Positions 1 to 64,000 of a stretch of DNA of 64,000 nucleotides are shown in pieces. The stretch's first letter is position 1; each line of letters begins with the position of its first letter. The translations under genes were made by a program, and so were the position numbers. Under the pieces are notes generated by a model that worked only from the letters and a program-made list of their open reading frames with translations, was not told the DNA's origin and did not search any database. The DNA is taken from assembly GCA_000002445.1 (NCBI GenBank), contig AE017150.2, positions 736,001 through 800,000 of the forward strand, written 5' to 3'. Source of the stretch: Trypanosoma brucei. Its lineage: Eukaryota.

Positions 1-854
1 ATTTTTCCTCTTTTTTTTTCCTTCGGGGGTGATTTGCTTCTTCTTCTTTAATTTACTGTTTGTCACCTTTAGATAAAACGGTCATGCAGCGACTCGAAAC
101 TGGAAACTGATAGAAAAAATCAATGTATGAAAGAAATAAATAAATGATATATAAACATATATATAATATTTATTACGATAAAACAAGAATCCATATTAGT
201 TTAAATTCATTACTCTACCACGGCCGCAAGCGTATATAACTCATATACCAAAACAGAAACAAAATAACGTAAATAAAATAATGGAGGACAGCAAAATAGT
301 ATCCTTTCCTCATTGGAAAATAAAATAAATATTTATTTACTTATGTTTATTTATACTTACCTATAGTAATAATAATGATAACAATAATAATAATAATAAT
401 GAGCCGTTTCAACAAAGAGAGGACATAAGCATCAAGGAAAAAGCGCGTTGATGGAGTATGTAATAACACAATTGTTTGTAAAACGTCTATCTCCACCAGA
501 TCCTCATCCGCTTCCTCTCCTCGTTGCGGTGAAGCTTCAAATGTTCCTTCTCTCTTTTTCTTTTCCCTTCATTTGCTTCATGTCAGCACTGCTAATGTAT
601 GTGTTTGTATGTGCGTTTTTTTCTTTCCTTTTCTTTACTGTCACTGATAAGCCCCCGCATGAAGCACACGATAAAAATGCGCAAATAACCAGCCATACTT
701 ATATATTAATTTTTTAACCAAACGGGAAACACGAACACAATGTTCTCATTTGATATCCATTCCTTTGTTCCCTTCAAGGACGCCGATACCGAAACGTTCA
801 CATCCATTCACCAGAGAGTTTAGCTTTACCTAAAGGGAAATAAACACACACTAA

Positions 855-3800
855 TTACTTTCTTTTTCCATGCGCTTCAGAAGATGGGGGATATGGAATA
901 TGCGCAGGGTGATAATTGGATCCCCCTTCCATCGATGGTTTTGTCTTGCCACGTGCGGATGAAATGCCAATAAAGTCAGCGATATTGCCCGTGATGAGGT
1001 TCACTCTCTCGTCCATATTGTCCTGCTGCGCGCTTGTACCCTTTCTACGTATGTTTCCCTCATTAACTGTTGAATAACTCGATACCACTCTACGCCTTAC
1101 ATCACGGGATCCAGTGATGCTCTGCCTATTGCCATGTGTATCACCCGGCATTTCTTTTGCTCCCACTGATTTGCGTGGAGCCTTTGCTGAACTCCCAGTG
1201 CTTCCTTGAGCCGACACTGACACTGACACTTGACTATTGGAATTTACTATCCGGCGCTTCCCCGTCACGTACGCCACTTGCTGAGGTGGTGATGGATGGT
1301 CCTTTGCTTTGAAGGCCGGCACTGCCTGTAACCGAGATAGCTGGTAAAGGTTTTTGCAACTTTCGGAAAGACTGGTGGAGTTCTGCCGAGAGTTTCGACC
1401 CACCTCTGAAGCAGAAACCGTAGAACTTCTTCCTTGAGTCGTCGTCGGTGTGCTACTCTGCCGGTTGGAAGGCCGCCCCGCATCACCCCGGCCGTACATT
1501 TCATTGGGGAACATTTTGTTACCGCTTGTGGTAGCGTACACCGTGTTAATTCTTTGGAGAGTTGGTTGGCCGACTGATGCAGGAGGGGGTGAACGAAGCG
1601 TCTTTGGCTCATATCGGCGTTGTTGTTGTTGTCTCGGGGTGAACGGGGCAAGGTGGTGACGCTGGTCCTTCGCAATGTTGGGAAGTATGGTTTCATTACT
1701 TGTGTGCACAACAGGGCCGCCAACATGAGGAAAGGCAACGAAATACGCCTCCCCAGAGAGTAAAAAAGGTGCCGGAACCCCCTTGTTGGTAGAAGAGTCA
1801 CCACGCGGCTCCACTACTGTTGAACAATGGGGGGGAAATGGAGCTTCCGTCACCATTCGACCGGTGTCAAAAACAGTGGCTGACACGTGGCCAGGTTTAC
1901 TAGGCGAGCGCATGCTGACGGGTTCCCTTTGCTTCCGTTTACTGCTCTCCTTTCCCTTCATGGTGGATGGGGTCGAGGATGCCAAGCGCTCGTATGCCTC
2001 GGCAGCATCAGTCGGAGTTTTTCCAAATGTGGTTAAAGCTCCTTCAGTTGACGTTGGTGATGCCTCCGCATTTACGTCCGTCCCCGCTCCTGTGCCCAGT
2101 TGGTATTCATGGAGAGCCCCAACGGTCTCTTTGCCGTATGTTGTGCGTTTGCTGGGCGGAACGCACTCGAGGTCGCGGGAAATCGACAGCTCCTTATGGC
2201 TTTCCCGCACGCACTCCTTTTCCTTTGTGGGTATCGTCTTTGTCGGATGCGCGATAACGGGGGAAGGGTTAGAGCCACATGAAACATCCGCTTGTCGTCC
2301 TGGAGATGAAGTCATCCCCGGCTGTGACCCGGCCTCCGCACTCGGTGTTGTTGGTAGCAGCTCCACGAGGGTATTTTGTGGCGATGACTGGTCGCAGTCC
2401 GTGCCGCTTCTCAGCGTGGCCACGGGGCCGTTTCGTCCCTTTTTTCGCTCTCCCTCTTTGGTAAATGACGGCACAGAAGAGATGACTACCGATGATGTGT
2501 TTGACTTGGATGATTGCAACATCGCCACGGATGTTTCAAAGGGTTTGCGATCGTAAGCGGTTTCTACTTCCATAGGTTGCTGCGAGATGTGTTTAGAATC
2601 CGTGACGGATTTACCACACACAGTGGACAATGATGGGTGTCGCGTGGAAGTAGGCTGTTCCAAGGCTGGAAGCCCCGGTGCGTGTGCCGGCTCACAAAAA
2701 TTTCTATTAACGTTTTCGATAGGACGACTCCATTTGGTATCGGTTGCGCCGTCACCATCGATACTCTTGTTGTGACTAGAGGTTGGTGTGACTTTGTCAC
2801 ATACAGGAATCCGTACCGCCGGCTGTCCGTTTTGGGCTTCCTTCGCATTCCCGGACCCAACTATAGCCTTTACTCTAATACTCGACGTCGCACGCGGCGT
2901 GGCAAGCTTTTTAATGGGGTTGCCGCCCCTTGCCGGGGTATTAGATCTCTTGTTGGAGGCAGTCGAGTTTGACAGGATGAAGGGTTGCTTGAATATACGG
3001 TGCTTCAGCGCCTCTTCTGCGGTAGCACGACTCTCTGGATCATACACGAGCATCGATGCAATGAGGTCGCACAACTCGGTATCACCGGGAAGTAACTCAG
3101 CCAAGGTTCTGCTGCGCATCCTCCCCAAAATAACGTCGTCGCAATCACGAAGGAAATTTCCGTTTTGATCAAAGAAAGATCGTGAATTCTTGGACCTACG
3201 CCTGAACAAGTCAGGAAGGGGACCAAGGCACCTTTCCATGAGCTGCAGATGTGTAAGATCATCACGAACATCGAACAGACGTCGACCTATTGCCAATTCA
3301 AAGATGATACACCCAACGCTCCACATATCTGCAGGATGATACCACGGGTTCCCAAGCACAACCTCTGGAGCACGATATGGACGGGTTGTGATGAGGTCTG
3401 AATCGAGATGATCCATTCGCCAGAGGGATGAGCTTCCAAAATCACACACCACCCAGTTATCACCAATACTACTCTTTGAGGTTGTTATGTTCTCGAGAAG
3501 GATATTTTCCGGTTTTAAATCAGTATGCACCATTCGGCAGTCAATATGTATAAACCGACATGTCTCCAGAAGAGAGTGTGCAACCTGCACTACCTTTTCC
3601 CGTGTTACAACACCGTTAGCGTAGCCGAGGCGTCGCTCTCGCAGCGAGGGGCCATATATCTTCATCACAAACACTGGGTAGCCCTTCCACTCAAAAAACT
3701 CTAACATCTGGCATACCGAAGCTCTACCATTCTTTTTCTGAGATAGTATCTGCAACATTTCCTGTTCAAAATACGCATCGTTCTTGTATTCCTTCTTAAC

Positions 3801-3968
3801 AACTTTCACCGCAACCGGCTGTCGTCTGACTCCACCAGCCTTTGGCGTACCGAAGCAGTAATACACCTTGGAGAAGTTTCCACATCCAACCTCCTCCAAA
3901 ACCTCAAAGCGGTTGTCAATCAAATCGCCGGCGCTTAGCTTCAGATGTTCACCCTTCGAGGGTGACAT
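855..3968 (-). CDS. Serine/threonine protein kinase, CMGC group (CLK/LAMMER- or DYRK-like), with a roughly 690-aa S/T/P/N/Q-rich low-complexity C-terminal tail
   Basis: Seen in sequence: the ATG at 3966-3968 was verified by hand. Kinase subdomains are present: glycine loop GCGNFSKVY, VAVK lysine, HTDLKPENILL catalytic loop, DFGSS, and an activation segment TTRPYRAPEVVLG. A LAMMER-like helix THLQLMERCLGPLP follows. After roughly residue 350 the protein is low complexity. Assignment to a CMGC subfamily is inference from these motifs. Confidence 0.8.
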   Translation of the reverse strand: MSPSKGEHLKLSAGDLIDNRFEVLEEVGCGNFSKVYYCFGTPKAGGVRRQPVAVKVVKKEYKNDAYFEQEMLQILSQKKNGRASVCQMLEFFEWKGYPVFVMKIYGPSLRERRLGYANGVVTREKVVQVAHSLLETCRFIHIDCRMVHTDLKPENILLENITTSKSSIGDNWVVCDFGSSSLWRMDHLDSDLITTRPYRAPEVVLGNPWYHPADMWSVGCIIFELAIGRRLFDVRDDLTHLQLMERCLGPLPDLFRRRSKNSRSFFDQNGNFLRDCDDVILGRMRSRTLAELLPGDTELCDLIASMLVYDPESRATAEEALKHRIFKQPFILSNSTASNKRSNTPARGGNPIKKLATPRATSSIRVKAIVGSGNAKEAQNGQPAVRIPVCDKVTPTSSHNKSIDGDGATDTKWSRPIENVNRNFCEPAHAPGLPALEQPTSTRHPSLSTVCGKSVTDSKHISQQPMEVETAYDRKPFETSVAMLQSSKSNTSSVVISSVPSFTKEGERKKGRNGPVATLRSGTDCDQSSPQNTLVELLPTTPSAEAGSQPGMTSSPGRQADVSCGSNPSPVIAHPTKTIPTKEKECVRESHKELSISRDLECVPPSKRTTYGKETVGALHEYQLGTGAGTDVNAEASPTSTEGALTTFGKTPTDAAEAYERLASSTPSTMKGKESSKRKQREPVSMRSPSKPGHVSATVFDTGRMVTEAPFPPHCSTVVEPRGDSSTNKGVPAPFLLSGEAYFVAFPHVGGPVVHTSNETILPNIAKDQRHHLAPFTPRQQQQRRYEPKTLRSPPPASVGQPTLQRINTVYATTSGNKMFPNEMYGRGDAGRPSNRQSSTPTTTQGRSSTVSASEVGRNSRQNSTSLSESCKNLYQLSRLQAVPAFKAKDHPSPPQQVAYVTGKRRIVNSNSQVSVSVSAQGSTGSSAKAPRKSVGAKEMPGDTHGNRQSITGSRDVRRRVVSSYSTVNEGNIRRKGTSAQQDNMDERVNLITGNIADFIGISSARGKTKPSMEGGSNYHPAHIPYPPSSEAHGKRK

Positions 3969-3994
3969 ATTTAGTTCTTTTCACGTAACGCGAT

Positions 3995-4110
3995 AAATAG
4001 CGAAAGTTCTGCTAATAATAACAGTTTTTAATAAAGACGATAATAAATAATAATAATAATAATAATGCCACTGAAAAAAAAAAAGAAAAACACCGCGGTA
4101 GAATGTGTAA
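3995..4110 (-). promoter_or_regulatory. Polypyrimidine tract (on the minus strand) upstream of the kinase ATG; candidate trans-splicing / polyadenylation control region
   Basis: Seen in sequence: the + strand reads aataataataataataatgccactgaaaaaaaaaaagaaaaacacc, which is U/C-rich on the minus strand, within about 150 nt upstream of the ATG at 3968. Established knowledge: kinetoplastid mRNA processing is specified by polyY tracts followed by an AG acceptor. The exact acceptor site was not determined. Confidence 0.3.
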
Positions 4111-5128
4111 AAGAGAAAGGTCCGTAACAAATATACAAAGAAAAATTTATATATATTTGTACGAGAGTACACCGCGTCCCCCTCACTGGGTTAACTAAAT
4201 TGTTGTAAGGTGTCGAAAATAAAGACACCACCACGAAAGGAAAAGAAGTCAAAGATGGGAGAAAACAGGAGAAGAGTGATTCAAAAGTTGTGAATTGCAT
4301 TAACGAACGTGAAGCACAGAGAAAAAGAAGATGCAGACGGCGCCCCCAACCCAACCCAATTCACTCCCCAAAAAGGAACGGGCAGTGGTCAAAAAGGAGA
4401 AGGAAAGGAAACAATAAAATAAAACCACGTTTTCTTCATGCAAACATGTATAAAATCATGAGGTTATCCACTCTCACGAGACGCTTACTTGCGGAGTTTG
4501 CACCCTCACATGCTCATGGGTTCATACATTGAACACCTCCACGCCCACAACAGAGATCTGTCAACGAGGAAAGTTCGGGTAAACCTCACTATCACCCAAA
4601 TGGAATCCTCGAAAAAACAAAACAAAACAAAGAAACAACCATACAGTTTTTTAAAAATCTTCTTTGGAGAAACGTGCCCGAGCACGGAACACAATAAATA
4701 TCTAATGTGCTCATTTCCATTCCCTCCCCCTCGCGCAGTTGGGCTCAATACTCCTTGGCATACAACTGGCACTCGCTAAAATAGTTGCCCTCGATGACAA
4801 AAAGAAAACAACAACAAACAAACAAACAAACAAAGTTTAAATAGAACAAAACAACTAACTGATACGGATATACATAAGAGTAGTCGTTAATGGGGGGGGA
4901 AAGAATGAGAAAAGAGAGGGAAACTTTAATAATTTTTTCCTTGTTGTTTCCTTTTTACTCCGCTGCGCTTTCAGCACATCACATTAGTTTCACTTCCTCT
5001 CCCGAAACGATTAACGCACTGGTTCTTTGTCAATAACGATGTCCCAACTTAAACGCTAGTGCAATTCATATTTCTCCTCAAACATCGAGTAGGTGAACAC
5101 ACCCGCACACGCCAATACCCCTAACATA

Positions 5129-6706
5129 TTAAAGACGCGAAGCCTCAACATAGCGGGGAACGGCGCCCTTCATTTCCTCGGACGCCCTCGATGCAAAGCG
5201 GTCTTGGAAGCTCTTCTGGAACATGGTGACAAGTTCTTTCGTCGTCTCGTTGAACTGCTTCAGGTCCGTCCAAGCTTTGCGGGGGTTCAACAGGCTTGCG
5301 GGCACGTTCGCAACCCTCTTAGGAATGTGAAGGCCCCATCCGGGATACACTTCATAATCCGCCTGGTCAAGTGTACCGTCATGAATAGCATCAATGATGG
5401 CACGGGTGACGCGCAAAGGCATGCGCTTAGCCCCGCGGTCAGCACGGCCGCCTGCATAACCCGTGTTCAGCAGCCAAACGCGGCTATTGTGCTTTTCCAT
5501 CTTCTCAGCCAGTTGCTGGCCATAATGAGTGGCATGACGAACAAGGAATGGCCCACCGAAGCACGAGGAAAAAATGGGGCGAGCGACGCGAGCGCTTCCT
5601 GCTTCCACACCAGGGACGTTAGCCGTGTAGCCCATCACGAACCAGAACATAGCTTGAGCACTCGTTAGGCGTGCCACGGGAGGCATCACGCCAAAGGCAT
5701 CGTTCGTCAAGAAAATGATGTTCTTCGGGTGGCCCGCAACAGCCTTCGAAAGCGCACCGTCGATGTGCATGAGAGGGTAGGCAACGCGGGTGTTTTTGCA
5801 GATAGATTCATCATTAAAGTCAATTTCATGGGTTCTCCTGTCAAGAGTACAATTCTCGGCAACAGCGCCAAAGCGCACAGCCTCATAAATATCCTTCTCG
5901 GTTTCGGGGTTCAAACCAATCGCCTTAGCATAGCACCCGCCTTCAATGTTAAACACACCACGGTCCGTCCACACATGCTCGTCATCGCCAATGAGGTTGC
6001 GGCGCGGGTCCGCAGAGAGAGTCGTTTTGCCGGTTCCGCTGAGTCCAAAGAAGACCGTCACGTCACCGCTCTTACCCACGTTAGCGCTTGCATGCATGCA
6101 TAAGTGTCCCATGCGTGGCATCAATTCAAACATCACAGTCAGAATACCCTTCTTCATTTCACCAGCGTACTCTGTCCCAAGAATGACCTGTTCGCGGGTC
6201 TTAAAGTTCAGGGCCACTGACGTTGTTGAGGTAACACCGGGGACCGTCGGATCAGCCTTTGCCTCTCCGGCGTTGTAGATGACATAGTCCGGTTCACCAA
6301 AACTCTGCAGCTCCTCTAACGTAGGCACAATTAGCATGTTGCGCATGAAAAGTGCGTGGTAAGGGCGGGTCGTGTACACGCGCACCTTCAGGCGGTACCG
6401 TTCATCGTGGCCGGCAAAGCAGTCCATGACGAACAGGTGTTTGCAGGTGGCGAAGTAATCCTTTGCGATTGTCTTCAGTTTCTCAAATGATTCTTCGGTC
6501 AGCTTCATGTTTACGCTGCCCCAGTCCACATTGTCAGTAACGTCAGTGGTGTTTACAATACGCTTGTCGCGAGGAGAGCGGCCAGTCTTTGCGTATGAGC
6601 GTACGCTCAGGGCGCCACGAGCCGTCAGTTGGGAGTCCTTTTCAAGCTTAAGAGCCCACTCCACCAACTCGGGGGCGGTGAGATTCTTGTGAATTATAGG
6701 AGCCAT
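5129..6706 (-). CDS. PEPCK: Phosphoenolpyruvate carboxykinase [ATP], glycosomal (C-terminal PTS1 -SRL)
   Basis: Seen in sequence: the ATP-PEPCK kinase-1a P-loop GLSGTGKTTLS is present, with ATP-PEPCK-like similarity over the whole length. The C-terminal tripeptide SRL is a canonical PTS1 signal. The ORF track start at 6724 is a TTG codon. The first in-frame ATG (MAPIIHKNL) is at 6704-6706 and gives 525 aa, which matches the length I recall for T. brucei glycosomal PEPCK. Confidence 0.93.
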   Translation of the reverse strand: MAPIIHKNLTAPELVEWALKLEKDSQLTARGALSVRSYAKTGRSPRDKRIVNTTDVTDNVDWGSVNMKLTEESFEKLKTIAKDYFATCKHLFVMDCFAGHDERYRLKVRVYTTRPYHALFMRNMLIVPTLEELQSFGEPDYVIYNAGEAKADPTVPGVTSTTSVALNFKTREQVILGTEYAGEMKKGILTVMFELMPRMGHLCMHASANVGKSGDVTVFFGLSGTGKTTLSADPRRNLIGDDEHVWTDRGVFNIEGGCYAKAIGLNPETEKDIYEAVRFGAVAENCTLDRRTHEIDFNDESICKNTRVAYPLMHIDGALSKAVAGHPKNIIFLTNDAFGVMPPVARLTSAQAMFWFVMGYTANVPGVEAGSARVARPIFSSCFGGPFLVRHATHYGQQLAEKMEKHNSRVWLLNTGYAGGRADRGAKRMPLRVTRAIIDAIHDGTLDQADYEVYPGWGLHIPKRVANVPASLLNPRKAWTDLKQFNETTKELVTMFQKSFQDRFASRASEEMKGAVPRYVEASRL

Positions 6707-7767
6707 TGTGTTATGATTGGGCAATACACAACGAAATATATAAGTATAAGAACGTAAAATGTTAATTGTTGAAGACGGCTGTAGAGGCTATCTTTGAAAC
6801 TTTATCTCCTACTTATATGCTTACTGTTCTCTTTTGTTATTGTCTTGTTCGCTAGTAGATAATCTATGAACAGCAGTAAAAAATAAGGGAAACGGAAACG
6901 AGCAGTTTGAAACATATGGAACAGAGGAAAGTTGATAAAGGGGACACCACACACCACCACCGCGATACCGTACCATTGGGTTTCTATGACATGCTCAAAA
7001 CTCTCGAGCCACATAAAAAACATGTGCCTTACACCAAAACATCAAAATCTTGAAAGGGAGATGAGAACAAATGAGTAAGAACGATGTTAAGTTAATACAT
7101 ACACTCACCCAAACATTACCCTAATATAACATTACCACCGCAAAAACATGTAACACAGTTCAGAAACATGTTTTGAATATCAAGCCATACAACATTGGTG
7201 CCGCACCCTGCTTCGTTAGACAGACCCGCCATCACCCATATAAAATCAAACGAAGTATTACAAGAAGAACAAAGAGTATATGACTACCCACACGCATGCC
7301 TCTTTGATTTGGATTATGGATACGTTCCGCAAAATGAAACTCATCCCAAAAATATTTTTAAAAAGGCCGTATTCTACTGAAGAAATTGCTGCGCATTTCC
7401 CAGCGGTGCCTTCTGATCTTCTTCCACTTGTCTCCACCAGCTTCTATGAATTTATGCTAACCAATTACACATGTCATCCTTTCAAACTATAAACAGCAGG
7501 AAAAGACGAACAGACACTCATTGCCTTCATGCACTTGTTATCAGCGATCATAAACATACCGTTTCCTTCCTTTAACTCATTCGATCCTGCAGATTCTGTG
7601 AGTAAACAAATTTGAACGAAGTTGGCGCTCACGCTCACTCCACTTTTGGTCACCGTAAATGAAGTCAGGAGAATATTACCGGGAGGGATCATTTCTAGGT
7701 GCATGTGTAGATGAACTGCACACTTTATGCACTAATAACAGGTTTGAAGTACTTACCTGGCATCTCC

Positions 7768-10700
7768 TCACGAGACCGCATTGGCTGAACGAGACCTTTT
7801 CCTTGTGCTACGTATGTCCATGACTTGCCGTACCTGTCGCTGTGTTTGTTCAGTGATTCTGGAATGATGTGATGACTCAACGGACAAGCTCACCCTCTCT
7901 CTGGTGGTTCTTCCTGCACCTAGCACAGGTGACCCCCGAATTTGCTGTTCCGGTGGGCTGCTGTGTTGTGCCACTTCTGATGACACACGACCACCATAGG
8001 TTACAACCCTTGTCTTGGCATATCGAAGCTCGTCCTCCAGACCTTTCTTATCGCCCTGCAACTTCTGAACTGCGCTTTCAAGTTGTAAGGTCTTCCTTGA
8101 TGCATTCTCCGCATCTTGTGCCGCCTTGGCCGCATCTTGTTCATACTGGTCAAGTTGTTCGTCCTTCTGTACAAGCTCATCCTGCAGCCGTTGAACCTCC
8201 TCATCCTTTCGTTGTAGAGCTTTTTCAAGGAACGTAACGCGCGCCTGCGACATGCGAATACGCGCTTCATCCCCCTCCACAACGGCCTTTTGACGAGAGG
8301 AACCGCTTTGCCGTTTTGGGGAACCACTCGTCGATGCAACCTCCTCGCGGAGTGTTTGCACCTGAGCCTCCATCAGACTGAATGCTTTCGCCAGTTCCTC
8401 AGCTTGCTGCCTGGCCGCAAGTTCACCCTCACGTTTCGATGCCTCCAGTGCGGAGAGTTTATTGCGGCTCGCTTGCAACTGTGCGGAGAGCGAGTTGTTC
8501 TGCTGTTTCAACCGACTAACTTCCTCACCTCGCTCACGACCAAGTTCATCGACCCTCTCGGTGAGAGTACGACGCTCAGCTATGAGTTCTTCACGTTGCT
8601 GACGCATTTCCACCAACTGTTGACGAATTTCATCTAAATCTTCCAGATACGCATTTGACTGCGACGAATTCTGTTCCAATGACAAGAGAAGTTCCTCTTG
8701 ATTGGATTCCAACTGACGGCAAGTTTTTCGGCAGAGCATTAGATCTGCGTGAAGGCTTGATATTTGTAGAAACTGGGCGAGATCTACAGCCTCTAAGTCC
8801 ACCGGTTCCGCCCCCACAGAACTCACATCAACGGAACCATCCACACCTAATACACTGTGCGCGCCACGAACGTCCTTTGCCCGAACAAATTGTTCCAACC
8901 GCTGGCACTCCTTCTGCAATTTAACTACTTCCAGACATTTTCTTTCCAAATCTTGCTCTAGCCGAACATTGCGCTCCTCCAACCTCCTCCTCGCATCATT
9001 AGAGCGATCAACGGATCTTCTTGCGACAATAAGTTCCGTCACGCAACCCTCACTCCTACGGTCATAAAATTCTTCAAAACCACGCTTCGTAGCGGAAACT
9101 TGAGCATGAAGTTCATCCACAACCCGAGACAACCTCTCAACATCTGCACCAACAGCACCATCACTATCCCCCACTTTACCATTCAAAGAAGAAACACTAT
9201 CCACAAGCAAACGATTACTAACCAAAACTTCATCTTTTAAAAAAGATATTTCCTCAACACTCCTCTCCAGCTTCTCCTTTGCTGTACGGAGTTCCTCCTC
9301 AAGTGTAGAAACACGTTCCTCCATCTCAGTTGCCTTTTCTAAAGCAGCTTCCCGTTCCTCAGCAAGTCGCTCAAGTGCTACTAAAGCAGATGCCAATTGT
9401 GTACCAAGATCCGTATCAGCATTCCTTACAGCAACATCAGACACAAGAGCAGCTCGTGCATTGCCATCCTTGTCAGACTGTGAGGTGCGTACACGAACTC
9501 CAGCGGCATTCAACTTATTCGTTAGCTGTATGATCTCTTCTTCTGCTTCACGAAGACGTTGTTGCGTGTGTTGCAATTCTGTTGTGAAAGCTGCCACAGT
9601 TTGTTCAGGTGTTGTACCGTAACTCTCCAAACGGGAAACAGTTTCCTCAAGTTGCGTAAGTTTTGTCACATGTAGCTCACGTTCTGCAGACATTTTCTTC
9701 GTGGTTGAGTGCGCTGTACGGAGTTCCTCCTCAAGTGTAGAAACACGTTCCTCCATCTCAGTTGCCTTTTCTAAAGCAGCTTCCCGTTCCTCAGCAAGTC
9801 GCTCAAGTGCTACTAAAGCAGATGCCAATTGTGTACCAAGATCTGTATCAGCATTCCTTACAGCAACATCAGACACAAGAGCAGCTCGTGCATTGCCATC
9901 CTTGTCAGACTGTGAGGTGCGTACACGAACTCCAGCGGCATTCAACTTATTCGTTAGCTGTATGATCTCTTCCTCTGCTTCACGAAGACGTTGTTGCGTG
10001 TGTTGCAATTCTGTTGTGAAAGCTGCCACAGTTTGTTCAGGTGTTGTACCGTAACTCTCCAAACGGGAAACAGTTTCCTCAAGTTGCGTAAGTTTTGTCA
10101 CATGTAGCTCACGTTCTGCAGACATTTTCTTCGTGGTTGAGTGCGCTGTACGGAGTTCCTCCTCAAGTGTAGAAACACGTTCCTCCATCTCAGTTGCCTT
10201 TTCTAAAGCAGCTTCCCGTTCCTCAGCAAGTCGCTCAAGTGCTACTAAAGCAGATGCCAATTGTGTACCAAGATCCGTATCAGCATTCCTTACAGCAACA
10301 TCAGACACAAGAGCAGCTCGTGCATTGCCATCCTTGTCAGACTGTGAGGTGCGTACACGAACTCCAGCGGCATTCAACTTATTCGTTAGCTGTATGATCT
10401 CTTCTTCTGCTTCACGAAGACGTTGTTGCGTGTGTTGCAATTCTGTTGTGAAAGCTGCCACAGTTTGTTCAGGTGTTGTACCGTAACTCTCCAAACGGGA
10501 AACAGTTTCCTCAAGTTGCGTAAGTTTTGTCACATGTAGCTCACGTTCTGCAGACATTTTCTTCGTGGTTGAGTGCGCTGTACGGAGTTCCTCCTCAAGT
10601 GTAGAAACACGTTCCTCCATCTCAGTTGCCTTTTCTAAAGCAGCTTCCCGTTCCTCAGCAAGTCGCTCAAGTGCTACTAAAGCAGATGCCAATTGTGTAC

Positions 10701-13700
10701 CAAGATCCGTATCAGCATTCCTTACAGCAACATCAGACACAAGAGCAGCTCGTGCATTGCCATCCTTGTCAGACTGTGAGGTGCGTACACGAACTCCAGC
10801 GGCATTCAACTTATTCGTTAGCTGTATGATCTCTTCTTCTGCTTCACGAAGACGTTGTTGCGTGTGTTGCAATTCTGTTGTGAAAGCTGCCACAGTTTGT
10901 TCAGGTGTTGTACCGTAACTCTCCAAACGGGAAACAGTTTCCTCAAGTTGCGTAAGTTTTGTCACATGTAGCTCACGTTCTGCAGACATTTTCTTCGTGG
11001 TTGAGTGCGCTGTACGGAGTTCCTCCTCAAGTGTAGAAACACGTTCCTCCATCTCAGTTGCCTTTTCTAAAGCAGCTTCCCGTTCCTCAGCAAGTCGCTC
11101 AAGTGCTACTAAAGCAGATGCCAATTGTGTACCAAGATCTGTATCAGCATTCCTTACAGCAACATCAGACACAAGAGCAGCTCGTGCATTGCCATCCTTG
11201 TCAGACTGTGAGGTGCGTACACGAACTCCAGCGGCATTCAACTTATTCGTTAGCTGTATGATCTCTTCTTCTGCTTCACGAAGACGTTGTTGCGTGTGTT
11301 GCAATTCTGTTGTGAAAGCTGCCACAGTTTGTTCAGGTGTTGTACCGTAACTCTCCAAACGGGAAACAGTTTCCTCAAGTTGCGTAAGTTTTGTCACATG
11401 TAGCTCACGTTCTGCAGACATTTTCTTCGTGGTTGAGTGCGCTGTACGGAGTTCCTCCTCAAGTGTAGAAACACGTTCCTCCATCTCAGTTGCCTTTTCT
11501 AAAGCAGCTTCCCGTTCCTCAGCAAGTCGCTCAAGTGCTACTAAAGCAGATGCCAATTGTGTACCAAGATCCGTATCAGCATTCCTTACAGCAACATCAG
11601 ACACAAGAGCAGCTCGTGCATTGCCATCCTTGTCAGACTGTGAGGTGCGTACACGAACTCCAGCGGCATTCAACTTATTCGTTAGCTGTATGATCTCTTC
11701 CTCTGCTTCACGAAGACGTTGTTGCGTGTGTTGCAATTCTGTTGTGAAAGCTGCCACAGTTTGTTCAGGTGTTGTACCGTAACTCTCCAAACGGGAAACA
11801 GTTTCCTCAAGTTGCGTAAGTTTTGTCACATGTAGCTCACGTTCTGCAGACATTTTCTTCGTGGTTGAGTGCGCTGTACGGAGTTCCTCCTCAAGTGTAG
11901 AAACACGTTCCTCCATCTCAGTTGCCTTTTCTAAAGCAGCTTCCCGTTCCTCAGCAAGTCGCTCAAGTGCTACTAAAGCAGATGCCAATTGTGTACCAAG
12001 ATCTGTATCAGCATTCCTTACAGCAACATCAGACACAAGAGCAGCTCGTGCATTGCCATCCTTGTCAGACTGTGAGGTGCGTACACGAACTCCAGCGGCA
12101 TTCAACTTATTCGTTAGCTGTATGATCTCTTCCTCTGCTTCACGAAGACGTTGTTGCGTGTGTTGCAATTCTGTTGTGAAAGCTGCCACAGTTTGTTCAG
12201 GTGTTGTACCGTAACTCTCCAAACGGGAAACAGTTTCCTCAAGTTGCGTAAGTTTTGTCACATGTAGCTCACGTTCTGCAGACATTTTCTTCGTGGTTGA
12301 GTGCGCTGTACGGAGTTCCTCCTCAAGTGTAGAAACACGTTCCTCCATCTCAGTTGCCTTTTCTAAAGCAGCTTCCCGTTCCTCAGCAAGTCGCTCAAGT
12401 GCTACTAAAGCAGATGCCAATTGTGTACCAAGATCCGTATCAGCATTCCTTACAGCAACATCAGACACAAGAGCAGCTCGTGCATTGCCATCCTTGTCAG
12501 ACTGTGAGGTGCGTACACGAACTCCAGCGGCATTCAACTTATTCGTTAGCTGTATGATCTCTTCTTCTGCTTCACGAAGACGTTGTTGCGTGTGTTGCAA
12601 TTCTGTTGTGAAAGCTGCCACAGTTTGTTCAGGTGTTGTACCGTAACTCTCCAAACGGGAAACAGTTTCCTCAAGTTGCGTAAGTTTTGTCACATGTAGC
12701 TCACGTTCTGCAGACATTTTCTTCGTGGTTGAGTGCGCTGTACGGAGTTCCTCCTCAAGTGTAGAAACACGTTCCTCCATCTCAGTTGCCTTTTCTAAAG
12801 CAGCTTCCCGTTCCTCAGCAAGTCGCTCAAGTGCTACTAAAGCAGATGCCAATTGTGTACCAAGATCCGTATCAGCATTCCTTACAGCAACATCAGACAC
12901 AAGAGCAGCTCGTGCATTGCCATCCTTGTCAGACTGTGAGGTGCGTACACGAACTCCAGCGGCATTCAACTTATTCGTTAGCTGTATGATCTCTTCTTCT
13001 GCTTCACGAAGACGTTGTTGCGTGTGTTGCAATTCTGTTGTGAAAGCTGCCACAGTTTGTTCAGGTGTTGTACCGTAACTCTCCAAACGGGAAACAGTTT
13101 CCTCAAGTTGCGTAAGTTTTGTCACATGTAGCTCACGTTCTGCAGACATTTTCTTCGTGGTTGAGTGCGCTGTACGGAGTTCCTCCTCAAGTGTAGAAAC
13201 ACGTTCCTCCATCTCAGTTGCCTTTTCTAAAGCAGCTTCCCGTTCCTCAGCAAGTCGCTCAAGTGCTACTAAAGCAGATGCCAATTGTGTACCAAGATCT
13301 GTATCAGCATTCCTTACAGCAACATCAGACACAAGAGCAGCTCGTGCATTGCCATCCTTGTCAGACTGTGAGGTGCGTACACGAACTCCAGCGGCATTCA
13401 ACTTATTCGTTAGCTGTATGATCTCTTCCTCTGCTTCACGAAGACGTTGTTGCGTGTGTTGCAATTCTGTTGTGAAAGCTGCCACAGTTTGTTCAGGTGT
13501 TGTACCGTAACTCTCCAAACGGGAAACAGTTTCCTCAAGTTGCGTAAGTTTTGTCACATGTAGCTCACGTTCTGCAGACATTTTCTTCGTGGTTGAGTGC
13601 GCTGTACGGAGTTCCTCCTCAAGTGTAGAAACACGTTCCTCCATCTCAGTTGCCTTTTCTAAAGCAGCTTCCCGTTCCTCAGCAAGTCGCTCAAGTGCTA

Positions 13701-16700
13701 CTAAAGCAGATGCCAATTGTGTACCAAGATCCGTATCAGCATTCCTTACAGCAACATCAGACACAAGAGCAGCTCGTGCATTGCCATCCTTGTCAGACTG
13801 TGAGGTGCGTACACGAACTCCAGCGGCATTCAACTTATTCGTTAGCTGTATGATCTCTTCTTCTGCTTCACGAAGACGTTGTTGCGTGTGTTGCAATTCT
13901 GTTGTGAAAGCTGCCACAGTTTGTTCAGGTGTTGTACCGTAACTCTCCAAACGGGAAACAGTTTCCTCAAGTTGCGTAAGTTTTGTCACATGTAGCTCAC
14001 GTTCTGCAGACATTTTCTTCGTGGTTGAGTGCGCTGTACGGAGTTCCTCCTCAAGTGTAGAAACACGTTCCTCCATCTCAGTTGCCTTTTCTAAAGCAGC
14101 TTCCCGTTCCTCAGCAAGTCGCTCAAGTGCTACTAAAGCAGATGCCAATTGTGTACCAAGATCCGTATCAGCATTCCTTACAGCAACATCAGACACAAGA
14201 GCAGCTCGTGCATTGCCATCCTTGTCAGACTGTGAGGTGCGTACACGAACTCCAGCGGCATTCAACTTATTCGTTAGCTGTATGATCTCTTCCTCTGCTT
14301 CACGAAGACGTTGTTGCGTGTGTTGCAATTCTGTTGTGAAAGCTGCCACAGTTTGTTCAGGTGTTGTACCGTAACTCTCCAAACGGGAAACAGTTTCCTC
14401 AAGTTGCGTAAGTTTTGTCACATGTAGCTCACGTTCTGCAGACATTTTCTTCGTGGTTGAGTGCGCTGTACGGAGTTCCTCCTCAAGTGTAGAAACACGG
14501 TCCTCCATCTCAGTTGCCTTTTCTAAAGCAGCTTCCCGTTCCTCAGCAAGTCGCTCAAGTGCTACTAAAGCAGATGCCAATTGTGTACCAAGATCCGTAT
14601 CAGCATTCCTTACAGCAACATCAGACACAAGAGCAGCTCGTGCATTGCCATCCTTGTCAGACTGTGAGGTGCGTACACGAACTCCAGCGGCATTCAACTT
14701 ATTCGTTAGCTGTATGATCTCTTCCTCTGCTTCACGAAGACGTTGTTGCGTGTGTTGCAATTCTGTTGTGAAAGCTGCCACAGTTTGTTCAGGTGTTGTA
14801 CCGTAACTCTCCAAACGGGAAACAGTTTCCTTAAGTTGCGTAAGTTTTGTCACATGTAGCTCACGTTCTGCAGACATTTTCTTCGTGGTTGAGTGCGCTG
14901 TACGGAGTTCCTCCTCAAGTGTAGAAACACGTTCCTCCATCTCAGTTGCCTTTTCTAAAGCAGCTTCCCGTTCCTCAGCAAGTCGCTCAAGTGCTACTAA
15001 AGCAGATGCCAATTGTGTACCAAGATCCGTATCAGCATTCCTTACAGCAACATCAGACACAAGAGCAGCTCGTGCATTGCCATCCTTGTCAGACTGTGAG
15101 GTGCGTACACGAACTCCAGCGGCATTCAACTTATTCGTTAGCTGTATGATCTCTTCCTCTGCTTCACGAAGACGTTGTTGCGTGTGTTGCAATTCTGTTG
15201 TGAAAGCTGCCACAGTTTGTTCAGGTGTTGTACCGTAACTCTCCAAACGGGAAACAGTTTCCTCAAGTTGCGTAAGTTTTGTCACATGTAGCTCACGTTC
15301 TGCAGACATTTTCTTCGTGGTTGAGTGCGCTGTACGGAGTTCCTCCTCAAGTGTAGAAACACGTTCCTCCATCTCAGTTGCCTTTTCTAAAGCAGCTTCC
15401 CGTTCCTCAGCAAGTCGCTCAAGTGCTACTAAAGCAGATGCCAATTGTGTACCAAGATCCGTATCAGCATTCCTTACAGCAACATCAGACACAAGAGCAG
15501 CTCGTGCATTGCCATCCTTGTCAGACTGTGAGGTGCGTACACGAACTCCAGCGGCATTCAACTTATTCGTTAGCTGTATGATCTCTTGCTCTGCTTCACG
15601 AAGACGTTGTTGCGTGTGTTGCAATTCTGTTGTGAAAGCTGCCACAGTTTGTTCAGGTGTTGTACCGTAACTCTCCAAACGGGAAACAGTTTCCTCAAGT
15701 TGCGTAAGTTTTGTCACATGTAGCTCACGTTCTGCAGACATTTTCTTCGTGGTTGAGTGCGCTGTACGGAGTTCCTCCTCAAGTGTAGAAACACGTTCCT
15801 CCATCTCAGTTGCCTTTTCTAAAGCAGCTTCCCGTTCCTCAGCAAGTCGCTCAAGTGCTACTAAAGCAGATGCCAATTGTGTACCAAGATCCGTATCAGC
15901 ATTCCTTACAGCAACATCAGACACAAGAGCAGCTCGTGCATTGCCATCCTTGTCAGACTGTGAGGTGCGTACACGAACTCCAGCGGCATTCAACTTATTC
16001 GTTAGCTGTATGATCTCTTCCTCTGCTTCACGAAGACGTTGTTGCGTGTGTTGCAATTCTGTTGTGAAAGCTGCCACAGTTTGTTCAGGTGTTGTACCGT
16101 AACTCTCCAAACGGGAAACAGTTTCCTCAAGTTGCGTAAGTTTTGTCACATGTAGCTCACGTTCTGCAGACATTTTCTTCGTGGTTGAGTGCGCTGTACG
16201 GAGTTCCTCCTCAAGTGTAGAAACACGTTCCTCCATCTCAGTTGCCTTTTCTAAAGCAGCTTCCCGTTCCTCAGCAAGTCGCTCAAGTGCTACTAAAGCA
16301 GATGCCAATTGTGTACCAAGATCCGTATCAGCATTCCTTACAGCAACATCAGACACAAGAGCAGCTCGTGCATTGCCATCCTTGTCAGACTGTGAGGTGC
16401 GTACACGAACTCCAGCGGCATTCAACTTATTCGTTAGCTGTATGATCTCTTCCTCTGCTTCACGAAGACGTTGTTGCGTGTGTTGCAATTCTGTTGTGAA
16501 AGCTGCCACAGTTTGTTCAGGTGTTGTACCGTAACTCTCCAAACGGGAAACAGTTTCCTCAAGTTGCGTAAGTTTTGTCACATGTAGCTCACGTTCTGCA
16601 GACATTTTCTTCGTGGTTGAGTGCGCTGTACGGAGTTCCTCCTCAAGTGTAGAAACACGTTCCTCCATTTCAGTTGCTCTTGCTAGTGTAGCATCGTGCT

Positions 16701-18711
16701 GTTCTGCTAGCTGTGTTAGGGCTGCCAAGGCGGAGGATAACTGTGTTTTCAATCCGGCATTATATGTTCTCAGTGATCCTTCTGTATCATTTGGTGTTAA
16801 ACTTCCACTTCTTGTTGTACTTGTTGAGCGGCCCCGAGCTCCAGCCGCATTCAGCTTATTCGTTAGTTGCACGTTCTCTTCCCCTGCCTCGCGAAGGCAC
16901 TTCTGTGTGTGCTGCAGTTCCGTTTTCAGTGCTTCTATGACTTCTGTTAAACCTTCTTCTGTCATCTTGTGCTTGATTATGGCTTGTTCGTACTCGTCAT
17001 TTTGAGCTGACGACAATTCCTTGTTATTCCCTGTGGCATTGTGACCGCTATCGGCTTTTTGTGGTTGGTTTAGTTTCTCATGTTGCACATTTGCAGTAAT
17101 ATATTGCGAATCATTTCCTGACCTTGATGGCATCTGTGTCTCTCTTGTCACTAACTCTATTGATTCCTCTTTATTCCCGCCTTGTGGAATGTTCTTTTCA
17201 CCGCTTATGGAGCCTGATATTTGTATTTTTTCTCTGAGTTGATGATGAAAGTTGTTGATCACATAGCTATCTTCGGTGATCCTTTCTTGAGCAGTCTGCA
17301 GTTGGTTTTGTGTGTGGGAAAGGCTTTTCGTTAGTTCTGCAGCGTGTTCTCTCGATTTCTGAAGGGCGGCCTCTAGTTGCTGCTGAAGATTTTGGAGGTT
17401 AAATATTTCTTCGCTCGCTTTTTGGAGCAGGATGTCCTTCGCTTCTCCTTCCCTACGGAGCAAGAAGAACTGCTGTTGAAGTGTGTGCTGTTGTAGTTCC
17501 AGCATTCTGTACACTTCATCATCGTTGTTTGTATTTGTGTCTGTTTTGTTCTCGTCTGTTGTCTCCATTTGTGTGTCAGGTGCCCCACGTTGTACTGCTT
17601 GCTCAGTTTTGCGCTGTAGTAGTTGTGAAGTAAGATCCTCAATCGTCCTGTGCTGTTCGTCACACATTTCCTGCAATTGTTCCTTTTGCTCCTGCAGTGC
17701 GGTGTTTTGTTGGTGAAGGTTGTTTCGCGCTTGTATTGCTTCCCTAAGGCTTTCTTCGTAGTCTTCACGTTCTTTTCGAAGAAGCTGCTGTAGATCCGTT
17801 ATCTCTGTACGTGTCACCTGTAACAGGTACCTTGATTGCGCCAATTCCTCTTCATGACTCGTGTTTTCACTTTTCCCCATTTCTGCAGCGACAGCGTGGT
17901 GCCTAATACACTCACGTTCCCTTTCAAGCTCTTTAGTTAGCTCCAGAAGTTCTTCCTCAAGTTTTTTGTTCTTCTCTTCAAGCGCACTTATCTCTTGACG
18001 GCCAACATGTCGTTCACCTCCAGATGGGACATATTTGCCTTGTGAATTTACGGACACTAGCTTATCCCTAAGCTGTCGCACCTCCCCTTCCGATTCGTCA
18101 AGTTTTTGACGCAGTTCTTCGTTTTCTCGCTTGCAGCGGTATATTACGTCGTTGCATGCACTATGCTCGCGCAAAAGGCAATCAAAACGATGATTTTTGT
18201 CCTGCAACTCACGATGGAGGCGTGCAGCCTCATTTTTGTAGTCATCACGCAACTGATACGCACGGCTAAGGGTATTATGCACATGAGTCATATCTCCCTC
18301 CAAGCGATTTGTGTACTCCATGCGCTCCTCCTCTGACATGTCCGCCAAGCCCCGACGCCCAGCGAAGATGGTGGGGTGCATTCCCATAGGAGCAGTTTGT
18401 TTGGAGCTGAGAAGCGGCATTATGCTGGGTTCCTCACGTGACATGCCGACGAGTGCAGAATTAGTCAGCAACCCCGTAGGAGATGGTAAAGGATTGTTGA
18501 GACGAGGTATGGAATCCGTTGCGGCCAATCCTCGCACATTAATTGGTGCCGCCAGCCGCGGTGTGAGCAGCGGCGGTGTCTCATGTGTCAAACCTCCTTG
18601 GATGCTGCTGGCGCTTCGGTTGCTTCTCACATGCCCAATATTTTCGGGTGGTGGAGTCCACGTTCGTGTGAAGAAACCGGGGTACCGCCGTGCGTCCCCA
18701 GCAGAAAACAT
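7768..18711 (-). CDS. NUP-1: Giant coiled-coil nucleoskeletal (lamin-like) protein NUP-1, with a central array of about 18 repeats of 144 aa
   Basis: Seen in sequence: a 3647-aa ORF with a verified ATG at 18709-18711 and an in-frame TAA immediately upstream. The N-terminal and C-terminal regions are unique, heptad-rich and E/K/L/Q-rich. The centre consists of near-perfect 144-aa repeats (...KATEMEERVSTLEEELRTAHSTTKKMSAERELHVTKLTQLEETVSRLESYGTTPEQTVAAFTTELQHTQQRLREAEEEIIQLTNKLNAAGVRVRTSQSDKDGNARAALVSDVAVRNADTDLGTQLASALVALERLAEEREAALE...). Established knowledge, from memory: T. brucei NUP-1 is a protein of about 400 kDa built from roughly 20 repeats of 144 aa, encoded just downstream of PEPCK on chromosome 2. 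Confidence 0.85.
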   Translation of the reverse strand: MFSAGDARRYPGFFTRTWTPPPENIGHVRSNRSASSIQGGLTHETPPLLTPRLAAPINVRGLAATDSIPRLNNPLPSPTGLLTNSALVGMSREEPSIMPLLSSKQTAPMGMHPTIFAGRRGLADMSEEERMEYTNRLEGDMTHVHNTLSRAYQLRDDYKNEAARLHRELQDKNHRFDCLLREHSACNDVIYRCKRENEELRQKLDESEGEVRQLRDKLVSVNSQGKYVPSGGERHVGRQEISALEEKNKKLEEELLELTKELERERECIRHHAVAAEMGKSENTSHEEELAQSRYLLQVTRTEITDLQQLLRKEREDYEESLREAIQARNNLHQQNTALQEQKEQLQEMCDEQHRTIEDLTSQLLQRKTEQAVQRGAPDTQMETTDENKTDTNTNNDDEVYRMLELQQHTLQQQFFLLRREGEAKDILLQKASEEIFNLQNLQQQLEAALQKSREHAAELTKSLSHTQNQLQTAQERITEDSYVINNFHHQLREKIQISGSISGEKNIPQGGNKEESIELVTRETQMPSRSGNDSQYITANVQHEKLNQPQKADSGHNATGNNKELSSAQNDEYEQAIIKHKMTEEGLTEVIEALKTELQHTQKCLREAGEENVQLTNKLNAAGARGRSTSTTRSGSLTPNDTEGSLRTYNAGLKTQLSSALAALTQLAEQHDATLARATEMEERVSTLEEELRTAHSTTKKMSAERELHVTKLTQLEETVSRLESYGTTPEQTVAAFTTELQHTQQRLREAEEEIIQLTNKLNAAGVRVRTSQSDKDGNARAALVSDVAVRNADTDLGTQLASALVALERLAEEREAALEKATEMEERVSTLEEELRTAHSTTKKMSAERELHVTKLTQLEETVSRLESYGTTPEQTVAAFTTELQHTQQRLREAEEEIIQLTNKLNAAGVRVRTSQSDKDGNARAALVSDVAVRNADTDLGTQLASALVALERLAEEREAALEKATEMEERVSTLEEELRTAHSTTKKMSAERELHVTKLTQLEETVSRLESYGTTPEQTVAAFTTELQHTQQRLREAEQEIIQLTNKLNAAGVRVRTSQSDKDGNARAALVSDVAVRNADTDLGTQLASALVALERLAEEREAALEKATEMEERVSTLEEELRTAHSTTKKMSAERELHVTKLTQLEETVSRLESYGTTPEQTVAAFTTELQHTQQRLREAEEEIIQLTNKLNAAGVRVRTSQSDKDGNARAALVSDVAVRNADTDLGTQLASALVALERLAEEREAALEKATEMEERVSTLEEELRTAHSTTKKMSAERELHVTKLTQLKETVSRLESYGTTPEQTVAAFTTELQHTQQRLREAEEEIIQLTNKLNAAGVRVRTSQSDKDGNARAALVSDVAVRNADTDLGTQLASALVALERLAEEREAALEKATEMEDRVSTLEEELRTAHSTTKKMSAERELHVTKLTQLEETVSRLESYGTTPEQTVAAFTTELQHTQQRLREAEEEIIQLTNKLNAAGVRVRTSQSDKDGNARAALVSDVAVRNADTDLGTQLASALVALERLAEEREAALEKATEMEERVSTLEEELRTAHSTTKKMSAERELHVTKLTQLEETVSRLESYGTTPEQTVAAFTTELQHTQQRLREAEEEIIQLTNKLNAAGVRVRTSQSDKDGNARAALVSDVAVRNADTDLGTQLASALVALERLAEEREAALEKATEMEERVSTLEEELRTAHSTTKKMSAERELHVTKLTQLEETVSRLESYGTTPEQTVAAFTTELQHTQQRLREAEEEIIQLTNKLNAAGVRVRTSQSDKDGNARAALVSDVAVRNADTDLGTQLASALVALERLAEEREAALEKATEMEERVSTLEEELRTAHSTTKKMSAERELHVTKLTQLEETVSRLESYGTTPEQTVAAFTTELQHTQQRLREAEEEIIQLTNKLNAAGVRVRTSQSDKDGNARAALVSDVAVRNADTDLGTQLASALVALERLAEEREAALEKATEMEERVSTLEEELRTAHSTTKKMSAERELHVTKLTQLEETVSRLESYGTTPEQTVAAFTTELQHTQQRLREAEEEIIQLTNKLNAAGVRVRTSQSDKDGNARAALVSDVAVRNADTDLGTQLASALVALERLAEEREAALEKATEMEERVSTLEEELRTAHSTTKKMSAERELHVTKLTQLEETVSRLESYGTTPEQTVAAFTTELQHTQQRLREAEEEIIQLTNKLNAAGVRVRTSQSDKDGNARAALVSDVAVRNADTDLGTQLASALVALERLAEEREAALEKATEMEERVSTLEEELRTAHSTTKKMSAERELHVTKLTQLEETVSRLESYGTTPEQTVAAFTTELQHTQQRLREAEEEIIQLTNKLNAAGVRVRTSQSDKDGNARAALVSDVAVRNADTDLGTQLASALVALERLAEEREAALEKATEMEERVSTLEEELRTAHSTTKKMSAERELHVTKLTQLEETVSRLESYGTTPEQTVAAFTTELQHTQQRLREAEEEIIQLTNKLNAAGVRVRTSQSDKDGNARAALVSDVAVRNADTDLGTQLASALVALERLAEEREAALEKATEMEERVSTLEEELRTAHSTTKKMSAERELHVTKLTQLEETVSRLESYGTTPEQTVAAFTTELQHTQQRLREAEEEIIQLTNKLNAAGVRVRTSQSDKDGNARAALVSDVAVRNADTDLGTQLASALVALERLAEEREAALEKATEMEERVSTLEEELRTAHSTTKKMSAERELHVTKLTQLEETVSRLESYGTTPEQTVAAFTTELQHTQQRLREAEEEIIQLTNKLNAAGVRVRTSQSDKDGNARAALVSDVAVRNADTDLGTQLASALVALERLAEEREAALEKATEMEERVSTLEEELRTAHSTTKKMSAERELHVTKLTQLEETVSRLESYGTTPEQTVAAFTTELQHTQQRLREAEEEIIQLTNKLNAAGVRVRTSQSDKDGNARAALVSDVAVRNADTDLGTQLASALVALERLAEEREAALEKATEMEERVSTLEEELRTAHSTTKKMSAERELHVTKLTQLEETVSRLESYGTTPEQTVAAFTTELQHTQQRLREAEEEIIQLTNKLNAAGVRVRTSQSDKDGNARAALVSDVAVRNADTDLGTQLASALVALERLAEEREAALEKATEMEERVSTLEEELRTAKEKLERSVEEISFLKDEVLVSNRLLVDSVSSLNGKVGDSDGAVGADVERLSRVVDELHAQVSATKRGFEEFYDRRSEGCVTELIVARRSVDRSNDARRRLEERNVRLEQDLERKCLEVVKLQKECQRLEQFVRAKDVRGAHSVLGVDGSVDVSSVGAEPVDLEAVDLAQFLQISSLHADLMLCRKTCRQLESNQEELLLSLEQNSSQSNAYLEDLDEIRQQLVEMRQQREELIAERRTLTERVDELGRERGEEVSRLKQQNNSLSAQLQASRNKLSALEASKREGELAARQQAEELAKAFSLMEAQVQTLREEVASTSGSPKRQSGSSRQKAVVEGDEARIRMSQARVTFLEKALQRKDEEVQRLQDELVQKDEQLDQYEQDAAKAAQDAENASRKTLQLESAVQKLQGDKKGLEDELRYAKTRVVTYGGRVSSEVAQHSSPPEQQIRGSPVLGAGRTTRERVSLSVESSHHSRITEQTQRQVRQVMDIRSTRKRSRSANAVS
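9277..16680. repeat. Tandem array of a 432-bp unit (144 codons) in about 17.1 near-identical copies; this is the coding repeat of the NUP-1 gene
   Basis: Seen in sequence: the anchor 'gctgtacggagttcctcctcaagtgtagaaacacgttcctccatctcagttgcc' recurs at 9281, 9713, 10145 and so on to 16625, at exact 432-bp spacing. Copies differ at only a few positions: C/T at 9411/9843-type sites, T/C in ttcttctgc versus ttcctctgc, and singletons at 14499, 14831 and 15587. The period is a multiple of 3, so the frame is maintained. Confidence 0.95.
16681..17020. repeat. Diverged terminal copy of the 432-bp unit, corresponding to the first and most degenerate protein repeat
   Basis: Seen in sequence: nucleotide identity to the array falls off after about 16680. 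The encoded peptide (…ATEMEERVSTLEEELRTAHS… preceded by LTEVIEALKTELQHTQKCLREAGEENVQLTNKLNAAGARGRS…) is still recognisably homologous to the repeat unit. Confidence 0.6.
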
Positions 18712-18834
18712 TTAGTTGACCACTTCTTAATGTGATCCTGACTCCTGCTGTCGCTGTGGCTATTTCAACGCTTCTCCTTATTGTTGTCTGTTTGTGTATT
18801 TGTATGTGCTAACCCTTTCGATTTCCTTCGTCAA

Positions 18835-18905
18835 AATGAACGAATAAATGAGAAAAAAAGGATAAAAGAGAAGAAAAAAGGAAAAGACTAGTTGAAGTTT
18901 TCTCT
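18835..18905 (-). promoter_or_regulatory. Polypyrimidine tract (on the minus strand) upstream of the NUP-1 ATG; candidate splice-acceptor region
   Basis: Seen in sequence: the + strand reads gagaaaaaaaggataaaagagaagaaaaaaggaaaagactag, which is pyrimidine-rich on the minus strand, about 130-190 nt upstream of the ATG at 18711. The role is assigned by analogy only. Confidence 0.3.
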
Positions 18906-19906
18906 CCCCCTTGTCTGCCTATATATATATATATATTTAAAACTTTGACGATTAAGTCAATATTCCAAATTAGTGTGGAGTCCTCACCGGCATCAGGCAT
19001 TCCACTATGCTTCAGCCCATCCTCACGAACTATTCATCATTTTTTTTTGTTACTTTGATCTTCCTCCTGCCATTTATGAAGTATTAATCCACACAGGGTG
19101 CTGTGAAGTCTGGCCGTTACATTTACTACATGATAATATAGCGAAACGAAGGGTGGCGAGATTTTTTGAACAAATGAGAATATCGCCTAGAGGTTTCGAA
19201 ACCGAACATTGTAAAGGTCGAAGGATTCGGTCCATTGGTTCGTATCTGTGAGACAAAGTTTGGTGATGGAACCGGAAAAAAAAATACAAAGTAGAAGGAT
19301 GAAAAACACTCCCTCACATACGGCTACAAAAATATGCTTGTATGCGTAAAAATAAATAAATACCAGAACTCTTCGGAGTATGTGGCATCCATTTTTAAGC
19401 GCATCATTCAACTGGGCACTATTATTACGATTCCGCTCAACTCACCACATCGCCGGTTAGCCGATCAGCGTTGTTTTGTGAGAGTTCGTAGGCGCATATA
19501 CATGCGAGTGACCGTAAAAGAAAATAAAACGAGCGATAAAATGAAAAAAAAAAGGAAAAACAATTAAAAAGGAAAGCCCGGTATTTCCTCATCCCACTTT
19601 GTGCAGCACTTTCTCAGTGTAAAGACCAGTCCGGTTGAGACTGTTGTGTAATAACTTAGTGCGGGGAAATACCTTAGTTTTAGTACCCTACCTTACACAC
19701 TGCATGTATCTCAGAAGAAACGAGATCACACACTTCCGCAAAGCCTATAACCCATTTTTCTTCATGTTGGTATCCATCACAAAAAGCACACTCGAGTAAA
19801 CACGCTCACGTACCGCTATGACTCTCAAACGCATAGATACACACGTACAAACCTTCCCCCTTAGTTTCTTTTTCTTTTTTTTTGTGTGTGTGTGCTATTT
19901 CGTCCC

Positions 19907-21010
19907 TTATCGCGAGGCTCCATGCTCAACAATCATAATATCACCATCTTGCATGGTGTATGTGGCATCCACATAGGCCATTTTAAGCTCTGCCGCCTCG
20001 AGATTTGGTTGTTCAATAAATTTATCCCATGCCATTATTTTTGCCCGGTGAAAGTGCTGCTCCATGTCGGAGTGAATTTCGCCACTAGCCTCTTTTGCCG
20101 TCGCTCCTACGCGTGTGGTCCAGCCGTGAGCCATCTGCGGACCAATTGTGAAGAAGGACTGCAGTCGTAGTAGTTTATAGGCCCGGCGCAGTAGCAATTC
20201 GCCATGCGGTGTATCTACTCCATATTCTTTCAAAAAGAGAAGCCGCTCCTCGCGGGAGTTAAGTTGAGATGTTTGCTCTTCCAAAGAAGCGCACACACGA
20301 CACGTCCGTTCAGAGCCAAGCGCACTCTCAACCATATGCGTGTAGCGGTTTCCACTCGCAATAGTCGATTCATCTGTATTAAGAACAAACATCATGGGTT
20401 TGGCGGAGAGAAGATTGTACTGCTGTAAAATCTGACGCTCTTCGTCAGTCTTCAACGACATATCCGCCGCAGGTTTGCCTTCCTGCAACCATGATACGAC
20501 GCGTTGGCAAATCACCAGTGAGGGATCTCCAACCTTTCGTATCTTCGCTTGCTTACTAAGAATTTTTTCCATTGCTTCCAGATCCGCCAGCACCAGCTCA
20601 TTTACAATAGTGCAGACATCTTCCAGTGGCGTTGGTGTACCGAATCCATCTCTAGCGCTCTCAAAGCAACGCACCATATGCAAAAGAATGGTGCATGGCC
20701 GAATATCACTGAGAAACTTATTTCCAAGACCTGCGCCTTTTGACGCCCCCTCAATGAGGCCCGCCACATCCGCGAGGTCGATCTCGACGTCAACAATTTT
20801 ATGCGCCCCGCTAAAGGTTGCCAGCCGGCGCAGCCGATCATCCGCAACAGGGACGCGGGCAAGGTTGGCGTCTATGGTACAAAATGGGAAATTTCCTGTT
20901 TTTGCCTGCTGACTGCAGGTGAGGGCATTAAACAGAGTAGACTTTCCAACATTGGGAAGGCCAATGATTCCAGCACCACGTCGCCGCAGTTGCAATGACG
21001 AAGTGTGCAT
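19907..21010 (-). CDS. Obg-like ATPase 1 / YchF-family GTP-binding protein
   Basis: Seen in sequence: ATG verified at 21008-21010. The P-loop GIIGLPNVGKSTLFNALT, the stretch NFPFCTIDAN...RVPV, and DVAGLIEGASKGAGLGNKFLS are characteristic of YchF/OLA1. A C-terminal TGS-like region is present (…YVDATYTMQDGDIMIVEH). Established knowledge, from memory: alignment to human OLA1 is close throughout. Confidence 0.9.
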   Translation of the reverse strand: MHTSSLQLRRRGAGIIGLPNVGKSTLFNALTCSQQAKTGNFPFCTIDANLARVPVADDRLRRLATFSGAHKIVDVEIDLADVAGLIEGASKGAGLGNKFLSDIRPCTILLHMVRCFESARDGFGTPTPLEDVCTIVNELVLADLEAMEKILSKQAKIRKVGDPSLVICQRVVSWLQEGKPAADMSLKTDEERQILQQYNLLSAKPMMFVLNTDESTIASGNRYTHMVESALGSERTCRVCASLEEQTSQLNSREERLLFLKEYGVDTPHGELLLRRAYKLLRLQSFFTIGPQMAHGWTTRVGATAKEASGEIHSDMEQHFHRAKIMAWDKFIEQPNLEAAELKMAYVDATYTMQDGDIMIVEHGASR

Positions 21011-23289
21011 AAATCACACAAACACCACGCACCTGATACGATTCTAGTTGTTGTTGCTTTTTTTTTTGAGTGATAATTCGATATGAGGAACTAAAGAGAG
21101 AAATATCAATGAAGTTTTAAATGGGATGTTTGTAGTTTCCGGTAATATGTGGTCCCTCTCTCACCCTTTTCCCCCGCTGTATGTATGTATGTATGTACGT
21201 GTTTGTGTTTGTCTACATGATTGTGAGAACATTCATTTGAGCATTAACGAACAATGAGAAATGGGGGTAAGGAGAGAATGATAACAACACAAGGGCAGTG
21301 AAATGGCAACACATCTTAAGACGATGTGCATGTGTGTGGTCCAATACCGATGAGGGATTTATATATATATTTTTTTACCGAATACAAAAATATAAACGGA
21401 GGCATATGCATGTGATGAGGTGTACGTATTCCCATATACACCTTATCACATGAAATGGGCAGCTTGTGTGAGCGTGTGAATAGCGGTAATAACTCACTTT
21501 AAGGGAAGTAGAGATGAAGGCAAGAGAAGGCGAAAAATCTGAATTCAACAGACACACGCCTGCATACAGTTAAGCTTGGCACATACATACACACATCGAA
21601 AGTATGACATATGTTTATGTATATATAAATATATATATTTATATTGGCCCCCTATGTATTGAAAACGCACTTCGCACACACACAAACAAACAAAACTCAA
21701 AAAAAAAACAGAAAAAGAAGCATCCGACGCCATAATTGGATAAATACGAAGAAGAAGAAGAAGAAAAAGGAAAACAACATATTCACACACCATTTACATC
21801 ATTTGCATCCCCTTCGTGCTCCGCATCCTCCTTTACGAGCAACACAAAAAAGGAGAGCAAAATATAAAAAAAAATGACCATCGCAATTTCTCTTCCCTTG
21901 TCTTATAATAATAATAATAAAGACTAATTAACTTTTCTCCATCATTCATTTTCTCACGTAACCGTACGAAACAAATCACAAAACCGAAACAACACAATTT
22001 TCCACACGTGGATCGAAAGATCCTTGCGGCCAACGAATACAGAACAACAAAAGTAACAACGCAACCAAAAGACGCTTAAAATAAATAATAATAATAATAA
22101 ATATTTTTGTTTACTTTTTATTTTATTTTTTTTTCGAAGAGAAAGCAAGGAGGAAGTGATAGGGAGAGGGGAGAAGGGAAAGAAAAAAAAACAAACAAAA
22201 CAAACAAACAAACAAACACCTTCTATGGGGTAGGGAAATTTACTAATTACATTATAATAATTTACAATTATAACACGGAATTAATGAAGAAACTTTTGGT
22301 TTTATTAAATACGTTTTTTTTCTTTTTTGCCTTGTTTCCTTCTGTATCCTTTTTTTTCTTTTCTTTTCGTCTTTGTTTTTATCTCTTTCTCTTTCTTTTT
22401 TTTTCCTTTTCTTTATTTGCAGAAGCTGACAATGTTGAGGTGAGGCAGTGTCAAAAAAGAGATGGTTAAAAACAAAAAGAAAAATAAACAAGAAAGGCTT
22501 ACATATTTATAATTTTGCTCCACCATTGGGCTTTCTCCAACCAACAAACAGGGGGGGAAAACAAATGTACATACATCATAAATGCGTATACATTTAGATA
22601 TAAATATAAATATATATATTTATGTTAGTGTGGATGTGGATGTGGGCATGTGTGTATATATGTATATAAATACTTTGTAAATTGAATGGAAAAAAAATTA
22701 GTGGACCAGCGACAAGGTAATAATAGTAATAATAATAATAATAATAATAAACAAAAAAGAAAAAGTGACAACAGTTTGGCAAACGTACAGTCGCGAAGAG
22801 TTTCTCTTACTTCATTTTTGCATATTTTTTTTTATAAAAAAAAAGAGAAGAAAAGAAAAGAAAGAAAAAAAAGACAAAGCAGTAAATGATAGTCGCCGGT
22901 AATAAAAGAGAAAGTTAAGGGTTTGGTGGACATAAAAAAAAAAAGTAAGAAAAAGAGAACTTAAAAATCAACAATAACAACAATAGGACAATTGCCTCAA
23001 ATACAAACAAGAATCACAAAAAAAAAAAGAAGAAGGGAGGATCAGGTAAGGTGGTAAGGAAAACAAATGGGAGGGAAAAGATATATAAAAAAGAAAAAAC
23101 TAAAGACACAAATAAAAACAAAAAAGTAATTAAAAAGTGGAAAAACTGTTTAGATTTTTGCCTACATATAAAAAGAATAGAAAAAGGAAAGCAGAAAGGT
23201 AAAATAATTCACAAAATGGTTTCAACATTACCGTGTGGCTGCTCAAAAAACAGAATAGTCAAACGCTGCTACCCCTTAGGGGTGGTAAA

Positions 23290-23311
23290 TTATATATATA
23301 TATATATATAA
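23290..23311. repeat. (TA)11 microsatellite in the long 2.9 kb inter-CDS spacer
   Basis: Seen in sequence: similar shorter (TA)n or (ATA)n runs occur at about 18911-18926, 22718-22750, 33200-33217, 51487-51507, 55124-55141, 4029-4066 and 45692-45716. Confidence 0.85.
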
Positions 23312-23932
23312 TGGGGGACTGCATATTTCATCCATTCCTTCTTCTTTAAAACAAAGTCAGAAAAAAAAAAAGAAGATTCATTTGTATCGGGCTGACAACT
23401 TTTCTTTCTTTTTTGTTTCTTCCTCTTCAGAAATTATTGGTGTTGCATCCCTTCTTCTCATGCCTTCTTTTCCCTATTTTTTCCCCTTGTGATTTGCACT
23501 TTTTCCCTTTTTTTTTCTTGATTGGTTGCCAGCAGCTTAGAAGGGGAAGAACATGGTACAAAAGTGTTTAGTTTTTTGTTCATTCGTTCAATAACATAAA
23601 TTTAAATACCGCAAAAAAAAAAACTTCTCTGTGTCTCGAACGGCGTAACGCCGTCTCCTCTTTTTTTTTTAAATTTTTTTCCTTTCATTTCACGCTCCCT
23701 CATTTATTATTATTAATTTTTTTTTTGATTCATCTCCGTCTTTCCGTAAACATTTGAATCGCCCTTCTCCCACGAATACGGAAGTGCCTTTGCTAATTGC
23801 AGCAGCAGCAGCATTTGGAGTGACCTTAAGGTCGACCAGCATATCAACAGAAATAATTTATCAATCAACCAGATACAAAACACAAACAAACACAAACAAA
23901 CACATATATATGTACAAACAAATATGATGGTT

Positions 23933-26900
23933 TTAATCAAGTGCTAGCAACAGTTCATCCGGTTCCTCACCATCGTAAACAACCTCCTCCACAGGATTTT
24001 TCAGCACCGCTCCCGTGGCTAATCGCACATCATTTCCTGATTTGAGCGAGGCGCGGTAGGCATCCATGGCCTCATCTGCTTCAATGCCACATCTAGAACC
24101 AATCCAAATGAAAACACGATGCGATGGAGAACTTCTCCCATCCTGCTCAAACCCACTGCTGGAACGCGGAAGAATAATGACATAAGCGCGCTCTGCTTCC
24201 ATATCGGTGGCATCTATAATATCACGCACAGGGGTTCCAGTAAAAGGGTAAGCGAATATTTCCATTTCATGGCTCACTGGCGTTGTACCCCCAGCCTCAC
24301 GCTCAGCTACTCCTTCATTCTTTTCCTCTTGATAGCTCTCTACTGTATGTTCGATTGGTTCATTGCGACGTGGTTGTAACGACCGATGACTTCCCACCCG
24401 TGCACTCGATGCCGCAAAGCTCCGTCCGGTGGGTTCCCGTGGCGTTGGTGCGCTTTTGCTCTTCCCTACATCCAATTTTCCTAGATCACGTTGTTGCTCC
24501 TTCTCACGAAGACGCTTGTGACCCGACATGGCCTGTTTCTGTTGCTTCACTTCTGCTACATATTTGGTGAAAAGCTCCACCATATCGCTACGCGATAACA
24601 AACTATCCCAGCAGGAGTCATGCACTAACGTAATAGTCAAGCGCCTTAAAGTGCCGCAGCTGGTCTCCCCCCTCTTGTACACATTACTATCAACAGCAGA
24701 TACAACCTCTGCAGGGGTCAGTAAACATTCAACGGGGTGCTGTAGTGGTGGAAGAGGCGTATAAGTTATGCATTCACCTTTATTATTCACCGTGGTCTTT
24801 ACTGCGCCATGGTAAAAGCTATACTTAACAAACTTTTCCCACTCTTCTTTGGCCTGCTGTCCAATGGCAGGAGCACATTCCGGTCCTACGAAAAAATGTG
24901 AAACAGTACATGGCTCTTGTGATCCACCCGGTGTCGGGCAGCCACTTAACAAGAAACCATAGCATAACCGAGGATCCATGGCAAACTCGTCACACTTATC
25001 GTCCAAAACACGCACAGACTGATTCATGATGTGAACGCCCTCTTCACTTCCGTTCTGCTGCTCTTTTTGACGACGGAATACCAACGCCAGACGGTAGGAG
25101 AAGGGAAATAGATAATCGGGATATGGCACGTATGCATATGCCTTGTCAAGGACAGGTCTTGCCAGCTGGTCTTGCCAAAGCAGTAGGCTCACGTAGAAAC
25201 CTGGATTAGGACTGCAAACCGTTCTACGCGCGCGAACGTAATCATACGCCTTTTCATAACATAACCCTTCATACCACATGACATATGCAATAACAAACGA
25301 ACATGACCGTGAAACGCCCTGATGACAGTGAACGAATGTCTTTCCCCCATTAAGGCGTGCCTCCTCAATATATTGGTTCACAACAGGGAATAGCGAGAAG
25401 ATGGGCTCGTCAGGAGAATCGCTCACATTTAGGCGAAGATAGCTGAAGATATCCTCATGGGCGTTTTCAATGGAGAACGCAACGGTGTTCACGACGGACG
25501 TGATACCTTTTGCCAGTAGTTGGGAGCGATCCCTCGCTGCCTCCTCACCTCCCACAAAAAGCCACGGAAGAATTTCCGTCGCTTCCGGTGATAACGCCTT
25601 TAGTTTCTGCAGCTTTTCCTCTGTTATGCGTATTTCGTCGTGCTCAGGATTAATCTGCGAATCATTCAGGCCGCCGTCACCCGCTTGCTGACGCAGTGCC
25701 CCATCCAGTCGAAGGGCGGATATGACGGGGAATCGCGGTGACATGAAGGATGAGCTCTTTGGCGTAAGGCATGGAGATGCTGCAGAGCTCGGTCCACGCT
25801 CACTCCCTACCTGAGAATTAGCAGTCCGGTTGGGAAACCGAGCTGTGAAAGGAAGTGGGCTCTCCTTCACGGCGCCCCCGGCATCGGTAACCGATTGCTT
25901 AGAGCGTATTGTTTCTAAAGGTGGCAGCTTCCTCGCGCTGTTCTCCACATCTGGTCGAGCTCCTGTTATAGGCGGTATCAAACAGTTTGAAAGCTTTGTC
26001 GTAGGGAGTGGTAAGGGATCCCCTTTAAGTTTCTGCTGCTGGTACTGTTCAAATGAATATAACACGGCACCCTCCTGGCGCTTTGACTTTCCGCGAGATG
26101 AATTCTCCTGCGACCTGCCGCCGGTCGGTGTGGTCCCCAGCACTGAAGCAGTTGGCGCCGGCTTTCGAAGCGAGAGCAGCGAACGAAGGATTGCATTTCG
26201 CTGGTATTCCTCTCCCATAAACGATGTGCGGCGTGATGGCCGTCGGCTGCCCACTACGTCACCTATGCTAGCGCACAACGAATCTTCCCTTCCACATGCT
26301 GCAGCTTCTTTCTCACCACGGCTGGGGTTGCAGTTAAAGAATAAACATTGCAAGGTCTCCTTGCTGTTAATAAGAGCTTGCTCCAAGCGTCCTGCGTGGA
26401 CGGCAGCGACTGCAGCAAGAGAAGGATGGGCCCTAACACCGTTGAGTATATAAATGCTATAGTAGTAATTGTAACCATCTCCACATTCCGTACCGCAGCC
26501 TGCGCCACGAGAGAAGAGACGAGCACCAGCATGCGAAAGCGATGCGGGGGGCTTGCCAATATTTGTAGAAAACGGGGTAGCAAGACCTCTAGGCGTGAAC
26601 ACATCCGACAGCACGGAAGCCCACGACGGCGAAACATCGTTCCAGCGCCAGTTCATGTCACAGTCTTTTAACGGATACTCAAGCGTTCGGGGCGTAAACA
26701 TGTTTGGGGATCCCAACGTTGCTTTTCCGGTCGGGGCATTTCGTGGTGAGACAGGTTGTCGTTGCACTTGAACAAGAACATACACCCGTGTATCATCTAG
26801 CTCAATTTTTGCCTGAGAGAGATCCATCGGTAGAGCAGAAACATGCGACGGGTCAAAGCGCGCGGCAGCCCCATTAACTGACGCCGAGGAATCGCGATGA

Positions 26901-27061
26901 CGAAATGTAAAGGCCTTCAGATTGTTTTGAAATTTCGAGAAGTGGTCCACCGCCACAGGCGAGACGTCATATGCGAGGTGCGACTTGGACACCCTTTGAG
27001 GAATAAGGATTATATCATCCAACGTGAAGGGAACCACATCCGTGCATAAGGCAGCACCCAT
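23933..27061 (-). CDS. Large dual-specificity protein phosphatase (DSPc catalytic domain embedded in a protein of about 1040 aa)
   Basis: Seen in sequence: the catalytic signature VHCHQGVSRSCSFVIAYVMWY (HCxxGxxRS P-loop) is flanked by a DSP-like fold sequence (…GITSVVNTV…LRLNVSDSPDE…). The ORF track start at 27076 is TTG. The first ATG (MGAALCTDV) is at 27059-27061. Long N- and C-terminal extensions have no recognisable domain. Confidence 0.75.
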   Translation of the reverse strand: MGAALCTDVVPFTLDDIILIPQRVSKSHLAYDVSPVAVDHFSKFQNNLKAFTFRHRDSSASVNGAAARFDPSHVSALPMDLSQAKIELDDTRVYVLVQVQRQPVSPRNAPTGKATLGSPNMFTPRTLEYPLKDCDMNWRWNDVSPSWASVLSDVFTPRGLATPFSTNIGKPPASLSHAGARLFSRGAGCGTECGDGYNYYYSIYILNGVRAHPSLAAVAAVHAGRLEQALINSKETLQCLFFNCNPSRGEKEAAACGREDSLCASIGDVVGSRRPSRRTSFMGEEYQRNAILRSLLSLRKPAPTASVLGTTPTGGRSQENSSRGKSKRQEGAVLYSFEQYQQQKLKGDPLPLPTTKLSNCLIPPITGARPDVENSARKLPPLETIRSKQSVTDAGGAVKESPLPFTARFPNRTANSQVGSERGPSSAASPCLTPKSSSFMSPRFPVISALRLDGALRQQAGDGGLNDSQINPEHDEIRITEEKLQKLKALSPEATEILPWLFVGGEEAARDRSQLLAKGITSVVNTVAFSIENAHEDIFSYLRLNVSDSPDEPIFSLFPVVNQYIEEARLNGGKTFVHCHQGVSRSCSFVIAYVMWYEGLCYEKAYDYVRARRTVCSPNPGFYVSLLLWQDQLARPVLDKAYAYVPYPDYLFPFSYRLALVFRRQKEQQNGSEEGVHIMNQSVRVLDDKCDEFAMDPRLCYGFLLSGCPTPGGSQEPCTVSHFFVGPECAPAIGQQAKEEWEKFVKYSFYHGAVKTTVNNKGECITYTPLPPLQHPVECLLTPAEVVSAVDSNVYKRGETSCGTLRRLTITLVHDSCWDSLLSRSDMVELFTKYVAEVKQQKQAMSGHKRLREKEQQRDLGKLDVGKSKSAPTPREPTGRSFAASSARVGSHRSLQPRRNEPIEHTVESYQEEKNEGVAEREAGGTTPVSHEMEIFAYPFTGTPVRDIIDATDMEAERAYVIILPRSSSGFEQDGRSSPSHRVFIWIGSRCGIEADEAMDAYRASLKSGNDVRLATGAVLKNPVEEVVYDGEEPDELLLALD

Positions 27062-29110
27062 GGGGGCCGCAAGCAAGAGGTGTTAAACAAAGTCAATGAC
27101 AATAACAGCGGTTCCCCGCAGTGCCAAATACAGGGATTTTACACCAGTAGTGAAAAGGCACACAACTATGAAGTCACTAGCTGGGGCCAGTCAACAGGGG
27201 ATCGTGTACAAAGAAAACCCTCTTGTACGCGTATACGCCCCCAATGCTAACGTTGCAAGCGTCTGGTTGTCTATCCTCCTCCCTTCCCCAGGTTTCTTTC
27301 AAGCTCCAACAACGCAATTATGTATTTTATCTTATTCACCTACTTCCTTTCTCCCACTTACACCTTTTTCCTGTAACTGTTTTGGTTCGAGCTGCTTGTT
27401 TGCTTGGTACTTCTTTTGTTGTTATTGTTGTTTTGTGCTCGCTTAGATACTCTCTCCGCTTTCCTATTGCTCTTGTAGACTCACACCGAGCAACTGTAAT
27501 TTATGTTTTAAACACACAAAGTAATAATAATAATAATCAATGGTAAGACGCAAGGAAGATGAAGTTAACAGAAAGCAGAAGCACATCAAGTGTAAACGTA
27601 ATAGAAAATGAAGTTCAACAACACACAAATATACATGAGGAAACAAAAAAATAATATAATTGTTTGAAGTGTGGAACCACGGCATATGAAGTGGGGAGAT
27701 AGCAGAACCCCGAACCGGTACTGTCCCCTGTCACACCACCACAGCACCCACATGAAGGTAGTGGAAAGGGTTTTTGTTGTTGATTTTGCTTTTGTTCGAA
27801 GAAAAGGAAAAACATATAATAACAATCATTAGTGAGCGACACGACAGCCATACAAATGCCGAGTAGAATAAATCTAGGTGACAAATTTTCGTCATGCGTC
27901 GGAAACTGAACAAAAAAACGGCATGACACATAGATACACAGATATATGTATGTAAACAGCGTGAAATAATAATGAAGAGCATGGCGAAAATGAAGAAGCA
28001 TAACCGACATCGAGTTGAAGCAGCTTCCAATTTCACATCAAACTTCAAACCCGCAAGTGTATTCATTTTCACCCATCATTCAAATCACTGCCACACACAA
28101 ACACACAAAGGCACTAGGCAAGGGCACATTATCTTCGGGGTGAATAAGAAAAAGAGGATGGTGGAGAGGCATGGTAAAGTGTAATAAATGACGAGGATGG
28201 AGATGAGAATGTGTTACGCTATGAATCGCACAACTATGAAATTACACAACACCAAACAATCGCCGAATGGGTTTGGTATTAAATGCGACATCTCCGCGTC
28301 AACCCTGTAAAAATAACTTCACAAATCATCCTTCAAACAGTCACTTCAACTCCCACCGCGGCTTTTCCCTGCGCGACTCCGCGCCTTCATAATATTCATC
28401 GCAATTAGTCATTGATTCATATTTCTCTCCATTCCCCCATCCACCTAGGAATTCACATATTTTCAGCAACTTGCCTATCAAGTTGGCCAAACAACTTTGC
28501 TCCATTTCTTCCGGTAGACTCTTCAATCAAATCACTGTAACAGGAGTGTTGACTCCCACCAAGTGGAAATATGCGCCTCGCATAAAGGGAAGCAAAAAGT
28601 AAAGAAAAAGCAAAAGACAGGTATGATTTCACTCCCTCAATACATGTGTTTTCCCCTCCTTCGTTACTTTTATAAACGCCTCACATGCCGTATAATTTTT
28701 ACTATACATCAATAGCGCTGTGATTATTTGCTCCATTTTCATTTTTACAAAAAAAAAAGACAAAAAAGTTGCCAAGTGGAGGGGACGGATAGTCATTACT
28801 CCCTGGCTTCTTTTTTTTTTTTTGCCTCAAACAATCACGCCAGCTTCAAACACAGTATACATCAATACGCTACCGAATACCCGCCTGAAAAACTTTTATA
28901 CTGCATAACCACACACGTACACATACCCAGTGGTATGGTCATAGGCAGAAGTCAAAGAAGTTACTGAAGTTCAATTAAGTGTGTACGCGCTCCCCCTCCC
29001 CCCATATACAAAATGGGAACTACAACGCAAATACGGTCACTGTAGCAGTGCAACAACTTTTTTTTTAAATAAAAAAATATAAAAAAACCATCACACCCAA
29101 CTTTTGTGTT

Positions 29111-31399
29111 TCAATCATCTTCATCACAGGGTGCCACGTAGTTGATTGGGAACAACCCTGTGCGCTGGTTGCACACACCTTTCAACCAACCCTCTTCCTG
29201 AGCACGACTTACGCACACAATCACTTCCCCTTCATCAAACGTTAGCTCATCTGGTGCTCGCGCCTTGTATGGATACAAAGCGCGCAATGAACGTCCCTCG
29301 ACCCGCAGCACATCGTTTATGCCAAGCTGAACACCATGTGAGGCAGTACTTGCATCACCGCCAACTCCATCACCCATTTCTTCAAGTGAATTTCTGCGAG
29401 ATGAAACTAGATGAGACGGTTTAGCAGACAGTGTAGCAGCTGCACGATCAGGCTCCTCACCGCCAGCGCCATGTGTGCCAGGAACCTTTTGATGTCCTGG
29501 AAGGGGATGCGTTACTGCCTTGGGGTACGATGCCGATGGGGAACCTGCGGAAGGTGTGTCGTTGAGCCGACGATCTAAAAGAGCACCCACCTGACGCTGC
29601 AGTGGAGTTCGGTATTTGGCCTCAAGCATAGGAAGTTGAGTACGTCTGTAGGAGGCACGTTCGCTGTTCTCCTGCTCAATAGCAGCACGGATCTGTAAAA
29701 GTGTCTTTTCCTCTTCGACTTTCACCTTCTCATCAAACGTTGTAGACGGTGTTACCTTCTCACGGTAATCCAGAATAGTGGAGTGACGGTTCAAATTAAC
29801 CTTCTTCGCTATTTCGCTCGGGTGAACGTACTCTACGCCCGCAAAGCGGAGCGAGGAGAGTGTGGGCTCGATGTCCTCACTCGCTTTATCTAAATTCGCA
29901 CGAATAGCCACAATTTGATGCCCTAGTTCCCTTCGTTTTAGCAGCAGTATTTTGTTTGCCTCGACGTACTTCTTAGCATTGACATCTAAGGATTCAGTAT
30001 GTAGTTCCTTCTTTATTTCGTTGTCCCGTATCTCCTCATCCAATTGCATCAGGCGCCGCTCCTTGCGATAGAGGTACCGACTTGCGGCGAGGTAATAATC
30101 CGAGTAGCGTTTGAAGTGATGGCTCTGTATCGCACGAAGCATCTCACTGAATGTGTTCTGCCGCTTGTCGACCTTGGATGCGATAGTGTCACAACCATCA
30201 AGAACAAAGTTATTCAATGATGTGGCGAGATCCTTAGCCTTTATTGCATTAGTAACAATATTCTGCAACTTCTGAGCATGTTCCGATACCGCTTTGAGAA
30301 ACGACTCGTGGCCGCTTCGACGTCCAGCCTCTCGCTCTTCCATCTGAAGTCGCCGTTCAATTTCTTTACGGCGCTTCTGTGCCAGCTTCGAAAGCTCGAC
30401 TTGGCACTGCTGCATTTCCCTAGCCAGTTCGAACATACGATTCCACACACCCTGCTGCTGCTCCCTATTTTTCTGAAGAAATTCGTCAGACAGACCACGA
30501 TCCGTTTCGTAACGTTTACGTTGATGTGTATCATCGTTGTTGTAATTCTCAATCTGTTCCTTTATCTTTAAAAGATCTTCTTCGCATGCTTCGATTTGTC
30601 TGTTTTTTCCTTCAATCACCGCTGTGATATCTTTATCAGCCATACGAAATATGGCCCAGCGCTGTCGCCTATCATTCACGCGAGATTCGACGTAATGATT
30701 TGTAATGATGGGATATTGATCGGTAATAAGCTGGAGAATGCGTTCGTATATCTTAAGCTGCCTCTCGGAAATCTCCTCCGCTAGAGCCATTTCACCGTTG
30801 GAAATACTCGCTTCAAGCAGTTGCTCACATTTGTCAACATCAGGGGAAAGAACTTCAATGGTATTTTGAAACTCGGCGAGCGAGCCCAGCAAACTGCGCG
30901 CATTGCTGCCCTCGCGTAGTTTAACTCGGAGGGCATTTGAAATGAACCCCAACTCACGCGGCTCAAACACAACACTACTAAGCTCGGCTTCGCACTGTTC
31001 AATAAAGCGTTTCTGCTTCGGGGTGATGAAGGGTTGCGTTTTGAGCAGTTGAAGAGAAGAAACTGCGTGAACCACTTCGGGGATAGTCGCATGCTGTTCC
31101 GTGTCCGCACCTGAAGAGGATATGTTCTTTACATCCAAGTGTAAGTTGCAGTGTTTAATAACTGTCTTGCTACACCAGTAATTACCAGACTCTACCGAAA
31201 TGTTCTGCTGAAGTTCAGCTAATTTTTGATCACAGATCTCAAACTGCAGGTCAAGTTCCGTAATAGTGGATTCAAGCCAGGAGATAACCTTCTCGTGAAA
31301 CGCCTCATCGGAGAGAATGTCCTTCAGTTTATCCTCCTCTTGTATATAAATGTGCTTGTTCCTCTGAAAGAGGGTAGTTGATTGAGCTGATTGCGTCAT
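29111..31399 (-). CDS. Coiled-coil protein with a C-terminal SH3 domain; candidate paraflagellar-rod component (PFR5-like)
   Basis: Seen in sequence: ATG verified at 31397-31399. About 650 aa are coiled-coil-rich. The protein ends in a canonical SH3 sequence LRALYPYKARAPDELTFDEGEVIVCVSRAQEEGWLKGVCNQRTGLFPINYVAP. Inference, from memory only: a paraflagellar rod protein with a PFR-family N-terminal region plus a C-terminal SH3 domain (PFR5) lies between NUP-1 and TryS on T. brucei chromosome 2. Confidence 0.7.
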   Translation of the reverse strand: MTQSAQSTTLFQRNKHIYIQEEDKLKDILSDEAFHEKVISWLESTITELDLQFEICDQKLAELQQNISVESGNYWCSKTVIKHCNLHLDVKNISSSGADTEQHATIPEVVHAVSSLQLLKTQPFITPKQKRFIEQCEAELSSVVFEPRELGFISNALRVKLREGSNARSLLGSLAEFQNTIEVLSPDVDKCEQLLEASISNGEMALAEEISERQLKIYERILQLITDQYPIITNHYVESRVNDRRQRWAIFRMADKDITAVIEGKNRQIEACEEDLLKIKEQIENYNNDDTHQRKRYETDRGLSDEFLQKNREQQQGVWNRMFELAREMQQCQVELSKLAQKRRKEIERRLQMEEREAGRRSGHESFLKAVSEHAQKLQNIVTNAIKAKDLATSLNNFVLDGCDTIASKVDKRQNTFSEMLRAIQSHHFKRYSDYYLAASRYLYRKERRLMQLDEEIRDNEIKKELHTESLDVNAKKYVEANKILLLKRRELGHQIVAIRANLDKASEDIEPTLSSLRFAGVEYVHPSEIAKKVNLNRHSTILDYREKVTPSTTFDEKVKVEEEKTLLQIRAAIEQENSERASYRRTQLPMLEAKYRTPLQRQVGALLDRRLNDTPSAGSPSASYPKAVTHPLPGHQKVPGTHGAGGEEPDRAAATLSAKPSHLVSSRRNSLEEMGDGVGGDASTASHGVQLGINDVLRVEGRSLRALYPYKARAPDELTFDEGEVIVCVSRAQEEGWLKGVCNQRTGLFPINYVAPCDEDD

Positions 31400-31902
31400 T
31401 TACCTGTTAGACTCTCTGTGCCTGTTGTTCTCTTTTCCTTCTGCCTTAATTTATTAGTAATATCTAATCCAAACGTATTTGATACACCCACTTGCTTCTA
31501 ACTATGACTTTTTCCCACCCCTTATATTGATTGTTCCCTTTTTCCTCTTCTTGTCTCTACTCTATTTCTTTTCTCATTGGAGTGAATAAACAGTATTTGA
31601 ATTATTTAAAAAAAACGTGTTCGAGGAGAGAAAAGTAGGGTAGTAGTTCCTTTTTGTTTTTTTTCCACCGTATGAAGAGTGAACAGAGTAAAAAAAAACC
31701 TGACACCAATAATGCACATGCACAAAACGGAGATAGGTACAACTTAACTGAATGCATCCTCTCGGTATATACATGCTTGTGTGAATTTTACTGTGTGAAC
31801 ACTAACAAGTTGCAAAAACGAAAGTAAACAAACAAAAAAATGACGAAACGTGGGTAGCAAGCAAAAGTTAAAATTACTGAGCGGCTAAGTCGCGAAATGA
31901 TG

Positions 31903-33195
31903 TCATCTTGAAAGCAGGGATCGCTCCCACTTGTTCACTTTCGTATGCTCCCCGCCATTAATAAGAGCGCCGAGTACTGTATCACTTAGATCGTTGAATG
32001 TCCTTCCGTCTCCGTCTCCCTCTTCCGAGTTTCGAGGTTGTAGGTTGGAAAACCCACTTCCTTCACTCCCGCGCCGGACATTACTTACTGAAGGAGTATG
32101 AAGCAAAGTATTATAATCAGCACCGTCATTCTTGGCGGCCCGGTATTTTTCTCCACATTTCCCATTACTTTCTCCATACGGCAATGTTGTGAGCGTAATG
32201 GACGATAAATATTCACCTTCATCGATTCCACTACATCCTTTACCACGCAGCATTTCAAGGGTTGCTTGCTCCTCAGCCGCAGCACTCGTCAGCATGCGCA
32301 TCGACTCCTTCCGCCGCACAATCTTCATTAACTCGGCGTTGTGTCGTCTGGTTACGGCCACTTCTTCACGCAGTCGAACGATAGCCGAGAACACGGCTTC
32401 ACAGCGCGTACGAGAATCTTCCGTTAGACCGTATTTTCCAACATCTGGAAGGCTACTTTCAGATGGCTCTTCGCTAAGAAGCAACACAAACACATCAATC
32501 AATATCTTGTCAAGAATTCCCTCTCTTCTCACAGGTGCCACCATTTTGCGGGTATCATCGTACCCTCCCTTCCTGGACTGCTTTACTGAACGTCGTTTCA
32601 AAGACAAGGACGGTGCTGTCTCATCTCTCTCTTCACCATCTTGTTCATAACTACGAATTGAAACAAACGGTGACTGTGAAGTTGCTCTGCTACTTGTTAC
32701 AACGCCTTCACGATGTTTGGCCGCTGGAGATGGCACGCAACGTTCCTTCGTGTTTCCAACAACTCCTCCATGAGAAGCTGCTTTACCATTCCTACTCGTA
32801 GGCGACCGTTTGCCTCTGCTTCGAGATGGGGCCACGGGTACCGAGGTTCGCCTCGCTCCCTTAGCGATTAGATTTATTCTCTCTTCCCCATCCTCCACTC
32901 GTTTTCGTAACTTTGATATGTAACCTTCTAACTTCTGTATTCGCCCCTCGTTGCGCTTCTCGTTCTTGCGCATGATGGCTATTTCCTTCCGCAGCTCCAT
33001 ATTCGCAGTCGCCTCATCATTGAGCTGTCGAGCGGCTTGGTGCAACAGTTTGCGGTACATTACGACAGGTTTGTGGGTATGGCTTTCCAATTCCGCAAAA
33101 AGAGACATAATGTGAGGTGCAGTGTCCCTTTCGTGTATAGCACCGGATGACCCTCTCATCGCTTCGGAATTTCGATAAATCGTAGGATTTTGCAT
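31903..33195 (-). CDS. Hypothetical protein with a coiled-coil N-terminal region, basic and Ser-rich, and no recognisable domain
   Basis: Seen in sequence: ATG verified at 33193-33195. The 430-aa ORF has complex composition and typical kinetoplastid codon usage. It fits the same-strand gene spacing. I recognise no motif. Confidence 0.55.
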   Translation of the reverse strand: MQNPTIYRNSEAMRGSSGAIHERDTAPHIMSLFAELESHTHKPVVMYRKLLHQAARQLNDEATANMELRKEIAIMRKNEKRNEGRIQKLEGYISKLRKRVEDGEERINLIAKGARRTSVPVAPSRSRGKRSPTSRNGKAASHGGVVGNTKERCVPSPAAKHREGVVTSSRATSQSPFVSIRSYEQDGEERDETAPSLSLKRRSVKQSRKGGYDDTRKMVAPVRREGILDKILIDVFVLLLSEEPSESSLPDVGKYGLTEDSRTRCEAVFSAIVRLREEVAVTRRHNAELMKIVRRKESMRMLTSAAAEEQATLEMLRGKGCSGIDEGEYLSSITLTTLPYGESNGKCGEKYRAAKNDGADYNTLLHTPSVSNVRRGSEGSGFSNLQPRNSEEGDGDGRTFNDLSDTVLGALINGGEHTKVNKWERSLLSR

Positions 33196-33431
33196 GTACC
33201 TATATATATATATATATGTATGTTGTGTGCCTTTCTATGGAGGCAAATGAGTGTATGCCTTGTAAAGGGAAAGAGAGAAGTGTGTAACGGACATATTGAA
33301 CCCACAATCCCTCTTCGAATTTATGTCTCAAAGGCACATGATCCTCTTTTTTTTTTCATTTCTTTTTTAAAATACCGCTTTCCAATGACCAATGAAAATA
33401 TTATGTGAAAGCGATGAAAGAACATCAAGCG

Positions 33432-33470
33432 ACACACACACACACACACACACACACTTTCTCTCTCTCA
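33432..33470. repeat. Compound microsatellite (AC)13 followed by (CT)6
   Basis: Seen in sequence: gacacacacacacacacacacacacactttctctctctc. Confidence 0.9.
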
Positions 33471-33676
33471 ACTGTTTGGCGCGACCGGGGGCTTAAACCG
33501 GGTTATCATCGTGATTTCAGAATCTGCGATGTGGCACTTGTACGGTACCATGCGCGGTATGCTAAAACCCAGTTATGTCGCTGGAATAACAACATTTTTT
33601 TTTTTAAATTGAATTGTAAAGAGGGAGCCCCCTTAGTTGGGGATCTTAAGACCGGTAATGGGTTCTTCTCTTTACT

Positions 33677-33904
33677 TCAATGATTCTTCCAAATTTTGTT
33701 GCATCCATGATTACCGCTATCCCCACGGAGGTGGGGTGAATTAAGCGTGGCAAAACGTACCCGAATGTTGTCTTCATTTGCAACAAATCGTTCTTCCAAA
33801 ACCCACATATTTTTTTCCCTTTCAATCATCAACGTCGTCACACGCTCATCATACCGTTCGCGCCTCACTTCATTCCCTGTCGATCCCTCATCTTGTTGAT
33901 TCAT
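33677..33904 (-). CDS. Small hypothetical ORF of 75 aa; uncertain
   Basis: Seen in sequence: the ORF track start at 33919 is GTG. The first ATG is at 33902-33904. Composition is acidic and non-repetitive, and the ORF is on the same strand as the unit. It is short and has no recognisable motif, so this is a weak call. Confidence 0.2.
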   Translation of the reverse strand: MNQQDEGSTGNEVRRERYDERVTTLMIEREKNMWVLEERFVANEDNIRVRFATLNSPHLRGDSGNHGCNKIWKNH

Positions 33905-35006
33905 ATACGAATCATTCACACAAAAATTTTAATGTATAAGGGGATCACTTACGTAATAATAATAATAGTGAAAAATAAAAAGTGATAGCATAACAACAAA
34001 CCCCTAAAAGTAGTTTGTGATAAAGATGTGTACGATAACACTCCCCCTTTCTGTAAATTTTTTTTCCCCTTCCCCTCCCCTACACCTTTCGCAATTACTC
34101 CACAAACAGCACTGACAAAATAATAATGATAATAGTTATAATAATAATAAACACTCCTTTCATTGTTTTATTTATTTATTTCCTCCCTTTCCTTCCCTCC
34201 TCCGCCCATCGTGGAAGCGCTGCAGACGTGGATGCCTTTCGCATATGTTTTTTTTTAAAATAACTTGCAAGTAACATAATACAAACATCAATACTGATAT
34301 TGGAGTGTGACTCGCTGACCCCTGCTCCCCTCCTTTACGTTTTTGTTCCCTTTCCCTGGGTTTCCTCCGTTGAGTGACCCACGCAACAGGTGTTGCGACG
34401 AAAGAAAAGAAAAAAAACAACAACAGCAAAAGGAAGAGGGAGTCATACAATACCAATTTTGGAAAAAAAACGAAAAGAATGTCGAACACATAACCACCAC
34501 GATCATGCGGTAAAACGAAAGAAGGCAATTACATAGCACGAAAGTAAACGACGAGCAAGAGGAAAAAGATAAAGTAAATAAAGGGGGGACTATGGAAGTG
34601 TACGTGATGAGCACCAAAACAAAAAAAAGTAAAGGAAAGAGAGAGAGGAGGGAAAAGGCTCGGCCGGAAGCAAACATATACCAAAGGAATAAACATAAAG
34701 CACTTTAATGTCAGCACTTTGCAATCATGGTGGCCTCACTGTAGAGAGTATTACTCGGCCTGTCTGTGATTATTCATGCAGGATTGCGTAACCAAACATA
34801 TTTCCCTTACCCTTCAAGCCCACGCCAACATTCAACATATGCGCGCCCTTTAATTTGCCATATCACTCCGTATTCTTTTTCATCCCCTCCTCCTCCTCCC
34901 TTGTTTCCGTTTATCTTGTTTGTTCGTTTGTTCGTTTGATTCTTCCAACCGGCACCCATCCTCCATTCCACAACAAAAAGAACGAAAACAAAACGGAAGA
35001 GTTGTG

Positions 35007-36890
35007 CTACATTTGAATACGTACGGGACCAAACGGAGATTCGAGCCCAGTGATAAGCTTTTTGTCCTCACGTACACCTGTACCACTGTAGGTGTCACCG
35101 AGCATCCAGCCCCCGAGAATTGCGTAGTAATCGCCTCGCTTTGGTATGCGGAAAAGTTGTTGATACACCATGTCACGGTTACTGAAGTTGCCATCAGACT
35201 CAGCTAGAACTTTGCCGTCAGGTTCAGTGACGGTCACATTCCTTCCTACACGGCCAACGATGGGCTTCTTTGCATAGCCGGTGCGGCGAAGCTCATCAGT
35301 GAGTTCATAACTTGCGGGAAGTATGGCGGGGTGGTCGGGGTGATTATTATAAATAATGGGCAATATTGCTTTGTTGCTGGGAATGAGTTTCCACATAGGC
35401 TCAAAGACACGTATGTCCCAGTTATTTCCGAGAAGAATATCACACAGGCGAACCTTATCCTTTGGCGTGGGCTTCCACTCCGCGCCACGCTGCTCTCGTG
35501 CAGCTTGATGATCAGAAATCGCCGTCTCCCACATCCACGTCTTCCACACAGCCGTCACCGGAATGCCGTCCGAATCCACAACTGCTCCCTTTTCATCGAA
35601 ATGGAACTCGTCAAACATGACGCACAATTTCGCGTCAATACCAGCCTCTCGAGCCTTCTCCATCACATACAAAGCAGTATAACGTTCCTCCCCGTCATCG
35701 TCCACAAGAAAATGCACACGCCCCTTCAACCCCGTCATTTCCCACGCCCGGACGAGTGTTTGGGGCATGAATTTCCCGCTGCTTCTTGTAGCATTGTCGT
35801 CTAACCCAACGGAGTTTGCCCACTTCTCTTGGATTACAGCACATTCGAGAAGTGTCGACGCGCTGTCCGCATTGTATTCAAAGCACTTGAATTCTTGAGT
35901 GTTTTCATCAAAAACAAAGTCAAACCGCCCCGTGATGGCATGGGGCTGAGTTTTCCATGAGTGCCGGATGCGAGGCCAATACTCTTCTGGGATGCGAAAT
36001 CGACGTAACTTATCGTCGCTCTCAAGCACCTGCTTTGTTGCCTCGAGAAAGAATGAATGCAGCTGCGTACCGTAACGGACGCAGTTAAGGTACAACTCCC
36101 TGTTCATCAAATAGTAACATGATTCGTACACCCCTCCTCGAGTCGCCTCCTTACCAAATGTTTTGTAGAATTCCGCTTCGGCTTCGTTTGTCAAGTCCAG
36201 CCAGTCAGTCTTTCGATTCTCTGGAGTGAAAACAACGCGACGAAGGAAAGGCTTCTCTGGTTGTTTAAAGTAAAGTGACTCATGCAACACCAATGGTTCC
36301 TTAGGATTACGGTTTGGCCTACTAGGGAATGTAACCCACCCCAGAGGAACAAAGATTCCCTCTGCTGCATGATCCTCAACAGTCCACACACCTCCTTCGT
36401 GCTTCAGCAACAACTCTGCCGAGTAGGTCCCCTTCCACTTATGAAACCGATGGTTTTGGTCCGCAATGCGCACCCATTTGTCACCCACCTCTGTGATAAC
36501 CGCGACATGTCCCCATGGCGCATCCTCATTAACGGCGTAAATCAGCAACGAATCTGCCACGGGCTTCGCTGCTGTTCCGTTGGAAACTTTAACGCACGGG
36601 ACGGGGGTTGCAGTGCTTGCGTCATGAACCTCTGTTAGATCAAATATGTGAGCAGCCCAATTAACGTCTGGAAGAACAAGCCCTTTGGCCTCATATAACC
36701 AACGACGAGCAAATTCTACACATTGGTATTTGAAACCGCAGAAAAGATTCCCGTCAATACTGCGCTCTCCCGAAAAAAAGCCATCATGTCCGTTGCTGTA
36801 AGCAGGTACGCCACAAGGGGTGTAGCCCTGAATCTCACCAAAGGGAACGTGAGGTTCTTCTTTAGTGTCTGCAAGTGCCGACTTCGTCAT
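35007..36890 (-). CDS. TRYS: Trypanothione synthetase (bifunctional glutathionylspermidine/trypanothione synthetase-amidase)
   Basis: Seen in sequence: an N-terminal CHAP-type amidase domain has a catalytic Cys in [13 protein letters not shown] and a His in [13 protein letters not shown] long C-terminal ATP-grasp-like synthetase domain follows, typical of GspS/TryS proteins. The ORF track start at 36899 is TTG. The first ATG (MTKSALADT…) is at 36888-36890, giving 627 aa. Established knowledge: TryS is a monomeric protein of roughly 620-650 aa in trypanosomatids with this domain order. Confidence 0.85.
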
Positions 36891-37372
36891 TTGTTTCAAT
36901 TGCTTTTCCTGGTATTTCCTTCAGGGACTTTCAAATAGAATTCCTTTTGGCCTTTTCGTTCGGACTTTTGTGTGGGTATTTTTCTGAAGTGACAGCGAAA
37001 GAACACACACAAAAAAAAAAAGACAGCGTAACATGTATGCATATGTTTCTGCGCACACATAGCAAAATATGAAGATGCACCGGTTGTATATTAAAACAAT
37101 TATACGTTAATCCGCTGTTGCACCACAAAATAACACATACGCAGAAAACTCAGCCACTCTAACAAGAACGCACGCAAAATTAGAGGTAAACAAAATAAAA
37201 ATACTCCAACTGCAGTGTTTCATGCCCGACGATAAAAGAAACAACAACCACACAAATTCAAATGACGCCATGCATAGCAAAAAAAAAAATAATAATAATA
37301 AACAATCACACTCCCTTTCTCCTGAGTCAGTAATAACAAGGGCGGCCGCACCATCAACGGGACGCAACAACA

Positions 37373-38608
37373 TCAGTTTTGATCAATGCCAGCGCGCAGT
37401 GGTGCTACTGTGTTACCATTGGGAGCTACTTCAAGTCCTTGTTGAGTTGCGGTTTCCTCCTCCCTCTTTAGCATTTCCTCCTGCTCCTTTTCTCTACCAA
37501 ACACACGAAGCTCCGCCAGCACCTCCCGCTCTTCAATTGGTTTGCCATCCAGGGAATATTTTACTCCACTCATTAAACTACGGCCCTCCGTTTCTATCGC
37601 TTCCACAAGCTCCGGCCGTTTACCAATCCAACCCTCAAGAGGCAACAGAGAGCGTGGGGGCGCAAGGCCGGGATAAAGTGCCGTCCTTCCCGGATTAAGC
37701 GTAGACTCGGGGGTTTCCCATGCATCCTCCAGAAATGCCCTCTGGAACTGCTGCAGAAATGGCAAAGGCACATACACTTCTACAATAAACTTCGGATTGA
37801 GCATGAGTGTTTCCTTTGCCTCAGAGCCAATGCGATGGAAACCTTTAATTAGCGATTGCTGGTTCAGCTTCCCAATCTCATGGTAGAAGCGAGGGCCGCA
37901 TGTATCACAGCAGAGAGCAGGAATACGAATAACATCGGCCCGACCGTCAGGAACCTCCGCCGCCTCGTAAAGAATATTCCGATAAGCTGAAATCATTTCC
38001 ACCTGCGCCTCCTCCCGTCGGAAGCGATCGACATCAATGAACGGGTTGATGCAAATCGCCGTGTGAAATTGCGCGGAAACACCATGAGCTGCCTCTCTCA
38101 CAAATGAATTACGCAGGAGAGTTGTGTCGCCATACTGGCGCAAGTGTCGTTTGTTGCTGGAAGGTAGAGAAAAGCCACTCTCCCCCAGTGCAAGTGACGA
38201 GGAGATGCCACTTCTCCGATCTGAAGGTACTTCCCCTTCGGAATTATCTGAAACCGTTGGCCAATCTTCATAGTAGAGCGGGTTGGAAGCTGGAAAGGAA
38301 ATCAGTGACTCCACATCTTCAAGTAGCAATAAATCCACAACAAGTACACGTATTGTTTCTTCTGCAGCACCTCCCGAGCTCTCTCCTGGAGCAGATGGTG
38401 GAACTGGCAGCCCGTATAAATCACCCACTTGCGTTAGCGGAAGAAGATGAATGCGCTTTTCGAAGGCTAATGAAAACGCGTCTCGCCCACGAGGTTTGTT
38501 GAGGGTTGTATTTGATCGCCGTAGCCGCATGACACGGGAGTCATCCAATCCTGCATAAAACGAGCGGCGACCCAGTGAAGGACGGGTCCAAATTCCAAAT
38601 CTCTTCAT
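37373..38608 (-). CDS. Hypothetical conserved protein of 411 aa
   Basis: Seen in sequence: ATG verified at 38606-38608. The ORF is non-repetitive and coding-like, placed between TryS and MRE11. I recognise no domain. Confidence 0.6.
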   Translation of the reverse strand: MKRFGIWTRPSLGRRSFYAGLDDSRVMRLRRSNTTLNKPRGRDAFSLAFEKRIHLLPLTQVGDLYGLPVPPSAPGESSGGAAEETIRVLVVDLLLLEDVESLISFPASNPLYYEDWPTVSDNSEGEVPSDRRSGISSSLALGESGFSLPSSNKRHLRQYGDTTLLRNSFVREAAHGVSAQFHTAICINPFIDVDRFRREEAQVEMISAYRNILYEAAEVPDGRADVIRIPALCCDTCGPRFYHEIGKLNQQSLIKGFHRIGSEAKETLMLNPKFIVEVYVPLPFLQQFQRAFLEDAWETPESTLNPGRTALYPGLAPPRSLLPLEGWIGKRPELVEAIETEGRSLMSGVKYSLDGKPIEEREVLAELRVFGREKEQEEMLKREEETATQQGLEVAPNGNTVAPLRAGIDQN

Positions 38609-39165
38609 TCACCAACTTCACCGGCGCTTTTCTTCCCTCCCCACCCTTTCCGCGTTTTCTTTACTAGTTACCATGTTGAAGAATACAACAGAAACAAATA
38701 AGGGTGGTGGTAATGCGAAAAAAAAAAAGCAACAAAAGAAACTCCCTGGGGCGCGGCCAAAAATAACGGGTGTATACCGAATAATACGTGAAGGAAGTGT
38801 ATACGTAGTGTCCACACAGTAATTAAAGGGGGAAAAAAATATTGCGAAAGTCATGAACAATGGGTGTGTCAACACACTCGATATCACCCCGATCGTCTGA
38901 AAAGAGAGATTTCCCATTACGCTGGGACGCGACAACTCAGAGCACAAAAGGGTGTAATCTATGCTCTATATGTTTTGTGCGTACTACTCAAGAATTACCC
39001 TTTCCTTCCCTATCTTTTTTTTGCGCATGCACAGATATAAATATATAGACAGTTATAAATAGATGCACAGATATCTATGTAACTGTCGAGAGGTACGTGT
39101 CTGTCCACAAAGTACAAATTAAAAAAAAAAAACACACACACACAAGACAAACCGACACTGTGATT

Positions 39166-41457
39166 CTAATAGTTATCTGGCATGCCAGAACTACTTGTAG
39201 AAGCACCCTTTACTCCACCCCCTACAACAGGAGGTAGTAAGAAGTTTTCATCTGGAACCGGGTCACGTGTCAGTTCAAGTGATGGAAAAAGAGGCAAACC
39301 GCTGACACCACCATCAACAGGTCGCTTCGGCTTCCGACCTCTCGCTGGTTTGGGTGCTGATGTCTCAGATTTCACAGCCTTTCCTCCACCCTTCACGGTT
39401 GAAGCATTCGGGTGTGAGTTTACCTCGTTGGTGTCGCGCTCAGTAGCAACATCAAACACATTCAGCTCATCCCGTGATCGCTTCCCACGAGTGGCGGCCC
39501 CACCAGATGCATCTGGTGGGGATAAAGAGTTACTGAAATCTGGAAAAGTAAACCCTACTTGGGAAAGCGCGTCATTAGCGCCCTCCCCGTTATTTGTGGC
39601 TCCACTTCCTCCAGCCCGCCGGGGCGCCGTGGCGGATAAAAGCCCCAATGCGGCACCATCCGCTAATTCACCCCCTACACGGGGAAAATTACCACTATCC
39701 ATCGAAGCAGCTAACTCAGTGTCGGCCCGAAGCCGCTCGGTCAGTTCGTTTCCTTGAGTGGACCGCTGCAACGCCTCTTCTGCTGCGCGAGAAAGTTCCT
39801 CGTAGCGCTTGTTTGCCTCCTTCTTGTGGCGGACAACCTCCTCATAGATGCTTTCGGGTTTCAATATAGATTCCGACTCACCCCTGCGCATCGACACCCA
39901 AACCGACTTTTGGCATTTACTCAACAGTTCGCAGATGCGCTCGTCTATAGCGTCGCGCTCACCTTTCTCAGCGAAGGCATACACCGCTGCCGACACTTCG
40001 GATTCCGACAGCAACGAACATGCATCACGCGCATTAGCATTGAACACCTCGGCAACTTTGGTGCGTATGTCGGAGGTGTTAAGTCGTGGAACCGGCACTA
40101 CGGGGGCCTCACCACCTGTCGCTGATGCGGAAGAAGCGACGCGAGGCACCTGCTTGGGTTTAATGGGACGGAGGAGCTCACTTGGGTTCACAACAATGTC
40201 CATATATTGTTGCCCAAAACGATTGATGTTCGGTTGAGGGAAGGTCGTGGAGTCCGGATCTGTGAAATCCACTGCCAGCCTCATAATTGGGAACTTGATG
40301 TTGGGGTGGAACTTAAGAACATCATCCGGAATGCGGCTCACCTGCTCTTCAGCCTCTTCAATCATTTGCTCCACTACACTCCGAAGGAAGTCCTCCACCG
40401 CGTCAAGGGTCCGACAGCCGGGATTATCCCTCCACAATTCAACTGTTCGCCGGACGACAGGACGAATACTGCGAAGGGGAAATCCTGTGACTCGATAGGA
40501 CCCTCCTCGCACCTCCAGCACTCCGTATTTTTTGGGGTTGCACTCGTGCTCAGATAATGATGTTAGGATTGTACTACCCGGCTGAATGATGTCAAACCCC
40601 TCAGATGGAGAGGGTTCCATTTGTTGCTCATGTTCATTTCCCCAAATGACAAGATCCATCCCATGACCGGCGAGCATTGTTTCGTAAATGCCACACTTCA
40701 TATTTCCACCACTGCGAACCCCTCGGTTTTGATGAAAAAGCAGAATTTTAAACCAATCTTTTCCTGGTTCAGTCTTGGGTTGCACAAAGTGCAACTTCTT
40801 CATACGAAAGCACCGATGCAATCGATCATCACGGACATTCCCAAGACCATACAAGGCGATATACGTATCACCCTTTTTCAGCAGCACAGGTTCCACAACA
40901 ATATCATCCAACGAAGATGTATGCCCGAAGTAGTTCACAAGTCCAGCGGTGGACAGAATATCAATGGACGATGTACCTCCAACCGGATCATCATGGTTTC
41001 CATGTATCATAAAAATTGGCAACGCTACATTGATGTTCGGGTCCTGGAAGTTCGCCAAAGGCACTGGATGTGTTGGAAAGTTGCGCTTGGGATCACTCAA
41101 CAGTGTAAAGGAAATGGGTTTGTCACCTAACACATATGACCGCAGAAGGGATGATGTGCGAGCCAGGCAACCGAGGCTCGGTTTGTTATCATGGAAGAAA
41201 TCTCCAGCCAGCAGAATGGCGTCAACTTCATGTTCAAGTCGGGCTGCGCGCAGGCACTCTTCGAATGTTGTGAAACTATCATCCCCACGTCTCGAATCAC
41301 GTTCCTGATATCCGAGATGATTGTCAGAAGTCACAAGGAACTTGAACGTGGAGGCCGCCAACGACGGATCTGCTTGAGTTGACGTTGGCAAGGCATGCGA
41401 CTGTGTGGATGCCCTCTCGGCCATTATTATATGTAGCACTGTAACGCGACTCCCCAT
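39166..41457 (-). CDS. MRE11: Double-strand break repair nuclease MRE11
   Basis: Seen in sequence: ATG verified at 41455-41457. The MRE11 phosphoesterase motifs appear in order: LVTSDNHLGY, LLAGDFFHDNKPS, IHGNHDDP, GNVRDDRLHR and VIWGNEHE. An acidic and Gly/Ser-rich C-terminal tail is typical of MRE11. Confidence 0.92.
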   Translation of the reverse strand: MGSRVTVLHIIMAERASTQSHALPTSTQADPSLAASTFKFLVTSDNHLGYQERDSRRGDDSFTTFEECLRAARLEHEVDAILLAGDFFHDNKPSLGCLARTSSLLRSYVLGDKPISFTLLSDPKRNFPTHPVPLANFQDPNINVALPIFMIHGNHDDPVGGTSSIDILSTAGLVNYFGHTSSLDDIVVEPVLLKKGDTYIALYGLGNVRDDRLHRCFRMKKLHFVQPKTEPGKDWFKILLFHQNRGVRSGGNMKCGIYETMLAGHGMDLVIWGNEHEQQMEPSPSEGFDIIQPGSTILTSLSEHECNPKKYGVLEVRGGSYRVTGFPLRSIRPVVRRTVELWRDNPGCRTLDAVEDFLRSVVEQMIEEAEEQVSRIPDDVLKFHPNIKFPIMRLAVDFTDPDSTTFPQPNINRFGQQYMDIVVNPSELLRPIKPKQVPRVASSASATGGEAPVVPVPRLNTSDIRTKVAEVFNANARDACSLLSESEVSAAVYAFAEKGERDAIDERICELLSKCQKSVWVSMRRGESESILKPESIYEEVVRHKKEANKRYEELSRAAEEALQRSTQGNELTERLRADTELAASMDSGNFPRVGGELADGAALGLLSATAPRRAGGSGATNNGEGANDALSQVGFTFPDFSNSLSPPDASGGAATRGKRSRDELNVFDVATERDTNEVNSHPNASTVKGGGKAVKSETSAPKPARGRKPKRPVDGGVSGLPLFPSLELTRDPVPDENFLLPPVVGGGVKGASTSSSGMPDNY

Positions 41458-41987
41458 TTCAGAAGGGGGAAAAAATTAGTAGAAGCAAGCCGTTAAGACA
41501 GATCAAGATGAGGATAAAGGCGATGGGAAAAGTAACAAATATGGCAACTAACAAATGCCGAATGAGCCAACAACATGTGCAAGGATGCAAGCCCAACAGC
41601 ATCGACAACAAAGAACAAAGAGACGCCGCACGGGGGAGGGGGATGGTAAAAACATCCCAAAAACCCACAACCAACAACAACCCAACTGAAGAAATTTACA
41701 CGTAAGCACGGTACGATACTAATGTCATAAATATCTGTGAACAGCCACACATCCCTTCACCCTATCGAGGGGAAGAGCTATCAAAAAAAAAAAAAGTAAA
41801 ATCCTTCAGGATATCAATAAACTGGTCGACAGTTCAACTGTAGGAGCGGCCACGGGCTACACAGCCACCAACCACAAACCCTAGCGCGGTACCCACACGC
41901 ATGAGCATACAAACTAATTTACTCGATCATTTCCGAGAAAAATTGGCGCAAAGAAATGATAAACAAATGAAGTACCCACCGTAATCA

Positions 41988-44900
41988 TCAAAGTTGCACC
42001 CATTTGGGGTATGGAGTTTTCGTTTGATAATCCCTCACGGAGTCCTTCACCGACTTCACCTTACCCGTCTTCTTGTCCGTCTCCCACATATGGGCAGGAA
42101 GTAAACCTACAGTATTGCGATGCATGGCCACCTCAGGCCTGTTGAATTGCGGCATTGGATGATGTGAACGCACTTCCCAATATGTCCGAATCTTCTGCGC
42201 CTGCTTCCAAGGTGTAACACCATCAACGTACTGAAGTAAGTCACGGACTTCATTCTCAAAATGACGGATGTAACCGTGCGGAGAAGCCTTATAACGCCAG
42301 TAGCGATTTAAAGAGAAGAAGTAACTGGTGCCGATATTATCTTGACGAATCTGCTCAGCTATGAGAGGCTGATCAGCTTCCTGTATGGCAATCCACTCCC
42401 AAGGGGTATAGCGGGGTATGTAACCCATGCGGATATAATCCCGCCGATGAGAAATGCTTAATGGACGATAGTTGTCGGCACGAGCAGAGTCATATCGTGT
42501 CCATTTGTCGATCTCCGTAATTTGCTTCGTTGTGCGGTACTTGTCAGCAACAGTGTCAGCGTTCCGTTTCGGTTCGTACTTGTCAAGGAAGTGCTCCGTA
42601 TTACTTGTTTTCTCATTAAAGGGATCGGTAACGTCGACATAGCGCCGCATGGCCGCTGGATTGTACCGCCGCGACTCGTCACCAACAGTACGCTCGGGAC
42701 CATGGTAACGTCTCTGCCAGATCATCACATCTGAAATGGGAACCTCCATTATAGTGCCATCGCATTGAAACGCCACCTTTACGAGCCGTGGCTCAGGGTT
42801 AAAGAAGGGCTGATGGTGGTACTGAATAATCACCGCACGTTGTGGGCCACCAGCTATGCGTTGCTCAGCTGAACTACTAAAAATGGGACGCCGGGCGCGC
42901 ACTGGGAGCCCCTCCCGTAAGCCATCAGCATGCGTAGCGGGTGACCAGCCTTCCTGTCCGGAGGCGGTTTGTTCCTCCCATATCGAGTCCTGCGTTTCCA
43001 CGTAGTTGCCGCGGTTGTAAGCGTAGTTGGCGATGCCATAGTTGAGAGCGTGGTTGAGATTACGTGGGAAAGCTTCCAGTTCACAGCGATCAAAGTCCTC
43101 ACTGGTCATATCAATTTTTTCTCCCGAATCCAGCTGCACGGTGAGGGGTACGACACGTCTCTCGGAATTCGGGAGCAAGTTATACACCATCCCATCCACC
43201 TTAATAGTGGCGTTGGTTTTCATACGCACAGCCTCTATTTCCTGCTCATATGCTTTGGTCGATACAGTTAGCACTGCCCCTGTTTCTGTGTGTGAAAGGT
43301 CCACAACTGACGTTTCAAGCCCATGAGAAACAACGTGTCCGTACTGCTGGTGATCTGTCAACCAGCGACGCCGTTTCATAGCTCTTTCCCACTCACCCAA
43401 CTGGCGGGAGGTTTGCTCCTTCACATGCTGCTCATACATGGCGCGTTCCTCTGCAGAAAAGTGGCGGAGTACCTCTTGTGGCTGCTCGTGTGGAACAACC
43501 GGTTCCGGCGCCCTCCCAACAACGTGGTTCATAAAACCCCGCCCCACGCGGTTTTGATATGACTCAAGGAGAAGCAGTCGATTCAAGTACCGGCCGCTCA
43601 ACACATGCTCGCGTGTATCTGCAGTACCCATCTCGTCGGCTAGATGGTAGAGATGAAGGTTCACCGAAGCCGAACCTCCCAACACGGCGTTTACCACGGT
43701 AGGCGACGGCAGCATGTACACGCCGAACCAACTGCGCAGCGTCTCGACGCTCACTTTCATCTCGTCATCATTTACGTGCATCTCGCGCTCATCAAAGGGC
43801 GTCCGTTCACAGATTTCGTCCAACCTGTGTCGTCGTGTATCACGTTCCTGCGCAGTCTCATTAGCAACAGGTTCTAGCCCGTGGAGTAGGGCAAGCCTCC
43901 GTCGCTGCTGATGATGTTGCCGATAACGAGTAAACAATTCCCACTCAAGAAACTCAGGCCGTTGCTTCATGAGCGAAAACCCCTCGACATCGCGGTACAT
44001 GCGATTTAGACGCAGCGCTCGAAAGTTGGGAAATGGCTTAAAGTAGTCAAGCGGCCTTTCACCACGTGCGTTACGATGACGGAAGACAAATTCGTCAACG
44101 ATCTGTTGAATAGGAACACCATAATGGATAGTGTTACGCTCTGTTAGATCCTGTTCCCCCTTCGATAGCCGGTCCTCACGACGCATGATGTCAAATTTGT
44201 TTTGAAGAAGATGCCCTACGCCATTTTCAGTGCTCCGCCGTATGTAGGGGTTCCAATGCTCATCGGCAGGCGTCTTCCTATAAGCATTCTGCTGAAATAG
44301 CATAGCGTCCACAATTCTCTCATCGTTTATATGCTTCTTTAGAGTACGTTGATCCGGGCCGCCGTCCTGCACCAACGCCCCATGGCGTCCGAGACCAAAC
44401 CGTTGCGCCCGCTCCTCCTCCCGCTGTTGCTCTGCTGTTGTACGTGAAGCCCGCATGGTGTTAATGATTTGTTCGGTTAGTTGCTCTCCTATGGCAGGTC
44501 GGTCCACCACTGTGTTACGCGCATAGACCTTCTGGGCAACAGCGTCAACTAAAGGCGTGGCTGTAGCGGATGAACCACGCAACGTACGCTGAGCTTCCTC
44601 CATTGAAGATGGAACCACGTTGGGGGGAAGTTGCTGAGCGCCGTAAGGTGTACCTTTCTGCTGTGCAAGGAACCTGTCCATATCATAACCTTGAAAAGGG
44701 ATGCGGACTGTGCGCTGCAGGATAGTGAAATCATGTTTTTCCTTCTCTCGTAGACCGTGGGTAATGAGGAGATTTTCTGCGGTGAAACTGTCGTTAAGAA
44801 TCCTATCCTTGGTACGTTGCGCCTCGTCAAGTGCATCACGGTCCACCCCCGTTGTTAAGGGAAGCGGAGAATGTTGTTCTGCTATGGAGTAACGATCCGC

Positions 44901-45533
44901 CACTGCCTGCTGTTTGAGTGCGCTGCGGCTCGTGCCACCACTGTTATAAAGTTGTTGAATTGGATGAACACTTTCGCTCTCGTGTACGGTGTTGGCAACC
45001 TGGTATTCAGCAGCACGGCTACGAAGCAACTCCTCTCGTTCCTGTGCTGATGCTAGGCTCCGGAGGGAGGCACGGTGTTGAGTAAATTCTTCCCTCATGC
45101 GGTCCACGTCGTGATCCAACCAAACACGTCGGTGTGCAGCTTCTTCATATTCATACGGGCTCTGAATATGGGGATACGCCACCGCACCACCGTTGGCGAA
45201 ATTCCTTGGGGCATACTGCGGGCTGTAACCGCGAGTTACATCTCGGTAATAATCCTTATGAGCCTGTCCACCGAGTGGGTCCACCTCCCCGAAAAGCTCT
45301 CGTTGCATATGGGATGCCCAATCACCGGAAGAAGCGGGATTTTCCCCTGCAGTTGCACCGGGAGATGCGGTGGCATCACCATTCGCATTTTCAGAGCGCC
45401 TGACCGAAGAGAAATTAGAGGGTTTGGAATCACGAATGAATGTGTGAAGTCCCGACTGGTACCGCGCCGCACTGAAGGTCGCCCGTATATTCGGTGCAAG
45501 TCGTGCGCCATCGCATACTCGTCTCCGAATCAT
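41988..45533 (-). CDS. Large hypothetical protein of 1181 aa with an Arg/Ser/Ala-rich N-terminus, possibly organellar
   Basis: Seen in sequence: ATG verified at 45531-45533. The ORF is long and non-repetitive with uniform coding character. The N-terminus MIRRRVCDGARLAPNIRATFSAARY resembles a mitochondrial presequence; this is inference. I recognise no domain. Confidence 0.65.
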   Translation of the reverse strand: MIRRRVCDGARLAPNIRATFSAARYQSGLHTFIRDSKPSNFSSVRRSENANGDATASPGATAGENPASSGDWASHMQRELFGEVDPLGGQAHKDYYRDVTRGYSPQYAPRNFANGGAVAYPHIQSPYEYEEAAHRRVWLDHDVDRMREEFTQHRASLRSLASAQEREELLRSRAAEYQVANTVHESESVHPIQQLYNSGGTSRSALKQQAVADRYSIAEQHSPLPLTTGVDRDALDEAQRTKDRILNDSFTAENLLITHGLREKEKHDFTILQRTVRIPFQGYDMDRFLAQQKGTPYGAQQLPPNVVPSSMEEAQRTLRGSSATATPLVDAVAQKVYARNTVVDRPAIGEQLTEQIINTMRASRTTAEQQREEERAQRFGLGRHGALVQDGGPDQRTLKKHINDERIVDAMLFQQNAYRKTPADEHWNPYIRRSTENGVGHLLQNKFDIMRREDRLSKGEQDLTERNTIHYGVPIQQIVDEFVFRHRNARGERPLDYFKPFPNFRALRLNRMYRDVEGFSLMKQRPEFLEWELFTRYRQHHQQRRRLALLHGLEPVANETAQERDTRRHRLDEICERTPFDEREMHVNDDEMKVSVETLRSWFGVYMLPSPTVVNAVLGGSASVNLHLYHLADEMGTADTREHVLSGRYLNRLLLLESYQNRVGRGFMNHVVGRAPEPVVPHEQPQEVLRHFSAEERAMYEQHVKEQTSRQLGEWERAMKRRRWLTDHQQYGHVVSHGLETSVVDLSHTETGAVLTVSTKAYEQEIEAVRMKTNATIKVDGMVYNLLPNSERRVVPLTVQLDSGEKIDMTSEDFDRCELEAFPRNLNHALNYGIANYAYNRGNYVETQDSIWEEQTASGQEGWSPATHADGLREGLPVRARRPIFSSSAEQRIAGGPQRAVIIQYHHQPFFNPEPRLVKVAFQCDGTIMEVPISDVMIWQRRYHGPERTVGDESRRYNPAAMRRYVDVTDPFNEKTSNTEHFLDKYEPKRNADTVADKYRTTKQITEIDKWTRYDSARADNYRPLSISHRRDYIRMGYIPRYTPWEWIAIQEADQPLIAEQIRQDNIGTSYFFSLNRYWRYKASPHGYIRHFENEVRDLLQYVDGVTPWKQAQKIRTYWEVRSHHPMPQFNRPEVAMHRNTVGLLPAHMWETDKKTGKVKSVKDSVRDYQTKTPYPKWVQL

Positions 45534-47310
45534 CTCTCGGACCCGTCAGTAACAGTTATGGTTCGCAACCTCTTGAATATTTCTTCCTCTTGTTTTCCTT
45601 TTTCCTTCCCTCCACAATCCTGCCGCTACTTATTTAGCTGTCGACTCCACCAATGCGTTAAACTGCCGTACACAAAAATAAAGGCACACGATAATAATAA
45701 TAATAATAACAATAATAATGGAAATCCTCCTTCTTACCGCTATCCTTCTTCCAAATGCACGAATACCTCCTTCCCCCGTTTTGTACGAGCACAAGTGAGC
45801 GCAATTGCGTTTCTGAGCCGGTTACTACCTTTTCTCTACTTGAACTGCTTCTTTTAACCTGTTGAACCCACTCGTTTTTGACTGCGAAGGGTTGCCCCAG
45901 ACCTTTTGTCCTTTTTTTTAAAAAAACCCTTTCGGGTGTCTAATGTTTCTTTTAAAGTGTCAAGAAAAAAGTCAAAGTACGGCCCAGTCAGCACAAACTC
46001 ACCACCATCTGCAACCGCGTCATTAACAAAAGGAAAAGAAGATTATTTATTTTTTTTTTTTTAGAAGGAGGAGAAGAATACATCTCGTACATGTTACCAA
46101 AAATGATGCATAAATGGAGACGTGGTTTCAGTTTCGAACATAGAAGCAAGTGCATTTGCTCACAAGTTCAAATGACACACGGCAGTGAAGAGCAGGAGAG
46201 TAGAGAACAAATCCTTTTGTTTTATTTTTGTTGAAAAGAGTTTATCACAATTAAATAAAAAAAGACAAAAGGAAAATTGAGAAGGGAGGGATGGAGGGGA
46301 GGTGGAGGAAAAAAAAAAACAGTAAAGAAAGGTGTACAGAGAGAGAACAGTGAGAAAAAGAGAATATATGGTTCTGAAAATATACACAACTAATAGCTGT
46401 GTTCCTTTTCCCCCTCTTCCTCTTCCCTCATTCTATCCATTCCACCCACTTATTCTAACTTCAGCAACTCTTCCTCCTCATCCTCATCATCACCCTCTCT
46501 CGCATTCCACATTCCTTTTTCATTTGTTTCGCCTCCTAAAAGAAAAATGTCCCGATACCTTCCGCTACAGACACATATGCATGTATAAATAAATATACGT
46601 CTTCACGACAAAAATGGTAGAGTCAAATAGCAAAGCAAAAACGCAATGCGTTGCAAGTGTGTGCGATACGAGAGGAGAGGGAAAAAACAAAAAAAAACAC
46701 AGCCGAAAAGATAGGACAAATATATCAAAAATATATGCACAATAGGGTGCGAAGTCCCCCTTCCCTAACACTTCACACACGGGAAAAATGAGGATCCGTA
46801 TTTCCTTCCCTCTTAGGTATTTGTCCACTCATATATCCGTATAAATATATAAATATCCTTCGATATATGTGTCCTTTTTGTTAAGTCCGGTTACGTTCCT
46901 TTTTTTTTTCTCCATCTCTCTCTCTCTTCATCCCCGTGCCCATTCCGCCGATTCTCCACCACATATTCCCTTCTCGTTGACACGCACCTCATTTGTTTCC
47001 TCCACCAATAAGCAAACCAATGCTTTCACTACGCAACAACGCCACATTTGTTTCGCCGTTTATTTGCAGGGGAGAATGACCGCATTCCTACACTCCAAAA
47101 TCCTTCGAACGTCTACAATGGCGCTCCCAATGCCTTAAAGCCTAACGAATATTAACATATGCATACGTAAGTAAACACCCGCACATATCTTTTCAAGTAT
47201 CACAATGTCCTTCAAACAAGCAAATAAAAAAGCAAGTGAAGGAAAGGCGCAACCAACAATTGGGTAAGAGGAGAATCTCCAAATGCGCCCCTCTCTCTCC
47301 CTTCCCCCGC

Positions 47311-47323
47311 CACACACACACAC

Positions 47324-47359
<36 letters not shown>
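47311..47359. repeat. Compound microsatellite (AC)8 followed by (TA)15
   Basis: Seen in sequence: cacacacacacacacaaatatatatatatatatatatatatatatatatc, in the spacer between the 1181-aa gene and the TVP23 gene. Confidence 0.9.
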
Positions 47360-47361
<2 letters not shown>

Positions 47362-47513
47362 TTTACTGTTACGCCCCACTCACCCGCTTACATGCATTTC
47401 TTGCCACTCACATGCAGAATTATTCTGCAATATCATCTGATTCTCAACCCCCAACACAATCTCTCTTTTTTTTTCCCCCTCTCTCTTTTCGTCATCACTG
47501 TCCCCCCCCCCTT

Positions 47514-48188
47514 CTATACACGGCCAACGGCTTGAGAAACCATGTATTGTGTAATTTTCTTTTTGGCGTCCTGGCTACACTTCAGGAAACCAACCATATT
47601 AGATCCTGCAAGCACGGCGCCAAACAGAGCCATCGGAAGTCGTGACAGGGACATTAAGTTAAATAAGACAAGCAGCAACCATATAGCAACATAACCGACA
47701 GTCGTGGCCCAAAAGAACCACTTGTCAAAGGGATGAACGCATTGCTCAACATCGGGGGAACTTTCAAATACCCATTTGGAGGTGCCGTCCTCATGCACTT
47801 CATTCCACCAGCGAAGTGACACAAGGAGGCGACCACTGACATTTTTGGTCGTCCAGAAATCCGCCGCCACGAACAGAATCGTAATGACAAATATCAAAAT
47901 GGGGTTAGAGCTGAAGATACCACCCAGAATGAATGTAAGTAGTGCAACTATCTTGAAAAAGATATGAAAAAATGCTGCAATTGGGTGCACTCCCTTGTAA
48001 ACAGAGTCATTGACAGGTACCTGTTGCACTGGTTGCTGCATCCCTTGCGGTGGCACTTGCTGTTGAGAGCCCATGGGACTGTATTGCACGTAATTACTTG
48101 ATCCAAGTTGCGGCATGAATGGATCCTGCTGGCTTGGGTTATTTGACGGATACGGTTTACCAGCTTGAGGCTGCGAAGGCTCAAGCAT
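47514..48188 (-). CDS. Golgi apparatus membrane protein TVP23 / FAM18 family (DUF846)
   Basis: Seen in sequence: ATG verified at 48186-48188. HPIAAFFHIFFKIVALL … DFWTTKNVSGRLLVSLRWWNEVHEDGTSKWVFES matches, almost residue for residue, the family-defining TVP23 core (human TVP23B, from memory: HPVASFFHLFFRV … [34 protein letters not shown]). Four predicted TM segments are present. A Q/P-rich N-terminal extension of about 70 aa precedes the core. Confidence 0.88.
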   Translation of the reverse strand: MLEPSQPQAGKPYPSNNPSQQDPFMPQLGSSNYVQYSPMGSQQQVPPQGMQQPVQQVPVNDSVYKGVHPIAAFFHIFFKIVALLTFILGGIFSSNPILIFVITILFVAADFWTTKNVSGRLLVSLRWWNEVHEDGTSKWVFESSPDVEQCVHPFDKWFFWATTVGYVAIWLLLVLFNLMSLSRLPMALFGAVLAGSNMVGFLKCSQDAKKKITQYMVSQAVGRV

Positions 48189-48975
48189 AACGACTCCACG
48201 TGCCTCTTTTACCTAATGGTAGGCCTGAGAAACTGTTTTGCTGAACTCCTCTGTGATTGTACTTCTATATGATGCAAGAGAAACGCTGCTTACAATATAC
48301 ACAAGGAAGAGTTTCCTCAGCGACCTTTCCTCTTCTCCTCGTTTCAACTCTTCTAAATAAGTGTCGTGCAATGAAAGGCACAGTTATTTGACACTCAAGC
48401 AGGAACCCTCTATTATGAAGAATTAAGGATATGACATTTTCATTAAATGCCGAGAGATTATGGGGGAATAAAAAAAAAAGAGGAGAAAAGGGTGTACACA
48501 ACACAGTAGTGATAGCAGCAGTGGGCAAGATTCCCAATGCGAAAGGGTGAAAAATCATCGTCACAAAGCGACTCGGTACCCAAATAGACGTGCTGATGAA
48601 GTGAAATTAATAATATTTGTATTTCGACCAGCAGTTATTCGAAAACTATAATACAACAGGTATGTGAGCAACCACCGAAAGAAATAAGAAAAAAAAAACA
48701 ACAAACACAACTAATTAAACGAACACACATATCACACCAACACAACCATGTTACCTCCTTCTCAAGCTCTGAATGTCCTTCACTACCACTAACCACAAAA
48801 AAAAATGGTCAGTAGAGGCATCGTAATCACACGTCACATTGGGTAACACAAGTAATCTCACATAAATTCAGCATCCCGCGCATATGTTGCTGTTCCTACA
48901 CAAATATGAGCCATTTCTGTTGTTGTTGTTATTGTTGTTGTTTCTTCGTGGTCGTTAGTTGAAGCACAACTTCGC

Positions 48976-50109
48976 TCATGTGGTTAGTGGTAGTGAAGGA
49001 CATTCAGACTGCTGCTTCTCCTGCTGGTTTATTTCCTCTTCTTCTTCTTCTACCATCATGACTTCACACCCATCTACACTCTCTTCATCACTACCGCATG
49101 TTGCGCCTTCGACGCTACGCCACTCCTTATGGTCTCGACCAAATAAAACCACAGAAAATGCGTTAGAGTCCAAGCCCTCTAACGCAGCCTGAAGTGTACT
49201 GTCGATGCAAACGTCGCCAATAAATACAGGTCCATCGCATATAGGGCAATTCCACGAATTGCTTTGAAGAGATGCGCTAAGGTACGTCAGGAGGTCGAAG
49301 CAAGTTAAATGTGAGCAGTGGTTACCCCGACCCGCAATTTTCATTCGACCGTAACTAAGTGGACAGCGAAGGGTGACAACCGCCTCACCGTCCTGAACGC
49401 CGTTGTCGCCTGCGGTCCCATTTGGAAGGTTGGGCGCATCAGCGCTTTTACGACCATTCCTTCCGCCACTATTATGTGTATTATCGGCCTTATCGTCTAC
49501 CCATCCACTATCCACATCGATATCTGAATCCCCTGCGGCACTCTCAGCAGCACTTGCCGATGAAGAAGCCGAATCCCATTCATTTGCTTTGGCTGGTGTG
49601 GAAAGCGGTTCACGAAGAAGGCGAGCGATGGTGCGGTCAATTATTACTTCAGGTTCTATTACATTACACCATGCGAGGAGGAATGTTGCGGTCCATTTAC
49701 CGCGTCTCACGACAAGAATTTTAAGCTCTGCCTCAGCTGCGATACCGCCATCAGGACCCTTCGGAAGGAATGAAGAAAGTGGCATCCCCGCCAGTGTGCG
49801 GTGACTGGCACTTCGTGATGGGCATCGTGGGAATTCTGAAGTAATGAAGCGGTCATTCACCATGACGGTGAATTCCTGCTGATTTGTCTGAGGCCACCCA
49901 ATCGGTTGCGCAGGATCCCCAAGCTTACAAGGAAATAATACCAAATCCACTCGGTCACTAAAACTTGCTACGTTCCGTGCGGAAGACGGCGGTACGCCAA
50001 CTTTTTGCAGAACTATGCCATCACTGCCACCACTACTCGAAAGATCGAAACGCCTGACAAGGGAAAGTATGGGAAAACAAGGAGATTGCACGGAAATGGG
50101 TGGAAGCAT
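48976..50109 (-). CDS. SP-RING (MIZ-type) zinc-finger protein; PIAS/Siz-like candidate SUMO E3 ligase
   Basis: Seen in sequence: ATG verified at 50107-50109. The SP-RING signature is LRCPLSYGRMKIAGRGNHCSHLTCFDLLTYLSASLQSNSWNCPICDGPV, which has the C-x-H-x-C … C-P-x-C ligand pattern and the CFD/W-x-CP hallmarks. A PINIT-like region lies upstream (…EFTVMVNDRFITSEF…KILVVRRGKW…). An acidic tail is present. Confidence 0.8.
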   Translation of the reverse strand: MLPPISVQSPCFPILSLVRRFDLSSSGGSDGIVLQKVGVPPSSARNVASFSDRVDLVLFPCKLGDPAQPIGWPQTNQQEFTVMVNDRFITSEFPRCPSRSASHRTLAGMPLSSFLPKGPDGGIAAEAELKILVVRRGKWTATFLLAWCNVIEPEVIIDRTIARLLREPLSTPAKANEWDSASSSASAAESAAGDSDIDVDSGWVDDKADNTHNSGGRNGRKSADAPNLPNGTAGDNGVQDGEAVVTLRCPLSYGRMKIAGRGNHCSHLTCFDLLTYLSASLQSNSWNCPICDGPVFIGDVCIDSTLQAALEGLDSNAFSVVLFGRDHKEWRSVEGATCGSDEESVDGCEVMMVEEEEEEINQQEKQQSECPSLPLTT

Positions 50110-51611
50110 TTCACCACACCACTTACGTTACTTTTCAAACTTCTTACTGGATTCGACTCCCAGCCAGTTCTCGTTGGAAGTTTCAGTCTGTACAACTATT
50201 TATTTATTTATTTTTTCCTTTACTTTTTTTTCCGTTGGTGTGTTTTTTTCCGCACCACCCGCCTGCACCGCAGTAAACTAGAGGACAACACGCCTTGATA
50301 GGTTAAAGTTATTATTACCAAGAAAGGAAGGATAAGAAAAAATAAATAAATAAAAGAAACAAATAAACAAATGAACAAAAGAACCGAGGAACTGAAACAT
50401 CCAACCAAATAGAGTGACAAACCATGTGTTAGAGAGTAAAGTGGGACCCATCAAGGAAGGGACAGTAGTGAAGTGTAAATGAATGTTGTTACATACGCCC
50501 TCATATGGCAACCCTGCCAAAGAAAAAAAAAAGAAACAAAGAGAAAAACGACCTGAAACGGAGCCTGGACCAAAGAAAAAACAAATAAATAAATAAATAG
50601 GTACACACTATTCCTTTGGTAGCCGAACTATAACCCATAATCCGAAAGAATTGGAAACTGTGATGAAATGTGAGACGTGTCGAAAAGGAGGTAAAACAAA
50701 CAAACAAACAAACAACGCGTCCCCACCCTCCAAAAAAAAAAAAGACCACACTCACCAAACGGCCGACTTGTGCATGTATCTTCTATTACTGCTGCACTTA
50801 ACCTGAACTTATGTTCCATCTCAAACCTTTTTCACAACGCTTCTCCGCTCCGCACCATCTCCCAGTCTTTTTCATTCAGACTTTTTTTTTTCTCTCTCTT
50901 CCCCCTCTTCCCCCCTCCTCCCCTTCACAACCCTTCAAACATCCGCTTAAAGTTCCGACCAACCAAAACACAAACACACCTGCTCCACCCATCATCACCA
51001 TCTGATCACACACAAACGTGTATTCAACGATAAGGAAGAAACAATCAAACAAACAAACAAGAAAATAAACACTCGGGGAGGTAGAATCTTTTTCAATGGG
51101 GAAGTTCAAAAAAGGTCTTTGACTGCTCCACACAATAACGCTTATTTTAAAATATATAAAAAAAAAAACTTCGCTCACCGCACCCTGACAGCCATAGAGA
51201 AGTAAGGCGGAAACACAAAACGTACTTCTGCTTGCTTTTTCATACGCCAGTGGAGTTAGTGGGTAGAAAAGTGTTGAGGAAAAAAAGAAAAGTAAAGTAA
51301 AGTAAAGAAAAGTGTGAGGAGTATTAATGGAGGGATAATGAAGAAAGAAATGAATGAAGCGCAATACCAACGCAAACCCCACTCCAGAAATATATAATGG
51401 AGGAGCTGTCATATGCAAATCATTTACACCAGCAACATATGACAACACCACAGCAATTGCCTCTTGACACGCCCCACCACCGAAATGTATATATATATAT
51501 ATATATGCATATATGTTCCCCCTACACACACATACACATACACAGCAAAAAAAAAAAAGGCACATCACTATCACTTTCTCATCGTACATGCTGAAACATT
51601 CAAACCAAGCA

Positions 51612-52013
51612 CTAGCGGCGCTGTTCCTGCCTTCCACGCTGCCTTTGTATGAGTCCCACCATTCCGCAGTACAAAACCTCAAGTGCCTCCTGTTCGCAAT
51701 CGCCTCCGGCATAACGGCATTTCTCCAACTTTCTTCTTTCTTCTCGACATGTGGAAACTTCAGTAGCCGCCTTGAAGACCATCTTCTGTTTTTTTTCGTC
51801 CTCCAAACATCGGCGTGCAACTTCGCGGTACGGCTCACATTTTTTCATTCCGCGTCTGTGGATGCTTTGATCCACCCAACTACCATCACTTGCTTGTGGT
51901 ACAAAGTTTTGAACGCAAGCATCAATGTCATTCACTTCACCGGAACAAAACCGATCTGTCATCAATTTTGTCAGTAAAATTTGAAGGTTTTCATTGGTAG
52001 CCTCAGTCGACAT
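51612..52013 (-). CDS. Small CHCH-domain protein with four Cx9C motifs; candidate mitochondrial intermembrane-space protein
   Basis: Seen in sequence: CSGEVNDIDAC, CEPYREVARRC and CREERRKLEKC are exact C-x9-C spacings, and further Cys pairs are present. The ORF track start at 52073 is TTG and lies within a polypyrimidine tract. The first ATG (MSTEATNENL…) is at 52011-52013, giving 133 aa. Confidence 0.65.
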   Translation of the reverse strand: MSTEATNENLQILLTKLMTDRFCSGEVNDIDACVQNFVPQASDGSWVDQSIHRRGMKKCEPYREVARRCLEDEKKQKMVFKAATEVSTCREERRKLEKCRYAGGDCEQEALEVLYCGMVGLIQRQRGRQEQRR

Positions 52014-52874
52014 TCTCAGGGGAATTCGTCTTTCTTTTTTTTTTCCTTTTTCTTCTTCTTCTTCCTTTGCCAAAGTAAATTATTACCCTTATATGCTCCT
52101 TAATTTATATTTTAAAATCTTCTTTTTTTTTCGGCTGTTGTTATTTCTTCAAGTAAGTTTCCACAAACCTGCTCCCTCGACAGTATTTAAAAAAAATAAA
52201 ATAAAAACTGCCATTACGTTAAGTATATATATATACATATAATGAATAAATAAATAAATAAAAGACGAAACGAGTAAGTCACTAAGTGTTAATTCATGCA
52301 GTGAGAACAAATATTGTTGGACTTATATGTTTAAATGATATCAGTCCTGCAAAACAGACGCACACACACACAAAAAAAAAAAGTGCATATAAAAGTTTTT
52401 GTGCAAGTTTGCACACCGCCACTTTGATGTTTTTATTTCTTCTTATTTTGTTGTTGTTGTTGGTGCTGCTATTTGCTTTGGAGCTTAGTTGGCAGCATTT
52501 GTGCACTTTATTGCTTACATTTTTTTTTACTTTGTTTTGTATCGCCCCCCCCCCCTGTGAATTCGTCTGTCCCCCATCTTTTTTTTAATTTAAAAAAAAA
52601 TTAAGTAACGATAATATAATAACAAATAGAAAGTTTATGTTTATTGTAGTTGCTCTTCTACCACTGCGAATGGGCAAATCAACAACTTACTGCTCACGAC
52701 TTCGGGAGTCTGCGACGTGTTAAAGTCACAACAGCAGTTTACCTCCACCCCCTCCCCCCCTTTTTTTTTCTTTTTTAGAGAATGTCGCGAAGAGCGAACA
52801 CACAACAACAAAATTAAAAATAAAAGAAAGCAGGAAAGAAAAAAAAACAAAGAAAGACCAACATAACTACACAT

Positions 52875-52902
52875 TATATATATATATATATATATATATA
52901 TA
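52875..52902. repeat. (TA)14 microsatellite
   Basis: Seen in sequence: the run lies immediately downstream (on the minus strand) of the stop of the 52939..54729 gene. Confidence 0.9.
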
Positions 52903-52938
52903 CAACATATTTTTTTTTACACCACTGAAATGCTTCCC

Positions 52939-54729
52939 TTACATGATGGAGTAAAGTTCTTCAGCAGTTATTAGGCTCTCCCTTTTCTCCACTTCACCTT
53001 GCATCTCCCGCTGCTTCACAGGATCGCAAGCTAAAAGGGCATTTGAAATGGCAAGTTGCATTTCTTTCGTTACGTTATTGAACCCCCGCAACTCATTGAC
53101 AAAAGTCCTCCAAAGTTCAATTTCGTCGGTGCTGCGTGGTGTGCCTTTTTGTTTTCTCTGCGCCTGCAGCTTAGAAAGAAGTTCCCAGTCGTGTGAAATA
53201 TCGAGAGGTGCAAGAAACCTCTCAGAATCAAGTAGCAGAGATGCAAAGGAATTCCAGTCCCGCTGCTGCTCCAATGCACGAAAAGCCGCCGTAAAAACAG
53301 ATGAAGTAAATGTAATTAATTGCCCCTCTTTACCTTGAAGACGGCGGAATACATCTAATGACCGTTCCCACTCACCATCACGCAGAAGCGATTCCATAAG
53401 TGCAGCGCTGGTTTCTGCAGTTTCCTTTACACCATAATGTTTCCACTGATTAGAAAAGAGATCCAACGCGTGATGCCAGTCACTACTAGCGAGATATGCA
53501 TTCCAAATGCGTGTATCATGCATATGCCGCTCCCCGTGTTTAGTGCACGTGGGGTTCGTAATGATATCCACAACCATCTGAACCTCCTTTAATGAGCCAC
53601 CTAAACGACGTATGGCACGTAATAACTCAGCCCAGGCTAAAGAAGGCAAATATGTTCGCGCCTGTCCTTGAGGTTGAAAACATTGAACGAGTTTTACAGC
53701 ATCAACCCACGTTGCTTTGGTTTGTGAGCCACCACGCGCGGCATTCGTATCATCGCTTGGGTGTAAGACGCTGAAAACTGGGGCAGCAGCAACTGGAAGA
53801 AGCGGTTCCCGCGATGCCTTCACAAGTTTTTCAATTGCTTTATATGGCGGATGTGTGTGGGTGCTGTTAAAGCAACGACCACACATACTTCCACCACAAC
53901 CAGAGCGAATAGATTCACATAATACAGCTACAAGAAACGATACTGCTTCCCTTCTCTTTTCATGGTTCTGCTGTATCCAATGTCGCTCAAAATAAGGCAA
54001 AACAGACTTATTGTACAACTGTAACGCCACTGCCCAATCCCTCTCTCCTGCGGTTTGAAGCACAACACCCATAAGTTTCAGAATGGCATCACGCTCCTTC
54101 AGACAAGCGGATTCTACACACGAGGCGAACGTACGGTTAAAAGTCTTTATTCTTCTATTTGACCACGTCTCTCCAGTATTTCCTTGGGGCCCATCTCCGC
54201 CAGCATATTTCAACAGTTGTTGCACACATGCCAATGTCATGGGGAGGTTACGACGAAGTGATGGTGTGGAAAAAGCTGGCGGTGTTGTGGCTCCTCGCAT
54301 AATACAATGAAAGTTACGATCCATGAAGTTACATGCGCGTTCAACCTCAGTTGTTCCATCACGCCAGGATCCAAACACAACAGGGGTGTTAGCGCCGGCA
54401 GTTGAAGAGAAGCAACTCAAACTGTGCCTTCCTTCATTACGAATAATAGGAGAAGGATTAGAGGATTCAATTGTGGTCAAAAGAGACTTTTCTCTTGTTG
54501 ACAACTCTTGCAACCGCTGCTCACGAGCAAGTCGTGCACTTTGTGCCTGCACAAATGCATCAATATATTGGGCTTTGCTGTATGGGTAGGGCTCAGCAAA
54601 CCTCTTGCGCTTTTGCAAAATGCTCCTGTTCCTCCTGTTAATCTCTTTTGCTTTTTTTTTCATGTCATCGAGGCTAAACTCGGTACGGATCTGTCGCAGT
54701 AAGAATGCACCGCGTCGCTGTAGCGCCAT
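52939..54729 (-). CDS. Hypothetical protein with an alpha-helical repeat-like architecture (possibly PPR/TPR-like) and a candidate organellar presequence
   Basis: Seen in sequence: the ORF track start at 54915 is TTG. The first 60 codons translate a polypyrimidine tract (PLILPPFFLLFLPLA), which looks like 5' UTR. The first plausible ATG is at 54727-54729 (MALQRRGAFLLRQIRTEF…), giving 596 aa. C-terminal helical repeats (…WNAYLASSDWHHALDLF…GEWERSLDVFRRLQG…) suggest PPR/TPR-like repeats, but this is inference. Confidence 0.55.
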   Translation of the reverse strand: MALQRRGAFLLRQIRTEFSLDDMKKKAKEINRRNRSILQKRKRFAEPYPYSKAQYIDAFVQAQSARLAREQRLQELSTREKSLLTTIESSNPSPIIRNEGRHSLSCFSSTAGANTPVVFGSWRDGTTEVERACNFMDRNFHCIMRGATTPPAFSTPSLRRNLPMTLACVQQLLKYAGGDGPQGNTGETWSNRRIKTFNRTFASCVESACLKERDAILKLMGVVLQTAGERDWAVALQLYNKSVLPYFERHWIQQNHEKRREAVSFLVAVLCESIRSGCGGSMCGRCFNSTHTHPPYKAIEKLVKASREPLLPVAAAPVFSVLHPSDDTNAARGGSQTKATWVDAVKLVQCFQPQGQARTYLPSLAWAELLRAIRRLGGSLKEVQMVVDIITNPTCTKHGERHMHDTRIWNAYLASSDWHHALDLFSNQWKHYGVKETAETSAALMESLLRDGEWERSLDVFRRLQGKEGQLITFTSSVFTAAFRALEQQRDWNSFASLLLDSERFLAPLDISHDWELLSKLQAQRKQKGTPRSTDEIELWRTFVNELRGFNNVTKEMQLAISNALLACDPVKQREMQGEVEKRESLITAEELYSIM

Positions 54730-55427
54730 ATCATTTCCACTAATCCAATGTTGCAGTGAGTAAGTGTAGAAATCGTGTTTGTGTTGACGCGGTAATAAAA
54801 AAAAATAACGATTGCGTACCTCAAGCAAGTTCCTAATATAAACCTCATGTGTTGCCAGCGGTAAGAAGAGAAGGAAAAAAGGGGGCAAAATTAGTGGAGA
54901 AGGCCACATATTCAACTTCCCGGCCGCGTGGACAGTATTTATTTTGGTAATCTTCCATTTTTAACATCTGGAGGAAAAATAAAGACTGAAGAAGCCGCTG
55001 TCCCCCGTTACTCAACTGGAGATGGGGCTCAGCGGTGTCTAAAAATAAAAACACAATGAAGTAGTTCTGCGAGCGCCAGCCGTTGTAATTAAAGGGGGAA
55101 AAAATAACTAACACAGATACTTATAATATATATATATATATGTATGGGAATCATTCGCCTCCGATCATCTCCAGAACGAACCAAAAAAAAAAAACACCCC
55201 TGCCGCCCGCACAGTTTGTAATCCTCCCCTTCATTACGGAGTCTCAAGAGTAGCAGCCGTAAACAACACAGGAGGAAGCTGCCCGTCAGTAACGAACCTT
55301 CTACAACACGACCTCTCCAGCACGTTTTTTCTTTCCTCATGAACCCACATTCATACTGCTGCGTCACAATACTCGACACATACACATACACACAAAAAAA
55401 ACCCACACATACTCGTATTTACTCTCT

Positions 55428-57812
55428 TCATTTCACTGCTTCCCGTAACGGCTGGCCCAACTCCTTCCCTGTGTCATTGCGCGCCCATGCAAGAGGTATC
55501 ATATAAACATCACTTCCATTCTCCACAGTTGCGTGGATCCACAACTTCACTAGTACGAGTCGTACTATGGCAACCAGAACCACCAATAAAGCAATAACGC
55601 CTGATGCGTAGAAACGCGCAGAATCTAGCAAACGGCATCGTCCATAATCCAAACAGCACTCTGTTGAGATGTTGAAAGGGCCATGTTTCTCTCTTGACAG
55701 TCCAGTCGTAAACGGTATTTCGTTTGTATGGCCATACGAGGTGCCTCCTCCACCGTAGCGGAGCAGGCCGTGACTGTGCCTTAGTTGCGTAAAGTCGCCC
55801 GACAAGCAGTACTGAAGCAAGTTCGTATAGCATGGACTTACTTCATAAACATTGAGTGCATTGGTTATAAAGTACTCATACACTCCATGACTTGCCACGT
55901 AACAGTTGAAGCCAGTAGTTGCTACCGCCACAAGCACAAACACAACAATAAACCATTGCGCCCTCCGTTTCAGCATAGGGATGAAAAGCAGGGAAGCGGT
56001 GGTGGAGATGACAACGAGAAAGGCACCACCAATCACTTGAATGGGTCCTGACGCCAAGCACAGCGCAGCCACGCCACTATTCAGGGTAGTAACAACATCA
56101 GCCTGCAAACATGACATAATACACATACACTGCCGCCGCCGCCGGAGTAACTCTTCCCGCACCGTGCCCTTTGCACACAAGTAATGCGCAAATGTCCTCG
56201 AAACGGGCACGTATAGGCAGCAAGCCGTAGAAAGCAAACCGATATTCACGGAAAACACGACGATTGCCCATGCAGGAATGCTGTGGGATGATGTACTGGA
56301 AGACCTGGAAAATAAATAGTTGACGAAGCATCCGACCATCAGCACAACAGTTAAAAAATGGCAGAAAAAACTTCTAGCGTTCTCGCAGCGTACGGCATGG
56401 AGTGCGAGATAAACAGCGACCAAACTGTTCATCGCAAAGCAAATAAAAGCAAAACACATATCCGGAGAAAATGACTCTAGAAGAACGATGCCGTTGCAAA
56501 CTGAGTCGTCCGAAACACGGCTTCTTTGCTCGTCAAACGTAAAAAGGAGGTGCAAACCACCAGCCACTATAGTTGAAAGAGCCGCGGTAAAATTTAACAA
56601 GCAAAAAACACGAGACATGAGGGATATGTCGCCCGAAAATACGTTGATGAAATTCCAGGTTTTAACAATGCATCCACCACCTGTAAGTTCAGCGGTGCGG
56701 GGATTTTGTCCAAGACATACCCGCGCATCCGTTCCTTTGACCAGTTTGCGGTGGGAGGAACGGGAGCAGCAGCAGCTGCTGCAAAAGAAAGTGCAACACG
56801 ATGGGAAACGACAACAACAACAACCATTGTCTTCATCCTCAACCAAATTATCGCCCTCACTGCGCACAGCAACAATTGGTTGAACTTCGATATATTTGTA
56901 CTCCACTACGCCAGTTGCAACGTCCCTCGTAGAACTATTATAGCCGGGGCGAAAGCAATCGAGGAGCAGTTCGCGACCAGGAGCAGCAATCGCTCCACCG
57001 CGAAATGCATGCTCACTATCAACACCACGATGTGCGCCTATTCCAAACACTTTCTCTGACGACTGAGCACCACACATTGCATCTGCAGCATCGCTAAACG
57101 GCGTCGAACCTTCACGCATCACATTAAAACGCCTGGAGGCTAACAAAGATGATCGAGTAAAGCATAAATTAAGGTGTTCCGCCTCTTGAGTCGGTGCCCC
57201 GCTACACCCATCATAAAACTTCACTGACGACTGAAGGTCGGTAGCCGGTCGAGGCATTTCATCGGAGGCTGCAGAAAGAGAAGAGGCGGAGCTATTGTTC
57301 ATATTCGGACGGCAGACGGAAACTTCGCCATCCGCTTGTCGAACTGCGGGGAGCGGCAACGTGTCGTCAAGTGGCGGTGAGCGTCGCACATGTTCGCTAG
57401 AATTATGGGTGAAAACTAACGTTGCAGCAACCGCCCTAAAGTTATCGCGCGAGTCACGAGGTCTCGCGGAAGCGGGTGTCACACGACTTCTTCCCGAAAC
57501 AGAAATGTAAGAAGTAGTTGTGGAGCCTAATGCACTCGATGTGGCACGGGGGCTCCCCCTAATTGAATTCCACCGTTGGTGTACAAAAGCCAGTGGCGAT
57601 GGCGGGTCACGCGCTGGGAGTGATGAAAGTGTTCCTTCTAACCTGGGTGATGCAAGTGACACCTCCTGCTCCTCATCCTCATGATTCGGTCCACTCACTG
57701 ATTCAAGGGAGAAACCCTCATGCGTCTGGAGATTCCATACAGACACTTCTCTCCCATTTTGAAGTGGCGCCAGTTGGTTGCAGTCCCCATCATCTCTACT
57801 GGAATGTGACAT
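55428..57812 (-). CDS. Hypothetical polytopic membrane protein with a Ser-rich N-terminal region and a poly-cysteine cluster
   Basis: Seen in sequence: ATG verified at 57810-57812. The N-terminal ~300 aa are hydrophilic and S-rich. After that there are at least 8 hydrophobic segments. An unusual run CCCCRFPSCCTFFCSSCCCSRSS lies next to the first hydrophobic segment. Confidence 0.6.
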   Translation of the reverse strand: MSHSSRDDGDCNQLAPLQNGREVSVWNLQTHEGFSLESVSGPNHEDEEQEVSLASPRLEGTLSSLPARDPPSPLAFVHQRWNSIRGSPRATSSALGSTTTSYISVSGRSRVTPASARPRDSRDNFRAVAATLVFTHNSSEHVRRSPPLDDTLPLPAVRQADGEVSVCRPNMNNSSASSLSAASDEMPRPATDLQSSVKFYDGCSGAPTQEAEHLNLCFTRSSLLASRRFNVMREGSTPFSDAADAMCGAQSSEKVFGIGAHRGVDSEHAFRGGAIAAPGRELLLDCFRPGYNSSTRDVATGVVEYKYIEVQPIVAVRSEGDNLVEDEDNGCCCCRFPSCCTFFCSSCCCSRSSHRKLVKGTDARVCLGQNPRTAELTGGGCIVKTWNFINVFSGDISLMSRVFCLLNFTAALSTIVAGGLHLLFTFDEQRSRVSDDSVCNGIVLLESFSPDMCFAFICFAMNSLVAVYLALHAVRCENARSFFCHFLTVVLMVGCFVNYLFSRSSSTSSHSIPAWAIVVFSVNIGLLSTACCLYVPVSRTFAHYLCAKGTVREELLRRRRQCMCIMSCLQADVVTTLNSGVAALCLASGPIQVIGGAFLVVISTTASLLFIPMLKRRAQWFIVVFVLVAVATTGFNCYVASHGVYEYFITNALNVYEVSPCYTNLLQYCLSGDFTQLRHSHGLLRYGGGGTSYGHTNEIPFTTGLSREKHGPFNISTECCLDYGRCRLLDSARFYASGVIALLVVLVAIVRLVLVKLWIHATVENGSDVYMIPLAWARNDTGKELGQPLREAVK

Positions 57813-58857
57813 ATATCACCTCAACACAAATACGCCACAACCACAGCAACGCACAGCTGCGATATGACGTTAGTACTAACTTAATGGAAAAGGCAAGTAA
57901 AGGGAAAAAAAGAGAGAGGAGACGGTACAAAAACTCATGTGTGCTCAAGCTTACGAACTCAATACCCGTTCATCAAACGGTTGCACAAATGTACGTATAT
58001 GAGATGTTGAAGAGAAAATATGTACAAAAAGAAGTAGTTTTACGGGAAGAGATTGAGGGACGGAATTGAGAAAGAGAGAACAACAAGGAGGCAGAGTGCA
58101 TAAATGTTTCCCTCGATAAAAAGAAAAAAAAAGCGCCAACAAAAGTACAACTCACAACACCACGGTGACCAATATGTTAAATAAATCCGCGCAACCTCAC
58201 TGAAACTTTTACCCACTTTTCTCTCTACCACGTCAGTTAGTTAACACAAAAGAAACAAAAAGAGTTACGGGTCTGTTGAACGTATATAAAACTGCTTCCT
58301 CAGCCAAATTGAATCGTTGACAGGAGCAGGTGTTCATATTCCTTTTCCCTCTCTTTTTTTCCTTCATTTCCTTCTTTCTTCGGATGCACCCAATTTCCTT
58401 CCACTAATTCCCATCGCTTCATCACTAGTGTGTGCTGCAGATCTCAAGTGTTTCCTGCACCAGTGGCGCATAGGCAACAAGAGCCCATGAATTAAAAGAA
58501 AAAAAAGTAAGGTAAGATAAAATAAATTAAATTAAATTAAAGCAAATTAAATACTAAAATAATCATGAAAGAACAAAAAAGAGACAGTTCGTACAAATAC
58601 ACCACAACCTCAGTTACACCCTTAGCAGAAAACTCAAATTAAGAAAAAAAAGAGATAGAGAGACATTTGATCATATAGGTGGCATTTTGCATTCCATACG
58701 GTGCATTACCATGTAACTATAGTGTCTAACAACATACACCATGTGGTAATGAGTTTAATAATGTACTACATAGCGAACAACAAATTCATCTAAAACTTAC
58801 CTCTTCCTTTTTCTTTCTTTTTTATTTAAAAAAAAATCACCTTTACGTACTTCTACT

Positions 58858-59448
58858 TCATTGGTGTGAATGGGAATCCTCCGCAGTTGAAATAGGTGGT
58901 GGAAGCGGCGGCACTATTATCGGCTTTAGCGGTTCACCGGAAATGATGTTGTAGCCGTGCACGTCCCTCCGTCCTGCTAATTGCTTTTGCCTTGCATAGT
59001 ACAAAGATTTCCCTACAGCCTCCTTATACTCCATTGCTTGGCGTGCCTCCGCTGTTCTACATTGCAGCGTAACGGTATCTAACCCGTTACTGGGTTCATT
59101 TCGTGTGGACACACCAGCAACTTTTTTCCAATGCTCCTGTTCCCGCTCAAACTCCATATCCCGACGCACCTTCAAATCGGCATTACGCTCAACAACACGC
59201 ATCATACGATTCGCACGTATGATTCTTTGTCGTTCTCTTCCTTCATTCTGTTGATGCCGGAGCTCATGCACGGCTTTGAGGGCGGGATGAAGGCGGTATG
59301 GTTCGCTTATGTATGCGGCACTGTCCGGCTGCTGACAAACGGGATGGACATAATTGGGGTAATGTTGCAGCTCATCTGCCTCATGCCGCCGGAGCCCGCG
59401 TCGCCCCACCGGTTTCAAATAAAGTGGTGGTTCAGACCCAAATATCAT
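58858..59448 (-). CDS. Hypothetical small basic protein of 196 aa
   Basis: Seen in sequence: ATG verified at 59446-59448. The ORF is non-repetitive, R/E-rich and on the same strand as the unit. I recognise no domain. Confidence 0.45.
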   Translation of the reverse strand: MIFGSEPPLYLKPVGRRGLRRHEADELQHYPNYVHPVCQQPDSAAYISEPYRLHPALKAVHELRHQQNEGRERQRIIRANRMMRVVERNADLKVRRDMEFEREQEHWKKVAGVSTRNEPSNGLDTVTLQCRTAEARQAMEYKEAVGKSLYYARQKQLAGRRDVHGYNIISGEPLKPIIVPPLPPPISTAEDSHSHQ

Positions 59449-61659
59449 CAGTCGCCGATCAATTAATCAGCAAATAACTATATCTAATAAATGTACAGAT
59501 AAAATTTATAAATATATAGTTCGCAATTGTACACACAAGTACACTCGCGCTTACGGCCGTCGGTTAGTGCTTTGGCACAACTTCAAACCCAAGGTGTGGG
59601 GATCCGGTAGTTAGTAGGTTAATTTTTTGCAAAGTTGAAGATGATCGGACCACAGCTGCAATGTTTTTGCAACCCCAAATCGCTGAATGCTCAGACTCCC
59701 AATCTCCACGCAAGATGTATTGGTATCCTCAATAACACAAATATGGCGAGCAATGAGAACTATAAAGAAAGGTGGAAAAAAGACGCCTACTTACTCTTTG
59801 GCAAAAAGGTCAGAGATAAAAGAAAAGGAAGAAAATAAGAGATAAATGAAGTTCGTGGTGGAAACATAATAACAAAGCAGTAAATACGGTGTGTGTTTGT
59901 AGAAAAGGGCAAACATCAAATAAACTCAAATAACACGAAGATGAAAGATGTGAGAGGGAAAAGTGCGTAGCCACGATCTGCAGCACACACATCCAGATTG
60001 GAGGTGAGGAAGGGAGGGCTTAACTGCATAAATTAACTCAGGGACCTCCACCACCTTTATTCATCCAACGCAGCTTCTCCAACTTCACCCGCACATTACA
60101 CACACACCCCCCTCCCCTCAGGGAAGATGTAGCAAAGAAAATAAACAGCCTGACGAAAAGCTAAAATATGAGTAGAAGGAACAAAAAAAAGGAAAAGAAA
60201 ACAACAACAACAATAGCACGCGCAGACACACGCATATGGACAATTACCACTAAAAGCACACGCACTTGAAACTAGTGCATGCACGTTAACATACATTACC
60301 CCCTCCCCTCCACCTTTGAGTTGTATGTTGTACGGTTTCATGAGAAGACGTTGTCTGCCTTATCTTAACTTCTTTTCCTTTCTTTTCCTTTTTCTGTTTT
60401 TCGTTTTCCATCTCTTAAATGCTTTCCCCCCCCCCCGCCTTAAGACTTAAGGTCCAAACAGCGGCTGCTCACTCATATGCGTGAGCGCCCGCAACTACAC
60501 CACAATCGCTGCATCGCGCAAACAAACACAACTAATACTTTTCGGAAAGCGGAACGTAATTTTTATGATGTACGAAGGCAACATCAGATAAAGGGAAGGA
60601 AGGGGGAGTCAAGTGCGGGACAAGAGAAAACAGCCACGAAATTGCATACGTTTGTATGTTAAACTATTTATCTATATGGTTTAACCGCGAAGTGTGAGTC
60701 ACAAAGGAAGAAAAGAATGAAGGAAAAAAGAAGAAAAAAAGGAAGGAAAGTTGGGTCTCCAAGGTACCTTCCTTTTCAAAAAAAAAAACTTATCTCCCAT
60801 GACTCACAATAATTAGCGGTATTTCCTACACACTTAAGCATCCATTCTCTCTTACTCTCTTCTCCCCTCGTCCCCTTCCAAGGAAACAAAATAACAACAG
60901 TAATAGTAAAAACACTTCGTTTCTCTTTTCCATACTCAGGCATTTACTAAATATCCCAAATGTTTCTTACATTTTTATTTCCCGTTTCTTCTCCTCCACC
61001 TGCTTCCTTCCCAACTTTTGTTAATTTGCCTCACCTCCATGGTCCTTCAAACTGTTTGGTTTATTCCCTTCCCCTCTTTCATCAAATTTCCTACCATCTT
61101 CCCCACACATTTTTTTTAAAAAAAGTTTTCCCACTTCTACTTCGTTGCGTCTTGCTCTCTTTCGGTGCCACATGTCGCTGCCTCCTCGAAAAAATCAATC
61201 TGGAGAAGTTGTTCCCTCCGCCCTTGCGCTTCAAAAGTCAGCAATTCTGTATCGCATCGCATAACCACAGTTACGTTACCGCCCAAAGCAAAAGTAAGAA
61301 GGAAAAGAAAAACGAACACATATTCCCCAACGCACCCCGCAACCCGCACAACAAATTTATAACTAAATGCGTGCTTATATGCCCGTCGTCTCCCGGACAT
61401 TGCCTCTCTCTCTCTAAAGCTGAAAAAGAATCGTTATTAATATGAATCCTGTGTATACGAACGCACATGTATGTATATGCATTTTCACGTACACAAACAC
61501 ACAGAAGCGGGGAACGCCACAGAGACATTTGAGAGTGCAATTATATGTCCTGTATGCACTCGATACTTCAAAGAGCAGTGACGGTAAGGACTTCAGATAT
61601 AGCTAAGAAGGACAAGATATTGGGAATCGAGTGCAACACTTTGTCTCTGCGAATTCTCC

Positions 61660-61662
<3 letters not shown>

Positions 61663-61693
<31 letters not shown>
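61663..61693. repeat. (TA)15 microsatellite
   Basis: Seen in sequence: the run lies in the 3' flank of the CRK gene. A second (AC)12 run lies at about 61905-61928. Confidence 0.9.
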
Positions 61694-61694
<1 letters not shown>

Positions 61695-62057
61695 TTTTGT
61701 CCTTCCGTTCCTTTGGCATTTCCCTCTTAGGAGTATATTGCTCCTTTTCTTGCCCTCCTTCTTCTTTGTCCATACATCGGTCGACCTGATCAGTATGTGA
61801 AAGTGTAGCACACGACTTTACACCTGCGCAGATGGTAATACATCCATACCCCCGCCAATTATTTTCATGTCTTCACCGTCCCTCATACACCGTACAAACC
61901 ACAAACACACACACACACACACACACATATATACATATATCGCAACATATGACTACTCGGAGGAAACGCTATTTTGGTTCGCAAGCATGTGAGCTTGCTT
62001 AAGGGTACTGTTGGGACATGTGTCAGTGTTGAGATTAGTCACAACCCCTTCCATCCT

Positions 62058-64000
62058 TTAGCGGCGCCGCACTTCCACCTCGACTTCCTCATCGATATTG
62101 CTGGCGCGTGCTCTCAACACATCCGCTGTCGGGCTCTCAGCGTTCGAGCGAACTGTCTCACCAAAACCACAGGTTTCCTCATTGTCTCCTCCTTCGCATG
62201 ATTCCAAAGCTTGAGGTATCGCGCAGTTGGTTTCTGAGGACGATTTTCCAGCCACCACCGCCGCCCCGCCTTCTCTTTGCGAGGGAACTCCGACCATTTG
62301 TTCTGCCGCAACAGTGGTCGGTAAAGGCGCCAGCAGCTCCTCCGGCATGCACGGAAGGGGATCCTCGTGAAAGAATTTGTGCTCAAGCGCCTCACGTGCT
62401 GAGAGTCGGTCAATTGGGTTCCATCGCAAAATGCGGTTCAATAGGTCCATTCCACTGGGTGGAAGCGTTGCTGCTCCACTATGGTTTGAACGAGAAAAAA
62501 TTTGCTGCAGTGTATTCTCACGATTGTACCGCTTCAGTGACCGCATCAGACGCGTCACCTCGTGCATTTTGTACAGCCCACTAAACGTTTCCTCCGTCGG
62601 GATCCCAATAACATCGCATATTACGGCGAAGTGACGGCTTTCTTCCTCTGCACGGAACAAAGGTTCCTTGAGAAAAATTTCGGCCATGATGCAACCGAGA
62701 GACCACATGTCCATCTTATACGAATAGTCGGTAATGCCAAAGTGAAGCTCAGGAGCTCGGTACATGAGCGTGACCACATTCGCCGTGAGTTCCTGTCCCT
62801 CGCGATAGTGACGCCCCAGGCCGAAGTCACATAACTTCACCTCACCCGTGGAGCTAATGAGAATGTTGGAGGTTTTAATGTCGCGATGCAATATACGATG
62901 GTCATGCAAAAAGGCGACACCGGTGAACAGCTGCTGCATGACACACTTGACGCGTGAGAGGAAACACCTCGGTGCGTCTGGATGTTTGTTCGCAGAACTA
63001 AGGTGCAGAAGGGCAGCGACGCCCTTGCGATGGTAAATAAAAGCTTTCAGGTCGTACGGACAGTACTCCATAACGAGATACACATCTTTCATTTTATCAG
63101 CTGAGAGCTTTGTCTTGATTTGCGGCGGTTCTTCTTCTTTCTTATCCCCACCCTGATTGCATGACGAGGGAAGGCCGTCGTCGTTGCCCGACGCCGTCGG
63201 TTCTTCATTCGTCTTTTGCACATTATCAGTACGGTGATTGTGACGGCCGACCTCGTTGCTGACCTCTCTGCCAGTTGTACCCGTTGCTGGTTTTACCTCT
63301 TGCTGCTTCGACGCTTTTGAGGAATTGCTCTTTTTATCCAAAAGAACAACTTCCCTGCCGCACACAATATTTGGATGCCGCAATCGAAGCAGCAGGTCAA
63401 ACTCCCGCAGCAGATACGGCGGAAACCCAACCTCTGACTCCTCGAGCCATCGTTGTTTTACCTGCTTGAGAGCAAACTTTCTTCCACGGCCACCTCCACT
63501 CGAAGAAGAACCGTTTGCCTCGGTGGCACGGTACACTACACCATACACCCCGTGCGCAATTTGACCCACGGGAACATATTCATTCACAGAGCGGCACGGA
63601 GGCCGCGTCTTACCAGACACCCGAATGGCCTTCACACTACTCTTTACGTTTTTATGCAGGCTAGTGACATAGCCCTGCAACAGTGAGGGAGCATCCGGTG
63701 CTTCAGAAGCCCAGGTTGTCTTCCCTTCCCTGTCTTTCACGTCACTATGAGTGAAACACCTTGCTTCAAGATAGGGTAGGAAGTAAGAGACTACCGTGCA
63801 TAGTGGTGGATGCGTAAAATGAACAATATTCTTATTAATCCCGTCGCCGCCGCTGCCAACCCCACTCAGTGACTCGCCCTCACCGGAAGAGTTGTTGTGA
63901 TGCTGGTGTTGATACCCTTCCTCTCGCTGCTGTTGCACTTCCTCTTCGTTCTTTGCACTGTCATTGTCTTCCTTCGACCGTACTGGCCTTTCAGTTGCTC
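62058..64000 (-). CDS. cdc2-related (CDK-like) protein kinase with a roughly 90-aa insert in the kinase domain; 5' end lies outside the window (partial); candidate CRK9
   Basis: Seen in sequence: the G-loop GQIAHGVYGVVYRA, a diverged PSTAIRE-like helix FPPYLLREFDLLLRLRHPNIV, HRDIKTSNIL, DFGLGRHY, and TLMYRAPELHFG…YKMDMWSLGCIMAEI are present. A hydrophilic insert sits between strand β4/5 and the hinge. The ORF track start at 63938 is GTG. The minus-strand frame stays open with no stop codon to position 64000, so the true start is upstream of the window. Inference, from memory: CRK9 maps to this chromosome-2 neighbourhood and has kinase-domain inserts. Confidence 0.85.
   Translation of the reverse strand, partial: ATERPVRSKEDNDSAKNEEEVQQQREEGYQHQHHNNSSGEGESLSGVGSGGDGINKNIVHFTHPPLCTVVSYFLPYLEARCFTHSDVKDREGKTTWASEAPDAPSLLQGYVTSLHKNVKSSVKAIRVSGKTRPPCRSVNEYVPVGQIAHGVYGVVYRATEANGSSSSGGGRGRKFALKQVKQRWLEESEVGFPPYLLREFDLLLRLRHPNIVCGREVVLLDKKSNSSKASKQQEVKPATGTTGREVSNEVGRHNHRTDNVQKTNEEPTASGNDDGLPSSCNQGGDKKEEEPPQIKTKLSADKMKDVYLVMEYCPYDLKAFIYHRKGVAALLHLSSANKHPDAPRCFLSRVKCVMQQLFTGVAFLHDHRILHRDIKTSNILISSTGEVKLCDFGLGRHYREGQELTANVVTLMYRAPELHFGITDYSYKMDMWSLGCIMAEIFLKEPLFRAEEESRHFAVICDVIGIPTEETFSGLYKMHEVTRLMRSLKRYNRENTLQQIFSRSNHSGAATLPPSGMDLLNRILRWNPIDRLSAREALEHKFFHEDPLPCMPEELLAPLPTTVAAEQMVGVPSQREGGAAVVAGKSSSETNCAIPQALESCEGGDNEETCGFGETVRSNAESPTADVLRARASNIDEEVEVEVRRR

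What the first reader, a model, noticed from the sequence alone, without database searches (positions are those of the whole stretch)
9277..17020. About 17 near-identical 432-bp coding repeats (NUP-1) carrying a mosaic of shared, mostly synonymous variants
Seen in sequence: 17 tandem units are more than 99% identical. Two biallelic sites recur across copies but do not co-vary, which gives a mosaic arrangement. The first is ccg versus ctg at 9411/9843-type positions. The second is ttcttctgc versus ttcctctgc at 9541/9973-type positions. Both are synonymous in the minus-strand frame (Thr ACG/ACA and Glu GAA/GAG). The only protein-changing differences are singletons in individual copies: E to K near 14831, E to Q near 15587, E to D in one copy, and one near 14499. 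This pattern is what repeated unequal crossover or gene conversion would produce while purifying selection holds the 144-aa coiled-coil unit constant. Arrays with this level of identity are also commonly collapsed or expanded in assemblies, so the copy number seen here (about 17 plus one degenerate copy) may not be the true number or may differ between alleles.
Basis: partly seen in the sequence, partly recalled or inferred. Interest (0 to 1): 0.55.

Follow-up and report, generated by a model that had tools for sequence, protein, structure and literature searches.

The report
NUP-1 lamina gene repeat array
This is the published repeat core of the Trypanosoma brucei nuclear-lamina gene NUP-1: 17 near-identical 432-bp coding units kept alike by recombination within the array, with a copy number and variant order that current assemblies do not settle.

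Summary
Window 9281-16677 holds 17.1 tandem 432-bp units (mean pairwise identity 99.71%) inside a 3647-aa minus-strand ORF. That ORF is identical to NUP-1 of T. b. brucei TREU927 (XP_951625.1, Tb927.2.4230).

- **Variants:** two synonymous biallelic sites recur, in 4/17 and 7/17 units. There are three non-synonymous singletons, not four.
- **Degenerate copy:** one lies at 16678-17022.
- **Already published:** DuBois et al. 2012 reported 17 repeats of 144 aa, three conservative substitutions, and repeats that are near-identical within species but divergent between species.
- **Added here:** three differences are fixed across the whole array between T. brucei subspecies. Edge units escape homogenisation. 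Both shared variants are derived and confined to the 3' 11 units. A partly long-read T. equiperdum IVM-t1 assembly has 26 units, while DAL972, OVI, T. theileri and T. conorhini are gapped or broken in the array.

This fits concerted evolution by unequal exchange or gene conversion. Purifying selection on the unit is not demonstrated, because non-synonymous variants have spread in other arrays. Exact internal duplicates of up to 1727 bp exceed my estimate of Sanger read length, so the variant order in TREU927 cannot be trusted unverified. Verdict: real, ordinary and already known; low interest.

The parts
7768..18711 (-). Complete NUP-1 ORF (3647 aa, 406.9 kDa, pI 5.07), Tb927.2.4230
   Evidence: ORF list. 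Exact look-up gives XP_951625.1 / Q586V1, 'NUP-1 protein, putative [T. b. brucei TREU927]', on a 1,193,948-bp contig. Mass and pI are and match DuBois 2012.
9281..16677 (-). Array of 17 full units plus 53 bp of a 432-bp (144-aa) coding repeat; NUP-1 aa 679-3143
   Evidence: TRF; per-unit differences; identity statistics.
9281..14032 (-). The eleven 3'-proximal units (R7-R17 in gene order), which carry both shared synonymous variants in interspersed order
   Evidence: Confinement to this block has permutation P of about 0.005.
14033..16624 (-). The six 5'-proximal units (R1-R6) with no shared variants. They carry only the three non-synonymous singletons (14500, 14832, 15588). The extra synonymous edge difference at 16669 lies just outside this range, in the 53-bp part-unit 16625-16677.
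16678..17022 (-). Degenerate repeat copy immediately 5' of the array (NUP-1 aa 564-678)
   Evidence: blastp of the consensus unit against the N-terminal domain: 39% identity over 116 aa, E = 4e-21; 49% over the best 86 aa.
17023..18711 (-). Unique N-terminal domain (aa 1-563)
   Evidence: No Pfam family. 35-40% identical to the N-termini of T. cruzi, T. conorhini and T. theileri NUP-1.
7768..9280 (-). Unique C-terminal domain (aa 3144-3647) plus stop codon
   Evidence: translation. 98% identical to the T. b. equiperdum C-terminal fragment.
11702..13428 (.). Longest exact internal duplicate (1727 bp); the second copy is at 9542-11268, five units away
   Evidence: It exceeds my estimate of Sanger read length, so the order of units here is not fixed by single reads.

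Best explanation
The region is the central repeat domain of NUP-1, the roughly 407-kDa, largely alpha-helical protein of the trypanosome nuclear lamina. It is read from T. b. brucei TREU927 chromosome 2.

The 432-bp units stay nearly identical at the DNA level, synonymous sites included, because homologous recombination is frequent within the array. The candidate processes are unequal sister-chromatid or allelic exchange, gene conversion, and slippage or single-strand-annealing repair. This is concerted evolution.

New mutations arise in single units. The three non-synonymous singletons are at this stage. Mutations are then either lost or copied to other units. The two synonymous variants are derived alleles caught part-way, at 4/17 and 7/17 units, and only in the 3' eleven units. 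Some eventually fill the array, as shown by the array-wide differences between subspecies. The same process changes copy number.

Shown: the identity of the gene, the pattern of variants, the between-array fixed differences, the edge effect, and the failure of most assemblies at this locus.
Inferred: the recombination mechanism itself, and that 17 and 26 are true copy numbers.
For: 1. Exact identity to NUP-1 XP_951625.1. The published description is 17 near-perfect 144-aa repeats with three conservative substitutions (PMC3313915).
2. Only 2 of about 107 synonymous sites in the unit vary among internal units. Mean unit identity is 99.71%.
3. All 26 IVM-t1 units and all 3 DAL972 units carry G93 and G154, where every TREU927 unit has A. 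They also carry A9, where TREU927 has G in R2-R17. DAL972 units additionally share A294 and A316. Each array is therefore uniform for its own state.
4. Edge effect. TREU927 R1 alone keeps A9, the state of the other arrays. The flanking copy is only 39% identical. The first T. cruzi unit is 4-6% from the internal ones.
5. Both TREU927 shared variants are G in every IVM-t1 and DAL972 unit, so they are derived in the TREU927 lineage. A225 is also present in T. equiperdum OVI, which is close to TREU927 in the flanks.
6. Unit length and sequence differ between species: 432, 441 and 450 bp, 39-40% aa identity, and no blastn match. Within those arrays TRF gives 97-98% matches.
7. The array consensus differs between TREU927 and IVM-t1 at 3/432 positions (0.7%). 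The unique flanks differ by 0.8-1.3%. The array therefore diverges at about the flank rate, but as a block.
8. Copy number is 17 in TREU927 and 26 in IVM-t1.
Against: - No recombination event is observed directly.
- The four-haplotype argument depends on one unit and could reflect recurrent mutation.
- The order of variants in TREU927 may owe something to assembly. I recall from general knowledge that this chromosome was assembled from BAC clones by Sanger sequencing; I could not retrieve the chromosome II paper. Exact duplicates reach 1727 bp.
- The IVM-t1 array comes from roughly 2x PacBio coverage by my estimate (7,508 reads of mean 8.5 kb) and was polished with multi-mapping short reads. 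It still carries 6 one-base deletions. Its count of 26 and the placement of its site-184 alleles are therefore soft.
- DAL972 contributes only 3 units.
- A five-unit higher-order period in R7-R17 is not significant (P = 0.18-0.34), so multi-unit duplication is neither shown nor excluded.
Confidence: 0.85

Rival explanations
1. Purifying selection on the protein, rather than recombination, keeps the units identical, and the mosaic of synonymous variants is simply tolerated neutral variation.
For: In TREU927 the two variants that have spread are synonymous and the three non-synonymous ones are singletons. NUP-1 is reported as essential (PMC8255026).
Against: - Selection on protein cannot hold about 105 of 107 synonymous sites identical across 17 units.
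- Non-synonymous changes have spread or become fixed in other arrays: T52A, T62A, E76K, D98E and A106T.
- Units are only 39-40% identical between species.
- The pooled test of spread against singleton variants gives P of about 0.18 (my hand calculation from the counts). For TREU927 alone, two out of two spread variants being synonymous has probability 0.247 squared, about 0.06, under neutrality.
- The unique N-terminal domain has pN/pS of about 0.85.
Confidence: 0.1
2. The interspersed order of the two variants, and possibly the copy number of 17, is an artefact of assembling a 7.4-kb near-perfect repeat from short Sanger reads. The variants are real but their placement is not.
For: - Exact internal duplicates of 1727, 1556 and 1295 bp exceed my estimate of Sanger read length, so unit order in R7-R17 depends on mate pairs or finishing.
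- Four other assemblies are gapped or broken within the array: DAL972, OVI, T. theileri and T. conorhini. IVM-t1 spans it with uncorrected frameshifts.
- R12 and R13 differ from a perfect 5-unit period only by a swap of their site-225 alleles.
- DuBois 2012 Table S1 already notes that NUP-1 ORFs are split by assembly in several species.
Against: - From general knowledge, TREU927 chromosome 2 was finished clone by clone. I could not retrieve the paper to confirm this.
- The ORF is intact with no frameshift over 10.9 kb.
- The predicted 406.9 kDa and pI 5.07 agree with the published description of a protein above 400 kDa.
- Singletons give unique anchors in R1-R6.
- Allele A225 is independently present in OVI.
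Confidence: 0.35
3. The fourth haplotype (the unit carrying both derived alleles) arose by recurrent mutation rather than by exchange between the two sites.
For: Only one unit (11009-11440) carries both derived alleles. Both changes are transitions, and site A is in a CpG context (ACG>ACA).
Against: Each derived allele already sits in 4 or 7 non-adjacent units. That requires copying between units, so exchange is the simpler source of the double-derived unit. From general knowledge, cytosine methylation is at most very low in T. brucei, so a CpG hotspot is not expected.
Confidence: 0.1

Closest known systems
NUP-1 of Trypanosoma brucei (Tb927.2.4230; Rout & Field 2001 from memory; DuBois et al. 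2012, PMC3313915; Padilla-Mejia et al. 2021, PMC8255026)
   Same: It is the same gene. The protein is identical to XP_951625.1. It has 17 near-perfect 144-aa repeats with three conservative substitutions, pI 5.07 and a mass above 400 kDa.
   Different: Nothing differs at the protein level. The papers read here do not describe the synonymous-variant pattern, the array-wide differences between subspecies, or a 26-unit array in another strain.
Concerted evolution of tandem repeats by unequal crossing-over and gene conversion (the classical rDNA and satellite model of Smith and of Dover; textbook knowledge)
   Same: Within-array identity far exceeds between-lineage identity. There are array-wide fixed differences, divergent edge units, partly spread variants and changing copy number.
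   Different: Here the repeat is an in-frame 432-bp coding unit of an essential structural protein. Only whole-unit changes keep the frame, and copy number sets protein length at about 16 kDa per unit. By my arithmetic at 1.5 A per residue that is about 22 nm of helix per unit.
NUP-1 orthologues in T. cruzi, T. conorhini and T. theileri
   Same: Gene order is shared: dual-specificity phosphatase, YchF-like GTPase, NUP-1, PEPCK, kinase. The architecture is shared too: a unique N-terminus, a homogeneous repeat array and a C-terminus.
   Different: Unit lengths are 450 bp (T. cruzi, 12.9 copies) and 441 bp (T. conorhini, at least 3 copies around gaps), against 432 bp here. Unit proteins are 39-40% identical to the T. 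brucei unit, with no detectable DNA similarity.
Metazoan lamins (functional analogue)
   Same: According to the literature both are alpha-helical rod proteins of the nuclear periphery needed for nuclear shape, pore spacing and silencing of peripheral chromatin.
   Different: No lamin or intermediate-filament Pfam family is hit; only sub-threshold generic coiled-coil matches appear. NUP-1 is about 7 times larger and is built from long identical repeats.

Membership tests
NUP-1 (trypanosomatid lamina protein) | Sequence identity to the characterised T. brucei protein | tested here: met
   Exact full-length match to XP_951625.1 / Q586V1.
NUP-1 (trypanosomatid lamina protein) | Architecture: a unique N-terminal domain, a central array of near-perfect repeats of about 144-150 aa that are largely helical, and a unique C-terminal domain | tested here: met
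   The AlphaFold2 model of two units (mean pLDDT 78.7) is mostly helix by DSSP, with a 16-aa non-helical loop per unit that is largely low-confidence. The coiled-coil oligomeric state was not tested.
NUP-1 (trypanosomatid lamina protein) | Conserved synteny with orthologues | tested here: met
   DSPc, YchF-like GTPase, NUP-1, PEPCK and kinase lie in the same order in the window and in the T. b. equiperdum, T. b. gambiense, T. theileri, T. conorhini and T. cruzi loci.
NUP-1 (trypanosomatid lamina protein) | Localisation at the nuclear periphery and lamin-like function | not testable with these tools
   Taken from the literature only (PMC3313915, PMC8255026).
Concerted evolution of a tandem array | Units more alike within an array than between lineages, synonymous sites included | tested here: met
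   99.71% within TREU927. 39-40% aa identity and no DNA match to T. cruzi or T. conorhini units.
Concerted evolution of a tandem array | Differences between lineages that are fixed across all units of each array | tested here: met
   Unit positions 93 and 154 differ in 26/26 IVM-t1 units and 3/3 DAL972 units against 0/17 TREU927 units. Position 9 differs in all IVM-t1 units and both complete DAL972 units, and matches only TREU927 R1. Caveat: IVM-t1 was short-read polished.
Concerted evolution of a tandem array | Edge units escape homogenisation | tested here: met
   TREU927 R1 retains A9. There is a degenerate flanking copy. The first T. cruzi unit is the outlier.
Concerted evolution of a tandem array | Copy number varies between strains | tested here: inconclusive
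   17 units in TREU927 against 26 in IVM-t1. The IVM-t1 count rests on roughly 2x PacBio coverage (my estimate), and all other assemblies are collapsed or broken.
Concerted evolution of a tandem array | Direct evidence of unequal exchange or conversion events | not testable with these tools
   This needs single-molecule reads, pedigrees or clonal lines. Here there is only the four-haplotype pattern, which rests on one unit.
Purifying selection on the repeat unit | Deficit of non-synonymous change among variants that have spread (dN/dS well below 1) | tested here: inconclusive
   Spread variants are 4 synonymous and 5 non-synonymous over 106.7 and 325.3 sites, giving omega of about 0.4. Singletons are 0 and 4. 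P is about 0.18. Counts are; omega and P are my hand calculations.

The most novel reading that the evidence does not exclude
NUP-1 repeat number is truly polymorphic within the T. brucei group: 17 units (407 kDa, about 367 nm of helix) in TREU927 against about 26 units (about 550 kDa, about 560 nm) in T. equiperdum IVM-t1. If so, the length of the lamina 'spoke' in the hub-and-spoke model varies by about 50% between strains. That would offer a natural series for testing how rod length sets lamina mesh size, nuclear size or positioning of telomeric VSG expression sites.
Probability: 0.45. Interest if true: 0.4.

Novelty: already known. Interest (0 to 1): 0.2.

Why it matters
There are three practical consequences.

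1. **Annotation.** NUP-1 gene models are split or truncated in T. b. gambiense, both T. equiperdum assemblies, T. theileri, T. conorhini and T. cruzi. Comparative or proteomic work that relies on them is affected.
2. **Protein length.** Because the unit is in frame, any change in copy number changes the length of an essential lamina rod by about 16 kDa per unit, or about 22 nm by my arithmetic. The 17 versus 26 contrast deserves a proper long-read check.
3. **A teaching example.** The locus is a compact case of concerted evolution in a coding repeat, resolved at the timescale of subspecies.

None of this changes what is known about NUP-1 function.

Tried and rejected
- **Full-length protein search.** Searching the 3647-aa protein against the protein database timed out. 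It was replaced by domain queries. The single-unit query returned only one cluster. I therefore found no Lister 427, T. evansi or other full-length NUP-1, and no second long-read array of T. brucei.
- **Higher-order periodicity.** R7-R17 look like a 5-unit block repeated. Permutation of alleles or of whole units gives P = 0.18-0.34, so this is rejected as unsupported.
- **Linkage between the two biallelic sites.** No association across 17 units (P = 0.60). There is a weak trend towards repulsion within R7-R17 (P = 0.088).
- **Pfam on the three domains.** No family passes its cut-off; only generic coiled-coil noise appears.
- **The T. brucei chromosome II sequencing paper.** I tried to read it to learn how the array was finished. 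It is not held in the library.
- **Literature on NUP-1 copy-number variation between strains.** Nothing found.
- **Naive fixed-period cutting of the T. cruzi array.** It failed because of indels. It was replaced by blastn of the first unit.
- **The bacterial, phage and plasmid collections and the RNA tools.** Not used, because they do not apply to a trypanosome coding repeat.
Full report
**What is there**

Tandem Repeats Finder reports a single array at window 9281-16677, with period 432, 17.1 copies, 99% matches and no indels. It is the only large tandem repeat in the 64-kb window. It lies inside one ORF of 3647 aa on the minus strand, 7768..18711.

Cutting the array every 432 bp from 9281 gives 17 units that differ from their consensus at 0-2 positions. 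Mean pairwise identity is 99.71% and the lowest is 99.07%. Only six distinct unit sequences exist.

**The variants**

- Site A (9412 + 432k; C/T on the plus strand) has T in plus-strand copies 2, 5, 7 and 10. It changes ACG to ACA, so Thr is kept.
- Site B (9541 + 432k) has T in copies 1, 3, 4, 5, 8, 9 and 11. It changes GAG to GAA, so Glu is kept.
- The protein-changing differences are 14832 (E>K), 15588 (E>Q) and 14500 (E>D).
- One further synonymous difference, at 16669, sits in the unit at the 5' edge of the array.
- All four combinations of the two shared sites occur (6, 3, 7 and 1 units) without association (Fisher P = 0.60). The double-derived type is a single unit.
- The arrangement is not a uniform mosaic. 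In gene order the first six units carry no shared variant, and the last eleven carry them interspersed: AG, GA, AG, AG, GA, GG, AA, AG, AG, GA, AG at unit positions 225 and 354. A variant-free terminal block this long arises in about 0.5% of permutations.
- An apparent five-unit period in the last eleven units is not significant (P = 0.18-0.34).

**The degenerate copy**

Immediately 5' of the array in gene orientation, NUP-1 aa 564-678 (window 16678-17022) matches the unit at 39% identity over 116 aa, E = 4e-21.

**What it is**

The ORF product is letter-for-letter XP_951625.1 / Q586V1, 'NUP-1 protein, putative', of T. b. brucei TREU927. It lies on a 1,193,948-bp contig, and the neighbouring GTP-binding protein also matches exactly. 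The accession Tb927.2.4230 is given in Table S1 of DuBois et al..

The calculated mass of 406.9 kDa and pI of 5.07 equal the published values. DuBois et al. 2012 (PMC3313915) describe:
[quoted passage not shown] Their Table S1 notes that the ORF is split by assembly in several genomes. The core of the finding is therefore already in the literature.

A single-sequence AlphaFold2 model of two units (mean pLDDT 78.7) is mostly helical by DSSP. Each unit has a 16-residue non-helical loop that is largely low-confidence, plus two short breaks. Pfam gives only sub-threshold coiled-coil matches.

**Evidence from other assemblies**

| Assembly | State of the NUP-1 array |
|---|---|
| T. b. gambiense DAL972 | 100-N gap inside NUP-1; only 3.0 units |
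| T. equiperdum OVI | two contigs that stop in the array, 499 bp in from the 5' side and 32 bp from the 3' side |
| T. theileri, T. conorhini | N gaps inside the gene |
| T. equiperdum IVM-t1 | continuous array of 26.1 units with six one-base deletions; the gene call is split into six ORFs |

The IVM-t1 assembly used 7,508 PacBio reads of mean 8.5 kb. By my estimate that is roughly 2x coverage. It also used MiSeq reads and Pilon polishing. The count of 26 is therefore suggestive, not secure.

**Concerted evolution**

- Relative to the TREU927 consensus, all 26 IVM-t1 units and all 3 DAL972 units carry A93G (synonymous) and A154G (T52A). No TREU927 unit does.
- All IVM-t1 units and both complete DAL972 units also carry G9A. 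In TREU927 only the edge unit R1 has A9.
- DAL972 units share two further changes, D98E and A106T.
- IVM-t1 has its own partly spread variant, T62A, in 16/26 units, and E76K in two units.
- Both TREU927 shared variants are G in every IVM-t1 and DAL972 unit, so the A alleles are derived in the TREU927 lineage.
- A225 is also seen in OVI. OVI's flanks are only 0.07-0.34% from TREU927, against 0.8-1.3% for IVM-t1. That argues against sequencing error.
- The array consensus differs between TREU927 and IVM-t1 at 3/432 positions (0.7%), similar to the unique flanks.
- Across species the unit is 441 bp in T. conorhini and 450 bp in T. cruzi (12.9 copies). TRF gives 97-98% matches within those arrays. 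The unit proteins are only 39-40% identical to the T. brucei unit, and no DNA similarity is detectable.
- Edge units are the outliers in both T. brucei and T. cruzi.

Together these are the standard signatures of homogenisation by unequal exchange or gene conversion. The mechanism itself remains an inference.

**Selection**

The claim that purifying selection holds the unit constant is not established.
- Identity at about 105 of 107 synonymous sites cannot be due to protein-level selection.
- Pooling the arrays, variants present in two or more units are 4 synonymous and 5 non-synonymous. With 106.7 and 325.3 sites, omega is about 0.4. Singletons are 0 synonymous and 4 non-synonymous. The contrast is not significant, with hypergeometric P of about 0.18. 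Omega and P are my hand calculations from the counts.
- Between TREU927 and IVM-t1, the unique N-terminal domain shows 12 non-synonymous and 4 synonymous differences.
- Mild constraint is possible but not shown.

**Reliability of the TREU927 array**

The array contains exact internal duplicates of 1727 bp (11702-13428 against 9542-11268), 1556 bp and 1295 bp. These are longer than a Sanger read, which from general knowledge is under about 1 kb. The order of the R7-R17 units, and in principle their number, must therefore have depended on mate pairs or finishing. I could not obtain the chromosome II paper to check how this was done.

The intact 10.9-kb reading frame and the agreement with the reported size above 400 kDa argue against gross error. 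The fine order of the two alleles should still be treated as unverified.

**Context**

All substantial ORFs in the window are on the minus strand, as expected for one trypanosome polycistronic unit. They include a protein kinase, PEPCK, NUP-1, a YchF-like GTPase, a dual-specificity phosphatase, a paraflagellar-rod/SH3 protein, a glutathionylspermidine/trypanothione-synthetase-like protein, MRE11 and a MIZ-finger protein. The order phosphatase, GTPase, NUP-1, PEPCK, kinase is conserved in T. theileri, T. conorhini and T. cruzi.

**Verdict**

The additions are modest:
- the nucleotide-level pattern is a block plus a mosaic;
- the shared variants are derived;
- array-wide differences between subspecies show concerted evolution on a short timescale;
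- a possible 17 versus 26 copy-number difference needs long-read confirmation.

Noticed in passing
L002 11431-11637 (T. b. gambiense DAL972, FN554965.1): 207 bp lie between the 100-N gap and the first NUP-1 repeat. They have no blastn match to the TREU927 window or to the equiperdum loci. This is probably a misplaced read in the scaffold.
   Followed up: partly
L004/L005 (T. equiperdum OVI) versus L001/L003 (T. equiperdum IVM-t1): At this locus OVI is 0.07-0.34% from TREU927 and shares TREU927-type units (A93, A154, A225). IVM-t1 is 0.8-1.3% away and shares its unit type with T. b. gambiense. The two 'equiperdum' genomes are different lineages here.
   Followed up: partly
window 16678-18711 (NUP-1 N-terminal domain): There are 12 non-synonymous and 4 synonymous differences between TREU927 and IVM-t1 (pN/pS about 0.85). 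The C-terminal domain has 9 and 10 (about 0.27). Numbers are small, but the N-terminal domain, which the literature reports as the NUP-2 binding site, looks weakly constrained.
   Followed up: no
window 7768-9280 and 17250-18100 (NUP-1 unique domains): The repeat unit has weak similarity to stretches of the N-terminal domain (aa 206-486) and the C-terminal domain (E from 2e-5 to 6e-3, with composition correction off). These could be older decayed repeats or just coiled-coil composition.
   Followed up: no
window 15814-16677 (two units): In the AlphaFold2 single-sequence model each 144-aa unit is not one unbroken helix. It has a 16-residue non-helical, largely low-confidence loop (unit aa 88-103, around AGVRVRTSQSDKDGNA) and short breaks near aa 49-52 and 115-118.
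   Followed up: no
L008 6647-12445 (T. cruzi, GCA_015033625.1) and L007 12463-13790 (T. conorhini): The orthologous arrays use units of 450 bp (12.9 copies) and 441 bp (at least 3 copies, interrupted by N gaps). In T. cruzi the first unit is the most divergent.
   Followed up: partly
window 22001-24000: A low-GC stretch (GC 0.31 against about 0.46 elsewhere) lies in the intergenic region between the GTPase and phosphatase genes. The equivalent region of the related loci holds T-rich, (TTA)n and (AT)n low-complexity runs.
   Followed up: no
window 1-64000: Every substantial gene-like ORF is on the minus strand, consistent with one polycistronic unit. They include PEPCK (5129-6724), a trypanothione-synthetase-like gene (35007-36899) and MRE11 (39166-41457).
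   Followed up: partly
L003 493-11769 (IVM-t1 array): The non-synonymous T62A variant (unit position 184) shows its own interspersed pattern across the 26 units: AGAGGGAAAGGGGGGGAAGGAGGAAG. This parallels the TREU927 mosaic but at a different site. Its placement may be affected by short-read polishing.
   Followed up: partly
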